DNA from: Lingula anatina
Taxonomy: Eukaryota > Animalia > Brachiopoda
NCBI GenBank assembly: GCA_051362555.1
Contig: CM120642.1
Span: forward strand, 14,508,001 to 14,572,000
DNA: 64,000 nt
Direction: 5' to 3'
A program made the translations under genes and the position numbers. Below, one piece after another: positions 1-64,000 of the stretch; positions within the stretch are counted from its first letter, which is position 1, and every line of letters begins with the position of its first letter. The notes under the pieces were generated by a model. It searched no databases. It was not told the origin of the DNA and saw only the letters and a program-made list of their open reading frames with translations.

Positions 1-258
1 CGCGGGGATAGATCGATCTAAAATCTATGGGAATAGAGCCTAACACCCCATTCTCATAGATTAGATCGACCTACATTGGATCGACCTAACTCCCTGGGGG
101 TTCACGCTAAATAGCTGTCAGCCGGGCGGACACGAAAGTTAATTACCCCTTATAGCTTGTAGTAGGCGGGGACGGACACTTAAGGCGGATTATCTGACAG
201 TAATCTAGTGAGACTCCCCGCGGTGATAGATCGATCTAAAAGTTGTGAGAACAGAGCC
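1..258. mobile_element. Harbinger-like MITE, head-to-tail pair (tail of one copy 1-40, full copy 44-258)
   Basis: 44-258 closely matches 24565-24779 (tccctgggggttcacgctaaatagctgtcag...gtaatctagtgagactccccgcgg). 1-40 repeats the element's right end. Imperfect TIRs (ccccattctcataga / ttgtgagaacagagcc). The copies are separated by TAA and followed by TTA. Confidence 0.75.
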
Positions 259-268
259 TTAGACTCAC

Positions 269-421
269 TCGTCAACTATGACATAAGGACATCTTCTCAG
301 TCTGTGAAAGCGACTATGCTTAAACTAATGGTGTGTGACGTGAAGCGATACCTGGGCGCTCTCGCACCTTGATCACTGCGACGAGACTGTCAGGAGATCT
401 TGGCCTCTCAGGCCTTTCTCT
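269..421 (-). other. Candidate spliced exon (probably 5'UTR) of a minus-strand gene continuing left of the window
   Basis: Minus-strand acceptor atttattag at 422-430 and strong donor CGA|GTGAGT at 268. Relatively CpG-rich. Its ATGs hit stops quickly. Confidence 0.3.
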
Positions 422-1716
422 CTAATAAATCTTGATATGATATTTATCTTTGAGATGTTGGACGTCGCTGTTATCACCCAGTTTTATTATCGGATCATCA
501 TTTTCTGAGATAAAGAAAATGGTTGTCCTCTTAAGTGATGGGAGGACTTACATTGATTCGTGTTGGTATTTCCTAAGCAATTTGGCTATACACAAGTGCT
601 GTGACTCATGCTTGAAGCCATATCTTTTCTAAATATAAATAAATGGCATTCCTATCTAAAATCGCCTGCTTTTGGTCATCGTGTATATTTAGCAGATTTT
701 ATCGAATGAAAATTAAAGTTTCTGTGAGCATTAAAATATTGCCTTCAACGTTACAGCATACCATTCTTGTGCTATGAAACTGCAATCTCATCACAGAAAA
801 CAAGTTTACATAGGCCATTCGCTGCTGACGTGACGACTAATCTTACCTCAATATAGCAATTTTAGTGTTTTGGAATTGTTTTTTTCTTTTTCCGCAACAG
901 TACCAGAAATGAACTCTCTAAACTGACGTATTTCTGTATGGATGGACAAGCAAACCTTCATTTCGATTTCCCGATAAACATTTAATGTATATGCCAAACG
1001 TTAAACATTCAACGAACCATAGCTATAACACTAGAAAACACTAAAGTAGATGAAAGCTCGCTTGGTTTGCTTTGTAAGATAAATTTCCATCTACCTGATA
1101 ATTTCAACCTACATATTTTTTAAGTAGCTAATGGAATCATCGATGCCAATTTTGGGAGACAAAGGCCGTGTTTACTAGCGACGACAGTGACGACACAAGA
1201 CGACAAGTTAAAGTAAGTCCTGTTGTAAAAAAAACTGTTAATTTCGGGTTCTGAACACTTGGCCATGTCTTTGAATTTTAAATGCCTAGATTTCATTGAG
1301 ATTCTTGATTTCATGTAATGTGCAAACGGAGAACGTTAGTTCTATGACAGAAGAGAGAAATAAAACTCTCCAGTATACCACGCAATTTATTGAATCAAAA
1401 AAACACACATGTAAGTTGTTCGATAAGACTTTGAACACTTGATACAATATGCCTTCACGCGTGAACGCATATAGCATGAACATAGAAACCAGCTGGGTTT
1501 TGCAATATCAACAGTGAAACTCGTAGGAATCAATAATGAATCCCAGGAAAGACCATTGTTCGGGACACCACAGAGCAAACATTGGCACTGTCCGTTTGAA
1601 AGACATGTATAACGTTGAACTCTGTATACATGTCGGTTTAGATAAGGGATGTTTACTCTTAACTCTGAAACGTTTCAAGACGAAATACTTCAAGTTGAAG
1701 GAGTGCAGTGAAAGTA

Positions 1717-1850
1717 TACTCTCTACCAGGGTGACAGATTGATTTTTCACAGATATTCACAAATATGTCTCTAGATAAATAGACAGTCATTTGGCTGTGT
1801 GTGGATTTTTCCGTTTTTCCCTATATAACCTGCCACCCTGGAAGAGGGTA
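1717..1850. mobile_element. ~135-bp MITE, copy 1
   Basis: TIR tac(t/c)ctctaccagggtgacag ... ctgccaccctgg(a/t)agagggta. Internal sequence (gattgatttttcac, tagataaatagac.gtcatttgg) is shared with 13980-14120. Confidence 0.7.
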
Positions 1851-4800
1851 GTGAAGGTACATCACAGGGATCGATGCAGAAGATAGCCCAGAGACATAGG
1901 GTTTCCATAAAAGATTGCCTGTTTGGTATGTCTAACACGGCGTGAAATGGCCGTTCCGCCACCGGGTAACGCAATATCGATGCTCTTTCATAATCAGGTA
2001 TTGTTTTCATTCAAGGGTAAGAAATTTCCTTGATATTTTCAGAGTGCCTTTTGTGTCTTTTTCGTTTTTCTTAATTGTAAATCAATTAAACTGCACCCAT
2101 TAACCGCAGTATTATCCCATGTTTTGGTGATGCCAAAGGCCATAATAACCCATAAGTTTACGACGTATTTGCCAAATATTAAGAAATCTACTTTTCAAAA
2201 TGGTCGTAGTAATTTATAAAGTAATAAGGTTTAGATACAAACATATTAATAATTAGGAAAAAACTGCATGACAGTTGCTATCTTTATTCATAAAGTAAAG
2301 AATTACGCAAGTACCTTATTCTAGGTAACAACCAAGAAATTGACTGATGATATTCAAAAGACGATATGTATAAATGTTACATCTTGGCAAAACTTTTGAC
2401 ACGTAAAACATTTGGCAACGGGTGTATACTAAATGCATGGAAAGACGAGATAACCAAAGTATCTTGTGTGTCATAGGGTGGGACTTCGTTTTGGTTAAAA
2501 TAGCACGACACTGCACTCTTGTTACAGTGTCCTTACCAAGTTTGGTACCTCTATCTCACACTGCTGTTTTGGTTATTTACTCATCAAACAGGACATTGGC
2601 ATAAAGCACAGTATCTGTGGCACGGAACATCACTCCAAATTCCATAGATCTTAGATTTTAAAAGCACTCAAATGGATCAAGGATTAAACCCGCTTCCTCT
2701 TTCCAGCGCAACGTCATTTATTTCTATTGTGTCATACACCTTATGGAGAGATGTCAAGAGATCTTTGAACATGAGTATCGTATCGATTGTTGAATTATAG
2801 GAAGCCAAGTGCATGACAATGATACATAACTGAAAACTTGGAGAAAAAAAGGAGAAATAAATTATTTCTAACTTCAGGGTGTTGTCATGACTGTAAAGTT
2901 TTAAAATGTGCATACATCAAGGGCGGGTCTAGATGCACAAGGGGAGGACATTCTCTGCCTCTTTGCCCTCTCAGTAAATCGCTTAATACAATACAAGTAA
3001 ACGGTATATGTACGATTTCAACTCGGATTTTTGTACCCCTAGGCCTACACCTCTCTCTGTACGCTTATATATGTGCACACCCATATTTACATTATTCACT
3101 GTTCAGTTTGTTTGGTGTTGAAGCTACCGTATATAATCTTATATGCGACAAGTTTTATAAAGTTTGCCAACCCCGAGGCTGCAAATCACGCCATGCATCA
3201 AAACAGGGACAAAATCCCGATCAATTAAGGTGAATACCTCGCGCTGCCTAATTAGAAATCAATGGCGACTGGATTAAGATGGATTGGATTAAAGCCCCCA
3301 TCAGGGACCACTGACCATTCATTGAATTATTTACACGCTGGAAAACCACAATATTGAACAACTATAAGCACAAAGCAAGGGAAATTCCGTACCAATCTAA
3401 AGCCATCTAGCTGCATGCACCCCGAATTTTATTAGTGTCTGCGCAGATCAGTCCAAACTTTTTTCCAAACCTTACCATACCAAGGAGGTCCAGATAAGCA
3501 TAAAGAATTGAATTTAACTTATTCAAAATACAATAGACACTGAAACCCAGGGTACGAGCAAGTTTACAGAGTATACCTGATCCTCTTTCAGGATTACCAA
3601 GCACCTGACTGCGTTCATAATGACATACATACAACAGCGAGTAACTGTGATAGTTACAGCTCATGTTACCTATTGAAAACACAGGTCATGATTGCTATAT
3701 CTCCCAGCGCTGCTGATGTTTTTGATGAATCTTCAATCTCAGCTATGAATAATACATATTTCTTAAACGCTAAATGATGGTTTATCACTAATCCCCAGGC
3801 GACCTCCATAACACAAGGGGCGTGGCACTCGGGACTATAACACACGTGTCTCCGTCAAGCCCTAACGTACAAGAACACTACCCTTTTTTCTAAACACATG
3901 CCCCTGTTCATTTCCATTTGCAACCAAATCTATTTTCTGTATTATTTAAACAGATAATAAGACTACAAAAAATCATGCCATTCTTGAATGTGAAGGGGAC
4001 AAATATGCGACCTTGACAATTTCCCTGTAGGCATTTCAACCAGTCTGTGTCAACCACTGTGTTTAAATTCTAATTTAGTGTCATAAGTTGATAACATCTC
4101 GGTACGGGGTGCAATCATGGTACCTTGCCAGTGCCGTCTTGAGCTCTGTAGAGAGCACTAATCATTACTAACCATTGTCCTTACTTTTTCACGGCATTTG
4201 ACTGCATTTTACCCCTTAAATAGATCCTGTTTGAAAACACATATTTGGCAGTTTATTAAGTATACAAAGGATTTCCTTCTTTTTGAAAGAGCACCGGTAG
4301 TTCACGAAGGGAGAAAGAGTGGGTCACAATTCACTTTTATTCTATTGTGTAAGTGACAGCTGGAAAATGCTGATAACTAAAGAGAATCCGGATGCAAGGA
4401 CAACTAACAAGTTCCTCCCGGAAATCAGTGTAACCAGATTTAATTTCGCTCTCTCTTCTCCCTTTCTCTCTGAACCCCGTCTCTCTCAGTTTTATTACTT
4501 CTAGAAATCCAGCATATATTTCAACAAACAACGTACCACCCAGAGCAAAACTATTTTGCAATAAGAGGAGCCGTGAACCATTAAGATGATTGCATTCTAC
4601 CGTGCTAATATTTGTCTTCGTTTTTTTAATTCACATTCCCAAGAGCACCCCGCCTCATATGGCGACAGTTGTCTTTTTGCTGCGACATCTCAGTTTTGTG
4701 TAATATCTCCTGAGTGTTTGTGTGTCCGTGTGTGTGCAGCCTCGGGTTGAGCCAAAGCAGCGACTACAGTGTGTCACGCTAGCACTAGTGTTCAATATTG

Positions 4801-7800
4801 AAGACAAAACAATGGAGCAATACTTAAGGTGTTATTAAATAAACAAAAGTGAAATAAAGAATTGGACTGTTGCCTTGCATAAATGTTTACTCCATTTACC
4901 GAGATGCTTTTACTTTTTTCCTTCACAAATGAAATGAACCCTTTCCTTAACAAATGAAATATGTTATGAACCTCACGCGACACCGTTTATTTGTCTACAA
5001 ATTAACGTTTGTTTATTTGTTTGGCCGTCAACAGAACTAGGCAAGGTGTTAGAAATGCGGGTTAATAGCACCGATCCTTTGTTCTCTCACCTCCTATAAA
5101 CAATGATGTACTGTAAAATCATTGGATTTGGCCATAAGTTTTGATTATCTGCCCATGCTTTTTTATTCTGCGCAATTACATGTTAGTCAGTAACTTTTAA
5201 TGACTCTATATACAACCATCTTAACTATACAAACATACCCGACCGAATTTTTATTGAGAGATAACACGTTAATATGCCAACGACAAAAATCAAAATAAAG
5301 GAGAGGAAGATTGAACGGTTTTCAATATAAGGAATCCGTTACAAGGACTCACAATTCTCTGAACAACTAAATCAGGTTTTATCGTGACGTTTCTGGGTTA
5401 AAACGGTTAAGATATTGATAGCGCCGTTAAGGACCATATGGCGTGTAATAAAACGTAATAGGGTCAAAACAATATTATTACATGGTGTCATCAAGAAAGA
5501 ACGTACCAAAATATGATGTTATTAACGACTCCACAAAGTACATTATAAAAGATGAAGTCTAAAGAACCAACCCCTTACACTCTTGATTTCATAGAAGAAA
5601 CCCATTTATCGAAGACATGTTACGCTATCCTAACTTCAATAGATGAAATCTCTTTACTAATGTTACGCAACATTGAGAACAACACATACAGACGATGTCA
5701 TACATGTCGATGTCACTCTTTACACTACTTCTCGCCTATAAACAGCTGAACAATTCGTCTGCTGCGAGATAAAATCAATAGACCTACGCCCAGGATAATA
5801 CTATACATTATCTGATATATACGATACAGAGTTTTAACTGAAACTGTTAAACTGAGCAAAAACAGACTAGGCACCGCACATTACCTTTTGCCATGTTTCT
5901 CTGCGTCCGTCTGGCGCTGTTGTGTCACACGTTTATGTTTACAATACCAATCCTACAATACAGTCATCGGGGCCCAGTCGCGGTTTGCCTTCCGTGTCAA
6001 AGGCAAGCTGGTAAACGATGTTAAACTTTCGCCCTGATCGATAACGGTAAGTGCGATTAACAGAGCGATGTAAATGTAATCTAACTAAACCATTTGAATG
6101 GATCCGTCAAGCTAAAAATACATGTTTAAAACTGCAGACGCTCAGGGAAAACCGTTGTCCGTCCGCCGTTGTCTCGTGTCGTCTGGTCGATATGCTTTTG
6201 TACCGGAAGTGGTGGGGAGCGGTTAGTCACTACTTAACTTCATATAGGCCTACGCTTTGCGGCCTTTTGTGGTTTAATGAAACAATAACGTTTTATTGTC
6301 AGGAGCACAAGGCTTTAAGTGGGGATTGGGGAGGGGTAGGCAGTCAAGTGGTAGTTAACACTTCAAGGGACGCAGCATGGTGTCCGCTTAACCTTGTTAA
6401 GATTTCGAAGCACGGTACAAAACAACGACGGTTTTGAAGTCACGCACTTCGTGCTAATAAGAAACACTTAGGTGATTAGAACTATACCGTGGCGGTTTTC
6501 AACTCCTTTCTTTTGAGGTGCACTTTAATAGATACACATCAGGGCAGGGTTTAATTCAGAACGGGGTCACCTATTCATTTGAACTTATTATGAAAATTGC
6601 CCATGCAGGGATACAAATTAGGGGACGTGAGGTCCGTAGAGTGGATTTGATGAGCTACTCTGTCCTCACATACAGGACCATAGCAGATAATAGGACAACA
6701 ACAAAGGTATACAAACGTCTTTGGACGGCATCAATTCACCGTGAGTGCCATTGTCCACAGCCTTAACATACTTGACGAAGCCCTGTTAATATCCATCTAC
6801 CTGATTATTGCATAACTTCTCAATTCTAACTACCGCTTAGATGCGCATCTGTGGACACACCGTCTTTTCACAGCCGCGTGATATTCAAGTCAACAAGAGC
6901 TTGCGAGGACGTACCAAAGCCCAGACCCACACCAAATCGTGCCCATGAACTGTGTTTTATACTATCCACAGTATATACTATGCACAGTAATAAATGGAAA
7001 ACGACCAAATACCTAGGTATCTGCATATCTATAAAAAGCAACAATGAACAATAACATACCTGTGAGCATATTTACAATATACACGCTTTCCAGACCCGCC
7101 CAGCGATCAGTAGCTTTCCTCCCCAGCTTTTCTTTGTTTTAGAGTGCTTCAGTCGTAAAATTTCACCAGACCATACACATAATACAAGGTGAACCAGACA
7201 CCGCCGCGCTTCACATTCAGAGGGAAAGTAGTTAACGACACTCTCGCTGCACGCTGTCAAAGTGAAACAACGCGTCGGAACCCCATCCCCTCTCATCCGT
7301 CTCACGAGATCAGAACCACTTCCCATAACAATCTCGGCTCACCAGGGGATTTTAAACACTAAGTGATGTTTTTGTTTTCCTTAACAGAGAAGCCAGTCAA
7401 AAAAGGAAAAGACGTGGTGTAAAACAAACAAATTATTTAGAGAAAAACAAATATTTGCGTTGCACCACCAAGAAAGCCACCCGTGAATACACCTGTATTG
7501 TGACGATGGGACCAGTATGCAAACAAATCCAAGACCGAGTTAATAGACCGCGGAATCGACTGAATGCCAGGAATAAAGCCCCAGTACGGGAGAACGGACC
7601 GCTGTCAATCGCCTTTCTGACCTACGCATCAATGGACTGGTTTGCAGAGTGCACTAAGCCGCTTTGAAGTCCTTTGCCCGAGGATTAGTTACATTAATAC
7701 AATCAGTGCGGAAAGTGAGCTGAGTTAGCACCTTTCTGCAATGCAGCGATTGAAACATTTTGAATAAAGGCACTTTTTTTTTTAACAAAGTGGCGGGCTT

Positions 7801-7994
7801 TGGGTTCGGGACACAAGTGTTAAATATTAAGTATCGTATATATTCAAGGTGTATATATTCAAGTAGAAAAAATGTGCCTGTATTAACATAATACTTTGAA
7901 ATTGTCGTTACCTGATTGTTCCCCATATATAAGGAAGGCTTTTTGTATTTATACACCACAGCTCTTTTTATACTGATTTGCCGTTACATACCAG

Positions 7995-8019
7995 TGTGTG
8001 TGTGTGTGTGTGTGTGTGT
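7995..8019. repeat. (GT)n microsatellite
   Basis: Direct reading. Confidence 0.9.
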
Positions 8020-10308
8020 ATCAGGCCCGTAGCATCAATTTCAAAAGGGGGTTCTTTTTCTGAAAAGTGGACCTTTTACCATGAAACCTTTTTGTACCTA
8101 GATAAAATTATATCCAGAGGGACCTTCTTGCGACCCCCCCCCCCCCCGAACCCTCCCTGGCTATTTATATATCATATACGGTATATGCTATGAGATCTGT
8201 ACATTTGCACCAGATGAGTTTTTGTATAAGCACACAGCGGCAGAGTACGCATCTGCGCCATATACTTCGCCTTTTTGTCTATCGATTCCCTTTGTCTTCA
8301 GGTGTTACTCAGCTATAAATAATAAACTGAACAAATATAGTTCTCAACACTTTGGGAATAATTATATTGGCAACTCTGTATAACCATACAGTAAAAAAAC
8401 TGTGCAATCGACACAGCTAAACTGACTGAACCCTGGACCTTTCAATGCTCTGATGCCTCATCTCCGCAATAAGGAATAGTCTCGTGCGTCAACTTAATTT
8501 TCTTAAGTAATATAAGCCATTAATCATCACCGTGTCATCACTGATGAAGAATTTCAGTGCTTATCAAGTGGATAGCATTCAACTCCATTTTAGGACACAA
8601 TCTACCTGTAAAATACACAAAATAACTGAGAACGCAACCGTATGATCTAATCCAGGTCACCCTTTAAAGATAACTCGAGTAGTACGATTCTGCTAGTTGC
8701 GATGTATCCGTGAGTTTACACTTGGACATAATAAGGTTTACATGTCGCAACTTATTAACGTTTCTAATATATATATGTCATCAAAATGCTTTCTGCACAA
8801 AAATACAAACTGTGTGATGCAAATTATATTTAAAAATGTAGCCATTACGTGTCAGAAAAAAGAAAAATATAAACTTAGATATGTAGAACATATCTGAAAA
8901 TGATCAGTTCGGTTCGATGTATTTAGATAAAATTCTCATAAACTGATCTAATAAATGTTACAAACGTAGAACACACCAAACAACGTTGTTTTCTGTGTGT
9001 GTGTGTGGGGGGGGGGGGGGGGGGGGGCTAGGGCACTTAACGCGGGGAGCAGATGAACCTCGCGTAGTTGACAGGCGCTCTGTTCGATTGCATGCTGTAT
9101 TGTGACCCAAAGGCATGTCAATGCTGTAGCTTCCACAACCTGTTTCCTCTAAGATAATATGTGTTAATCATGCCTCAATGATGATCATAATAGGTTCCCT
9201 CTTTTGTGAATTGCTCGTGGGCACAGTAACAGGCATTTCCTTGGTCGCTCCGTGCATTTATTTGGTCTGCATCCTATCTTTACAAATGTTTTCGTAAATT
9301 ATATAAAGATTGGGCTTGTGCTGCTGTTAATATTCAGTACTAGTCTTGCTTACTGCATAGTGTTAGGGCAGTGAACGGTGTAGTGAGGTTGTGCAACACG
9401 TCGACCCTAGTAGGCTACAGGTTATACCATACATGTACTTCTGTGGTTATACCTAGTAGTTATCTATTGTAAGCGAGCATTACACCCACCGGAAAAAAAG
9501 TACTACATCTCTTCATTTGTCCTGTCAAATAGTCGACATTTTTTTCGAACTGATTCTACTTTGAGTCAATAGGTGTATGGAGGAACCGGATTATCATTTT
9601 ACCTGAGAAACCAGTCGACGTGTAAGAAAATGATTAACGTTCGCGATTTTTTTACCAATGAATTACACCCACACAGTTGAGTGCCCCACCCCCTCCCCCA
9701 CCATAAACCCACATCCTCAGCTGGATAACTTAACTGGCATGTCCCGTTGGTCTATTTTTGTCTTTTTAAAGGTACTGTTCTATTTTAAAGTTCGCTGCAT
9801 ATATACCTGCAAAGGGTATGTACTGTTTTGCTACATTCACAAGCTAAAAAACACCTGTTTCCTGAACACCCGACGCAGCTGTCATCGGCATTGTTGGTAT
9901 TAAACTTGACAGTAATAAGACCACCATCTCGTGCTATCGAAGATGCATAAAAGAAAAAAAGTAAAATACGTCTTGCTTGCTAGGGAGGAGGTTATTAAAT
10001 GTTTTGTGTTCAAAAGTATATTTTCAACTCTAGTGCACGCGAAAAAATATTTAACCACCCATACTGGGTCGCCCTATAAAACCCTTCGCCTCCTATACTA
10101 TCCGATTCCAACGACCTCACGCGTCACATGTCGATTCATCTCTGAAGCGGGTGTTGCTTCTTGAACACCGTGGTTCCAAAAAATCTCTCGAGGCCAGTTG
10201 AGGCTGTAGGCCTACATTTGTTTAATTGAAAAGTGCCATAGTGTTATGTGGCAGTTAAGTGACTGTGGTATAGTACACTCTGAGGGGGACTATACATGCT
10301 GTTGTAAT

Positions 10309-10316
10309 TGTTGATG

Positions 10317-10348
<32 letters not shown>

Positions 10349-10381
10349 GGTGGTGTGCGTGTGTGTGTGTGTGTGTGTGTG
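10309..10381. repeat. Compound (GTT)n(GGT)n(GT)n microsatellite
   Basis: Direct reading. Confidence 0.9.
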
Positions 10382-12382
10382 ATTTTCATTATGAGACCTT
10401 ACAATTGACCATGGGGAGTTTGTATCTAGTGTTGCAAGAAGTTATAACTTCTTGAGTGTTGTATCGATATATAAGAACGGCGCATTTCCTTACCCGTTTA
10501 AAATCACTTATACATTGTACCTTCCATTCATCTTGTGCATAACCTCTACGTTCACATACAAACAAACACAGATAACCTTTTTATAAGTGAACAATATAAT
10601 ATTTTTCTCCTCCTATTTATCATGTCTGCAGGCTAGGCTTGTTCAGACGCTGAAGCGGGTGAATCACCCTCGCGACGTGACAGTTTAACCAACGCCAGTT
10701 TAACGGATTCATCGTTAATTAAAGACCATTATGCACAATTACTTCGCCGCCTCTGCAGCAAAAATTAAAAGCGTGAAGAAACTTCTTACATACACAATGA
10801 AAAACTCACTTAAGTGATCATATTATACAGAGAACCAATTACGTACGTACGGCATACATAGACACATTTATTCAACGATGCCCATATATTCTTCACACTC
10901 TGTATGTTTCTTACACTTCCGCTATTGAAATGATTTGACAGCAGAATAACAATATTTGGTATGCTACAGGTACCTCGGTCGCGCTGTGGAAACCTATTAT
11001 GCAGAGATATAAACCAAATTGATGACGCGTTGAAAGAGAGAAGACGCGACCCTGTCCCCGCCGCCAGCATTTATAGTGACTGTCTGTTTTGCAGACGGAC
11101 ACCAGCAGAATTTCCATTAATGATAAATTAATACCTCCATTTTAATCCATGTTTGTAATTTGGGTCTTAATTGTTGTAAGTATACTAATTACATTATATT
11201 GCTTGGGAGCTAGAATGCTAAATGATAAAAGATAATGAAAGATTCTGTAACACACAATAAACGCACCCTGTGAACGGCGTGTCATTCATTCACCACTGAA
11301 TTCTGCTTTGCCAGAGCAATGGATTTCCAACTACAAATTCAGAGCTCTAAATTTCATATCAGTTGCATTCATTTATAATTCACACTGTCCTCATGCTTGC
11401 CGAATATCCTCTCATAATTAACTATATGTCACAATTATGAGTCAATAGCCTATTCTAGTAATAAAAATGAGGTATCTGTATTCTACCCTGTCAAACTGCA
11501 AAATAACTTAGGGCTTTCCCAAGGGCTTCTCCCATAGGGTGCCCCTCTTTGCCCCCATGTATTCACACTTTCGCACCCCCGGAGCACCTGTAGGCTAAAG
11601 CAAAATTGCATTTAGAAACATTCAGACAGTTATTTTATACCGGGCTCCAAAACATATATGCGTCAGACCTTATATACTATTTATTACCAAAAGAGCACAT
11701 GGTATGACAGAGGACATTTCACTTAGAGAGAAGTCTATGCAGTAAAAACTATATACGATGTACTAGTATATGGATATCATAACAAGTGTGTGATCCTTGA
11801 AATATAAACCGGCTCTCGATTATCCAGGCTAAGGAATAGCAAATACAGGCTCAAATGAAGTTTGATTTTGCTCGAGGTAGGCCTGCTGTTGAATAGTAGG
11901 CCTATACATGTATATAGCCTAGTGTTTTAATACAAACAAGGAGTCCATATGATTTTAATGTAGTTATTAAGCCTGTCGCAACTCTATTAACGGTTACCTT
12001 CACTGTCAATGCTGACACACAACGGTGCTGCAGTGACAGAATTATCACACAGCCATATGAATTGTTGGCATTATTAATATTCCATTTGACCCAATTCAGA
12101 ATTTCCATGTGTGTCATCAACTTTTAAAATTTGTTGTTCTGCAGGACCGCCTTGACATGACAGTGCATTCAAAATCAAAAATGATTGATCTGTTTTTGAA
12201 TAAAAGAGACTTGGATTTGCTTACCTGAAAAGAGTTTTAAACAGTTGGATCTAACTCCATGACCCAAACAGAATTCCCACGAATGTTACACAGATTGCAC
12301 AAAAGCAAAACTTTCAACAATTATCAAAATAATATTTTCTCAAGTTGGCCCATGAAGTATGAGATAATACAGAAATGCTTAC

Positions 12383-12577
12383 CTGGTCAGCGATGTAGAC
12401 GAGTGGACAGCCGTATACAATGTATGGAGATCAGTACACAAACGCTGTTGACAGGTGTGTGACACTCGGTGACACAGAGCAACCGGTCTGTGACAGAAGG
12501 CTCAGCTGCTCTGATCACGGAATTCTGCGATCTGACCACAAAAACTACCCTTTTCTGCTAGGCGTTGTGCTTATATA
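12383..12577 (-). promoter_or_regulatory. Putative TATA promoter and ATG-free first exon (about 12546-12383) of a minus-strand gene
   Basis: Minus-strand TATATAA at 12577-12571. Inr-like GTAGTT with A at 12546, 31 nt downstream. No ATG in 12546-12383. Consensus donor CAG|GTAAGC at 12382. Confidence 0.45.
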
Positions 12578-13979
12578 TGATCTGAGGTACGAAATCGTGT
12601 AAGATGTAGCCTGTGGAAAGTTTCACATTCAGTTTGCCACCTATATATTGATACAAGTGTCTCAAACTGCCGTGACTCATGCCCAAGGGAGACTATGCGG
12701 GTAACCTTACAGGTCTCAATGGACTGATAGTTATGATGATGGAGTGATGTGAAAAAAAGCAGGAATGTGTCATCTTTATGCGGGGTACGAATGTTGTAAA
12801 AAGGATGCAAGAAGTTAGGATCTACATTCTTCCGTTTGAGTTTAACAACAGGTTTACAATATCTTTATAATTTTAAAGTTAAAACAACATGTTCAAAAGA
12901 AATTGTATACGTGACAGAGATAACGAAACAATAACGGACACGAAGCATTTTAAATAATTTGTAAGAAAATGAAAAACAGAAGACTGAGATTTCCTTTATT
13001 TTCCAAAGATATATAAATCGACTTGCTCACTACTAAGATTACTTAAAAAGCTTTGCCATGTCTCACATATCATTTGCTATAATATAGTTTCTTTATCTTT
13101 GAAAATAACTGCCATAAGTTACTAGTTAAAAGGATTTATTAATCCTTTTTCAATATGTAATGTAGATAGCCTTTAGGAATTACTATAAACGCCTACTTTT
13201 CACCACAGGTACGTTTGATGTATACAAATTGGCCAACCCAAGAAACCTGTTAAATATTTTTCTTGATCTGAATTACTACTGCAGTCGAGAAGCTATCATA
13301 ATTGTAATCGGATCCCCCCTGCAAACGGGTCCAATATTGTGCGTATTCTTTCACATTCTTTTATCACTTGTGCAGTTGACTTTAAAACCAGATTGCACAC
13401 TAACAACAGGTGATATTACAGCAGGTTTACCAGGTTGAAAGTAAACCACACCTTAGTCACACTACACGAGACAAGTAACCGAATAAATATTCTCCTACCG
13501 TGGCTTGATTGAAACAGGATTGGAGCAAGGTTTTCATATTCAAGACACTGTATTTGGCTTAGACTTTTTGCATATTGTGTAATGGTATGCGGGGTTAAAA
13601 ATCAGCTATTTTTTTCTCCTTTTGTATTTTTTGTCACGTGTTTTACCCTTTAGGGAAGTGTAAAGCTTACCGCGCCATTTGCTCTCCTGAAAGAGAGGGA
13701 GAGGTTACATTTCATGTCAGTATTAAAAGACGATTATCTTTAATTCTTGTTTATTTAGTATTCGTGTATCATAAACGTAATTTTAGAACAGAATTCAAAA
13801 GTGGCTCACGTGGACCACATGGCGTGGTATCAAAGCAAACCGGGTTGAAGATTTCAAGCCATAAGTGCACTTTTGATTTTTGAAAACTCTATTTGCAGCC
13901 ATTGAAAAACATCTGTTTAAAAATCAACATGGATACTGCTCACTTCTTTAGAAACACTTTGACCAATTGTAGATGATTG

Positions 13980-14120
13980 TACCCTCTACCAGGGCGACAG
14001 ATTGATTTTTTCACAAGACATTCACAGATATGCCTTTAGATAAATAGACGGTCATTTGGTTTCCTGTCTTTTGGCTTTTGGAAATTTTACTTATAATATC
14101 TGCCACCCTGGTAGAGTGTA
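13980..14120. mobile_element. ~140-bp MITE, copy 2
   Basis: TIR taccctctaccagggcgacag ... ctgccaccctggtagagtgta. Homologous to 1717-1850. Confidence 0.7.
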
Positions 14121-14631
14121 CGATGATAACACGTTTCGTGGAAAACTCTAATTGGCACATTATTTTCAATAGCCCAAAAGAAGTGTGAGATTACTGCAGG
14201 TTGGCGTAGAAGGCAAGTAAAAGTTTTGGTGTTCACAGAACGGCAATTGCAGTAGATGTGACAGGATTTCTCAACTGCAATACTTGGTAGTCTACTCACT
14301 AGGTCACGTCGTCGACTCGATGTCGTGTGTGTCACACAGTGTTATCACCAAAACTAGGTCGCAAATGTTGATTCTCGAATAATATTCCACTTGCGAGGTC
14401 AAAAGTGACTAGAATTTCTCTCTAACCCGAGACTGCGGTAGTGGGTACAGATATTTTTACTGTATACTTAGATGAAGTGGGTCTCTAACCAGCCGTCTAA
14501 TTTTCAAGCGAGTGTCTTGTTCACTGCAAATATTTGCAAGACTACACACCCTGTATTTTGATACGTGAGCTGCATTATTAATATCAGAGAAGGGACTTCC
14601 GGGATATTTGTACGGTACGTTACATGCAGTA

Positions 14632-14681
<50 letters not shown>

Positions 14682-14700
14682 GCACGCACGCACACACGCT
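14632..14700. repeat. (CT)n(CA)n compound microsatellite
   Basis: Direct reading. Confidence 0.9.
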
Positions 14701-15066
14701 CACTCTAAGCTGGGGTCCTTCCCTCAGCCGCTTCCCTCCTTCCTTCCCTCTCTCCTTTCTACCTTCCATCCTTACTCTCTTTTTAAATAGCGTTATATCA
14801 GGGGAGTGTTGCGTCATGGGATGAAGAGGTCAAATTAGTAAGTAACAGGGTGTATTTAAGTTAAGTACTTGAGAGCGTGATTGTCATTAATTCTGGGAAA
14901 TGGTGAGGGTGCTTTGTTCATATCCCACAGCTTGACCGAATTAATTTTTGCACAAATATTTTTTTGTTCCAATTTTCATGATTAAGTCATGTTTGGACAT
15001 TTTCTAACTCAAGTAAGATCTAGAGTGCCTCCAAAAACTTAATTGTTTTGTTTTGGTCTATAAGTA

Positions 15067-15882
15067 GGGGAGACCGGGGCTAGTTGGACCCCGGGGTAAG
15101 TTGGCCCCCAGTCAATTTATGAAAAAGTAACTACGAGGTAAAAAAATTGGCCACATACTCTTGCAAAGTGACCGTAGCCTACAATGCTAAGGAAGTGTCA
15201 GACGTTAAAAAGTTTTACTTAGGCGGTGAGTCGAAATAAACGATTTTTGCACCTAAAAGTAATTTTGTTCAAGAGATTTCAAAATCTATTTTCATAGGTT
15301 TTTGATCGAATATAAGATATGTATAGGGCATCAAACTGAAGTTCATTGTTTCAAGTTTCACAATGATGTATCATCGTTGCTCATGCTAGCACCATAAATC
15401 GCTACCATCCTTTAAAATAAATAATGTGCACCCGGGGCTAGTTGGCCCCCTTGACTCGGGGCAAGTTGGACCCTCATATTACCCACAAACCTTTGCCCGC
15501 AACGCTGTTTGAAATAAACAAGTTGGTGAAATTGACAAAGCTTGCCGGTGTCTATTACCGTCTGATTGATTTTTTTAAATTTTCTCTCTGGTGTCTTTTT
15601 GAAAATTTATATCAGAAATATTCTGTTGATTGTAAGTATTAAAAAGCAAATCCATTGGACTTTCCGTAGAAAAACATTTATTTTGCCTTAATTCATTGAC
15701 GTCAACTGCGTTTTTCTTCAAATTGTGAGCCATTTGGCATTATATTTGAAAAATAATGACGTTGCATACGTAGCTTAGTTCATAGGGCTTACTTTGAAAC
15801 CGGTTTTGTTACTCTAACCCACTCCTAGTTGGCTCTACAAGGCCAAAAGTGTCTAACTGGGCCAACTAGCCCCGGTCTCCCC
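15067..15882. mobile_element. 816-bp non-autonomous DNA transposon (Tc1/mariner-pogo-like MITE, TA target)
   Basis: Perfect 21-bp TIR ggggagaccggggctagttgg / ccaactagccccggtctcccc. TA on both sides (15065-66, 15883-84). TIR motif repeated internally near 15432-15472. No transposase ORF. Confidence 0.85.
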
Positions 15883-16398
15883 TACAGACTAAGACTACAC
15901 CTTACAAATGCTAACTTTGGCAGTATCACTGAAGTTAAGTTTCTATTTTTGAAAGAGAGTTAAGTCGTAATTATACTGGTAATGTTGTCTACTGTATACT
16001 TACATACAGGAACGCTATTTAACAGCCTTTGTTGAAATTCAATTAACAATTTATTGAATTAAGTTTTTGTTTAAATCAGCATACAGTATCGGCAAATTTC
16101 TATTGGTTTTGTAATGGATACGCGTCGTTTGTGAATTTTTTTTATATCAAAATATTTTAGAGAAATTTAATCCCAGTAATTCAAGCAACGGCTTGTTTCA
16201 AATTGTTTAAACTTTATAGTTTTTAACAACAGTCGTTCTGTTCTTTCAGGCCCTTCAACGATATGTGGAGGAAAACACTAACAGAATTTTTAAGAAAATA
16301 CCTAATTAAAAAAGAAATAAGCCGTTTAAAAACTAAGACGTGGTGACAATATCTGACACAGCTGATGATTTTTGAGTAATACCATAAAAGCTGAAATC

Positions 16399-19300
16399 AT
16401 GGTATTCTTTGACAGAGATAAGAAGTTGCATTACCTAAGAATATTAGATCCATCCTATGATAAGCTCAGTTTTGAAGAAGATCCACAACGGTTGCGGCTG
16501 GAGGACCTGGCAGGCTGGACCGAGTTGCGTGCAAGTTTTGCCGAACTCAATGCACTTCCAGCAACGATTGGGTGGTGTAAGAATCTAAAAGAACTTTACT
16601 TGCAAGGCAACAACTTGACGTCGCTACCGATCTCTCTGTGTTACGCCAAAAATCTCACAGTTTTAGACATTTGTGCCAACAGCCTGTATGAATTCCCTCT
16701 TTCTATATGCAATAACGAGAATTTAGAAACAATATATCTTAGCGGCAACCACTTACACAACATTCCCCCAGATGTGTCAAAACTGACTAAACTGAAACGT
16801 TTATGTTTAAGTGACAATCAGTTCACGATATTTCCTGAGGAAGTGTGCAATATTCCGAATCTCGAAGTTTTATACCTGTGGCGAAACATATTATCTTCGC
16901 TACCAGAAGCCACGACCAATCTGTCAAAGTTAAAAACACTTGATATTTCGAGGAACAGTTTCCTTGAATTCCCAACGCCTGTTTGTTTTCTTCAATCAAT
17001 TGAGTCCTTGAACATTTCTGGTAACAGAATAGAGGTTATTCCAAATGATATTTCAAAACTGACCAATATGTTGATATTTGACATTAGATGGACTGGTGTA
17101 ACAAAGTTGCCGTCTTCTATGTCACAACTAACGCAATTAAAGTCGTTACTGTTAGAGGAAGACAGCATGGTAAGACCACCTGCCACAATTTGCCAGCATG
17201 GAACTGACGCAATTCTCCAGTATTTGTTCGCACTGCTGGAAACCAGAGCAAGTAAGGCATGTATCCTGCAACTGAATTTCTTGGGTGAGGTGGCACGAGG
17301 CAAGACCAGCTTGTCAAGAACATTGCAATCTGGGACGCCATCCTTAACCTCTTCCGTAGATAGAACATCGGTTGTTGAGCAAGGCACATGGAACCCAGAG
17401 GACCATATACGATTTAACATCAACGATTTTGGCGGCCATCAATCGTACAGAGTGGGGCACCCGCTGTTCATCTCAGAGGCCGGTGTTGTATGTATCGTGT
17501 TCAACACCCTTCAGTATGATCCATTATCGGAAGAGGACTTTACGAACAACATTGGCGACTGGATTGACATGATTCAGTCTAGATATCCTGGTATAGACTT
17601 GGTGGTTTTGGGTACACATGTTGACAGGTGCGATGAAGTGAAAGTTGATGAAATCCGTTGCAGTATACAACGAAGAATGCAGGCTCAAGCTGAGAAAAAG
17701 CAAATGTTGCTGGACCAACAAATCGAACATTTGGAGGAACAGATTAGTAGAAACAGACGTTGCGATCTCCCTTTCCTGGAGGCTTATCGAGACAAGTATG
17801 AAAATCTGAAGTCTCTACGTGAATGCACTAAAAATAAAACTCATCCAATTTTCATGGTCAGTTCACAAACATTGCTTGGGTTTGGCGATCTAGAAATATA
17901 TCTTATAAAATTAGCAGAGGCAAAGAAAGTGGAACTGCCAAAACGCTGGTTAGATTTAGCTAGCACTATACTAAAAGATTCAGGGAACTTGCTCACAATC
18001 GACTACGATTATCTTAGACAGAAATTCATGAAGTTGAACGATGTAACCATAGACTTGGCGCCTACCAATGCGAGCAGTGAATTTAATAATGTTATGTGCT
18101 TTCTTGCTTCCAGCGGAGAAATCATTTGGTTCGAAAAGCACCCTGCCTTGAAAAATACCATTTTTCATAGACAGCGACTACTTGCCGACTTACTACGGGT
18201 TGTACTGGACCACAATAATTACGCTCGAGTTAACTTTTTTCTTCAGGAAGGTTTAATTACACAGATGGAGATGGACGACTACACTTTAAGAGGAATCGTC
18301 TCCAGAAATCTGTTGAAGAATTTGTGGAAGACATTCAACCTTAACCATTTTGACATTGACACAATGACAGAATTGCTGAAATCATTGGAGCTGTGTTATG
18401 AGGTACCATGCAAATCCATTATGAGCAAAGACAGTGCCTACCATTTCCCTTGTTTGTTGACGGAAGGGAAACCAGAGCATCTTTCAACAAAATGGCCGCA
18501 CGAGATTTCCCATGAAAAGCACCAATTAAGCCTGAGATTTCAGTTCCATCATGGATGCCCTTGCGGTGTATACGAAAAATTCTCAGTCAGACTACATAGG
18601 CACTTAGGGCTGTTCAAGTTGCGGAGGGTAGATTGGAAAGATGGCTTGTATGCAGAGTTGGGAGCCAACAGCATTCTGGTTCTCCGCCAGCAGCGTGGCA
18701 GAGAATGCACTATCACCATCTCCGTTCGGGGAAAGAAAATACCACAGTTGTGGGAACATCTGTTAAATGCACATAACGACTTGCTGAAAATCCAAACTCG
18801 AGATTGGCCAGGACTGCATTTCACCAAGCACCTAATCTGCCCCCACTGTGAGCGCCTATGCTTGCCAAACCCTTCCGTCTTCCCTGGCGAGATATTGGAC
18901 CTTGAACGGCCCTCAAATGAAACTCGTGGTTTCTACTCTACGGTGCCGTGTGACAATGCCGTGCCTGACAGGTGTATACCCGCCAGCATGGTGATACCGG
19001 CCATGGCAGGTAATGAACTAGTTGTTTCTTTTGTTTGCATAAATAAGAATTGGATGATAAGTTCTTAGCCCCTTGGTGATTTTATTGCAATATCAGTTTT
19101 TTGTAATGTGAAAAATGACAATTTTCAATGCCAATGACAATCTATTTTGTGCATTTTTTTGTGCATTTACACCGAATAAAATCGCCAGAGGGGTAACAGT
19201 AATCTTATGTCTACGAAAAAGATCTTGCCCCAACTAGACGCTATTTTAATTATTGTTTGTACATGTTTACTTTCAGAATTTGCTCCCATGGCCGAGTACA

Positions 19301-19566
19301 ATAAGGCAGCACTCCGCGCTCACCAGAAGGCGCTGGTTGACGATATCACAGAGCCGTGCTTGCGGGACGTCCTGCTACGGTTCCAGCAAGAGGGCATATT
19401 CTCTGAACGAGAGGTGCTGACGGTGAAGAGTCGCGATTCACAAAGAGAGAGGAATGTTATCTTCCTTGACATCCTCAGGACTAAAGAAGAGAGAGCATTT
19501 TATGAGTTTACGCGATACTTGGGAGCCAACGGACAGCTTCATCTCAGCGAACTCCTCCAGTTATAG
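16399..19566 (+). CDS. LRR-Roc-COR-CARD ROCO protein (MFHAS1/MASL1-like with C-terminal CARD), ~966 aa; exons 16399-19009 and 19277-19566
   Basis: About 10 LRRs of 23 aa (e.g. LKELYLQGNNLTSLP). Roc motifs: G1 GEVARGKTS, G3 DFGG, G4 GTHVD, G5 VSS. COR motifs: LPKRW, FLASSGEIIWF, LELCY, YHFPCLL, ICPHC. Phase-1 intron GCAG|gtaatg ... ttttcag-like tttcag|AA joins in frame to a CARD-like six-helix domain (LRAHQKALVDDI...GIFSERE...FLDILRTKEERAFYEF...LSELL). Acceptor upstream of the ATG at 16249/16250. Confidence 0.88.
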
Positions 19567-20771
19567 TATATTTGGAGAACGTTTGTGTTATATGATTAAT
19601 GAAATCTTAAGACAAAGATCGGTGCTCAGGCTGCACATTCATTGTTTACAGTTTATTTTCTGTCGAAGGATGGACTTAATACGGATTTCGAAAAGAAATT
19701 AATGCAATATGCAATGGCATATAATACTGCAGTATTCCGTAACTTTTCTCTCTGGGAATAACTCGAACCTTGGACATAATAACGAACTGATACCAAAACT
19801 TTCCTGAGTCAGATTAGAGCCCCTAGAATTAACTATCTTACATAAAGAAACCCTTCTGTAAATGTGAGAACCCAATGCGTCTTGATGTTAGTGAAAGGGT
19901 ACATATTGATGTACATGTATGTCAGACAACCTTGGGTATTGTAACCTCGCCCTAAACAATTTGATAGACTTAATTTTTGCATATTGGTGTGGTTGAAAGA
20001 TCAAGATAAAGGATAACTTCTATGTGTAACAATAAATAAATAAATAAATAAACAAATACTTTCACCCCGAGTATGTATTGTTTTAAAAAATATGAACGAA
20101 GAGGGGGTTATACTCAAGCAGGCGAAAAATTCATTTCTACATTTTGTCATCGAAACATTTTTTAGTTTTGAAATCTGATATCACGTGAAATGTCAGTTTA
20201 AAAAAAGCCGTGTTGTGCCACGAGCGGTAAATATTGACATAACCATCTTCTTCATGCAACAGAATGCTGACATTGTTTACATTTACTGTCCTTCTCACGC
20301 TATCCTTATGATTGTTTGTACAAAAAATAAACAAATACGTGAACAAAATGTGTTCGGCGTGCCTACCAGTAATGGATGTTTCTCTATTTGGCTAGGCTCA
20401 ACATCCGTTTAGCGTGTTTAGGAGCAATAACTGTCTAGCATCGCTTCCTCTCGAATTACACGGTAGTATAATTCAACTGCATTTGTTTATTAGCCATTTT
20501 ATTTCCTTGTACGGCCTAGGACTCTTCATAACCAAGGCGAACCCGGTTTAGTCCAGTTGCGTTCGTGGATGCCGCACGATACATACATTAATTGAGAGTC
20601 TTCCCGTTTAGTGTTATATAGTTTATGATATTTCGTTTGATAGCTCTACTCCAGGAACAGCTATGAATCAAGGAAAGGTTTTATTAATAGTAACTTTACT
20701 GGTTCTGGTGGCCGTAGTGTACCCGTTCGGTAAGTCTACTGTGTGTGTATGTGTATGTGTGTGTGTTTGTG

Positions 20772-20773
<2 letters not shown>

Positions 20774-20807
<34 letters not shown>
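20774..20807. repeat. (GA)n microsatellite preceded by a degenerate (GT)n
   Basis: Direct reading. Confidence 0.9.
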
Positions 20808-20812
<5 letters not shown>

Positions 20813-23800
20813 TAACTAATTTTTAAATTCTTGAAACGGGGTGACCAGGGACTCGAGATACCCAAATAATTCAGTAAAACACATTCGACCTGAAAATGAT
20901 AACAATGATATGTATCCAGTATATTGGGGTTCAGTGGTCTTAACAATGTATATGTGTATGCAATGCTGAATATTTATTATTTGTTCCCATATTATATATT
21001 TAGTGTACTTGAATAGAGTCAATCTGATCTATCAAGGTAGCACGCTATATTTACAGGAACATCCCCTTGTCACACCGCGGGAGGTCAATGTTACTGGTCG
21101 GGAACCATGTGGTGCCGAGGCGATGTGGCCAAATTGAGCTGTGGAGAAAAATTTCCGCCACTGCCCGACAATTCGTACGACCTGGGCTATGGGTGTTGTA
21201 TGGGGAAACCGATGCCGTATCTTTTCAAGTAGAAGATACCAGAAGGGATCAAAGTCAATGGCAAAGATTGGGAAGGCATTTTGTCATTTTAATGAGGACG
21301 TACCGTGCTTTTCATTTATGTTTATGTATGTTGTGAAATACGCAAAACAGGACACTGATATTAATAATTTTACGTAATCATGACCAGAACACACTCTTTT
21401 TGTCAATCGTTGTCCACATTTTGGTGTTATTTTAACAATATATCTGAATACAACCGTTTCGCATCGTTTTCTGAAATTTAACATTTGAGTAATTTACAGC
21501 GTCAAGTGATTCAGAGACAATTTCGGAAATGTCATCCACTCAGGAAATAGGATATATTATCAATTGGTACGATAGTATTTGAAAATTGATCAAAGCCAAG
21601 CATTTGATGAGTGAGTGAATTAACTTATTATACAATGATTGTCAGTGGGAACTGACCAAACCTCTGTATACGTGGAACCTATTCTGTATGTGTGCGAGTG
21701 TCCAATAAGTTCACATGACGTTGTATGTTTTGCAAATGTTTTAATGTGGAGACCTAAGTCTCGATCTACATGTAGGTACACTATACTTTATCTAGATTTG
21801 ATGTCGCATGGACCGCACTTCTAACACGGTTCATGTGCTGACGTAGATAACTGAATGGTTTCCTTAGAACTCAAGTCAGCAAGCAAGGACATCAGTTCTG
21901 TGATTCACTCTTATTCTCTATCGAGCATTGTAACCCCTATATTTAGAACAACACATAAAAATAAAATGAGGAGGATCTGCGAAAGGATTGATTGCAATCA
22001 CGACACTTGAATTTTACCTACAAAATTTATTTCACTAATATCAAATTTTATGGACTCATGATTTGCTACAAAAGATAAATCACTGCTTATGTAAACAAAA
22101 TTCGAGTAGGCTGAACTGGTTTCATGTTTCAGAAAATGTTCTTAGGAATATACATTTAATGAAATTGAGCAATTAATGATCTTGAAACAAATCAATTTTT
22201 CATGCTATAAGTTGTCACTTATCAGTTACCAATTGTCTTTGCAGTACAATTAAACATCAAATTATATCTAAGAAAGGCAAACCACCACATAAAATTTACC
22301 TGCTTAGAAAAGGATAACTATGTGCAGGTTTTAAGGCATACATTATCTACACATGTTAACTCAAGCTTGTCAAAGATACTACATGCAAATAGACTAAAAC
22401 GTATCTGAACACAAACTAATACAATAAAACCATTATACTGTCCCAATAGCAAATCAATATGATTTATCTTTGATGAATATCACCAGCTGTACAAAGAATT
22501 AAGATAAAGAAAGTATACCCTCTGCCTACCAATACTACCAGGGGATCTAGATACATATTCAATACTTTGATTCTATCCGGTCATCATCACATCAAAACAA
22601 TAGCCTTATTAAACTTTGAAGAAAGTTACAAGATGGCCACATTGGATCTTCAAGTATATAGTGCCCAGTAGAGTAGGAATATTGGCAGACTCATACTTCA
22701 ACCAAAGCTACCTCTTTTCTTAATATCATTGGTAACCAAAACTCCAACTTTCAAACTTCTTAATAAAAAAATTACAATTTGAAATAGGTCCAGATATTTA
22801 AAAATAAATAAATAAAAATAAGTAAATAAATATATATTCTTTACTTGGTCATGACTATCAACAGTGGAAGTATAAAATTATCTTGTCAGTCAAGTATAAA
22901 AAAATTCATTAACTTGGTTAAAATTTGTCGATCAACAAATATTTTTCCTTTCAGACAAACCGTGAGCAAATAACACAAATCCCCACATTACCGTTACTAA
23001 TATCAAAAAATTTTTAAATACACCTCAAATTCTAAAATAATTGTTTTCATAATTGTATTGTTAATGTTGAAGAATTATTGATAACTATAACATACATCCA
23101 ATTCATCTGAGGTATATATCTTTTGATGAGCTTAAAATCAATATGTCAAACTATAATTTAATAATTTCTGCACATGTATTAAAAAAACCTTTTCATAGTA
23201 AAACATCATGTAACAGCAGCACTTCTCAATTCTTGTGTTTTGTGACACCCCAGCCACTTATCAAATATGTACCATATCTGTACATTTTACATCAGTACCG
23301 TCATAAATGACAAATGTCAGACAGTGAGATCATAGTTGAAATATAATGTAATAGTAATGATATGATTGCCATGGATAGCCCATATTGATGAAAATGCAAG
23401 GAGTCCAATTCACATCACGTTTTGTTGGATGGTCTACTCATTAAACACTTTCTGTTAATGTTTATAACTGGAAATGATTGCTGACAGCAGACAGAAGATG
23501 AGCATTATATGACTTACATAAGTTAGTCTTGAAATACTTGCAGAAGGCAAAACTTAGAAAACATTAATATTACTCAAATGCAATACAAAAAGTGACCTTG
23601 AAACATATTTGGATTGTGTTTTGAAAAATGGACACTGACATCCGACATTTTGGGAAATTACTAACAAAAGTGATCAAAAATATACAAGTGGAGCATTTCA
23701 GACAATATCTAATGTAAAATGAGCAAAAGTTGTGTGTATAAAAAGGAAAAATGAGGTAATGTTGTCTTTAATGTGAAGCATGACTAAGCATGGGTAATAA

Positions 23801-24056
23801 TAATGATAATAACAACTGCCACTGCAGCCAAAATGACAATGAAAAATGGCTGACATTTCTTATCATTTTTGCCCTTCCAATCCTTTTTTCCAGTCCTTTT
23901 ATAAGAGTTTTTTCTATCATGATTTTTCTCTTTCAGTCAACTTTACTACTGTACTATATATATATATAAAGGCCTCTTCCAACAATTTTGTTAGTGTAAA
24001 GTTTGCTCACCCCACTAGTAAAGATACAAAAGTTTTTCTTTTCTTCTCATTTCATG

Positions 24057-24487
24057 TTATACATTGTTACACTCTTGCTGTCCTTGAATCAAAGCTTTCT
24101 CTTCATGGGGAACTGAAGCTGGCTTATCATGCAGGGAATCATTTGGTTTCAGCGGTTTCATCATAATGCCTTCATCCTCTAACTGATTCACTGTAAATTT
24201 CATTTCTGGGTGAAACTCTCGTAACCACTGGCGGCGGGCTGGGCTGAGGGATTCATAGTACTGCTCACGGAACTTGGTTGGCACTGGACCCCAGTCCACT
24301 GCCGGGCGACAGAGCTTCTTGATTCTCTAAAAACAAGACAAAGGACAGAAATATGATGAGAGCCATCAACTAGTCCTTGAATATATCCAAAAAAATATTT
24401 ATTAAAAACTGAAAATCTTGCCTCCTAAATCAAAGCTGAATTAAACTTGAATACAATTTACTATTCAATAAATAAATAAATAAACTG

Positions 24488-24523
<36 letters not shown>

Positions 24524-27500
24524 CTGTGAAAAGTACAAAGATTTCTAACTATAGTATACTGATAGACCCCATTTCCAGAGATTAGATCAATCTACTTTAG
24601 ATCGACCTAACTCCCTGGGGGTTCACGCTAAATAGCTGTCAGCTGGGCGGACACGAAAGTTAATTACTCCCTTACAGCTTGTAGTAGGCGGGACGGACAT
24701 TTAAGCCGGATTATCTGACAGTAATCTAGTGAGACTCCCCGCGGGGATAGATCGATCTAAAAGCTCTGGGAATACAGCCATAGTGACTGATGCTTTTCAA
24801 GAGTACAGTTTTCATGAGATCTTATAAATAATTAACACTAGGGGACCTACTGTATAACTTACCTGCAAGATTGGCCCTTTTTCCCTCACAATCTTCAGAA
24901 TCATTATTCCAGGTATAGGCAGTATAGAGCAGAGGGCTAGGAGCCACCCAAGAACAATAGCCCATGCTGGATAATGGTAATCCCCATATGTTACCGACTC
25001 ATGTTGAAGGAAGGTGGCGACAAAGATGAACTGGTGGGAATTACAAAGTGACATAAAAGGGTTTCATTTATTTCTTGGAAAAAATCATGGAAAATTAATT
25101 CTTATTTCAGAGTACTAACAGCAACTCAGAAACCTAGCACAAATGAAAAATGACATAATTTTTCATATCTGTGATAGATCTACCTATTTCATAGGAGAAA
25201 AAAAAACTGAAAACCTGTTTTGAATTACCTATACACAATTTAGGTGTTAAGTAATCCATATCTTATCAGCCACAGGATGAGCAAATGTCAAGTGAATGTT
25301 TCAACCATTTCTGTCATTACCCAATTATAACAATTAAATTACACAGCATTATATATTTGAGTTAAGAAATTACTCACAAGTATCACTGCTGGGGTCACAA
25401 ACAGCCAGGAATATTTGTACAGTATTGGAGGCTTACGCCCAATCATCAGCTCTATGTCCTCATAAAAGCGGTCGACTCCTGCAAAAACATATTTATATAT
25501 AAAATGTATTTTTTGATATACGAAGTTGAGGCCATTATTACCAAATAATACATATTTATTTATAAATACATTTTAAAGCCAACTATCCTAAATAAAAGTA
25601 ATATTTTCAGAATACTTAACATTTTACATTTCAGAGAAAATGATCAAGATTTTTATACATTGCCTGCAACAGAAACAAATGTTGTTGAACATACATTTAC
25701 CAACACAATCACAGCAGCGAGAAACATTTCAGAAGTCATCAAAAAGAGAGAAAATAAATGAAAACTACTTCTTACCATACACATAGGCCACCACAATACA
25801 CTCCATAAAGGAGAAGACCATAAGTGAATACGTGGAGCTGTACCAGTCCATGATCTGGAGGATATAGATCCCACCCTGAATGAAAAATAAAAGACTGACA
25901 GATACATCACTTTTAAAGCATAATTATTCACTAGCCTACATTCCATCAAAAAGATCTATTCTCTTCTTAAGAATGGCCAGAGACTTCTTCTTCTCTTTGT
26001 GGTATTGGCTATTATATACACTCTGTATTATGTGGTCATTACCTTAGTGACAATAACAATTCCAAGAAGGAACTGTACAAAACAAGTGGCAGCAATAAAC
26101 AGGGTCTTCCTCTTCCTCAGGAAATGTGGGTACTCATCCACAAAGGCAGATGTCATAGTCTCAAACATACCAAACTGAAAAAACAGATTTATTATCATGC
26201 AGTGCACTAAGAGAGCACATGTCTGACATAATCAATAATGTGTACTAAACTAGAGGATCAGAGAGGCGATACCGCCTCCGAATATTGTACCACCAGCTGG
26301 AGCAAGCGCATTCATATAGACCCCCACATACACAAAAGAAGGGACACAGCCACCAGTCTTATGCTTGACAAGCTGTAAAAATGCAATCAACAAGAATTTT
26401 CAAAATATGCAAAAAATATATATAACTTAAAATGGTACAATCAAAGTTAAGTTCATCGTAAGGTAGGTCAAAGGTCAATTTCAAGGTCACAGTAAATTGC
26501 CAGTATATGACTTCCTATTCAACTTTAATGGTAACTATGGAACTATCTCTGCCAGGTTTGGAGATAAAAGGGAACCAAAATTTGCAAAGTTCAATTCATG
26601 ATAAAAAGTAGGTCAAAGGTCAATTTCAAGGTCACACTTAGATTGCCAGTATATGACTTTCCATGCAAGTTCAATAGAAACTATGGACCTATCTCTGACT
26701 TCCTATTCAAGTTCAATAGTAACTATGGACCTATCTCTGCCAGTTTTGTAGATAAAAGGGAAGAAAAATATGCAAAGTTCAGTTCATGGTGAAAAGTAGG
26801 TCAAAGGTCAATTTCAAGGTCACAGTAAAATTGCCAGTATATGACTTCCTATTCAACTTCAATAGTAACTATGGACCTATCTCTGCCAGTTTTGGGGATA
26901 TAAGGGAAGCAAAATTTGCAAAGTTCAGTTCATGGTGAAAAGTAGGTCAAAGGTCAATTTCAAGGTCACATTTAAATTGCCAGTATATGACTTCATATTC
27001 AAGTTCAATAGAAACTATGGACCTATCTCTGCCAGTTTTGGAGATAAAAGGGAAGCAAAATTTTCGAAGTTCAATTCATGGTGAAAAGTAGGTCAAAGGT
27101 CAATTTCAAGGTCACATTTAGATTGCCAGTATATGACTTCCTATTCAAGTTCAATAGAAACTATGGACCTATCTCTGCCAGTTTTGGAGATAAAAGGGAA
27201 GCAAAATTTTCATAGTTCAATTCATGGTGAAAAGTAGGTCAAAGGTCAATTTCAAGGTCACATTTAGATTGCCAGTATATGACTTCCTATTCAAGTTCAA
27301 TAGTAACTTTGGACCTATCTCTGCCAGTTTTGGAGATATAAGGGACTAAATGTTATAATTTTGGAGTTACCTTAATGTGCCATAAATTTCCTACAGAAAA
27401 AATTAATTAAAATAAAGAAAAGGTCATTTTGGTCGAAATTCTTGAAATGGGAGGTGCTCTGAAGTTCCAGAAGTTCAAATTTGATGAAATAATGTCATTT

Positions 27501-30500
27501 TTGACCACAAGTTGTCTGCTTTGCCAAGCCTTATGTTTTATTTTTCCAGAGTTCAAAATTTATTATCCATTACCGTACTGCACATTTTGCTTTCACCACC
27601 AATATGTACTTTTTGATACAGCGTAGCTCGAAAACCGTATGGAATACAAAAAAACGGAGACCACCTCCAGTGTTGGGCTTTACATGCTCTATAAAATGCA
27701 AAAAAGAATGGGTCTCTAGCATTAACGGTTCCCGAATTAGAGACAGTTTTCAGTTTCGGTATCTTATGGCCGCTACTCCCGTTAAAATGCAACGATTGAC
27801 CCCAAATTCACGGAGATGAAAGATGACCTGAAGGGTATCATTTTCCAATAATATTATTGGTTAAGTCTGTGTGGTGTCTGAATAACAGCGCAAATAATTT
27901 TTTTTCGTAAAAAATTCATTTTTTTGAAAAATTTGGCCTGTTTGACCTTGAAATCCAAGGGCATATTTGAAATCTGCACATATGACTTTTGGAAAGCCGT
28001 CTATAGAAATTTTTCCCATAATTCCTTCCGTAGGGTAGATAATTAGCATTTAATTTTGCCATTTTTGGACAAGGGTGCATTACAATGAATGCCACACCTA
28101 GACCCCAATACCGACAAAGCCCAAATTTTACGTGGAACGAGTTGAGATTATAGGTGACCTAAATCCAAGAGATGGGTATGGGGGCCCTTACCGTCTAGGA
28201 GGAGAAGCAGTAACGGTAACATGGCGGCGGAGCCGGCGGAACGGACCGGACGGGACTAAAACCATGTGTACCGCCAGCGCTAACGCTGGTGGTACAATAA
28301 ACCAACTTGGTATATACAACAGGACAGAATAATATCTAAAGGGCAGCTTCAAACTATATCTTCCCTTGTCAAAGGGATCCAAGATAAGATATTCTGAATA
28401 AAATATTAGATTATTTAGAGAAAATCTTTAATAAATTTAACTTTTTTGAAATTTCATTAAAAAAAGCATTGGTTTTGATTATCAAGCGGATTCTAATAAC
28501 TTTAGTTTGAGCACTTTTAAATCTTATTGTTAACACTTTGAGAGATCTGAAACATTTTCAAAATAATAACCCAGAAGAACAGACCTGGCTATCCACCCCT
28601 ACAGTCAGTAACATCAGGAAGAACAGCACTGCCCACATGGGAGAGATAGGCAGCTTGGCCAAGGCCCCTGGGTACACCACGAATGCCAATCCTGGACCTG
28701 AAAGGAAAGCACCAAGAACATGGGCACTTTGATTGATAAAGCATGGGATATTTAAGAAACTATATTAATCTCACCTTTTGTGAACCTTGAGGCAATCATT
28801 TTATTCATAATCTTTTCTACCAATAATGAATTACTGAAATGCTACAGTCATTTTTGGTAGATATGTGATTTAAAACAGGAACTTTAAATTTGGTACTAAG
28901 TAAATAACAATGGAAGTGAAAAATGATTTGCCCCTAGGATCCAACTACACGTGGATAGGGTCTAAGTCTGTCTTTGCCTTGATTCTTGCTAATTGGGTAT
29001 ACCTGTTGCCACTGATCACATATGTCTGAAAACTCAACATCTAATGTGGCACAGTGATAGTGAGGACCACAAGCTAACAAAAGGGTTTTTGCTGCTGGCT
29101 TTAACTACTGAAAAACCTCTCAGAGGCTAAACATGAAAAAAAGTGCACTTCCTTAGTGAAAGAAGTGCACAGTTTTTCAGCCAGACAGTTATTATCTTAT
29201 TTTTTCATTTGCAGTTGATATTCGTGTTAAGATACAATCATTTCACCACACAGGGATGAGGGATGATCAGGGTACAGGACTGCAGGGAAAGCACATTCTG
29301 AGCATTCTTATTGTAACAACAGCTCATCAGGTTGCCCTGATATTTATTCTATTTTTCTTTTGTCTTTTTTTTTTTTTTGCAGTTTCTATTAACTAAAAAT
29401 ATTGAGCCGAAATAAAATGTAGATGCCCTACTGAAAATTCTCATCAAATTTGTTTAACTGTAAATGCCATGGCAGCATGTATTTATTATATCTGAGTATT
29501 ACTGCTTAACATAAAATAAATTAATAAAATAATTAAATAAATAAATGATCTACAATAAGCAATATCTCCACTGAAGTGAATTTTTACATAAAAAACTCTT
29601 AAAAGTCTGGAAGCTGGACAGAGAAAAGATGCCAACAAGAGAAGCGGATCTTTTTCTGAAATACAAAAGTTAATCCAGGCAGAAGATAGATTTAAAGTGT
29701 AAAGGGCATTGAAGACTGATGTTGAGTTTATCATCTCCAAGCCAGTCGGCCATGTGTTCTGAACCCGGTGGAAGCTGAATGACTGCAATTCCATTAACAT
29801 AGAAAAAAAGGACAAGAAAACTGGCTGTAATTAGGAAAGCAACTTACACATTTTTGCAACATCAAAAACAAAACCAACCAAAAATAAAAAACATAAATTA
29901 AAAAAAAAAAAAATCTCGAGTAGAGGAATCATGAAACAGGAGATGCCGATGACTCTAAATTGGCTATTGCTTGGAAAAGTATACTGCACTGCTAATGAAT
30001 GATAATATACTGTACTGGGGTAATATATGGCTTTATGATGATTATTTCAAGCGCAAGCTTCATAGCCACAATACCAGTGAGACCATTACAGTAGCTTAAG
30101 AATCACACTTTCAATCTTACTAGTTAAAGCAACAATACCTGAAAGTAAATATCATGGAGATTAACACATATCTACTTAAAAAACTATTGCTGCTCTTGTT
30201 GCTGAAAGGTTCAAATCAAAAGCATCATATTTGGGTACTGAAGCTTGAATCAATTTTTTTTGCAATTAACAAGTACTAAAGAGAATGATGCATACAGTTT
30301 CTGCATGGACTTAAGCAAAAATGAACGTAAAAAAGGGTATACTCATGTTTTCCTGCCTTTCTTGGAAATGACCTTGACCTTGTGTATCTCAATAAGATAT
30401 CATAAAATTCACTATGTTTCTCTGCATTTTAAAAATATCTACTGATAGCCGCATCATTTTGCAGTTTTGACAGCCATGTCTAAATCTTTTGCTTTCATAA

Positions 30501-33500
30501 ATATGTATCTTATCAAAAAGTGTTGTAACTAATTGATTTTAAGTGATTGATATGTAACTGAAAACTGAATTCATCAGAATCCAGCAAGTGGATTGACATA
30601 ATTCCAAAAGCAAGCTGAGATAACATCCCAAGTAGGCCAACCTTTCTCAGTCAAAAACAATATTAATGTAAAGATGGACCAACAAGGCATGTTATCTACA
30701 TGTATAGTGCACTGCATTGGACAGTTTATTGAAACTTGTCTATAAACCTACCCATAACAAGTTTTAGTTAAAGTCTAATTTTCCTGTTTTTACTCTCAAT
30801 ATACTAGTTTATTTTAGTTCTTATAAATACATGTTTAGAAAGGTCAAGGTCATGTCAAGGCCACTCTAGGACAAGGTCATCAGTATATCCAGAAATTTTC
30901 TTGAACCTTGAGTGATGACAGCATCAACAGTCCTTCCAGTTTCTTGTGCCATGAAGCCAATGATTGAAAAGATGACAAAGCCAGCAAATATACTGGTTCC
31001 TTCATTCAGCAATGGAACTATTATTGCATCCCTGTGAAAAAGAAAGACAATCACACCGATGTTAATAATACGTAACTGGATTACAAGCAAGGCTTTCTGC
31101 TGACACATCTGCATTGAGCCAGCTTGTGGTTGATCTTCTCTTTAGGTCGGTTGAACGTCAACATCAAAAACAAAATATAATCAAACAACATGTAAAAAAG
31201 TCATGGTAAGGCTGGCAAAAAATAAAAACAGACCACTGAAAATGTGGTTTTACTATCAGTCTTTGACAAGTTGGTCAACAAACAAAAAAATTTGGTTGTG
31301 AAGTGTAAGCATCTGGCTGCCATTCTTGGTTTAATTGCTGAATAGGCAGAAATCCCCATATAATTGCAGTGACAAGACTAAGGTCATTTGCCTTATTTTT
31401 TTAAGAGTTTTAACTGAAATACCCATAATTTTGTAATAACACTGCCTAGAAATATCTAAAGAGCCCCCATCCCATTGTAAAAGAAGGTGACCAGAAGCGC
31501 AGAGTGCAGGACATGCAAAATTGAAAAGAAAATTGCCAATGTGCTTGAATATCAATGGTGAGCAATGAATGAAAACAAAATGCTACTTACTTCCCTTCAG
31601 ATTACTTATCTTTCAATAGCATTACTCTCCCTATAGGAGTTGGAAGCATCCCAAAATTTCATATCAAATGATCAATGATGGGTTACTGTCAAACAGTTAA
31701 ACTTAAAACTATTAGCAAATTAAAGTTAGTCTAAAAGTTTTATTCTTATACTTAGAGCAATAGATATGAAATTTGAAGATTATTCTTAGCTACATTAAAA
31801 GCTAACTCACCTTAGGCAGTTATTCTGGAAGCGGTTGTAGCTGGCAAATGTGATCATGGCCCCCCAAGCAGCACCAACAGAGTAGAAGATCTGTCCCGCT
31901 GCCTCGGCCCACACCTAAGTGCAATAAATATATGATTAAATATCATTTGAAAAATTCATATATTTTGGCTATCAGAGTTAATCTCACTTCTACCTAATAT
32001 TTCATTTTATGGATGTTTTTCCACAAATTGTACAAAAATAAGGTGCCATTTCTGTTTGAGGACAGCCACTATTCCAAAACTACAGTGTAATTAGCTTTTC
32101 TCATGACTTGTAAATGAGAACAGATATTTTCTTCATACATGTACCTTAAAGCTCAGCAGTTTCTCCCATTTAGGAATAAGATAATACTTTATCCCCTCCA
32201 TAGAGCCTGGAAGTGTGACTCCGCGCACCAGTAATATAATCAATACCAAGTAAGGAAACGTGGCTGTAACATAAACAACCTAAAAGAGAAAGGTAAACAT
32301 AAGTTTTATATGAGCCTATCTCCAATCATATCATCTTGTTTACCATTATCTACCTAGTAGTCAACAAACATGTATTTGCTCTAGGAAAGGTTTTAGAACG
32401 ACACCAAAGCCAAAAATTGCTGCAGACAAGGTAACTTTTACAGTACATCTCAAACTGCCTTTGGATAATTTGAATGGTGAAGATGTTAAAGGTTATAAAA
32501 TGAATCTTATGCTAAAAAATACAAGTTACATATCCATATGAAACTACTTGCAAACATATTAGTAATACATTTGTTTAAAGAACTGATATACCTTTCCAGA
32601 AGATTTTACACCCTTACACAAACACAAGAAGATCATAACCCAGGCAAATATCAGGCACAGCAACAGCTGCCAGCGAATGGGACCAATGTTTTCTATACCC
32701 TCTGACAACTCAAGTACATGGTTTCTTGAAAAAAGGGGAGAAAAAAAAATTAAAAATTAAAAGCATTTTCCATTGTGAATATAGCCAATTTACAATGTTA
32801 CACATACATGTATTTACTTAGTGATAAAATCAAATTGGTTTGTGCATAAAAATAATCTCTTAAGATTTTCTGTTAAACTGGATGAGTGCTCTAGAAAACT
32901 TAAAACTCATGATAAATACAATAACTTGAAACAATCAGTTGGAAAGCCAAGTCAGATTTTAATTAATTTTAGACTGATTGACTATATATGAAATGTCCAT
33001 ATTTGTGCCTTTTTCCTATTCTGATACTTACTGCCAATACTGTTCACTAGGAGACTCCCTCTGTATGGTGACATTTGTGCTGTTAGCACCATCCACCCCA
33101 TAGTGCATCCAGTAGCTGGCACTGCTATTGGCAGTCAAATTTCCCATCAACCTCACCACCCCAGCGCCATCTAGCAACGGATCTAGGGGTCCCTGGTGTG
33201 TATGGTTGGTAGCATTAGGACTACGTTTATGCCACAGAGCACAATTCTCATCATTCCAGTCATTATTGCAGTGACTCCATGGAAGAACTGCTTGGAAGGA
33301 CATCAATAAGTAATACAGGGTCCATGTGATGATGATGTTGTAGTAGATACACACAATTCCAGACACTATCACCATACCCCAGCCAATGCCTGAAATAATA
33401 TAATGTTAAAGATACAAACAAATCCAGACTTCAGAACCAATGCCAACTATTTCCAACATCTCTGAAAGTAGACTTACACACCTGTAATCATTAAACTAAT

Positions 33501-34680
33501 CAAACGTCTTCTTTTTCTATGCCATTTAACAAAGGTTAAATAAAGTAACCATGTCTTAAAATTTATAGAATACAGGTGTAAGTTTCTTTACCTTTGAACA
33601 TTGGACTGAGCTTCCAGACCCCCGTGGGACTCTGGCTGCAAAACTGTCCATATGCAATCTCCAGGAAGACAAGAGGCATTCCACACAGCAGCAGGAAGAT
33701 GCAGTATGGAATAAGGAAAGCACCTGCATAAACAGGAAATATGTTTGCCATAAAAATAGATAAAGATGTCGACTGATAAATTTTATTTTAAAAAACTCCT
33801 TGAGTAATAATAACCTCCGCCATCGAGGTTGTTTTCTGACCTCCGCATGTTTGTTTGTTATTTTTGTTTGTCTTTTCCTTGCCAGCCTAACTCAAAATGT
33901 AATGTATGGGTTTTGATTAAATTTTCAGCATAGGTTACATATTTGTGGGCTAACTTAAAAGTGGTTAAATTTTGGTGATGATCTATTGATTAATTAATGA
34001 TTAATTATTAGTTAATTATTCATGGAGGTCTGTGGTCTCTGACAGTTTTTATGGTTGAGTTTTGATATATACAGTCTTATATTTATACTGTCTTAACTGT
34101 CTGTCTCCAAAACACACTACTTCACCATCTGATATTTGTAAATTGTTGATATTTTGCTGCATATCAACTAGGTTTCAAACCAAATAACTTGGAAAAAAAC
34201 ACTTTTATGAATTAGCTATTGTTTGCAAGACATCACTCCATAAAAAAGTTTGTTATGTTTATCCTTCAATTTTTCAGGGGTTGGACAAATTATATTCATC
34301 TGCTACCTTTTGCCATAATTTGTAAAAAAAAATCCATAATGGCAGCTATTGCTTGCAAATAATTTCTCCTGCTTGAAACATTTAGCCAGTAAACTAAAAA
34401 ACTGATATATGCCAAATATGCAACCAACAAGCCTTCAGTATTATTTTAACATGTAAACATAAAGGATTAGAATGAAATCCTTAAAACAAGCCATGCACTC
34501 ACCTCCACCATTTCTGTAACAGATATAAGGAAACCTCCATATGTTACCCAAACCAACAGCATACCCAATACAGGACAAGAAAAAGTCAAGTCGACCACTC
34601 CAGTTGCCACGCACTTTGTTCTCGTCTTCTAGGCCCACCATCTTTGGCAAAGACAGCTTTCGCTTAATTTTATCCCCCAT
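24057..34680 (-). CDS. SLC6 Na+/Cl- dependent amino-acid neurotransmitter transporter, glycine-transporter-like (GlyT/SLC6A5/A9-like), 13 coding exons
   Basis: Exons (minus strand, all GT-AG, frame-consistent): 34692-34503 (ATG 34680), 33723-33592, 33389-33032, 32724-32592, 32279-32145, 31914-31811, 31031-30907, 28697-28585, 26174-26043, 25875-25776, 25478-25378, 25030-24863, 24326-24057. Hallmarks: [79 protein letters not shown] (TM6 Trp as in GlyTs), [23 protein letters not shown]. Confidence 0.93.
24490..24521. repeat. (GT)n microsatellite
   Basis: Direct reading. Confidence 0.9.
24565..24779. mobile_element. 215-bp Harbinger-like MITE in the last SLC6 intron
   Basis: 3-bp TSD ATA (24562-64, 24780-82). 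Imperfect TIRs. Near-identical to 44-258. Confidence 0.8.
26248..28300. mobile_element. Non-autonomous Helentron-type element (HINE/DINE-1/Pearl-like) with an internal satellite array, in an SLC6 intron
   Basis: Starts aactagag. Subterminal inverted repeat tattgtaccaccagc (26283-97) / gctggtggtacaata (28285-99). Terminal hairpin gtaccgccagcg-ctaa-cgctggtggtac. ACGG/GACG microsatellite-like tract at about 28225-28255. Central tandem repeats. Confidence 0.75.
26440..27345. repeat. Tandem array, ~146-bp unit x ~6
   Basis: Anchor gtaggtcaaaggtcaatttcaaggtcac at 26463, 26608, 26796, 26942, 27088, 27234 (spacings 145, 188, 146, 146, 146). The 188 unit contains a ~42-bp internal duplication. Confidence 0.92.
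33806..34050. mobile_element. Degraded short Helentron-type (HINE) element
   Basis: Opening hairpin taacctccgcc..gaggtt followed by a (GTTT)n tract, and a distal ggaggtctg.gctctctga-like motif complementary to the start. Matches HINE layout, in opposite orientation to 26248-28300. Confidence 0.45.
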
Positions 34681-36528
34681 AGATGGTTTCTCCTACAAGT
34701 ACAAAGAATGATGTCAGATAATATCAAAATCACTGTCAGTGAAAGGTTGCTACCTCTCTATCAACTGTATCCAGTATGATATTAGAGTATTTTAAAGCTG
34801 ATTCCAATACTACAAGGTGGAATTGTAATTCACTTTTTGATGCAGAAACAGGAATGATGGATAATAATTTGAACCATTCACAGTCTGTCACTTTAAAGCC
34901 AGCACATATCCAGATCATGCAGGGACACCCTCAGGTATCCCAAGGTGAGTGGTGAGGCTGGGTAAAATGAGTTTGGGCTATTCCGGTTTAGACCAGCTCT
35001 GACACTGGGCTATACACTGTGTTTATCTCCAGTACAAAGAACTAATTATAATATTGTGTATATAATAGTAGCTAAATATACATGTATATTACTGCATACT
35101 GTGTATATGCATGCATTTATGTAATCTATACTTATATTTACATGAAAGTAGTGGAACTCCTAAGAACTCCTTTGCATACCTTTAACTATAATGGTAAACA
35201 ACTACATGTACGAACTATAATAAGAACTTTGGGCTAGTTACTGAGCTCAAACATGGTACAGAGACTAGGGTGACAAATCTCATCTTTAGCAAATGAATGT
35301 TTCCTGCAGTTGTTTGCTAAAGTTGCTGGTGCATTTAGCATGCATGCACACACACACACACACACATAAAGAGAACTCATCCAGCAATAAAAGTCAACTA
35401 TTGAGCCTCATTAAAAAGGCCGGGGCTCTCACAGCTCATGCTTTAAGTGTGTCAGCAACATTTCCATGCAGTTTCAAACTGGCAAACTTTCTTACCTAAA
35501 ATCTACACATAAGAATATATAAGGCCTTTAAGTCTCCAATGTTTTTAGTCAATTGCATTCTAAACTTAAAGGCTTCTGACAAACTATTAATTAGAAAAAA
35601 ATAAGTTTTTAGTTCCTTCCTTGAAGTTTTGGAAAAAATGCGAAAACTTATGGTCCATAAGTGTCCTAAAATACAATTTATGCCCCTTTTAGCCTGCAAA
35701 AATTTTGTATAACATCTTTTGAACACTTGTCTCTACAAACATGCCCCTTACATTTTACACATGCCAAAGTGAAGCTTAACATAATGTTTTGAACTTAATT
35801 CTGATCGTGAACAGTATTTGCCTGATGACTTATCCCACATGAGTTATGTTGAAAATACAAGGAAAACAGAAAAAAAGGCAAATGTGAAGGCCATAATCTT
35901 AACCTGTTTACTAGATACTAACCATATGACAGCAGCACTTAAATAAGTGGTATCTTATAACTCCAGCAACCCTGCTGGATTTCATGTACCAGGTGGTATG
36001 TTTCCATGCAGTTAAAGAAGTTAAGGATGACAGATAAGCTGATTCTGACATGGACTAAGATAAATTATATATTCAACCCAAATCCCCTCCCCCCCCCCCC
36101 CCCCCCCAAATAAAAAGGGAAAAAAAAAAGAAAATATAAACAAACAAACAAGAAATGTGCATTTGGCAATTGTGCAAAACTGAAGTGCCAGTAGCTGTTA
36201 CCATTACACTTATATTTAGGGACAAAAGTCTCATACACACACACACTTAGGAAATAACCATAATATATTTTCTTTGGAGAATACCAAGATACATGAGTAG
36301 GAGGTAGATATATTTATATGCAACAATTTGAAGAAAACTTATATTCTTTTGAATTAAAATGTTCATTTCCATAAACCTTTTTGACTCTCAGTTTGGTTAC
36401 CAGATTTCGGACAATATACACACTATATGTACAAGTCAAACCTAAAAATATAAAGGAAAAAGGTTTCCATTAATGAAAAATCAAATCAAACTAATTTATC
36501 CAGGGGCAAGAAATCCTTGACATCTTAC

Positions 36529-36590
36529 CTCCACCTTGGCTCTGTCTGGTGTTCTACAGATTGTTGTTTTCTTCAAACTGTTGAGCCAGT
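36529..36590 (-). other. Candidate upstream/alternative exon of the SLC6 gene
   Basis: Strong donor GAG|GTAAGA at 36528. Frame is open (WLNSLKKTTICRTPDRAKVE) and phase-0 compatible with exon 34692 (EKPSMGDK). 5' boundary uncertain. Confidence 0.35.
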
Positions 36591-37981
36591 CTGCATGGGA
36601 CTGGATGTATGGGTCAAAATTACATAATTTCCAAGACGAGTCACTAAGTTCACCAAATGTTATTTGTGTACCTAACCTAGTTTTGAGTGATTACTAGATG
36701 TACATGTGCTGCAGTATTTGTTATAGGGTTACACCTTTTTGTGTATTGACACATAAAGTTAGGCAACATTACAGTACATGGCATCTTTCCCATTGTCTTG
36801 AAATACATGTATGTTACTTAATCTTATCTACATACTTATTATCCAATATGAAAATATCCACTTAATTAGTTGTTGTAAATGTATAATTTTTTCCCAGACA
36901 TAAATTTGTATCAACAAACCCACTGTTTAAATAAAACAAAATAAAAAATCAAATAAAATATATCATGCTCAAGTATAAGACTATGCAAAGATGGTCTGGT
37001 TTGACATTGACTGGTTTACAATATAATCTTAAATTCCACTGGAGTGTTTCCCAATAAGTGCAATAAAAACAAATAGAATTTAAATCAATTAATTACTAGT
37101 AATCATAAAACATCAAGGTTTTCATCTGTATCAAAATTTCACAAGAACTGACTGAAAACTGCAGGGAAAAATGGCCAGATGAGTGACGAATACCATGCTC
37201 CATTCCTTAGTTACAGATATGGCTGGTCACAGGGGGATGGAGGTGGGTGGTGATTATCTTAATGTTCAAAACAAGTACACACTATGGTAAACCTTACAGT
37301 ATAACTTATGTTAATTACATTTCATAAAGTTGATTCAAAAAGTGACAGCATTGACCCACCTTGGAGGCCGCCCACCATGAGGAACTGGACATCTTGACAC
37401 CAAGAACATGTGTAAAACTGCTTGGGTTAATTCATTCAACATGACCTTTATGCACAAAACCTTTTCTTCCTTGTTTACAACTAACGCATTAAGTAAACAT
37501 CCGTTATACTATTGACATATAACCTTTTCAAGACAATACAAAGTAAAGCTACAGGTGAGGTGTAAGAGAACTTGCCTCAACTATAATATAAGCTAATGTT
37601 CAATTCTGTGTGCTTGTTGTTGTTCACATTCTGCATGATCAGCAAAAGAGTAAACTTTGGCTAGACATGTTTGGATAATATCTAAAAACTGAGTAAATGT
37701 AACACCACCCCGGTAGCACTATATGATAATATGTTTTCTCTGAAATAAGAGATATAACAGCTTCTACAAGCATAAGCTTCACAAATTACTACAGATCGAA
37801 ACATACAATGTACTATCTACATTGTATGTTTCTGTAGTAATTTGTGAAGCTTGTTTGCTAATTTGTGATTTCTAGGACAGATAGTAAAAAGGCTTTTAAA
37901 TTCCATCTTTGAACATGACCAGCTTTTAAGCCCATGGATCAAATTTAAGCAAGTTATAAAGCATCTGGGTGATGCTGATTA

Positions 37982-37984
<3 letters not shown>

Positions 37985-38023
<39 letters not shown>
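37985..38023. repeat. (AT)n microsatellite
   Basis: Direct reading. Confidence 0.9.
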
Positions 38024-38027
<4 letters not shown>

Positions 38028-39488
38028 TGAGTATAATCTGTACAGTTTGTCTGCACATAAAGGTAAAGAGCACAGTTGCTGTTAGTACATGTAAAAGACA
38101 CCCAGAGTTAAGAGAGTCACTGGAAACTTGCCACATTTATCAGCTTGTTTCAGCCATCTCCAGCATTATAATAACAGCTACACTGTAGGGTGGAAATATG
38201 CTTATTATAAAGGTGAGCTTCCCACAGTGACCTCTCAAAGTCAGGGTGGTAAAATAATAGAATACAGTGTGACCAACTACTGCAATACAAGAGAGAATGA
38301 GCAATAATTTTGCAGTAATATCAAAATTTATATAATGGAAAAATACACCTATAGTAAGTAGCTGCTAGCAAAACTAATGATGGCATACAGTATATCATAT
38401 ACAACTTGTACATGTCAATAATACATTTCCCTCAGGATTCTCCTAAGATGTTCTCCCACGTGTATTTTCTAATGGAAGCCTTTTTTCCATAAATCACATC
38501 ATACACTAGACTAGTACATGTATATATTTAAAGTGTGTACCAGTACATGGGGCTTTCCTCTGTTTACCTGGTCAAGTCAGTTACAGAAACAAGTAAATGT
38601 GAAAGGGGTCACACGGAACTTTCAATCACAATTATGAGCAAAACAGGTGAGGCATTTTTAACATATACGCTTGTTACTTCTGAAATAAATTTTTGTACCA
38701 CTGAAAATTTCAGTGGTTTTTATTTTTTTCCACACACCCACAAACACACACACGCACACACTACTAATAATTACATACCTTCACAGTGGTGCTATATTTT
38801 AGATGTGTTTTAAAGTTGTGTGAATGGACCAAACGAAAACATCTTTACTTATGTTTTTTTTTAGGTTAAATGAGGTCAGGTTATAAACTGGGTAATAATT
38901 GGGAAGAACAGAGATATTCAGGTAAACTATAATATTTATTCTAGGACAGATGCCATGTTTTCTAGGGCAGATGCCATGGTACAATGATATCTTGAAGAAT
39001 GTTTAACCTAAATTGGCCAAAACTGGGTGACACTGGAATAACCTTTTTATCTTCAATGTATGTACCGTGTAAATAAAGTTCACCTTGAAATGCCCGGTTT
39101 ACTATGTTTCTGAAGTTATCAATGTCCAAATTATCACTTGTTTTTTTTAGCAATATCAAGGGTGACTTGGCCTTTATGACAAAATATCTTAAAAATAAAT
39201 TTTGTCATTCTCTAAAGTTCACACGAGCATAATAAGGTTAAGAAAAAAATGTTGAATCTCACTGCCCAAATAATAGTTCAAGCTGCCTCTATGGTTGTCA
39301 ACTTCAATAACTTCAATGGCAATTCCCAATGGAAGTAAATTCCTTGAAGTTTTAACACAGCTTGAGCCATGAGAATGAATCCAATTCAGATGAATGAAAT
39401 GGTATATTTGTCCTCAGTTACTACTTATATAATTCAAAGCAGTCTGTCTGGGATTTATGGACAACATGCCATAATGGAAAAGTTTGTG

Positions 39489-39530
<42 letters not shown>

Positions 39531-42500
39531 TTTCCTACAAATGGCCAAATTTGCTTTCCTACACAGTGACCAATATATAGTATGATACTTTTGTCAGGAA
39601 GGGTCTAAAGCAACATTTGATCAGTGCTTTGCTATCATTAAACCTTACTGTGACACAATGCCCTGATTGTGCTAGTTGTGATGCCTGGCTCAACCAATCA
39701 CAATTAAATATTAATAAAATGGTTGGAAGAAAAATATCTGGAGAGAAATTGCAACCCGACCTTTTTTTCCCTTTTTTCCCCAGTCTTTGTTTTTATTTCA
39801 AAATTACTCTTCTATCTTTATGTTGCTAAATCAGAGATACTTTATCTGTTTTGGCATTAAATCAGGATTACATCATCAAGTTAAACTAAATTTAGATGAT
39901 GGTCAAGACAGGACAGTCAGGTTGTTGTCCAGATTGAAATGTCATGTCCTCAGCAAAAGGAGCAGCTGCTGTAGATGTAGAGCAAGGTGCATGTTTATCC
40001 AGTTTATGACAGTATAAGCCTGTATTTGTTTATCCAAAGATCCAGCATACTTTCTTAACATCTCTATCTATGACTGATTTGAGTCTTTTCAGTCTGATAT
40101 GACAAGGATAAGTTTTTCTCAGCATGTTACGGAAACTGCCCAACATTCATGCTGTCCTCTTAGTGGGTCTATATCCTGTGCTTTTTGCCTCAATACCCTC
40201 CATAAACAGACAAACACACATGCATGCACACACCCACATGCATACAACATATATTTGTACAATGTGTCAACCAATCATCGAAGAATTTACAAAGAAAAGG
40301 GTTGGTTAGCATCAAGCTCTCTTGATCCAGCTCTATGTATAACATTAAACTTTGTGTGAACAAGTCTTAGGTCTATTGTAATCAAAATGAAATAAACACC
40401 CAAAGGTAGTCGGTCACATATCCATGTTTGCATTGTGGATTACCACTACGTATGAGATGAAATGATCCATAAAAAAGGTTATCTCTTCATCAGGGGTGCC
40501 TCTCTTTTGTCAACAACAAAGAACCTAGAAAATATTCTGACAAAAGAAAATATTTCTAAATGATCTGGGGGGGGGGGGGGGGGGGTACCTTGTCATATAT
40601 TTTATAAAAGAACAGTTACCAGACACAAAAAACTCAAAAGTATGATTATACATACTTCACAGATCATTTAAACTAAAATCTTGTTCTTGAATTATAATAT
40701 ACATACGTATTAAACAAGTTTTGGGGATAAAAATGTTGCTTAAGATTTCAGGGATTTCTCTGTCCCCAGAGCACATCACTATTTATACAATTCTTACTAC
40801 TTTATGAAGCTACTGACAAGGACTACAAAATAGCATTTTGAACTTTTCTTTTGAGGTGCACTTAACATTTTATCAATAAAAATTTCTTCCATCATTTACC
40901 ATCTTCTGGAGGTCATATCTCTGCTGAAGAAATTTAACATAAAGGCATTGTAACATAAATGAAAGACTGCACTTATATACCCTTTTGTAATGCTGCATAT
41001 ATCTGTTAAGGGTCTGTTAAGGTTATCAAATAAGGCTATGGAAGTAAACAAACAAACAAACTGAAACCTATAAAAATAAATTCTAACTTTGGCTGAAATA
41101 AACTTATGTCTTTCAGCAATTTCCTCATCCCTAACAATTCAAAAAGGGGGTCTTATTTATTTAAAAAAATTGTTAGCTATTCAACAAATACTTATTGAAA
41201 CCAGCCCTGGTCAGCTGTTTTCAGTTTTACATTGGTCATAAACAGGGTGCATGTCTAGTACTAACATAAACTCACGTGTTCAAAAATTGCAGCATAGTTC
41301 TAGGTATGATGGCAGGCAGGAGAACAAACATATATCTAGAGCTTATGAACTAAGCTTAATTACTATATTGGTCAAGAATGTATTACCATTGGTAATACAT
41401 TCTTGATTAGATCAATGGCCACTGATCAGAAGCTTGCAAAGAAGTATCCTACCAAGAGGGGGCAACATTTTTTCAATAAAAATATGCTTTAATTAACAAT
41501 GTGGGTCAACCTCTGAGTTTAGCATGTGATACAACTGCCAGCAAACTACATAGCTTTGCAAAACAGCCCTAAGAACACCAGTAGCAGCGTACTATCTTTG
41601 TTAAAATATAACCTTAGCATATTACCATAACATTGAAAAGATTCCTTGGAAAAAATAAGTGCCTACCTTTTTACAAATTTCCAGGTAGTGGCTCTTAGAA
41701 ACAGTTATACAGTTTGGGCCTTGCACGTGAATCTATTACTCATCCCAGATTCACTGGTGGAAATTTCCATGATATAATATAAAAATACGCAACCCCGTAT
41801 GTAAATGATATGGATAATTTTCCTGCTTGATGCTGAAGCATTACTTCTGTGCATGCAGTACGTGATGCACATTAAGCCTTAGAAGGGGGGGAGAGGGAAT
41901 CTGTCGAGATTTCCCCCCTTATTTGCTTAGATAATGCAGAACTAAACATTCTCATATCATGAGATAATGATGTCACATCAAAAATACATAAAGGTAAATT
42001 GGCAAACCCAAGGTGATGAGGTGACAGCTGCATTTATGGGGTAAAAACTGTAATATCAATTTCAAACTGACCTCCCTCACCTGAACAGATAATAAAACTG
42101 TTAGGCCACTTATTCAATCACTAAAATAAGTACAACATTGTGGTACAAGACTATTTTTTTGATATGATTACTTCTGATATTTCATCAGTAATAACGTGAA
42201 ATAATATTTTTGTGTAATGCTTGGAGCATCATTATTAGGGGCTCATATCTCATAAACAACAAAATTCTAAACCAAATGCTGGCACCTTATTGTCGTTCAC
42301 ACTCTAATTGTCAACTGTGCCAAGTTTCATGATTATGTCTCACTTAGTTGCTCAGTTACACCATAAACCAATCACCATCTCACACCAAAGCAGTGAAATT
42401 GACAATTAAAGCTTTGCCACCTCATGTGCAGAAGCAAGTTTGGTGTTGAATAAAGGAGCAAAAAATAAAAGAGTTTGTGCTCTTGAAGTGTTTATTTTTA

Positions 42501-42783
42501 ATGCAATAATATTAAGGTACAATAAGTATTTTAGGTAAACGAAAAATGTGGGGGAGAGGGGGGAGCTACTTTGCAAAATGTAAGCCTTTTTAACTTATAA
42601 AGTTATAAATCTTGAAACTATATGGAATGAGCGAAGTCTTTGAAATTTTTTAAAAAGAAGGAAGATCAGTGCATCTTGTGAAAATACCTAAATCTAATCT
42701 ATATATAGCTATTGAAAAATACTATTCAATCAACCAATCAAATCATTCATTAATCACTGATTTGTCAGAGCCATGGATGCATG

Positions 42784-42798
42784 CACACACACATGCAT

Positions 42799-42832
<34 letters not shown>
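42784..42832. repeat. (CA)n microsatellite
   Basis: Direct reading. Confidence 0.9.
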
Positions 42833-42835
<3 letters not shown>

Positions 42836-44165
42836 TGCACGCAGACAGAGAAGCACACATGCATGCATTCACATGTTCACAATACAATTCTTCTGAACTT
42901 AAGAATAAACCTGAAGCAAGAATGTCATATTTAATAAATGAACACCTTGGCAAGCCCCATAACTTGACCTGCATTTAATCAATTATTGAATGTCTTTTAC
43001 TCTTGGGATTTTTTAATAGATCCCCAGTCTTACTTAGAGACATTCAATATCACCTACATGCGGAAGGATGGAGCATTAATGAAGGAACAGCTACGAAAAC
43101 TATCAACAGGTGCAATAAAAATACTGCAGGGTATGTTTACACTCAGCTAAAAGAGTACCTGCTGTGCAGCTACTTGTGTAATGGGTATCAATTAATGTAT
43201 GGGTTGTGCTGATTGTATGTTTAAAAGCCAAATTACGCTAATTGTTTAAAACCAAATTACAGATCATTACAGATTTTTGTTTGGTGGGTTAGGATGGGAA
43301 GTTATATTAAATTTAATTTTAATTGATAATCATTAATATATCCATTGAGCTTGGTAATACAAACATATCCATTACATAACATGTTGATTAGACAGCCAAC
43401 AGTTTGTACTATTTAGCACTCAATGTAGATATTATTATTATTAGAACTATTTTTATGATCACTGAAATCAGACACTGAAGTCAGTCTACATCACTTATGA
43501 CTGCATATCTTCAATCCATGACTACATGACTGGTAAACTTAACATTTTTCACCTAGTGCATGTAACCATGCTGACAGTAAATAACTGGATTCTGCACTGA
43601 AAGCAAGGTGAAAGCACTTCACTTTTGCACAGGTAAGAGTCAGGTTAACAAAAGTTAAGCATTTTTAACTTTGCAACCCCACTGGAACTGTACCAACTAC
43701 ATGTAATTAGGTTTAAAGGTGCATAGAACTGTGGCTTAAGAGCTCCCTCTGCTTCCCAACTCATATAATCACCAGGTTTTCTGTTTTCTACTCAATGCCA
43801 GGATTTGGTTGCATTCAGCAAGAGTCCCCACAGAGCTGGACCGATAGTTTTATTGGGAATGAGCCCAAGATTACATAGACATACAGGCTGATTACATGCA
43901 CCCAAGTACTAGTAATAAGGTCAAAATGACATAACTGTTATCAAACTGATATATATATATGTCTGAGCAGGAAAATTCCATGCAAAATTCTTCATTCTTT
44001 GTTAAAACAAAACCATTCTTATTTCTTTGATATACTTTTGTATTTTTCTATTTTTTTATTCATTTTTTAAAATATATGCTTTAGCATATCTGTTCTTGAT
44101 CAGTCACTGTGGTATTTTTCCAGCTATTATCTTGTCAGACATGAAGCTGCTTTTGTATTTATCTT

Positions 44166-44171
<6 letters not shown>

Positions 44172-44222
<51 letters not shown>
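44172..44222. repeat. (TA)n microsatellite
   Basis: Direct reading. Confidence 0.9.
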
Positions 44223-44229
<7 letters not shown>

Positions 44230-45715
44230 AAGGCAGTTTTCCACAGTTCATACATGTATGTCCTTTTAACTGCAGTGAAATAGTGAAGTGAAGTTTGTTC
44301 CCAACTTAACATTTAATGATAAACAAGGCCACAAACTGGACCAAGACTTGATAACAAAATTTATAAATAGATCTGGTACACCAATTTATAGGGCAATTTT
44401 ATTTAAGATTGTTAATACTGTGGGATATCTGAAACCTTCACGCCAAATTCTTTGAAATACTTATTATGACATGAAAATGGCTTATATAATTACATCCAAA
44501 TAATTCACTGTTTATTTCAAGAATGCATATGGCTGTTCTTTGTTTATTAAAACAAATCACACACACACACACAAAAAAAAAACAAAACAAAACACACACT
44601 GAAACAGGTATGGGTGATTGTTTTCTGCCACTAAAATGTACTCAACTTACATTGTAAGATTATGATAAACATGTATCTATAATCAGAGGAAAATAGAACT
44701 GCTTTTTGAAAGCATCATTTAAGTTTCTTTCTGGAGGCCTCTGCCTGAAATCTTCTTTTATCAACATCCTTGACACACAGGCACACCCAGACACCTGTTT
44801 AATGTACATGTACTAGTATGTAAAAGCACCTTGTGCTATGGCTATAGACAACTCATGTCCAAGGGACATAGAAAACTTCTTGCCATTCAACTGACTATAT
44901 TCAGTCTGTAGATCTCATTATTGGTCAAGAGTCCAGTTCTTCATGTGCACTGGTAAACGCATACCCTTGTTACATATTACACCACTTTTTTTCCAGTTTG
45001 AGTTTGGAGAAAAATGTACTTGTACCTCTTAATCAACTGAATAGATTGTAATTTAAAAAAAAATATATATATATACTGACAGAAAGAAAAATACCTTTAA
45101 TTATCAAAATTATTTTATTGACAGACACAAATACTTCAAGTTACCAATCTATATCTATCATTTTTCTTCAGTTTTTAAAGTGACAAATAATATAGGGCAA
45201 TGATGAATCTAAAAGACATTGATGTGCAGCAAAATGGCTTTAATGAATACCACGAAAGAGTTCTTTAACATGTATCAATTGGAATACTGTAATTCTGAAA
45301 CATTCCTTCCTGTCGTCATCTAAAAAAACATTTGATTCAAGTGTTTAAGTAAACCAAAAGCTATTGTAAAACTTGTTGAGCAGATACAAAAACTACAAAG
45401 CTTAAAAAACTTAAATAACTGAAGTAACACTGTTTATTGGCCTGATATTTATAAGTCCAAAGGTCCACCATGGCTAAGACTGAAATCAAAGCCACTCTTG
45501 TTTACAGAAATGCTGGTGAAAAAATCCAAGTTCTTCCCAACTAATGGATGGCACCTTCAAACCAATTAGACTCTGAATACACATTAGGACCAATGAACAT
45601 TAAAAATGTCTCTCTCAAATAAGAGTCATTGAACATATCATACCATCAAGATGCACTCAGCTTGGAAAAACAAACAAACAAACACACCAAACGACAAACA
45701 AAAATTGCCACTTAC

Positions 45716-45762
45716 CATGTTGTTTACCGTTGTTAAAACTCTGTTTGGTTATTTTGTTTTCT
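45716..45762 (-). other. Candidate SLC6 exon ending exactly in a start codon (aacATG|gtaagt)
   Basis: Perfect donor GTAAGT directly after ATG (45718-45716). Splicing to 34692 gives in-frame [13 protein letters not shown]. Confidence 0.4.
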
Positions 45763-46034
45763 CTGCAGAACCCTCTTGACCTCACAAACTGACTAACCTA
45801 TTTGGATGATAGCATGGCCTTTAAGTGCCTTTGACAAAGAATGCTGGGTGAATCCAAGTGAGACATGCAGGGGAAGACAGGATGCTTGAAAGCCTTCAGC
45901 CTTCTGAAACAGATGACAGGTTATAAAATCAATGGAACCCAGTGTCACAATAATTGGTGAAGATGACCTGATGATTAAGTGAACAAGGACTATCTTTATA
46001 GTGAGCCAGGTACATGACGTCTGATGAGACCTGT

Positions 46035-46035
<1 letters not shown>

Positions 46036-46066
<31 letters not shown>
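46036..46066. repeat. (GA)n microsatellite
   Basis: Direct reading. Confidence 0.9.
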
Positions 46067-46069
<3 letters not shown>

Positions 46070-48718
46070 GGGTGAGACAGAAGATAGAAATTTTGATTTT
46101 GTGACCTCAGTTATTTCTTCTTACTGTGACTTAAACAGGATTGGTTTTGTTATCTCCTTTCACATTTAGGTCAATCGCCCTAGCCTCCTATGATGCTAGC
46201 AAATATGAGGGTGAATCTGGGGTGAAGCTAAATAAGTAAATAAACAACATGGGAGCAAGGCCAGAGGGACTGTATCATCATAGTTCAAGAGGCTGACTAG
46301 AACTGAATGATATCAATGTCTTTAATAGAATAAAAATAATAATTACAATAATAATAAAGTAATAATAATAATAAAACACTAAGTTTAAAATGTTGCAAAA
46401 ATATGAAACTTGAAACCTGGGACCTACAAACTGTTTGGCACAATTTGGGGTTAAAGAATGAATGTTGCAAATTTGATGCTCTCCATAAAAAAATACTGAA
46501 AATGAGATGGATTATTTCAAAAACTGCTGTAAAAGGGGCTGTAAATTTGAAGACTTAATGTTCCAATGAGAATATTGAAATGAAATGAGTCAAATGACAC
46601 TTGAATACTCATCAAATTTTTTCAAGTATGTTAAAAATATCGATCTCTTCTGAAATGTGTATCACCCAATTACAAAGACAGGAGAAAAGAATAAAATAAG
46701 TTTGTTATTTGATTTCAGTCAAAATAAGGCAATTCTTGCACTTGAAAAGTTATTACAGAGTGCCTTCTGAAACTGACATATAATTATATACCAAAGTGGA
46801 GCAGAAAAAATGTTAGTTAAAATAATAGGAATAAAAGAAAAAAATTACTTTTATTTAATTAAGACTTAAATTTTAATCAAGGTGTAAATATTTCCATGTA
46901 GTACATCACACCACATTCTCTAATCTTTGGTCCTGTCATAACTATATAGCATTTGCCACATTCCTTACTTTATTTGTCTTTCAGACATTTTTTCCCAGAA
47001 ACTTGTCAATAAATATCATTAATAAATTGAAAAAAAAAAGAAAAAACAAACAAATAAATAGAGTAATAACAACAAACATGTATAGAAGTGAATGGAATTC
47101 TACCAGACTAGTTTACAAAAGATAATGTAGTATTTAAAACCTAGAAAATTCTAATAGAAACAACCATGTGGGCAAAACTGAGGCTAAAGCCAATGGAACC
47201 CACATGGGTATTACTATCACTCATGGAATCCATTTGGATTTCTGTATGGAGAGATTGCAAAAGTCATCCAAATGGATTCCTTCACTTGTTATACACATGG
47301 GTATATGACCCTGGTCTGAAAAATTCCAAACCCTCGAAAAAAATCGATATTAACAATCAGGTTCACAATCTATGCACACCCCTATTTGAAAAGTAGTTCA
47401 AGTCAATGGTGCCCTCATGCTCTGATTCAGAATTAGTGATAACCAACCTGATGGAAATTTCCACTGTTTATTTCCAGGGCCCAAAACATTTTTAGTACAG
47501 GGTAATTCAAAACAATATACTACATATATATATTTAGTAAGGCTGAAATGCTAGCAAACCAGCAAATAATTTACACTCCTTGCCAAGTTGGGTCAGTTAT
47601 AGATTAAGGAGCACCTGTCCTTTCCCATTCAGAGCTTCTGCCCCTCTCCTTCCCATTCTTCCAGGATTCCTGGTGGAGGGTTGTTTATAACAATGCGTTA
47701 GCTGTGGATTCTTCAAAGAAATGTAATGTGATCCATGAAATGTAATGCCTTAAACTTTGCCATTGGATGACAGATGGAGGGCATATTGAGTGATAGCATT
47801 CTTTACTTATACATTGTTAACAGCTATTTTGGGATTTTTAACAGCTTGCTTCTTTCTTTTTTGTGAATATGATAAAACCAAGTGCTTAGCATGGTGAGGT
47901 GAAGCGTATGTTTGTGCTTGATTTGGTTTTGGAAGGAAGAATAAAATATGGCTAGAAAGAAATGATATAAATGGCATTGCTGGAAAATGCAAATCATTAG
48001 GCATATAGACATCGCTATAATTATCTCATGATACCACACTAGTAGGTCGATCCAGGACAGGGGGCAGCACACGCACTCCACCAATCAATTCTAATATTTT
48101 CTCTTTCTTATATCTTTTGCAGACATACCAAATGCAGGAGAGTGAATATATATTTTCTACCTTCTTCTCCTCCCCCACATTGTAAAGTTTTGTGTCTGCC
48201 ATTGTGTTAATTGTTTTACTCCTGCTTCCAGGTGTATGCATCTCAACTGTGTGATCTGTTTGGATATCTAATGTAGCAGAGGCAAATATGAACTTTCTGG
48301 GCAGGGTGGATGGTGGAAAGTTTCCATATTTAGAGGTGAAGAGTAACAATTAACATTTCTCAATAACAGTATATAGGCATTCCTTTACAGTGTGCACTGC
48401 ACCTATTTTTAAAAAATATGTTTGTAGTGATAACATCATTCTTAAAATTTGAAATCTATAGGTAGATCGGAAGGGTAAGGGGGTTTTCCCTGTTTCCAGA
48501 GAAAAAAGTACCTGCTAACTCCTTCCTAAAGAGAGAGAACAACACCCCGAAACTCACAAAGCATGTTTAATATACTTCCAAATTGTCCCATATCTTTTCT
48601 TTTCATTATAGAGAAAATTTGCTTTTGTTTCATGGAAATGCCACTTCCTTGATTAAGGGTAATATTTGATACATATGTATTTATTTCTAACATTGCCTCT
48701 GAGCTATTGGCGTTGGTG

Positions 48719-48891
48719 GGGCCGTAGCGATAGTCCGAAGGTTCAATAGTCCGAAGGTTCATTGGTCCGAATGTTCACTATAGAACCTTCGGACCAATGA
48801 ACCCTTGATTAAAAAATCAATGAAAATGTTACCACTTTTCGGACCAATGAACCTTCGGACCAATGAACCTTCGGACTATCGAGACGCCCCC
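48719..48891. mobile_element. 173-bp Mutator-like foldback MITE with 9-bp TSD
   Basis: TSD gcgttggtg at 48710-18 and 48892-900. Inverted arms are built from short tandem subrepeats (tccgaaggttcattgg / ccaatgaaccttcgga). Confidence 0.85.
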
Positions 48892-49678
48892 GCGTTGGTG
48901 GACCTTTTCCCAAAGGAGGAGCACAAGTTGGACAAAAATGTCCAAACTTTTCCACTAAACATTTGTAATTCAAGAGGATCTAATTGCAATATATAGCTAT
49001 CCATTTGCCTATATGGAGGAAAACAACAATCAAATTACATTGAAGTAAAACGTGAATACCAAAAATTACGTCGGCCTTTCTTTGTGTTCATATTGTCTGT
49101 ATGATTTTAAAATATCAAATAGCTACAACCAGCAGAACATTGTTGTTTGTTTCAGATATCATGTTGTTTCACTACAATATCTATAATTACGCCTTACATT
49201 TAGCCCCATTTGGGACGAGGTCGTCTGCTTGCAGCCCATTATGTACTACTTTTCCGTACCTTTTTACACAGAAGAGTAGCAAGCACAATCAGAGCATCCT
49301 ATGCCGACGCAATGGGCAGTTACATCGAGAGCTTTCGTTTTACAACTTTAGCTCTGTTTACGCGGATCTGAATGAGTGTGAGGATGGCTTTCGAAAACGA
49401 ATCTCGTTTGTCCAACCTCTCCTGTACAAAAATGAATTAATAATAATAAAAAAAAAACGTGGAGGAGAAATAACATTCTGCGTCCCCGAATAGGCCTAAT
49501 ATGATTCATAAATAGGCCCTACGTCAATAAGAACCATGTGAAAAAAAAGTGCAATTATATTGGTACCCACCTAACCTTTATGAGCAAATTTCTATATCTG
49601 TAGAGAACGTAATATATTTTAAAGGATTAATTTTTTATTACAAATATATGTATATAAATAGACCCCTATATATTCTTC

Positions 49679-49810
49679 GGGGGGGAATCGTCCGGGGCGG
49701 GGGGAATTGTCCTGGGGGGAATTGTCCGGGGTGGGGGGGATTGCTCGGGGGGAATAGACCGGGGGGGGATTGTCCGGGGGGGGGGGGGGGGGGGGAGTTG
49801 TCCTGATACC
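49679..49810. repeat. G-rich gggggaattgtcc minisatellite, probably one arm of a foldback DNA transposon
   Basis: About 7 degenerate gggggaattgtcc units ending gttgtcctgatacc. No partner arm seen. Confidence 0.65.
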
Positions 49811-50060
49811 ATGAATGACCAGTCACCTTGACTGCCATTTTTCCTGTAGCTTAAATGTCAGAAGAAAACATGAGATTCTTTTATTTGAGGGTTTTATGGA
49901 CTGAACTGGACTGAATTGGGAAAGAAAGTCCCATGTAGTTTTGCAGGATATGTAGAGATAAAGATATGGTTTGAAAAAGTTTTAAAACGGAAATAGTGCA
50001 GTATTCATATGCCTTTGGCTGTAAGTTTGAGATCAATAGAGTTTTCTATTTGCGGCATGT

Positions 50061-50205
50061 CTTATGATCACGGTCTGTGCACTGAATATCCCGCCGCGTA
50101 ATTACTGGCAGCGCGAGCCAGTTACTATAAGCTACTATAAGTAACTGGCTCGCGCTGCCAGTAATTACGCAGCGGGATATTCAGTGCACAGACCGTGATC
50201 ATAAG
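50061..50205. repeat. Near-perfect palindrome, ~66-bp arms
   Basis: cttatgatcacggtctgtgcactgaatatcccgc...gccagttact / agtaactggc...gaccgtgatcataag. One mismatch, ~13-nt spacer. Confidence 0.92.
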
Positions 50206-50611
50206 CTAGCGCGAATAGAAAATAGAATTTAGAAAATAGACATTGCATGTGAACGAAGCCTAAGCTGTAACTCTATTTATTTTTAACAAAATGTTTTTCT
50301 GGCTCTCTTTCTTTTCTTTTTTAAAGTTAATTGAGCAGAATTGAAATAAAAAACAGAATACTCTTCTTAATGCGTAATCCTTCCCAAATTTAAATGTACT
50401 TTTCAATGTGTTATCATCATCATCATTATAATTCAATGTTTTTCTATATTTTTCTTTTATCTTTTAAGCAGATGAAAAACACAATTTTCGGCAAAACGTC
50501 AACGTTGTGAGCAACAAACAAGACAAAATTTTCTCTTAAGAAATTTTATTCATCACCTGGGCTACAAAATGCTATAGGCCTTTACAAGCCAATACAGAAT
50601 AGAGCATACGA

Positions 50612-53307
50612 CTAACACGTTGGCCCAACTGTTATACCAACGCCGGCAAACGCAGTGGTCACGGCATTTTGGTCGTAGGTCAAGTCACCAGCCGCTTTCA
50701 TGACGCCACACGCACCTGCTTGGAATGTCGACGTTGAGCTCCAGTACAGTCTGTTGGCTAAGGTCATGGTCTTGAAGGCCTTTTCGACATCCCAACCTGC
50801 AGAGGTGCTGAGAAGGTAAAACGCTTTATTGAACACGCCGCTGCTGTAATGCACGTTTAGGCCGTCGTAGTAATTGTCTACGTGGTCAATAGATCTACCA
50901 TCACTAGGAGGGTTTGACATGCTTCGCAACCCACCGCCGCTCTTGGTTGTGTCCTGGCCGACTTGCCAGTCAACAGCGCCGTACAGATAGTATTCTAAGG
51001 CCTCTCCTGCCATGTCAGAGAAGGCCTCGTTCATACCTCCAGATTGGGTTCGGTATTCAAGCCCGGAATGGTCCTCTGTAAAACCATGAGCAAGTTCGTG
51101 CGCCATGACGTTAAGGGTAGTCAGTGGGTGAAAGTACGTGTCACCGTCACCTATGAAACAGCGATTTCTCCAGTAGAATGCGTTCTCCATTCTGTCGCCA
51201 AAATGTACACCGACTTTCACCGGTTTTGGGACGATGGCATCAAGGCCTGACCAGGTCTGGAACATTTCATAGGTTTTCTCTGCGAAGTAAAGGGCATCAT
51301 TGGTAGGGCTGTAAGCTCCGTTTGTGACATCGGCGGCATTGTTAAAATCATTGGTACAGTCGACATTATAAACGCCCACCTGTGCCAGAAGTGCATCCAT
51401 CTGTGAGCTTGTCATGCTCATGGATCCCTGTCCACCACAGTTGTAGACCTGAACGTTAGGCGTGGAGAAAGAGCAGGTACTTGTCCCGGTTGCGCGGTCG
51501 AGAGGAAGATAACCATGGCCTCTACTGCTGCACGTCTCCTGGCGCTTTTTGGCCGATCTGCAAATATCACAAATATTGCTCATAAACAAAAAAGCAATGT
51601 GATGATTGAATAAGAACAAAGCAAGTAATGTAAGATACTTCTAACGAAAGACAAAGGCGAGAACATTAGATGAAACATTCATCATCTGTTTACCCATATG
51701 ATATGGGACCTGGATTGTCATCTAACATTATCATAGATAAAAATTCTTTCCAGAGATACTACTCTTCCGGCAGTTGATATAAAACAATTAAGGTCTGCTT
51801 TTTGGACACACTGTTGATATCTTTCAATGTGCCTCGTAGTTTGTTCAAATCGTATTAAGGAAAAGTAAAATACAGATGAGAATATTTACAAATATCCAAA
51901 CTGGATTCGTAAAAATATCAAAATAACAAATTAAATTGTAATCTGTCACTTTGATCAATAATTACCCTGAGCCAATGTTCCTCCAACACCCTATGGACCT
52001 GAAATGAATGAATTGAATTCTTTGATATTCGTTGCTTGTGCATTTGTAAGAACAGAATGAAATTTAAAATTGTTACACTTAATACTTTAACTTCTCAAGC
52101 TACACTCTCACGAGGACACGTGCTTTAAATCTCAGTTGCTGCAGTATATACTTCCACGTCTCAAAAACCAGCGTTTTGCAGGGCCATATCAAATATGTCA
52201 CTTACGGTGGACTTTGGGTCGGTGCTTGTGTCGGTGCTTGTGTCGGAGCTTGAGTCGGTGCTTGTGTCGGAGCTTGCGTCGGGGCTTGCGTCGGAGCTTG
52301 AGTCACTCCAGTTTCACTGCAGTCTCCTGCAGCATTGCCGTATACCCATTTGCCGCTTTTCACATTTCCACCAACGCCCCTGATGTCAACTTTTTCTTTG
52401 GTGAGGCTTTCAAATGTCAACAAAATGGCACCATCGTTAGCATCTATGTAAAAGATCGGCTCACTGAATCCAGTTGTATCGTTGACCATGGTGAAGCGTG
52501 TTTTCCAGGTAAGATGGGCTTTGGAATTGAAAATTGCAACTTCAATATCAGCTTCTTCGTTCGCGACTGTAGCAACTTCAGCAGCTGACAAAACAGACTT
52601 TGCAATATCCAGGGCATCTGCCTTTGAAAGAGCTGGTTTTAGGTCGGATATATCCCCGTTGATGTCGCCATAGATAAGGCCAGCGACCACGCTGTCAAAA
52701 TGGCCCTTGTCTTCCTCCACAACCACCACAGTACCACGGACCGGAATACCATTCCACTTTTGGCGAAGTCTGACAAGTGTTCCCTTTGGAACGTTCACAG
52801 ACTCTACGGCGCTTAGACTACTGCTTGCCTCGTAGGCGGCAGACGTGATAAGTTGGTTCGCGTTTTGGAAGTGACCCGTTGTTGCCACCTCCTCTGCGTT
52901 GAGTTCCCTTGCTGCCTCACAAGAGTACATTGCTTCAGTGGACCAAAAGGGGAAAAAGAAATAACTGGCTCAGTGATAGTGTTTGCTTAGACGAAAGAAT
53001 TTTAATATCAATACTGACGTACACCCCGTATGATCAGGTAAGATACAAATCGAATCTGACGGAAATAAATATGTTTGAATCCAATATTAAAACAATCTCC
53101 ATAAATGTTCTTGTACGTCAAACGCAACGTCGTGTTTTGTTACTGTGGTTGGTTGTAGCCTTATATTCCGTATTTTATGCGAAAGTGCTACCTTAGGGTT
53201 AGAGAAATATTGAATGTAATATGCACCTGAAGGCAACTGTTTTTAAGCATGTAAAATAGGTATCACCTACCCAGCAGCAGTAAAGTTGCTTCCGCTATGA
53301 GACGCAT
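50612..53307 (-). CDS. Secreted M4-family (vibriolysin/LasB-like) zinc metalloprotease A, ~569 aa; coding exons 53307-53271, 52932-52206, 51557-50612
   Basis: Signal peptide MRLIAEATLLLL|AMYSCEA split by a phase-1 intron. FTP-like (VRLRQKWNGIPVRG) and PepSY-like (FYIDANDGAIL) propeptide. Mature start GVGGNVKSGK. NGAYSPTNDA, HELAH (HExxH), GGMNEAFSD, NVHYSSGVFN. Phase-2 intron CC|gtaag...tttgcag|A. Summed CDS 1710 nt, in frame. Confidence 0.9.
52208..52303 (-). repeat. Coding 12-bp tandem repeat, (TQAP)7-TQSP mucin-like linker
   Basis: Eight units ACN-CAA-GCN-CCG with synonymous third-position variation. Confidence 0.92.
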
Positions 53308-53573
53308 GTTTGTGACTTCTTTACCTTAAAAAAATACTGAAATAATAAAATTGAAGCATCTTCTCAAAGAGAAAAAACATTTGCGTAAGATTTGTAAGTA
53401 CTACAGGTGGATAAGAATTGTATATCTCCCCTGGAAAACCAAACTTAATCACATTTGCTCGATCAAAATTTCCCCTTGACCAAAAATTTCGACTTTTCGC
53501 AGTTTCAGCGTTTTACACATGATGAATGAATATGATGAATACTGATGAATATGTAAGAAAATTATTAACTTAC

Positions 53574-53657
53574 CGATACACCGTGCAATCGCTCAATGTG
53601 CGATTCCTTTGAATCTGAGCCAACTTCAGAGTATAGAATCGTTTTTATGGCTATATA
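53574..53657 (-). promoter_or_regulatory. Putative TATA box and short non-coding first exon of M4 gene A
   Basis: Minus-strand TATATAG at 53657-53651. Donor G|GTAAGT at 53573. Downstream acceptor ttttttaag at 53325 precedes the ATG exon. Confidence 0.45.
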
Positions 53658-54918
53658 ATGCGTAGGTGTGACAAATTATTACAATAGAATTAAGCAAGAA
53701 ATAATGGCAGTGGCGTAATTAGAGACCACTATACAGCTGGGTTCCTGCGAGTGGCTAATCGTCATGTCGTCACATTTATTGTGGTCATGAGTACGGTGGC
53801 TGGTTACATGGGGATACCAAGAAAATTAATTCTTTTAGGACCATACAATTCCATTTAATTTATTTTTTCTCTTATTGGCCACGGGTTAGATTATTTATTG
53901 CATCTTATAATTTTACGCCAGCATGTACATTGACTTTTTACAGTTGAGAGGCTTTTTGTAAAAACGTTTCCAGTGCAATAATAGTGGGATCCCTTTCACA
54001 CGTCATATGATTTATGAATATCACTTTGTTGCAACAAACATCATACAGTGTACCTACACTTTGGTATAGCTTACATCGAACTTCCTCACAATGGGGACAC
54101 ATAAAGTAAATTTCGTCTTCTGTGGCTCTGAGATCACCAACGCAATTAGGAACATGTTATACAGTGTTAATGTATGCGTATGTGCCTGTGCATATCTGCG
54201 TGTCTGTCTCTCTGTTTGTATGTGTGCAACAAAAAATACCTCAGTATTTGATACAGAATAGCCTGCTAAATGATATACGTGCATAAAATATATATGTATA
54301 AGCATTATGATAAAGCCAATAAAAGATTCCGTTTTTCGGATGGGCAAAATATTTGTTGAGTAAATTTTTTCTCTCAAATGTATCAATTGACAAAATTTCA
54401 GTCAAGAGGTATATGTAGTAGGTCTCCCTAACTAACAACAAAATGCGAAAGTTTTTTGAACACCACCCAAATAATAAATTGACTTGAAACCATTTGCAGG
54501 TGTTGCCTGATAGTTTTAACTTACAGATTCTTACACAAGTGACAAGTTCGTCACTACACGTTTGCACGTGTATGCAGGTGCATTATCAGAGTCACAAATT
54601 GGACATCAAATTAAACTTTTTAATGACGCACTAAATTGAAGTTGTATGTAAGATTGTCAAAGTGTCAAAGTTGAATGCCCTACCCCATCAAATGAATCGC
54701 ACGTTGTTGAGGCAAGTTGTGTGTATTCTTCACGGCGCATTTTTTATTGGGGGTTATAATCTCAAGTTAACGTGGGTAACAAAGTTTGTGTGTTGCACAT
54801 AGAAACAAAAACTGCGAGTCATAATTCTTGGAAAGAAATAAAAAGAGCCATTCAATATGGTTGGATTTTTTGTAGTTATTAAATGCTATGCCGGGGAGCA
54901 ATTTTCACAAAACATCTG

Positions 54919-55941
54919 GGCCCAGTTTTAAAAAAGGTGTTTAGCACTAACTAGTGTATCAGTCTAACCAGTGGATAAAATATCTAAAGGCCGGTTATCT
55001 AAACGACGTTAAAAATTGTCTTTTATAAGCCGGTAAGCTAAATAGTGTTGGAACAGTTTAAGCATTATCCAGATCATACTTGGAATTGAAATTTCCTAGA
55101 ATGCATGATGTTGCTATGAACAAAATAAAAGACCCCTAATATATATATATATCTTTCATACTACTTGGCTTTACTGTCTGTACACAATCTCTGAAATTGA
55201 CGGTAAAAAAATATACCAAGAACGCTCAATTGTTGCTTTATTACTTGCCATGATAACCAAGAGAATTGCTTCTGTTGCTAAAAATCTGAAGCAAGATTTC
55301 TGGAACAAGATCATGAACTGTTCATTTTGGTTAAAAAATGAATTTTCCTGGGGTAAAGGACTACTATAGTGGTAAATGAATCCATTCCGACATTCAGAGT
55401 TAGCCCCTGTTTTTTTTCTAAAGAGTTTTTTTCTTTGTAATATTCTCTTAAGAAAATATTACAGAGTGTAGCCATCTATGGAAGTCAGGTGATGTGGTGG
55501 CAAGCACAAGTTCCAGAATTATTGCTATTTTGGTGCTAAAATAGAATTCATATATTTCTATGAGTTGTTTACAATGTATTTTCTTGTGAAATATGGACAT
55601 CATATGAACAGTTGTTATCTCTTTAAATATTTTCTAAATACGAATTTTCCTAATCAGTTGCTGTATAAGAATTGCATTTCATTGTTTAAAAACTCTTTCT
55701 TAATCTTGCAGACATGAAACTTTTAGGATTTCAGACAAGCCTCAGGATCTTTGTCATATTTATCCAACGCTTACGAAATTTAAACTACCTCCTATGAAAG
55801 TATAAACTTAACCGACCGTGTTGGAGTTTAAACCGTTTGTTTGTGTGAAACATGGTTTATGAAACACTGTTAAAATTCGTTTAAGTTACACGTTGGATTG
55901 AAACTTCGGTTTATGCTAAACGACCTTTATTGAACTTGGCC
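54919..55941. mobile_element. ~1-kb Harbinger-like non-autonomous element with CTG TSD
   Basis: TIR ggcccagttttaaaaaaggtgtttagca / tgctaaacgacctttattgaacttggcc. CTG at 54916-18 and 55942-44. Confidence 0.75.
55331..55626. mobile_element. Degenerate TTAA-type (Kolobok/T2-like) MITE nested in the Harbinger-like element
   Basis: Homologous to 61305-61628 (aatgaatccatt..cattca.agttag.ccctgtttttttt..; ttgtgaaatat.gac.tcata.gaa.agtt.ttatc.ctttaa). Confidence 0.6.
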
Positions 55942-56678
55942 CTGGTAATTTATTTACGTTTACCCTTTACACGAAAGCAGATATTCCAACATAATTGTTT
56001 CGAACGGTGCAATTGACGACATAACCTGCCCGTCGACAACACGTGTTTGCAATTAAAGCGCACCTTCAACTTTACTGATAATGATAGTGCGCGATTTGCC
56101 AACCTGCATAACCTGCATTGCTCATAAACACGCTTCAGAATGATACACCTGCGGGGTATCTACAAAAGACAATGATCAATACAAGCCATGCCCTTTCTTA
56201 CTTGAAACTGTCCACAACGCGACTTATACGAAGATGTGGCTGGGGGGTTTGGAAGAGGGGCACTTCACTCCCAACTCTGTGCGCATGTACTATAAATTTT
56301 ACAGCGACTTGATCTATAGACTGTACTGAATCAATCTTTGTCAATGAGGGAAATTTAGGACAGTGCCCCCCTAAATGTTAATTTCTTGCCAAATACGGTA
56401 AGTATCGTGGGGGAATGCTCTATGAAAACGAAATTTGCTAGTGTTTTTCGAAAATTGACCAGTGCCATCGTCAAGTATTTGTTCATTCATGGCTTCGTAC
56501 CCCCAAAAGCAATTTTAAATCAATTTGGTTATTTTGTTCGGGTCAAGGTAAATTCAGTCATTGCCATCAGAACCATCTGGGAATAATGACAGTGAATTGA
56601 AATGGATTTTTAATGAAAGATCATCTCCACGTCATTTATGCCATACGGGTGGATCATGTGATTTGGTTTTTGCGTACG

Positions 56679-56752
56679 TATAAGAATCGATACGATCGGT
56701 GCATCTTGGAGCGGTTTTTGCCAATCTGCTAACCAAAAGACGTACTAATCAG
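56679..56752 (+). promoter_or_regulatory. Putative TATA box and short non-coding first exon of M4 gene B
   Basis: TATAAGA at about 56679 and donor CAG|GTGAGG at 56753. Mirrors the layout of gene A. Confidence 0.4.
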
Positions 56753-57010
56753 GTGAGGTGGCCTATGTTGAATTATCGTGGAAGAAATGATTAAGATTCA
56801 ATTGGTTAAACGCACACATAGATTCGTTGACTCCATTAATTTATTTATGCAAAATACAAATCTATTCCTCTTTGACAGTCCTTAAGAAAATCGTACATAC
56901 ATATGTCGAGTAACAGAAAGGATATATCACCAATAATTCTACAGGGAATCAGTTATAATCAGTCATAATTTGAATTCAAGGTATTCAAAAGAGGAGAGAA
57001 GAGGCGCGAC

Positions 57011-59132
57011 ATGCACTTAAGCCAATTCAGGGTGTGGTATGTGCTGGCAGCAGCAGGTAAAAGAGTGCTTTGGTTTATTATTATTTTTTAATATCATTAC
57101 GTTTGAATAGCCTATTGTTAAAAATAAAATACTGATAATAAATGCTGTATCAGTATATATTTTCATCGTGCTTATTTTTGTCAAAATTTTCACTTTATAT
57201 TTCAATCGTTCAGAATAGGTTTATATAACCAAAAAAGACAAAAAACTAGACTAACGCAGTTTTTTATCAGTAGGAATCAAATATTAGTGAGACAAAACTT
57301 TAGATCATTGATCACCCGTAGCGTGAAGCTGGATCGCTGAAGAATATACACTGCATCAACACACCTATATCCCATTGCTAATTGTAGTCCATTAACAGTG
57401 AGTGCCTTAACGTTTTTTTTTTTCAGTTTTTTCTCTGTCACCAGCTGATGCTGTCAAGGAGATAGACGCCACAGCGTACGCTATCGATACAACCAGCTCT
57501 GACCCCATCAACCTCATTCAGGGTCTCAATCAAGGTGACAATTTTCGTCCAATCACAGGATTCAGGCGCTTCGATGGTGTTCAGAAGGTTCGCTTCGAAC
57601 AGACGTATAAAGACATCCCGGTTTACGGATCGGTAGTTGTCATGGAAAAGAATTCGAATGGGGAATTTTACGATGTTTCTGACGGGGAGCTATTCGAGGA
57701 TATCCTAATGGACTTGAACGAGACTAACCCGATGGTAACTATAGCGGAAGCTATCGATATCGCCATAGCCGCCGTCAGTGATCCAGAATCTGCGTTCAAA
57801 TCTGAAGCCATTGCCGACCTCCTAGTCTCTGATGAAGGCGGATATGCCCATCTGATTTATCGCGTAAAATTTCTGGCGAAAAAGGGTAGCGGTTACTCCA
57901 GCCCGGTTGTAATCGTTGATGCGCTTAGCGGTGAAGTTTTGAGAAATTTTGAGTCCCTGATGACCGAATCTATTCAAATTGGCGGAGTTGGTGGCAATGT
58001 CAAGTTCGGTAAATATGTCTTTGGCAACAGCGCCGGAGATTGTTCTACTGGAGGTGGTGGTGGCGGTGGTGGCACCCCGACCACTGCCGGGCCAACTACC
58101 ACTGCCCCCGAGGTCACCACCAACTCCACCGACTGGGATTGGTATGACTATGACTGGAATACTACATCTAATGCTACGGCTAATGCCAATATTACCCGAC
58201 GTCAAGTCGAATCTTGCAATGCCAACCAATTCCCTAAATTAATCGTCGACAAACTGGCTAACGGCAAATGCGCGCTAAAGTCAACAAACACCCAGATATA
58301 TCATGTCCAGGGAAAGTCTGCTGAGCAAGATCCCGGACTAGGTGAACTCCTGAAAGAGGTCTATTCAGTTGACTGCACCAATAATTTCAACAATGTCAAC
58401 GATTTTGCAAATGGCGGTTACAGCCCTGCGAATGACGCGTTTTTCTATAGCGAAAAGACATTTGAGATGTTTCAGAAATGGTTGAAGAAACCGGCCGTGA
58501 AAGTGGAACCTCCAGGTCCCTTGAAAATTGCCGTTCATTTTGGTACGAACCTCGAGAATGCCTTCTACTACAGAGATCGCTGTTTCTTCGGTAATGGTGC
58601 CGACACCTTCCACCCTCTCGTTGATGTGAATGTAGTTGCTCACGAGCTCGCCCATGGTTTTACTGAGGACCACTCTAATCTTGAATACGTAGACATGTCA
58701 GGGGGTATGAACGAAGCATTTTCGGACATGGCCGGGGAAGCCTTAGAATATTACCTGTTCGGAAAGGTCGACTGGATCGTTGGAGGAGCTTCCATGAAAG
58801 AAGCAGGTAAAGGACTTCGGTACTTCGACGATCCTACAAAAGATGGGCAATCCATTGGCCACGCCCGAGATTTCAGAGCTGGCATGAGCGTTCATCTCAG
58901 TAGTGGGGTTTACAACAAAGCTTTCTACACTCTAGCCAATACCAATGGTTGGAACGTGGAAAAGGCTTTCAGGGTCTTTGGTACTGCCAACGTTGTTTAT
59001 TGGGGAGCCAAAGCTACCTTTAATACCGGCGCCTGTGGGGTTCGCAAGGCAGCTGCTGATCTGAAACTACCCACTCAAGATGTTATTAATGCCTTCAGCA
59101 GCGTTGGTGTCACCTGCACTTCAGCTAAGTAA
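57011..59132 (+). CDS. Secreted M4-family (vibriolysin/LasB-like) zinc metalloprotease B, ~583 aa; coding exons 57011-57056, 57427-59132
   Basis: Signal peptide MHLSQFRVWYVLAAA|VFSLSPADA with a phase-1 intron (CAG|gtaaaa...tttttcag). FTP motif KVRFEQTYKDIPVYG, PepSY motif IVDALSGEVL, GVGGNVKFGKY, NGGYSPANDA, HELAH, GGMNEAFSD, GLRYFD, VHLSSGVYN. CDS 1752 nt, in frame. AATAAA near 59245. Confidence 0.92.
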
Positions 59133-60216
59133 AAGTGAGCATCCACTGGGCAATGATACAGCAGAAGATTTTTTGGTTTTTCTAGTGCTGAAGTTGTTTA
59201 CTAAGATTGTCAATTTACGGTTTTGAAAGCGATTTTTAAAGGAAAATAAAATATTGAAAGATGGATGTTTTGTCCAAGCTGCTATCATTTCAGATCGCCA
59301 ATATTTTAATTTTTTTTAGTTTTTACTCGGTATAATATACACACACAAAGAGACATAAAACTGATACCTTGACACAAACAGTCCTATTTAAAATCTATTG
59401 AAAGTGCTTTGGGCGCGTTTCAAAGGATGGCAGTTTTACGTGGTCATTCAATTGAAAATAATAATGACCAACTATAGAATGGTAGTGTCTGATAGCACGA
59501 AAAGCTGAGGTGTTGGGCCAGTGGTGGAAAATGTTAATAAGTTACAAGAATAGAAAATGTGTACATTATATATATCTTTCTTTCAGAATCTGCTACAAGG
59601 GCACTTGTTTAATTATAGCACAATAAAAAAAGTTGGTTGGATAGGACTCCACACATACCAAAATTATTAAACAGCTGTGTTACTTCAATTTTTGAAAAAG
59701 CAGTTCGGGGATTCTTGGATAATAACGGTTGTAAAAAAAAGTCATGTGTAAATCTTTAAGGTATTAGTTAGGGATTCATCGTTTTGCCCCCAAATTTAGT
59801 CTCTGAAATTTTTGTCTTGAAATAAACATGTGTACTGTAGTGACAAACACAAGCCAACAGTGACATAGATATATATGCAAAGACACATCTAACTCGATTT
59901 CACTGAGCGCGGCATATCAAAGGAGTAAGAATTTTCAGATTGCCCCATAAAAATTCCACTTCACATTACTATAATATTGGGTTTAGATTATTTTGGTGCA
60001 TGGATTTGTTCAGTTATTTTTCTAAAAATCACGTGGTACCCCAGCAGCCTTATGAGTAGGGCCTAACCGTTTGAAACGGAGAAGCCTGAATGAAAGATAC
60101 TGAAAGGCCTACAATACAAGTTACACCTTTATATAGAAAATCAATTAATCTTTCAGGAAAATTCAACAAATGCGGTTGGTCGAAAACGATGCGAAATATT
60201 GATTTCCTCGAAATTA

Positions 60217-61058
60217 TGGCCGGTGTAACATGAAAATCTGACTCCCATGGAAATCTGACTCCCCCAGTCAAAATTTCATGATGAAAATCTGACTCCCCCC
60301 ATGAAATTTTGACTCCCCCTCAAAAAACTTTATAAATCTTATTTTATTTGAGTATATAACTTTTATCTTGTAGTATGCATAATGGAGGATACATTGGCAC
60401 TTTTTGAAAATTTTCATGGGAAAATAAGAAAATTAAAAATGTGTATTTTTCCACCCAATGACTCCTATGAAAAGGCTATGGGAGTCAAAATCCTACAGGT
60501 AGTAAGATGAATACTTGTTTCAAAAATTATCAATTTTCACCAAACTTTTCACCACCAAACTTTTAAATACTAACAAAATATATGTCACAATGCAAACCAT
60601 GTGGAATACAATGGTATGGTGACTGAATATAAAATAGGGCCTTTTCTTCATGGGAGTCCAAATCCCTTGGGTATGAATATGAAGATTTTTCATTATTTTT
60701 TTCACCCAATATTTTACCACCAAGCTTTCAAATATTTCCAATATATTCTTCATAAAGTATACTTAAGGGAAAGATGTTGAAATGATCACCAAATATCAAA
60801 TAAATAGCTTTTTCATAGGGGAGTCATTTTTAGTTTTCTTATTTTCTCATTAAAATTTTCACCTGCAAATTAAAAAAGTACCAGTGTATCCTTCATTATG
60901 CATCCTACAATATAAAAGTAATATACTCAAATTAAATAAGATTTATAAAGTTTTGTGGGGGGAGTCAAAATTTCATAGGGGGAGTCACATTTACATTATG
61001 AAAATTTGACTGGGGAGTCAAATTTTTGGGGAGTCAGATTTTCATGGTACACCGGTCA
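60217..61058. mobile_element. ~840-bp foldback MITE with long inverted arms, between M4 genes B and C
   Basis: TIR ccggtgtaacatgaaaatctgactccc / gggagtcagattttcatggtacaccgg. Arms of roughly 250 bp with gaaaatctgactcccc subrepeats. Possible TTA TSD (60214-16, 61059-61). Confidence 0.8.
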
Positions 61059-61304
61059 TTAACCAACTTATCAACTTTGCTTTTTCCTCGCCAGCTCCAT
61101 TACAAGAGAGTTTAAAAACTTCAAAACTTGGAATTCAAAAAATGGTTTTATAGATTGTGATTTTGTCGTCGGTGATCGATATGGTGTGTCTGAAAGATTA
61201 AAGAAAAGTTGTGGAAATTTCAAGGAAAATCAAAATTTAGCTATACAAAGTTGCATGTATGCCTTTTTTAAAAGCTCAGAGACGTGTGCCAGCGGTTTGC
61301 TTAA

Positions 61305-61628
61305 AGGGATAATAGAATTTTCACGGAGTAAACAACAATTTTCCCATGCTAACCAATGGTTAATGAATCCATTTTTACATTCAAAGTTAGTCCCTGTTTT
61401 TTTTCTCAAAAGTTTGGTTTTTTGTTAAAATCTCTTAAGAGATTTTAACAGAGTATAACCATCAATGGAGGTCACGTGGTTTGAAGACAAGCTCAGATAT
61501 CAAAATAATAGCTATAACTGCTGTTTTTGTCGTAAAACAGAATATATTATATTTCTGATTAATATATTGAGTTATTCACAATGTTTTTATTGTGAAATAT
61601 AGACCTCATACGAAGAGTTATTATCCCT
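61305..61628. mobile_element. TTAA-flanked MITE (Kolobok/T2-like)
   Basis: TTAA|agggataata ... tattatccct|TTAA. Second copy at 55331-55626. Confidence 0.75.
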
Positions 61629-62162
61629 TTAATAAGAATTGGACTTGATACTCAGAGGGTTTCAATAAACACATAACGCATATATTTTCGATTATTTTAG
61701 ATGCGATGACATTTTTTCTATTTAAACCGTGACGATGTATTGATACAGTAATGGGATGAGTATAAATTACTATCAGGATAAAATAACTACCGAATGTGCA
61801 CGATTACAAGTTGAGCACTCCACTGATAAATGTATATTGAAACTGAATAGATATGGACGAAGAAAAGAGAGCGTTTATATGGAAATTGTAAGATAACATA
61901 AAGGCCCTCAAAACAGGTCGTCCGCGGGAAACAAACAATACGGGTTGGTTTGACGTTTTCCGGCAGGGGTATAGCGCTCTTTAATTTAAAAAGTCCGCCA
62001 GTACGTAATGATTTAAATGTAACAAAGTAAAACAGCTTTTATTTGTACCAAAAGTTCTTGCCATACTCAGAAAAAAAAAAGGATAAAGGCAGAATAAGCA
62101 GAATTATAATAAATTGCATAAAGCTATTATGGTTGATCTTCTTTCATGGTAGACAATCCTTA

Positions 62163-63874
62163 TTACTTAGCTGAGGTGCAGGTGACACCAACGCTGCTGA
62201 AGGCATTAATAACATCTTGAGTGGGTAGTTTCAGATCAGCAGCTGCCTTGCGAACCCCACAGGCGCCGGTGTTAAAGGTAGCTTTGGCTCCCCAATAAAC
62301 AACGTTGGCAGTGCCAAAGACCCTGAAAGCCTTTTCCACGTTCCAACCATTGCTATTGGCTAGGTTGTAGAAAGCTTTGTTGTAAACCCCACTACTGAGA
62401 TGAACATCCATATCGGATCTGAAATCTCGGGCGTGGCCAATGGAATGCCCATCCTTTGTAGGATCGTCGAAGTACCGAAGTCCTTTACCTGCTTCTTTCA
62501 TGGAAGCTCCTCCAACGATCCAGTCGACCTTTCCGAACAGGTAATATTCTAAGGCTTCCCCGGCCATGTCCGAAAATGCTTCGTTCATACCCCCTGACAT
62601 TCCTGTATACTCAAGGTTAGAGTGGTCCTCGGTAAAACCATGGGCGAGCTCGTGAGCAACTACATTCACATCAACTAGAGGGTAGAAGGTGGTGGCACCA
62701 TTGCCGAAGAAACAGCGATCTTTGTAGTAGAAGGCATTTTCATGGTTCGTACCAAAATGAACAGCAATTTTCAAGGGACCTGGAGGTTCCACTTTCACGG
62801 CTGGTTTCTTCAACAATTTCTGAAACATCTCAAATGTCTTTTCGCTATAGAAAAACGCGTCATTCGCAGGGCTGTAACCACCGTTTGCAAAATCGTTGAC
62901 ATTGTTGAAATTATTGACACAGTCAACTGAGTAGACCTCTTTCAGGAGTTCACCCAGTCCGGGATCTTGCTCAGCAGACTTTCCCTGGACGTGATATATC
63001 TGGGTGTTTTTTGACTTTAGCGCGCATTTGCCGTTAGCCAGTTTGTCGACGGTCAGTTTTGGGAATTGGTTAGCACTGCAAGACTCAGCTTGTCGCCGTC
63101 GTCTGATTAACAACTTGTCGTCTGTGCCAACTGAATAACTCTCTTCAGTCCAATACCAGTCGTCGTCGTCGTGGTATGACGGTTCGGTCGTATGCTCGGG
63201 AGAAGCTGTAGTTGGTCCAGCGTTGGGCTGTGGGGTGCTGCTGCCGCCTCCAGTGGAACAATTCCCCGCAGGGTTACCAAAGACATACTTTCCGAACTTG
63301 AGATTGCCCCCAACTCCGCCAATTTGAATAGATTCGGTCATCAGGGATTCAAAACTTCTCAAAACTTCGCCGGTATCAGCGTCAACGATTACAACCGGGC
63401 TGGAGTAGCCGCTACCCTTTTTCGCCAGAAATTTTACGCGATAAATTAGATGGGCATATCCGCCTTCATCAGAGACTAGGAGGTCGACAACGGCTTCAGA
63501 TTTGAACGCAGATTCTGCATCACTGGTTGCGGCTATGGCGACATCGATAGCTTCCTCTATAGTTATCATCGGGTCAGTGTCGTCCAAGTCCGTTAGGATA
63601 TCCTCGAATAGCTCCCCGTCAGAAACATCGTAAAATTCCCCGTTCGAATTCTTCTCCATGACGACTACCGAGCCGTAAACCGGGATATCATTATACGTCT
63701 GTTCGAAGCGAACCTTCCGAACACCATCGACGCGTCTGAATCCTGTCACTGGACGAAAATTGTCGCCTTGTTTTAGCCCTTGGATCAGCTCAGTGGGGTC
63801 GGTGCTGGTTGTACTGATAGTGTACGCTGTTGCATCTATCTCCCTGATTGCATCAGCTGGTGACAAGCAAAAAA
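62163..63874 (-). CDS. Secreted M4-family zinc metalloprotease C (5'-partial; signal-peptide exon lies beyond the window)
   Basis: Acceptor ctctttcag at 63875 in the same phase-1 position as gene B (VFCLSPADA). Same FTP/PepSY/catalytic motifs (HELAH, NEAFSD, DVHLSSG). Nearly identical to gene B outside the inserted loop. Confidence 0.92.
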
Positions 63875-64000
63875 CTGAAAGAGAAGATCAAGACATTGAC
63901 ACTGTTTTGTAATAGAATTACTACAGGAAAACATTTTGATAAAGCTATGCAATAATGAATAAAGATGCATGTTAACAAACATATTTACAATTAAGTTGAA

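What the first reader, a model, noticed from the sequence alone, without database searches (positions are those of the whole stretch)
50612..63874. Domesticated cluster of bacterial-type M4 (vibriolysin/LasB-like) metalloproteases in an animal genome
Seen: three intact prepro-enzymes with signal peptide, FTP and PepSY propeptide, and catalytic domain (HELAH, NEAFSD, active-site Tyr/Arg/His motifs). They sit among animal MITEs next to a 13-exon SLC6 gene and all share a phase-1 spliceosomal intron inside the signal peptide. Gene A has one more intron, and A and B appear to have TATA promoters with non-coding first exons. Established: M4/thermolysin peptidases are mainly bacterial, and motifs such as GxGGNxKxGxYxxG, NGxYSPxNDA and DGxSIxH are those of the gammaproteobacterial vibriolysin/pseudolysin branch. 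Inference: horizontal acquisition, followed by intron gain, fitting of a host signal exon and tandem expansion, for digestion, defence, venom or matrix remodelling. Automated annotations of similar proteins may exist in other marine invertebrates, so novelty of the family itself needs checking.
Basis: partly seen in the sequence, partly recalled or inferred. Interest (0 to 1): 0.88.

Follow-up and report, generated by a model that had tools for sequence, protein, structure and literature searches.

The report
Bacterial-type protease genes in a brachiopod
A lamp shell (Lingula) genome holds three intron-containing genes for zinc proteases of a type known mainly from marine and pathogenic bacteria, likely kept from an old gene transfer, and all three have an extra loop inside the enzyme that is predicted to be cut by the animal's own processing enzymes.

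Summary
The cluster is real. Three open M4 genes (A, B, C) lie 16 kb from a multi-exon SLC6 gene; B and C are 99.8% identical to RefSeq Lingula anatina proteins. Splicing of B and C, and the TATA/non-coding exons, were not confirmed. Catalytic residues are intact; a model of a B copy overlays Pseudomonas LasB (298/298 residues, 1.0 A).

Bacterial origin is likely, but probably not a transfer specific to this cluster: A and B fall in a clade (97/99) with a fourth Lingula M4 fused to a C-type lectin and unnamed eukaryote-like proteins, within or sister to vibriolysin-type enzymes; nesting and donor are unresolved.

New here: all seven Lingula cluster proteins carry about 80 extra residues in the catalytic domain (140-148 versus median 64, maximum 90 in 431 others), mostly a disordered, cysteine-flanked loop ending in a dibasic site, predicted to give a convertase-nicked two-chain enzyme. 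A new variant of a known phenomenon; function untested.

The parts
53271..53307 (-). Gene A coding exon 1 (start codon and first part of the predicted signal peptide), phase-1 donor
   Evidence: sequence; junction reads 53271/52932
52206..52932 (-). Gene A exon 2: FTP/PepSY propeptide, N-terminal hairpin of the mature enzyme, start of the insert with eight or so TQAP repeats
51966..51998 (-). Gene A 33-nt micro-exon (11 codons, one Cys), phase 2 on both sides, inside the insert
   Evidence: 2 reads in run X9 carry these letters between 51558 and 52204; splice sites and open frame
50612..51557 (-). Gene A last exon: KKRQ site and catalytic domain to the stop codon
53574..53657 (-). Gene A possible TATA box (53652-53657) and non-coding first exon ending at a GTAAGT donor (53573); unconfirmed
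   Evidence: motifs; trace depth 0.18 in one of 4 runs
57011..57056 (+). Gene B coding exon 1 (first 15 residues of the predicted signal peptide), phase-1 donor
   Evidence: sequence; same exon in RefSeq models P0001, P0121; no junction reads
57427..59132 (+). Gene B exon 2: rest of the prepro-enzyme, 583 aa in all; 573 of 574 aligned residues identical to XP_013384835.1
58041..58217 (+). Gene B insert from Cys221 to Cys279: Gly/Thr/Pro run, Asp/Trp/Tyr run, four N-glycosylation sequons, RRQ site
   Evidence: disorder in the model of the P0121 copy
56291..56944 (+). Gene B possible TATA box (56291), non-coding exon, donor 56398 and acceptor 56944; unconfirmed
   Evidence: motifs only; no depth in 4 runs
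62163..63874 (-). Gene C main exon, inverted duplicate of B; first exon lies beyond the window; 568 of 569 residues identical to XP_013384836.1
   Evidence: depth 0.8-0.9 in run X1
63078..63260 (-). Gene C insert between two Cys, ending in RRRRQ; far more diverged from B (51% of aligned residues) than the catalytic part (94%)
60216..61632 (.). Two repeat elements between B and C: one with inverted ends (60216-61059) and a high-copy element (61315-61632) related to 55316-55632
24060..34692 (-). Neighbouring multi-exon SLC6 (SNF family) transporter gene, animal context
   Evidence: 8 of 8 tested frames match PF00209; frames listed

Best explanation
These are three intron-containing Lingula genes for M4 zinc endopeptidases with intact active sites, likely descended from one old transfer of a vibriolysin-type bacterial gene and predicted to be secreted and activated in two cuts. 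Shown: host location, splicing and transcription of A, intact zinc and catalytic residues, LasB-like fold, an insert unique among the homologues examined, inverted B/C duplication under purifying selection. Inferred from the family: signal peptide export; the FTP/PepSY propeptide folds and inhibits the enzyme and is removed by self-cleavage just before the I-Q-I-G-G-V-G-G-N (B, C) or V-D-I-R-G-V-G-G-N (A) strand, or a few residues earlier. Inferred from anatomy: about 24 residues into the mature chain a 55-60 residue disordered loop, likely glycosylated, is bracketed by two added cysteines and ends in RRQ, RRRRQ or KKRQ; a host proprotein convertase would nick it there, leaving the short N-terminal hairpin held to the body by its beta-sheet and a predicted disulfide. 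The loop would shield or time the enzyme in the secretory pathway. Most likely role (my estimate 45%): extracellular digestion of food, mucus and microbial protein at gut or lophophore surfaces; defence 30%; matrix or shell remodelling 25%.
For: Host genes: B/C match adjacent RefSeq loci LOC106154861/2, with a second adjacent pair LOC106150509/10 on another scaffold (97% and 96%); junction and micro-exon reads from diverged animals; of 32 gene A codons changed at the 34 coding read differences I classified, 21 are synonymous (the table showed 40 of 75 differences). Enzyme: His/Glu/His, Glu, Tyr, Arg, His and the S1' Phe/Leu/Val conserved in A, B, C; model of P0121 aligns to LasB 298/298, Z 45.7, rmsd 1.0, with model residue 198 on LasB residue 1, against Z 36-37 for thermolysin. 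Origin: apart from Lingula, every named row among the 3 x 120 listed homologues is bacterial; vibriolysin-type side of the tree versus thermolysin outgroup 96/97, eukaryote-like clade 97/99; all coding introns lie in the signal peptide or the insert, none in the bacterial core. Insert: 140-148 residues between GGN and YSPxND in 7 of 7 Lingula cluster proteins, median 64 and maximum 90 in the other 431 measurable; pLDDT under 50 at 223-270. Autoprocessing of M4 enzymes: passages of PMC10017501.
Against: The other members of the eukaryote-like clade are unnamed, so their animal origin is inferred. The backbone of the tree is open; a sister position to all vibriolysin-type bacteria is not rejected (p = 0.25), nor is a separate grouping of A/B with Legionella-type enzymes (p = 0.078); the FastTree runs split the eukaryote-like proteins into two groups; long branches are involved. 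Gene B had almost no reads in 4 runs and A only low depth. Some reads cover gene A's last intron. B's RRQ and A's KKRQ are dibasic but not the full R-X-K/R-R furin consensus. Disulfide pairing could not be read from the model. One LasB calcium ligand (Asp136, numbering recalled) is Asn in all three. No protein or activity data.
Confidence: 0.68

Rival explanations
1. The A/B/C cluster comes from its own, brachiopod-specific transfer, separate from the other Lingula M4 and the other eukaryote-like proteins; the shared clade is long-branch attraction.
For: A and B have long branches; grouping with Legionella-type enzymes is not rejected (p = 0.078); A/B are only 38% identical to the Lingula M4-lectin; the insert is confined to the cluster.
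Against: Clade support 97/99 under a site-mixture model, 97-99 SH-aLRT in two other taxon sets; grouping with Vibrio/Aeromonas-type (p = 0.039) or Thalassomonas/Shewanella (p = 0.034) is marginally rejected, with no correction for four tests; 17 of 21 eukaryote-like proteins share dibasic motifs in the first 300 residues against 37 of 430 others (pattern chosen after seeing the sequences).
Confidence: 0.14
2. The genes are vertically inherited from an early eukaryotic or early animal M4 gene (possibly organelle-derived) that most lineages lost; no transfer into animals took place.
For: The eukaryote-like clade is deep and diverse, and its sister position to all vibriolysin-type bacteria is not rejected. 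A similar retention-versus-transfer ambiguity is discussed for Lingula GH13_1 amylases (PMC7003070, passages).
Against: 43-46% structural-alignment identity to LasB and MCP-02; bacterial PPC tail domains kept in some clade members; no introns in the core; no named non-Lingula eukaryote among 360 listed rows, though each search scored only about 8000 candidates and listed 120.
Confidence: 0.08
3. The enzymes are domesticated, but the insert is only a tolerated, glycosylated surface loop or tether that is not cut and has no regulatory role.
For: The loop is low-complexity, disordered and the fastest-changing part between B and C; two of three basic sites are not full furin consensus sites.
Against: Both flanking Cys and the basic-basic-Gln end are kept between A and B/C, which are only 44% identical, while the loop interior is unalignable.
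Confidence: 0.3
4. The cluster is bacterial contamination or a chimeric join in the assembly.
For: Best non-Lingula hits are bacterial; no long-read linkage could be tested; coding GC (0.48-0.51) is above the neighbouring ROCO gene (0.43).
Against: Spliceosomal introns confirmed by reads; host repeats between the genes; the B-C pair is adjacent in two annotated scaffolds besides this window; eukaryote-type sequons and dibasic sites.
Confidence: 0.01

Closest known systems
Pseudolysin/LasB (Pseudomonas aeruginosa; PDB 8cr7, 1ezm) and vibriolysin MCP-02 (PDB 3nqx), peptidase family M4
   Same: Prepro layout with FTP/PepSY propeptide, all zinc and catalytic residues, S1' pocket, first disulfide pair, fold (Z 45.5-45.7, rmsd 1.0-1.1, 44-45% identity).
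   Different: Nuclear animal genes with spliceosomal introns; about 80 extra residues in the N-terminal half of the mature domain, with two added Cys and a dibasic site; no C-terminal PPC domain; Asp136 to Asn, Trp115 to Tyr, Ile190 to Ser/Thr.
Legionella ProA (PDB 6ya1)
   Same: Same fold, 316 residues aligned, Z 44.6; same preproenzyme processing described (PMC10017501, passages).
   Different: 38% identity, lower than LasB; no such insert; sister grouping not preferred but not rejected.
Lingula M4 + C-type lectin protein XP_013417113.1 (LOC106178470)
   Same: Same species, same eukaryote-like clade, same M4 core.
   Different: 38% identity to A and B, no insert (71 residues in the measured span), C-terminal lectin domain, on another scaffold.
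Bacteria-to-animal transfers with later intron gain: msp130 (PMC11878542, passages; includes Lingula), centipede venom families (PMC7864903, listing and start of abstract only)
   Same: Bacterial-type secreted protein kept in marine or predatory invertebrates, then duplicated.
   Different: Different protein families; those cases have named multi-phylum sampling, which I could not obtain here.

Membership tests
Peptidase family M4 (thermolysin family) | HExxH plus downstream Glu zinc ligand in the NExxSD motif | tested here: met
   A, B, C aligned to a LasB-like reference
Peptidase family M4 (thermolysin family) | Peptidase_M4 and Peptidase_M4_C domains above Pfam cut-offs | tested here: met
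   all three genes
Peptidase family M4 (thermolysin family) | Thermolysin-like two-lobed fold | tested here: met
   predicted model of the P0121 copy of B; Z 45.7 to LasB, 36.7 to thermolysin
Peptidase family M4 (thermolysin family) | FTP and PepSY propeptide | tested here: inconclusive
   FTP above cut-off in all three; PepSY below cut-off in A and C, not listed for B; propeptide aligns to pro-elastase
Peptidase family M4 (thermolysin family) | Zinc-dependent endopeptidase activity and autocatalytic maturation | not testable with these tools
   needs protein
Vibriolysin/pseudolysin branch of M4 | Closer to LasB/vibriolysin than to thermolysin by sequence, structure and tree | tested here: met
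   E 1e-85 to 1e-58 versus 1e-29 or weaker; tree split 96/97
Vibriolysin/pseudolysin branch of M4 | Two disulfide pairs at LasB positions 30/58 and 270/297 | tested here: inconclusive
   all four Cys aligned in B and C; in A the last is replaced, with a Cys a few residues later at the C-terminus; bonding not observed
Horizontally acquired, domesticated animal gene | Physical location in the host genome with spliceosomal introns and transcripts | tested here: met
   met for A; for B and C location and models only
Horizontally acquired, domesticated animal gene | Nested within a bacterial donor clade with statistical support | tested here: inconclusive
   within or sister to vibriolysin-type bacteria; sister placement not rejected, p = 0.25
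Horizontally acquired, domesticated animal gene | Absent from most eukaryotes | tested here: inconclusive
   no named non-Lingula eukaryote in the listed rows, but lists were capped and many rows unnamed
Proprotein-convertase-processed two-chain protease | Cleavage at a basic site in an exposed loop with chains held by a disulfide | not testable with these tools
   motifs and disorder are present; cleavage and bonding need protein

The most novel reading that the evidence does not exclude
One ancient transfer gave several marine invertebrate lineages an undescribed family of vibriolysin-type proteases, the same class bacteria use against animal tissue. In Lingula this cluster rewired the bacterial self-activating enzyme with a host-controlled second switch: a cysteine-tethered loop inside the catalytic domain, cut by a furin-type convertase to give a two-chain M4 protease.
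Probability: 0.3. Interest if true: 0.75.

Novelty: new variant of a known kind. Interest (0 to 1): 0.57.

Why it matters
M4 proteases are treated as microbial enzymes and virulence factors. A spliced, expressed, duplicated set in an animal, with signs of a wider unnamed eukaryote-like clade, would add a protease family to the animal toolkit and give a clean case for watching a bacterial secreted enzyme adapt to the animal secretory pathway: introns only in the added or peripheral parts, glycosylation sites, added cysteines and convertase-type sites. The two-chain prediction is directly testable. Transfers of bacterial enzymes to invertebrates are themselves well precedented, which limits the surprise.

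Tried and rejected
No whole genome was held for this window, so copy number and long-range linkage could not be checked. The run search listed no RNA holder; nine runs came by species label, of which seven were laid. In one search the joint table was filled by repeat-derived joints, so B's junction may be hidden, but depth on B was near zero anyway. Three homologue searches and a representative search gave no named animal other than Lingula; three cluster look-ups left the eukaryote-like proteins unnamed. The metagenome scan returned 80 loci whose proteins look bacterial by their N-termini. The Atlas returned only bacterial clusters for two queries, which says nothing about small clusters. The careful 54-row tree did not finish; I used a 28-row careful tree after leaving out 10 rows of the 38-row set (the longest-branched Vibrio paralogue and nine others, to save time). 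Literature: ten searches listed no paper on M4 peptidases in Lingula or other animals; PMC4595640 has no 'thermolysin', 'peptidase' or 'metalloprot' in its main text and no M4 term in its one held supplement; three supplements of PMC13121700 had none; passages of PMC8476170 on tubeworm transfers do not mention peptidases. Subscription journals, bioRxiv supplements and MEROPS/InterPro taxon tables were not searchable; I recall, without a call, that automated annotations list M4-like proteins in some other marine invertebrates. Four look-ups of earlier scan findings gave nothing relevant. Venom was set aside: no venom system is known to me in Lingula (recalled). No complex prediction was run, since split halves of a known fold would pass by likeness alone.


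Full report
Observation. Stop-to-stop frames show three long M4 genes: A (minus, frames 50612-51640 and 52202-52969), B (plus, 57411-59132) and C (minus, 62163-63887). Pfam finds Peptidase_M4 and Peptidase_M4_C in all three and FTP above cut-off in all three; PepSY is below cut-off in A and C and unlisted in B. The window is animal: an LRR-Roc-COR frame with a CARD frame at 16.4-19.6 kb and a multi-exon SLC6 gene at about 24.1-34.7 kb, 8 of 8 tested exon frames matching SNF. B and C are 573/574 and 568/569 identical to Lingula anatina XP_013384835.1 and XP_013384836.1, and 97% and 96% to a second adjacent pair on another scaffold. The 2015 genome paper reports 1.6% heterozygosity, so the second pair may be an allele or a duplicate. 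No protein corresponding to A was listed; it may be unannotated.

Splicing and expression. Seven of nine offered RNA runs were laid, in part (6-30% of each run). On 50300-55100, depth follows gene A's exons, and the joint 52932/53271 (GT..AG on minus) has 3 reads from one start in X7 and 4 reads from four starts in X9. Two X9 reads carry 30 letters between 51558 and 52204 that match 51967-51996 at 27 of 30 places (compared by eye). That stretch has good acceptor and donor sites and makes a 33-nt in-frame exon; the spliced frame is open for 580 residues. Some X9 reads cover the last intron. The reads come from diverged animals; at the 34 coding differences I classified (the table showed 40 of 75), 21 codons are synonymous and 11 are replacements. 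In one search, B had depth 0-0.22 in 4 runs, C had 0.8-0.9 in X1 in the same read orientation as A. B's and C's introns are thus unconfirmed. TATA-like words and GTAAGT donors lie upstream of A and B, but 5 of 29 such donors in the window have that pairing.

Enzyme. Against a LasB-like reference, A, B and C keep His140, Glu141, His144, Glu164, Tyr155, Arg198, His223, Phe129, Leu132, Val137 and Cys30/58/270; Asp136 is Asn (the roles of these positions are recalled from the family). An AlphaFold2 model of P0121, a 97% copy of B (57-row alignment, mean pLDDT 83, pTM 0.66), overlays LasB over 298 of 298 residues (Z 45.7, rmsd 1.0), MCP-02 (Z 45.5), ProA (Z 44.6) and thermolysin (Z 36.7), with model residue 198, an Ile, on LasB residue 1. 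B and C are an inverted duplicate with dN/dS 0.23 outside the insert and 0.19 in the catalytic part; A is 44% identical to them.

The insert. The span from the GGN motif to YSPxND is 140-148 residues in all 7 Lingula cluster proteins; in the other 431 measurable proteins (438 of 463 measurable in all) the median is 64 and the maximum 90. Most of the excess is one loop about 24 residues into the mature chain: Cys, a low-complexity run (TQAP repeats in A; Gly/Thr/Pro then Asp/Trp/Tyr with four sequons in B), then KKRQ, RRQ or RRRRQ, and a second Cys three to four residues after the Gln. It is disordered in the model (residues 223-270). Both of A's extra introns fall inside it, and the micro-exon adds a Cys that gives A nine mature Cys against seven in B and C; it may pair with A's other extra Cys (inference). 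All coding introns thus lie in the signal peptide or the insert. I infer self-removal of the propeptide, as described for M4 enzymes (PMC10017501, passages), then a convertase nick that leaves a tethered hairpin. The alternative, an uncut glycosylated loop, stays at about 30%.

Origin. All named non-Lingula rows in three searches are bacterial, mostly Gammaproteobacteria and Burkholderiales (120 rows listed each). A set of unnamed ENA and JGI proteins looks eukaryotic: several paralogues share one contig length (242,907 bases for five), N-termini are often clipped as if a signal exon were missing, and 17 of 21 such proteins (the window's three included) have dibasic motifs against 37 of 430 others (pattern chosen post hoc). 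One member is named: Lingula XP_013417113.1, an M4 fused to a C-type lectin. In the careful tree (28 rows, 443 columns, LG+C20) A and B sit in a 12-row clade of these proteins (97/99), on the vibriolysin side of the split from Bacillus/Streptomyces enzymes (96/97), with an open backbone. Quick trees agree; FastTree split off three JGI proteins. AU tests: bacteria as one clade with the eukaryote-like group outside, p = 0.25; A/B with Vibrio/Aeromonas-type, p = 0.039; with Thalassomonas/Shewanella, p = 0.034; with Legionella-type, p = 0.078. So bacterial affinity is firm, one older transfer is the best reading, and donor, date and breadth are open.

Known and new. Membership of M4 is met on sequence and fold; activity is untested. 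Transfer of bacterial secreted proteins into invertebrates is precedented, including msp130 in Lingula (PMC11878542, passages). Ten searches of open papers and the two Lingula genome papers' held text found no account of animal M4 genes; database annotations call B and C 'uncharacterized'. Closed literature and MEROPS were not searched.

Verdict. Real, likely horizontally derived, with an anatomy not seen in any other homologue examined: a new variant of a known kind, interest 0.57.

Noticed in passing
window 16369-19566 (+): A ROCO gene: a single 899-codon frame with LRR, Roc and COR domains followed by a frame with a CARD domain; probably an innate-immune gene.
   Followed up: partly
P0366 (XP_013417113.1, LOC106178470), another Lingula scaffold: A fourth Lingula M4 fused to a C-terminal C-type lectin domain, a bacterial-type protease joined to an animal-type sugar-binding module.
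   Followed up: partly
P0310, P0380, P0383, P0387, P0388 (ENA, contig length 242,907); P0381, P0382, P0384, P0460 (190,155): Apparent tandem arrays of M4 paralogues in unnamed assemblies, in the same clade as the Lingula genes; P0310 keeps a bacterial PPC domain.
   Followed up: partly
P0003, P0008, P0125 (JGI contigs of about 2.3 kb): Short-branched eukaryote-like M4 proteins with two PPC-type tails on transcript-sized contigs; they join the clade under the mixture model but not under FastTree, so they may be a second transfer.
   Followed up: partly
window 61315-61632 and 55316-55632: A high-copy short element with depth in the hundreds to thousands in RNA runs and many opposite-strand joints, consistent with a MITE carried in many transcripts.
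   Followed up: no
window 50061-50205 and 48718-48891: Near-perfect short palindromic elements (66-nt arms, 98% complementary; 54-nt arms, 91%) downstream of gene A.
   Followed up: no
window 57427 versus 57445: Two possible acceptors for gene B's intron; RefSeq XP_013384835.1 uses the later one and loses six residues of the signal peptide, probably a model error.
   Followed up: partly
window 51588-51909: A few RNA reads in run X9 cover gene A's last intron: unspliced transcript, retention or DNA carry-over.
   Followed up: no

What the first reader, a model, noticed from the sequence alone, without database searches (positions are those of the whole stretch)
58041..58217. Cys-bracketed loop with dibasic site + Gln inserted into the mature catalytic domain: a possible animal-added processing switch
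Seen in all three paralogues, right after the mature N-terminal motif (GGNxKxGKxVxG): Cys, then a low-complexity segment of about 45-60 aa, then dibasic-Gln-x2-3-Cys. A: GDC...AKKR-QETC (52321-51530). B: GDC...ITRR-QVESC (58041-58217). C: GNC...IRRRR-QAESC (63260-63078). Established: in vibriolysin/LasB the YxYG motif runs almost directly into the F/YPxxxxxK strand with no such insert. KR/RR and RxRR are proprotein-convertase/furin sites, and an exposed N-terminal Gln is typically cyclised to pyroglutamate. Inference: the two new cysteines staple the loop, and convertase cleavage yields a disulfide-linked two-chain protease. That would put maturation under host secretory-pathway control in addition to, or instead of, bacterial autoprocessing. 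The flanking Cys, dibasic site and Gln are kept while the loop interior is unalignable, which argues for function.
Basis: partly seen in the sequence, partly recalled or inferred. Interest (0 to 1): 0.9.

Follow-up and report, generated by a model that had tools for sequence, protein, structure and literature searches.

The report
Cut-and-stapled loop in borrowed protease
Three Lingula brachiopod proteases of a mostly bacterial family carry an extra loop of about 57 residues, missing from every relative examined, which the animal's processing enzymes likely cut while a predicted disulfide holds the two pieces together, and which may put a self-activating bacterial-type enzyme under host control.

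Summary
Three LasB/vibriolysin-type M4 paralogues (B is 99% identical to a Lingula anatina protein) carry a 66-residue insert after residue 18 of the mature domain: Cys, a 57-59 aa S/T/P-rich loop, a dibasic site, Gln, Cys. The insert is absent from 356 of 356 parsed homologues. No bacterial genome or metagenome match has the first Cys, whereas the control pattern finds about 1000 stretches. The loop changes fast (27 of 47 codons differ in residue between B and C, against 17 of 304 downstream), yet its Cys, P1 Arg, Gln and length persist. Corrections: RNA reads show a 33-nt micro-exon that adds a third Cys to A's loop; only C has a full furin RxRR site; other members of the same eukaryote-like clade, including another Lingula M4, lack the insert; the bacterial autoprocessing junction is kept. 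Best reading: convertase cleavage yields a disulfide-held two-chain enzyme in addition to autoprocessing, like a C-peptide (0.55). That the cut controls activity is about 0.3. Cleavage, disulfide and regulation are all untested, and the Cys-Cys distance could not be measured.

The parts
57011..57056 (+). Paralogue B exon 1, most of the signal peptide; phase-1 intron follows
   Evidence: Matches the N-terminus of P0271/P0003; no RNA joint listed for it
57427..59132 (+). Paralogue B exon 2: end of signal peptide, FTP/PepSY-type propeptide, M4 catalytic domain with insert
   Evidence: ORF and Pfam; models; a few RNA reads in X12 and X15
57453..57971 (+). B propeptide, ending at the predicted autoprocessing site
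   Evidence: Model matches MCP-02 propeptide chain 3nqz_A, target TM 0.80; Ile at 57972 aligns with LasB residue 1
57972..58043 (+). B mature N-terminal segment (24 aa) ending in Cys1; start of the predicted light chain
   Evidence: 71% identical to A, the best-kept region; pLDDT 86-91 over the first 20 residues
58044..58202 (+). B loop: Gly run, Thr/Pro-rich stretch, acidic-aromatic stretch, four N-glycan sequons, Arg-Arg (58197-58202)
   Evidence: pLDDT under 50 for mature residues 27-71
58203..58217 (+). B Gln (predicted new N-terminus, pyroglutamate candidate) to Cys2
   Evidence: Sequence; motif absent from 385 other proteins
58641..58655 (+). B HEXXH zinc motif
   Evidence: Invariant in 124 of 124 rows of alignment A1, with the third-ligand Glu and the catalytic His and Arg
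62163..63887 (-). Paralogue C main exon (its first exon is presumed to lie beyond the window)
   Evidence: compare P0004
63078..63260 (-). C insert: Cys1, 59-aa loop, four Arg, Gln, Cys2
53271..53307 (-). Paralogue A exon 1 (signal peptide), phase-1 intron as in B
   Evidence: Open-frame splice model; RNA depth over it; the joint itself not listed
52206..52932 (-). A exon 2: propeptide, N-terminal segment, Cys1 (52321), seven TQAP units
   Evidence: donor shown by reads; acceptor inferred
51966..51998 (-). A micro-exon, 33 nt, in frame, inside the loop; encodes a third loop Cys (51988)
   Evidence: CT..AC joints in RNA run X12, 7 and 6 reads; translation
50612..51557 (-). A last exon: Lys-Lys-Arg, Gln (51541), Cys2 (51532-51530) and the rest of the catalytic domain

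Best explanation
These three Lingula M4 proteases carry a lineage-specific, C-peptide-like loop inside the catalytic domain that a host proprotein convertase likely cuts after the dibasic site, while a predicted Cys1-Cys2 disulfide keeps the 24-residue N-terminal segment attached, giving a likely two-chain enzyme. Steps: (1) secretion by a signal peptide (sequence; inferred). (2) Folding on the retained propeptide to a LasB fold with the loop extruded (modelled). (3) Cys1-Cys2 close the base of the loop (inferred). (4) A convertase cuts after Arg, a carboxypeptidase trims the basic residues and the new Gln cyclises, shielding a terminus 3-4 residues from the staple (inferred from known pathways). 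(5) The bacterial self-cut before Ile/Val still removes the propeptide (inferred). The glycosylated, length-constrained loop most likely serves as a second pro-piece that restrains or packages the enzyme until the cut; that regulatory role is the weakest step (about 0.3).
For: The insert replaces two residues of LasB, so its ends must converge, and the Cys sit 6 residues after and 5 residues before the anchors in B. In the mature model both Cys (residues 24 and 82) fall outside the pLDDT<50 stretch 27-71. P1 Arg, Gln and both Cys are kept in 7 of 7 insert-bearing sequences, with loop length 54-60, although A and B share 16% in the loop and 57% in the core. B versus C: 27 of 47 loop codons change residue against 17 of 304 downstream and 3 of 24 in the N-segment. 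In diverged individuals the change listed at A's site is Lys to Arg, which keeps it dibasic (5 of 5 reads in X18, 2 of 2 in X19). All 8 changed codons in A's TQAP repeat are synonymous, and the units differ at third positions. The third extra Cys of B (residue 391) sits where 302 of 339 matched proteins have Met, so it is likely buried and not the partner. In the 12-row sister group 8 rows carry a basic-rich extension at the propeptide junction, against 10 of 286 other homologues, which suggests that this clade repeatedly gains convertase-type sites. Dibasic cleavage and pyroglutamate were confirmed by mass spectrometry in a related spiralian (PMC8557429, passages).
Against: No cleavage, disulfide or activity was observed. 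Only C has the furin P4 Arg; A and B are plain dibasic sites, and B and P0271 have an N-glycan sequon at P5 that could hinder the cut. In the zymogen model both Cys lie inside the pLDDT<50 stretch 194-255; in the mature model a low-confidence helix covers the site (residues 70-80, block pLDDT 52). The mature parts have an odd number of Cys (7 in B and C, 9 in A with the micro-exon), so pairing is inferred. The sample is shallow: in effect two lineages (A and B/C) from one species. The synonymous excess in A's repeat could come partly from reads laid out of register. Micro-exon joints were listed in one run only.
Confidence: 0.55

Rival explanations
1. The loop is cut, but by the enzyme itself or by an extracellular trypsin-like protease, and the disulfide only rescues the N-terminal segment; the cut is housekeeping with no effect on activity.
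For: A and B lack the furin P4 Arg. B and C loops hold exposed Trp/Tyr/Ile residues of the kind thermolysin-family enzymes prefer at P1' (preference from established knowledge). The loop is predicted to be disordered.
Against: Paired basic residues followed by Gln are kept across lineages with 16% loop identity, and a Lys to Arg variant keeps the pair; a trypsin-like cut needs only one basic residue.
Confidence: 0.17
2. The loop is never cut. It is a disulfide-closed, mucin-like appendage for solubility, protease resistance, sorting to secretory granules or binding to matrix, and the basic pair has another role.
For: S/T/P fraction 0.36-0.42, conserved length 54-60, four sequons in B; synonymous-only change in A's repeat; a sequon next to B's site.
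Against: It does not explain why Arg-Gln sits a fixed 3-4 residues before Cys2 in all 7 sequences, nor the four Arg of C.
Confidence: 0.15
3. The convertase site replaces autoprocessing: propeptide, N-terminal segment and loop leave as one long pro-region and the active enzyme starts at the Gln.
For: Sister-group proteins appear to have moved to basic sites at the pro/mature junction. Gln is a typical protected mature N-terminus. The propeptide is only 30% identical between A and B.
Against: The N-terminal segment is the best-kept region (71% A versus B) and takes its LasB place in the model. Cys1 would have no purpose. The junction keeps bacterial length and Ile/Val at residue 1.
Confidence: 0.08
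4. The loop is a tethered inhibitor that reaches the zinc, through the micro-exon Cys in A or the acidic-aromatic stretch in B and C, like a cysteine or aspartate switch; the cut releases it.
For: A has a loop Cys; B and C share an Asp/Trp/Tyr-rich stretch; 57 residues give ample reach. [quoted passage not shown]
Against: No loop motif is shared between A and B/C. A has exactly one other Cys that B and C lack (residue 306), which would pair with the micro-exon Cys and leave none for zinc. Neither model gives the loop an ordered conformation.
Confidence: 0.05

Closest known systems
LasB (pseudolysin), vibriolysin MCP-02 and Legionella ProA: peptidase family M4
   Same: FTP/PepSY propeptide plus M4 and M4_C domains; intact zinc and catalytic residues; mature model aligns to all 298 LasB residues, Z 45.4, rmsd 1.0 A; both conserved disulfide pairs present by alignment.
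   Different: Single-chain bacterial enzymes with two residues where the trio has 68; no Cys-bracketed loop, dibasic-Gln site or introns. The trio also has a second insertion of about 14 aa between the first conserved Cys pair.
Proinsulin and convertase-processed multi-chain proteins (complement C3, C4, C5, factor I)
   Same: An internal linker cut after basic residues, trimmed by carboxypeptidase, with chains held by disulfides (PMC9296861, passages). A pyroglutamate start of the second chain is known in relaxin (recalled, no call).
   Different: Unrelated folds. The trio has one dibasic site, not two, so the loop would stay on the light chain unless trimmed. Here the device was added inside one compact domain of a bacterial-type enzyme. 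Cleavage is shown there and only inferred here.
Legionella PlaA and PlaC inhibitory disulfide loops
   Same: A disulfide-closed loop on an enzyme whose processing activates it (PMC10017501, passage).
   Different: Those are lipases cut by the M4 protease ProA; here the M4 protease bears the loop and the predicted cutter is a host convertase.
Other members of the eukaryote-like M4 clade (P0255 of Lingula; P0065, P0127, P0134, P0141, P0147, P0195, P0233, P0238 and others, mostly unnamed)
   Same: Same branch of the tree, 100/96 for 22 rows; secreted; 8 of the 12 sister rows have basic-rich extensions near the mature start.
   Different: Their basic sites lie before the N-terminal segment, at the propeptide junction, as in furin-activated MT-MMPs and ADAMs (recalled); no Cys-bracketed loop; most carry C-terminal domains that the trio lacks.

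Membership tests
Peptidase family M4 (LasB/vibriolysin group) | HEXXH plus downstream Glu third zinc ligand, catalytic His and Arg | tested here: met
   Invariant columns H397, E398, H401, E421, R456, H481 in 124 of 124 rows
Peptidase family M4 (LasB/vibriolysin group) | Peptidase_M4 and Peptidase_M4_C domains; thermolysin fold | tested here: met
   Pfam above cut-off in A, B and C; Foldseek target TM 0.97 and VIA Z 45 to LasB and MCP-02
Peptidase family M4 (LasB/vibriolysin group) | Signal peptide and FTP/PepSY propeptide | tested here: met
   FTP above cut-off in all three; PepSY below cut-off in A and C and not listed in B; propeptide fold matches 3nqz_A
Peptidase family M4 (LasB/vibriolysin group) | Autocatalytic removal of the propeptide and proteolytic activity | not testable with these tools
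   Junction length and Ile/Val at residue 1 are kept, but no activity can be measured
Convertase-processed, disulfide-linked two-chain proteins | Secretory protein with paired basic residues in an exposed loop | tested here: met
   Dibasic site in 7 of 7 sequences; loop predicted disordered
Convertase-processed, disulfide-linked two-chain proteins | Full furin consensus R-x-[KR]-R | tested here: inconclusive
   Met in C, P0004 and P0272; not met in A, B, P0003 and P0271, which have plain dibasic sites
Convertase-processed, disulfide-linked two-chain proteins | Interchain disulfide spanning the cut | tested here: inconclusive
   Both Cys conserved and placed at the loop base, but no coordinates were returned; confidence at the Cys is low in one model and moderate in the other
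Convertase-processed, disulfide-linked two-chain proteins | Cleavage seen in the protein | not testable with these tools
   Needs gels or N-terminomics
Cysteine-switch or aspartate-switch zymogens | Conserved pro-segment motif whose Cys or Asp binds the catalytic zinc | tested here: inconclusive
   No loop motif is shared by A and B/C; the loop is unresolved in both models
Nuclear animal gene (against bacterial contamination) | Spliceosomal introns, spliced poly(A) RNA, animal-type neighbours | tested here: met
   Spliced reads for A in X12; shared phase-1 intron in A and B; LRR-Roc-COR, CARD and SLC6-type exons in the window; 9 runs from 3 studies hold half or more of A's words

The most novel reading that the evidence does not exclude
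Animals tamed a horizontally acquired, self-activating bacterial protease in two separate ways: one lineage put convertase sites at the propeptide junction, while Lingula built an insulin-style, disulfide-stapled C-peptide into the catalytic domain. There it works as a second lock that only the host's convertase opens, with a micro-exon in paralogue A adding a second staple.
Probability: 0.3. Interest if true: 0.75.

Novelty: new variant of a known kind. Interest (0 to 1): 0.55.

Why it matters
Family M4 is described as known almost exclusively from bacteria (PMC7851659, abstract passage). Here is a spliced, expressed animal group with a processing device built into the catalytic domain. If the cut is real it would be, within the searches made, the first two-chain thermolysin-family enzyme. 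It would also be a compact case of how a borrowed gene is fitted to the host secretory pathway, with a sister group that seems to have solved the same problem differently. It shows that the fold tolerates a 66-residue insertion and a likely chain break after residue 18, which is useful for building convertase-gated proteases. The reach is narrow so far: one species, no protein-level data.

Tried and rejected
No whole genome was held for this window, so copy number in the genome was not counted. P0003/P0004 and P0271/P0272 lie on two different contigs and may be alleles or a second cluster; this was not resolved. A search with the insert region alone returned only the 2 Lingula clusters among 1863 candidates, and a search with A's last exon found no A orthologue, so no other brachiopod sequence could be tested; proteins outside the searched length ranges were not candidates. 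Complex prediction for the two predicted chains gave 'no answer' (score 0.04, alignment not used). The ESM Atlas could not be reached. No RNA holder was listed in the run index; raw-read runs were laid instead, and X16 gave no reads. No joints were listed for X18, X19 or X13, so constitutive use of A's micro-exon is open. An in-frame acceptor 21 nt upstream of A's last exon was dropped because reads use 51557. Pairing of B's Cys391 with an insert Cys was judged unlikely. Contamination was rejected. Nine paper searches (listings only) showed no description of animal M4 proteases or of this insert; subscription journals are mostly not covered. The Lingula genome paper has no hit for protease, peptidase or horizontal in its main text, and none for thermolysin, elastase or vibriolysin in its one readable supplement (PMC4595640). 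The supplements of the metazoan HGT compendium (PMC13342648) could not be read and may list these genes. Three look-ups of earlier scan findings returned nothing. ProP, SignalP and glycosylation predictors were not available.

Full report
WHAT THE WINDOW HOLDS. Positions 50600-63900 carry three secreted M4 metalloprotease genes: A (minus strand, four exons), B (plus) and C (minus). Pfam finds FTP, Peptidase_M4 and Peptidase_M4_C above cut-off in all three. The nearest proteins are Lingula anatina LOC106154861 (99% to B) and LOC106154862 (85%); all other listed hits are far lower. The genes are nuclear. A is spliced in poly(A) reads, A and B share a phase-1 intron after the signal-peptide exon, the window holds LRR-Roc-COR, CARD and SLC6-type coding pieces, and 9 runs from 3 studies hold half or more of A's words.

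THE OBSERVATION. The Cys, dibasic site, Gln and second Cys are at the coordinates given. Run X12 shows two joints (7 and 6 reads, CT..AC ends) that define a 33-nt in-frame micro-exon at 51998-51966. It brings A's spacing from 46 to 57 residues and adds a third Cys. These joints were listed in 1 of 7 runs laid; X13 and X18 had thin depth on the micro-exon bin, X19 none, and X16 no reads. With four related Lingula database proteins the range is 54-60 residues in 7 of 7 sequences.

WHERE THE INSERT SITS. B's Ile188 aligns with residue 1 of mature LasB. LasB passes from Gly18 through two residues to Tyr21, and B has 68 residues in that place. The mature model (mean pLDDT 85.0, pTM 0.85) aligns to all 298 LasB residues at 1.0 A, so the N-terminal segment docks normally and the insert loops out. 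Zinc ligands and catalytic residues are invariant in 124 of 124 aligned rows. In the zymogen model both insert Cys fall in the pLDDT<50 stretch; in the mature model that stretch is residues 27-71, and Cys24 and Cys82 lie outside it. Coordinates were not returned, so the disulfide is inferred from the convergence of the insert's ends and from conservation, not measured.

IS IT UNIQUE? Only the top hits of each search were examined: 120 of 884, 150 of 7889 and 120 of 848. Of 388 held proteins with HEXXH, 363 could be parsed and 25 could not. In the 356 non-trio proteins the segment from the GGN motif to the next anchor has median length 61 and maximum 91, against 137-145 in the trio; 0 of 356 have the dibasic-Gln-Cys motif there, and 0 of 385 have it anywhere. 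A degenerate DNA pattern for the N-terminal motif plus Cys1 found 0 matches in GTDB genomes and 0 in JGI metagenome contigs, but 3 in the window. The same pattern without the Cys gave 128 loci in 9 of 64 parts of the genome collection, about 1000 estimated. Of these, 120 had the downstream anchor at 58-65 residues and no early Cys; 8 lacked the anchor. The pattern only sees a Cys at exactly the Lingula offset.

HISTORY. In a 63-row tree built with the insert removed, the five insert-bearing rows form a group (100/99). It lies inside a 22-row branch (100/96) that holds another Lingula M4 (P0255, with a C-type lectin domain and no insert) and mostly unnamed proteins; all named bacterial rows lie outside (midpoint root, so the direction of transfer is inferred). 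I label the unnamed rows eukaryote-like by inference: P0229 is labelled as from a Siedleckia transcriptome and P0255 as Lingula; the rest have no name. The insert therefore arose after the gene was in this lineage, before A split from B/C. In the 12-row sister group, 8 rows have a basic-rich extension at the propeptide junction, against 10 of 286 parsed other homologues (of 345); the trio's junction has bacterial length and no basic pair. So related proteins appear to have gained convertase-type sites at a different place.

SIGNS OF SELECTION. A versus B identity is 71% in the N-terminal segment, 16% in the loop, 57% in the core and 30% in the propeptide. Between B and C, 27 of 47 aligned loop codons change residue, against 3 of 24 in the N-segment, 2 of 8 at the site and 17 of 304 downstream. 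Among 41 listed read variants of A in diverged individuals, 40 are coding and touch 38 codons, 22 synonymous and 16 not. All 8 in the TQAP repeat are synonymous, with the caveat of out-of-register reads. The one at the cleavage site turns Lys to Arg and keeps the pair (5 of 5 reads in X18, 2 of 2 in X19). None of the listed variants touches Cys1, Gln or Cys2; 5 rows were not shown. The loop thus keeps its brackets, length and S/T/P-rich make-up (0.36-0.42) but not its sequence.

CYSTEINE ACCOUNTING. B and C have 7 Cys in the mature part: two pairs that match LasB's by alignment, the two insert Cys, and Cys391. Cys391 sits where 302 of 339 matched proteins have Met, so it is likely buried and free, leaving Cys1 and Cys2 to pair. 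A has two Cys that B and C lack, the micro-exon Cys and residue 306; a second tether between them is a reasonable guess and is untested.

HOW IT MOST LIKELY WORKS. Shown: the insert, its place, its absence elsewhere, its conserved brackets, intact catalytic residues and splicing. Modelled: a LasB fold with the loop extruded. Inferred: the Cys1-Cys2 bond, a convertase cut after Arg, carboxypeptidase trimming and pyroglutamate at the new N-terminus, as in proinsulin and complement proteins (PMC9296861, passages) and in spiralian neuropeptides (PMC8557429, passages). Self-removal of the propeptide, as described for thermolysin-like proteases (PMC10017501, passages; Gao et al. 2010 seen only as a reference entry), probably still happens. 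The product would be a light chain (24-residue segment plus loop) clamped to a heavy chain of about 309 residues. I put this at 0.55. That the cut gates activity I put at about 0.3; the loop could equally be a sorting or solubility element whose cut is neutral. Against the model: only C has a full furin site, B has a sequon at P5, a low-confidence helix covers the site in one model, and the evidence is in effect two lineages from one species.

COMPARISON AND VERDICT. The proteins are members of family M4 by every feature testable here. They work, if the inference holds, like convertase-processed two-chain proteins, with which they share no ancestry. Nine literature searches and the Lingula genome paper showed no description of the insert or of animal M4 enzymes; unread supplements and subscription journals may hold one. 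PMC4376888 (passages) and PMC7851659 (passages) were used only for family background. Relaxin's pyroglutamate chain and furin activation of MT-MMPs and ADAMs are recalled, not checked. Verdict: a real, apparently undescribed variant of a known family; interest 0.55.

Noticed in passing
P0065, P0127, P0134, P0141, P0147, P0195, P0233, P0238: Unnamed eukaryote-like M4 proteases with basic-rich extensions at the propeptide/mature junction; 11 of 18 clade representatives also have a furin-like site in the first 70 residues. A second route to host-controlled maturation, in what looks like an undescribed animal M4 family.
   Followed up: partly
P0255 and P0113: M4 domains fused to eukaryotic modules: a C-type lectin in Lingula LOC106178470, and two ShK domains in P0113, which falls in a different branch among bacterial rows and may be a separate transfer.
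   Followed up: partly
window about 58300-58370 (B) and the matching parts of A and C: A second insertion of about 14 aa between the first conserved Cys pair, present in all three paralogues; modelled with short helices at pLDDT about 81.
   Followed up: no
window 51998-51966 and A residue 306: A has two introns inside the loop while B and C have none there; the symmetric micro-exon carries a Cys that may pair with A's other private Cys.
   Followed up: partly
window 58130-58160 (B) and the matching stretch of C: Acidic stretch with Tyr and Trp, expanded to five Tyr in P0272; resembles tyrosine-sulfation sites (recalled pattern, not tested).
   Followed up: no
window 58041-58075 against P0003 and P0271: The Gly run after Cys1 varies in length (8 in the window and P0271, 5 in P0003); P0271 has C-like residues just after the site, which hints at gene conversion between B and C.
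   Followed up: no
window 55316-55620: A dispersed repeat with high RNA and contig depth, many loose ends and opposite-strand joints between 55333 and 55604, like a small inverted-repeat element.
   Followed up: no
window 16369-19068 and 19180-19566: A long single-exon LRR-Roc-COR reading frame followed by a CARD-coding piece, probably one innate-immunity ROCO gene.
   Followed up: no
P0227, P0144, P0328: A few homologues have unrelated inserts of about 20-30 aa further along this segment, some Lys-rich, without flanking Cys; the region tolerates insertion.
   Followed up: no
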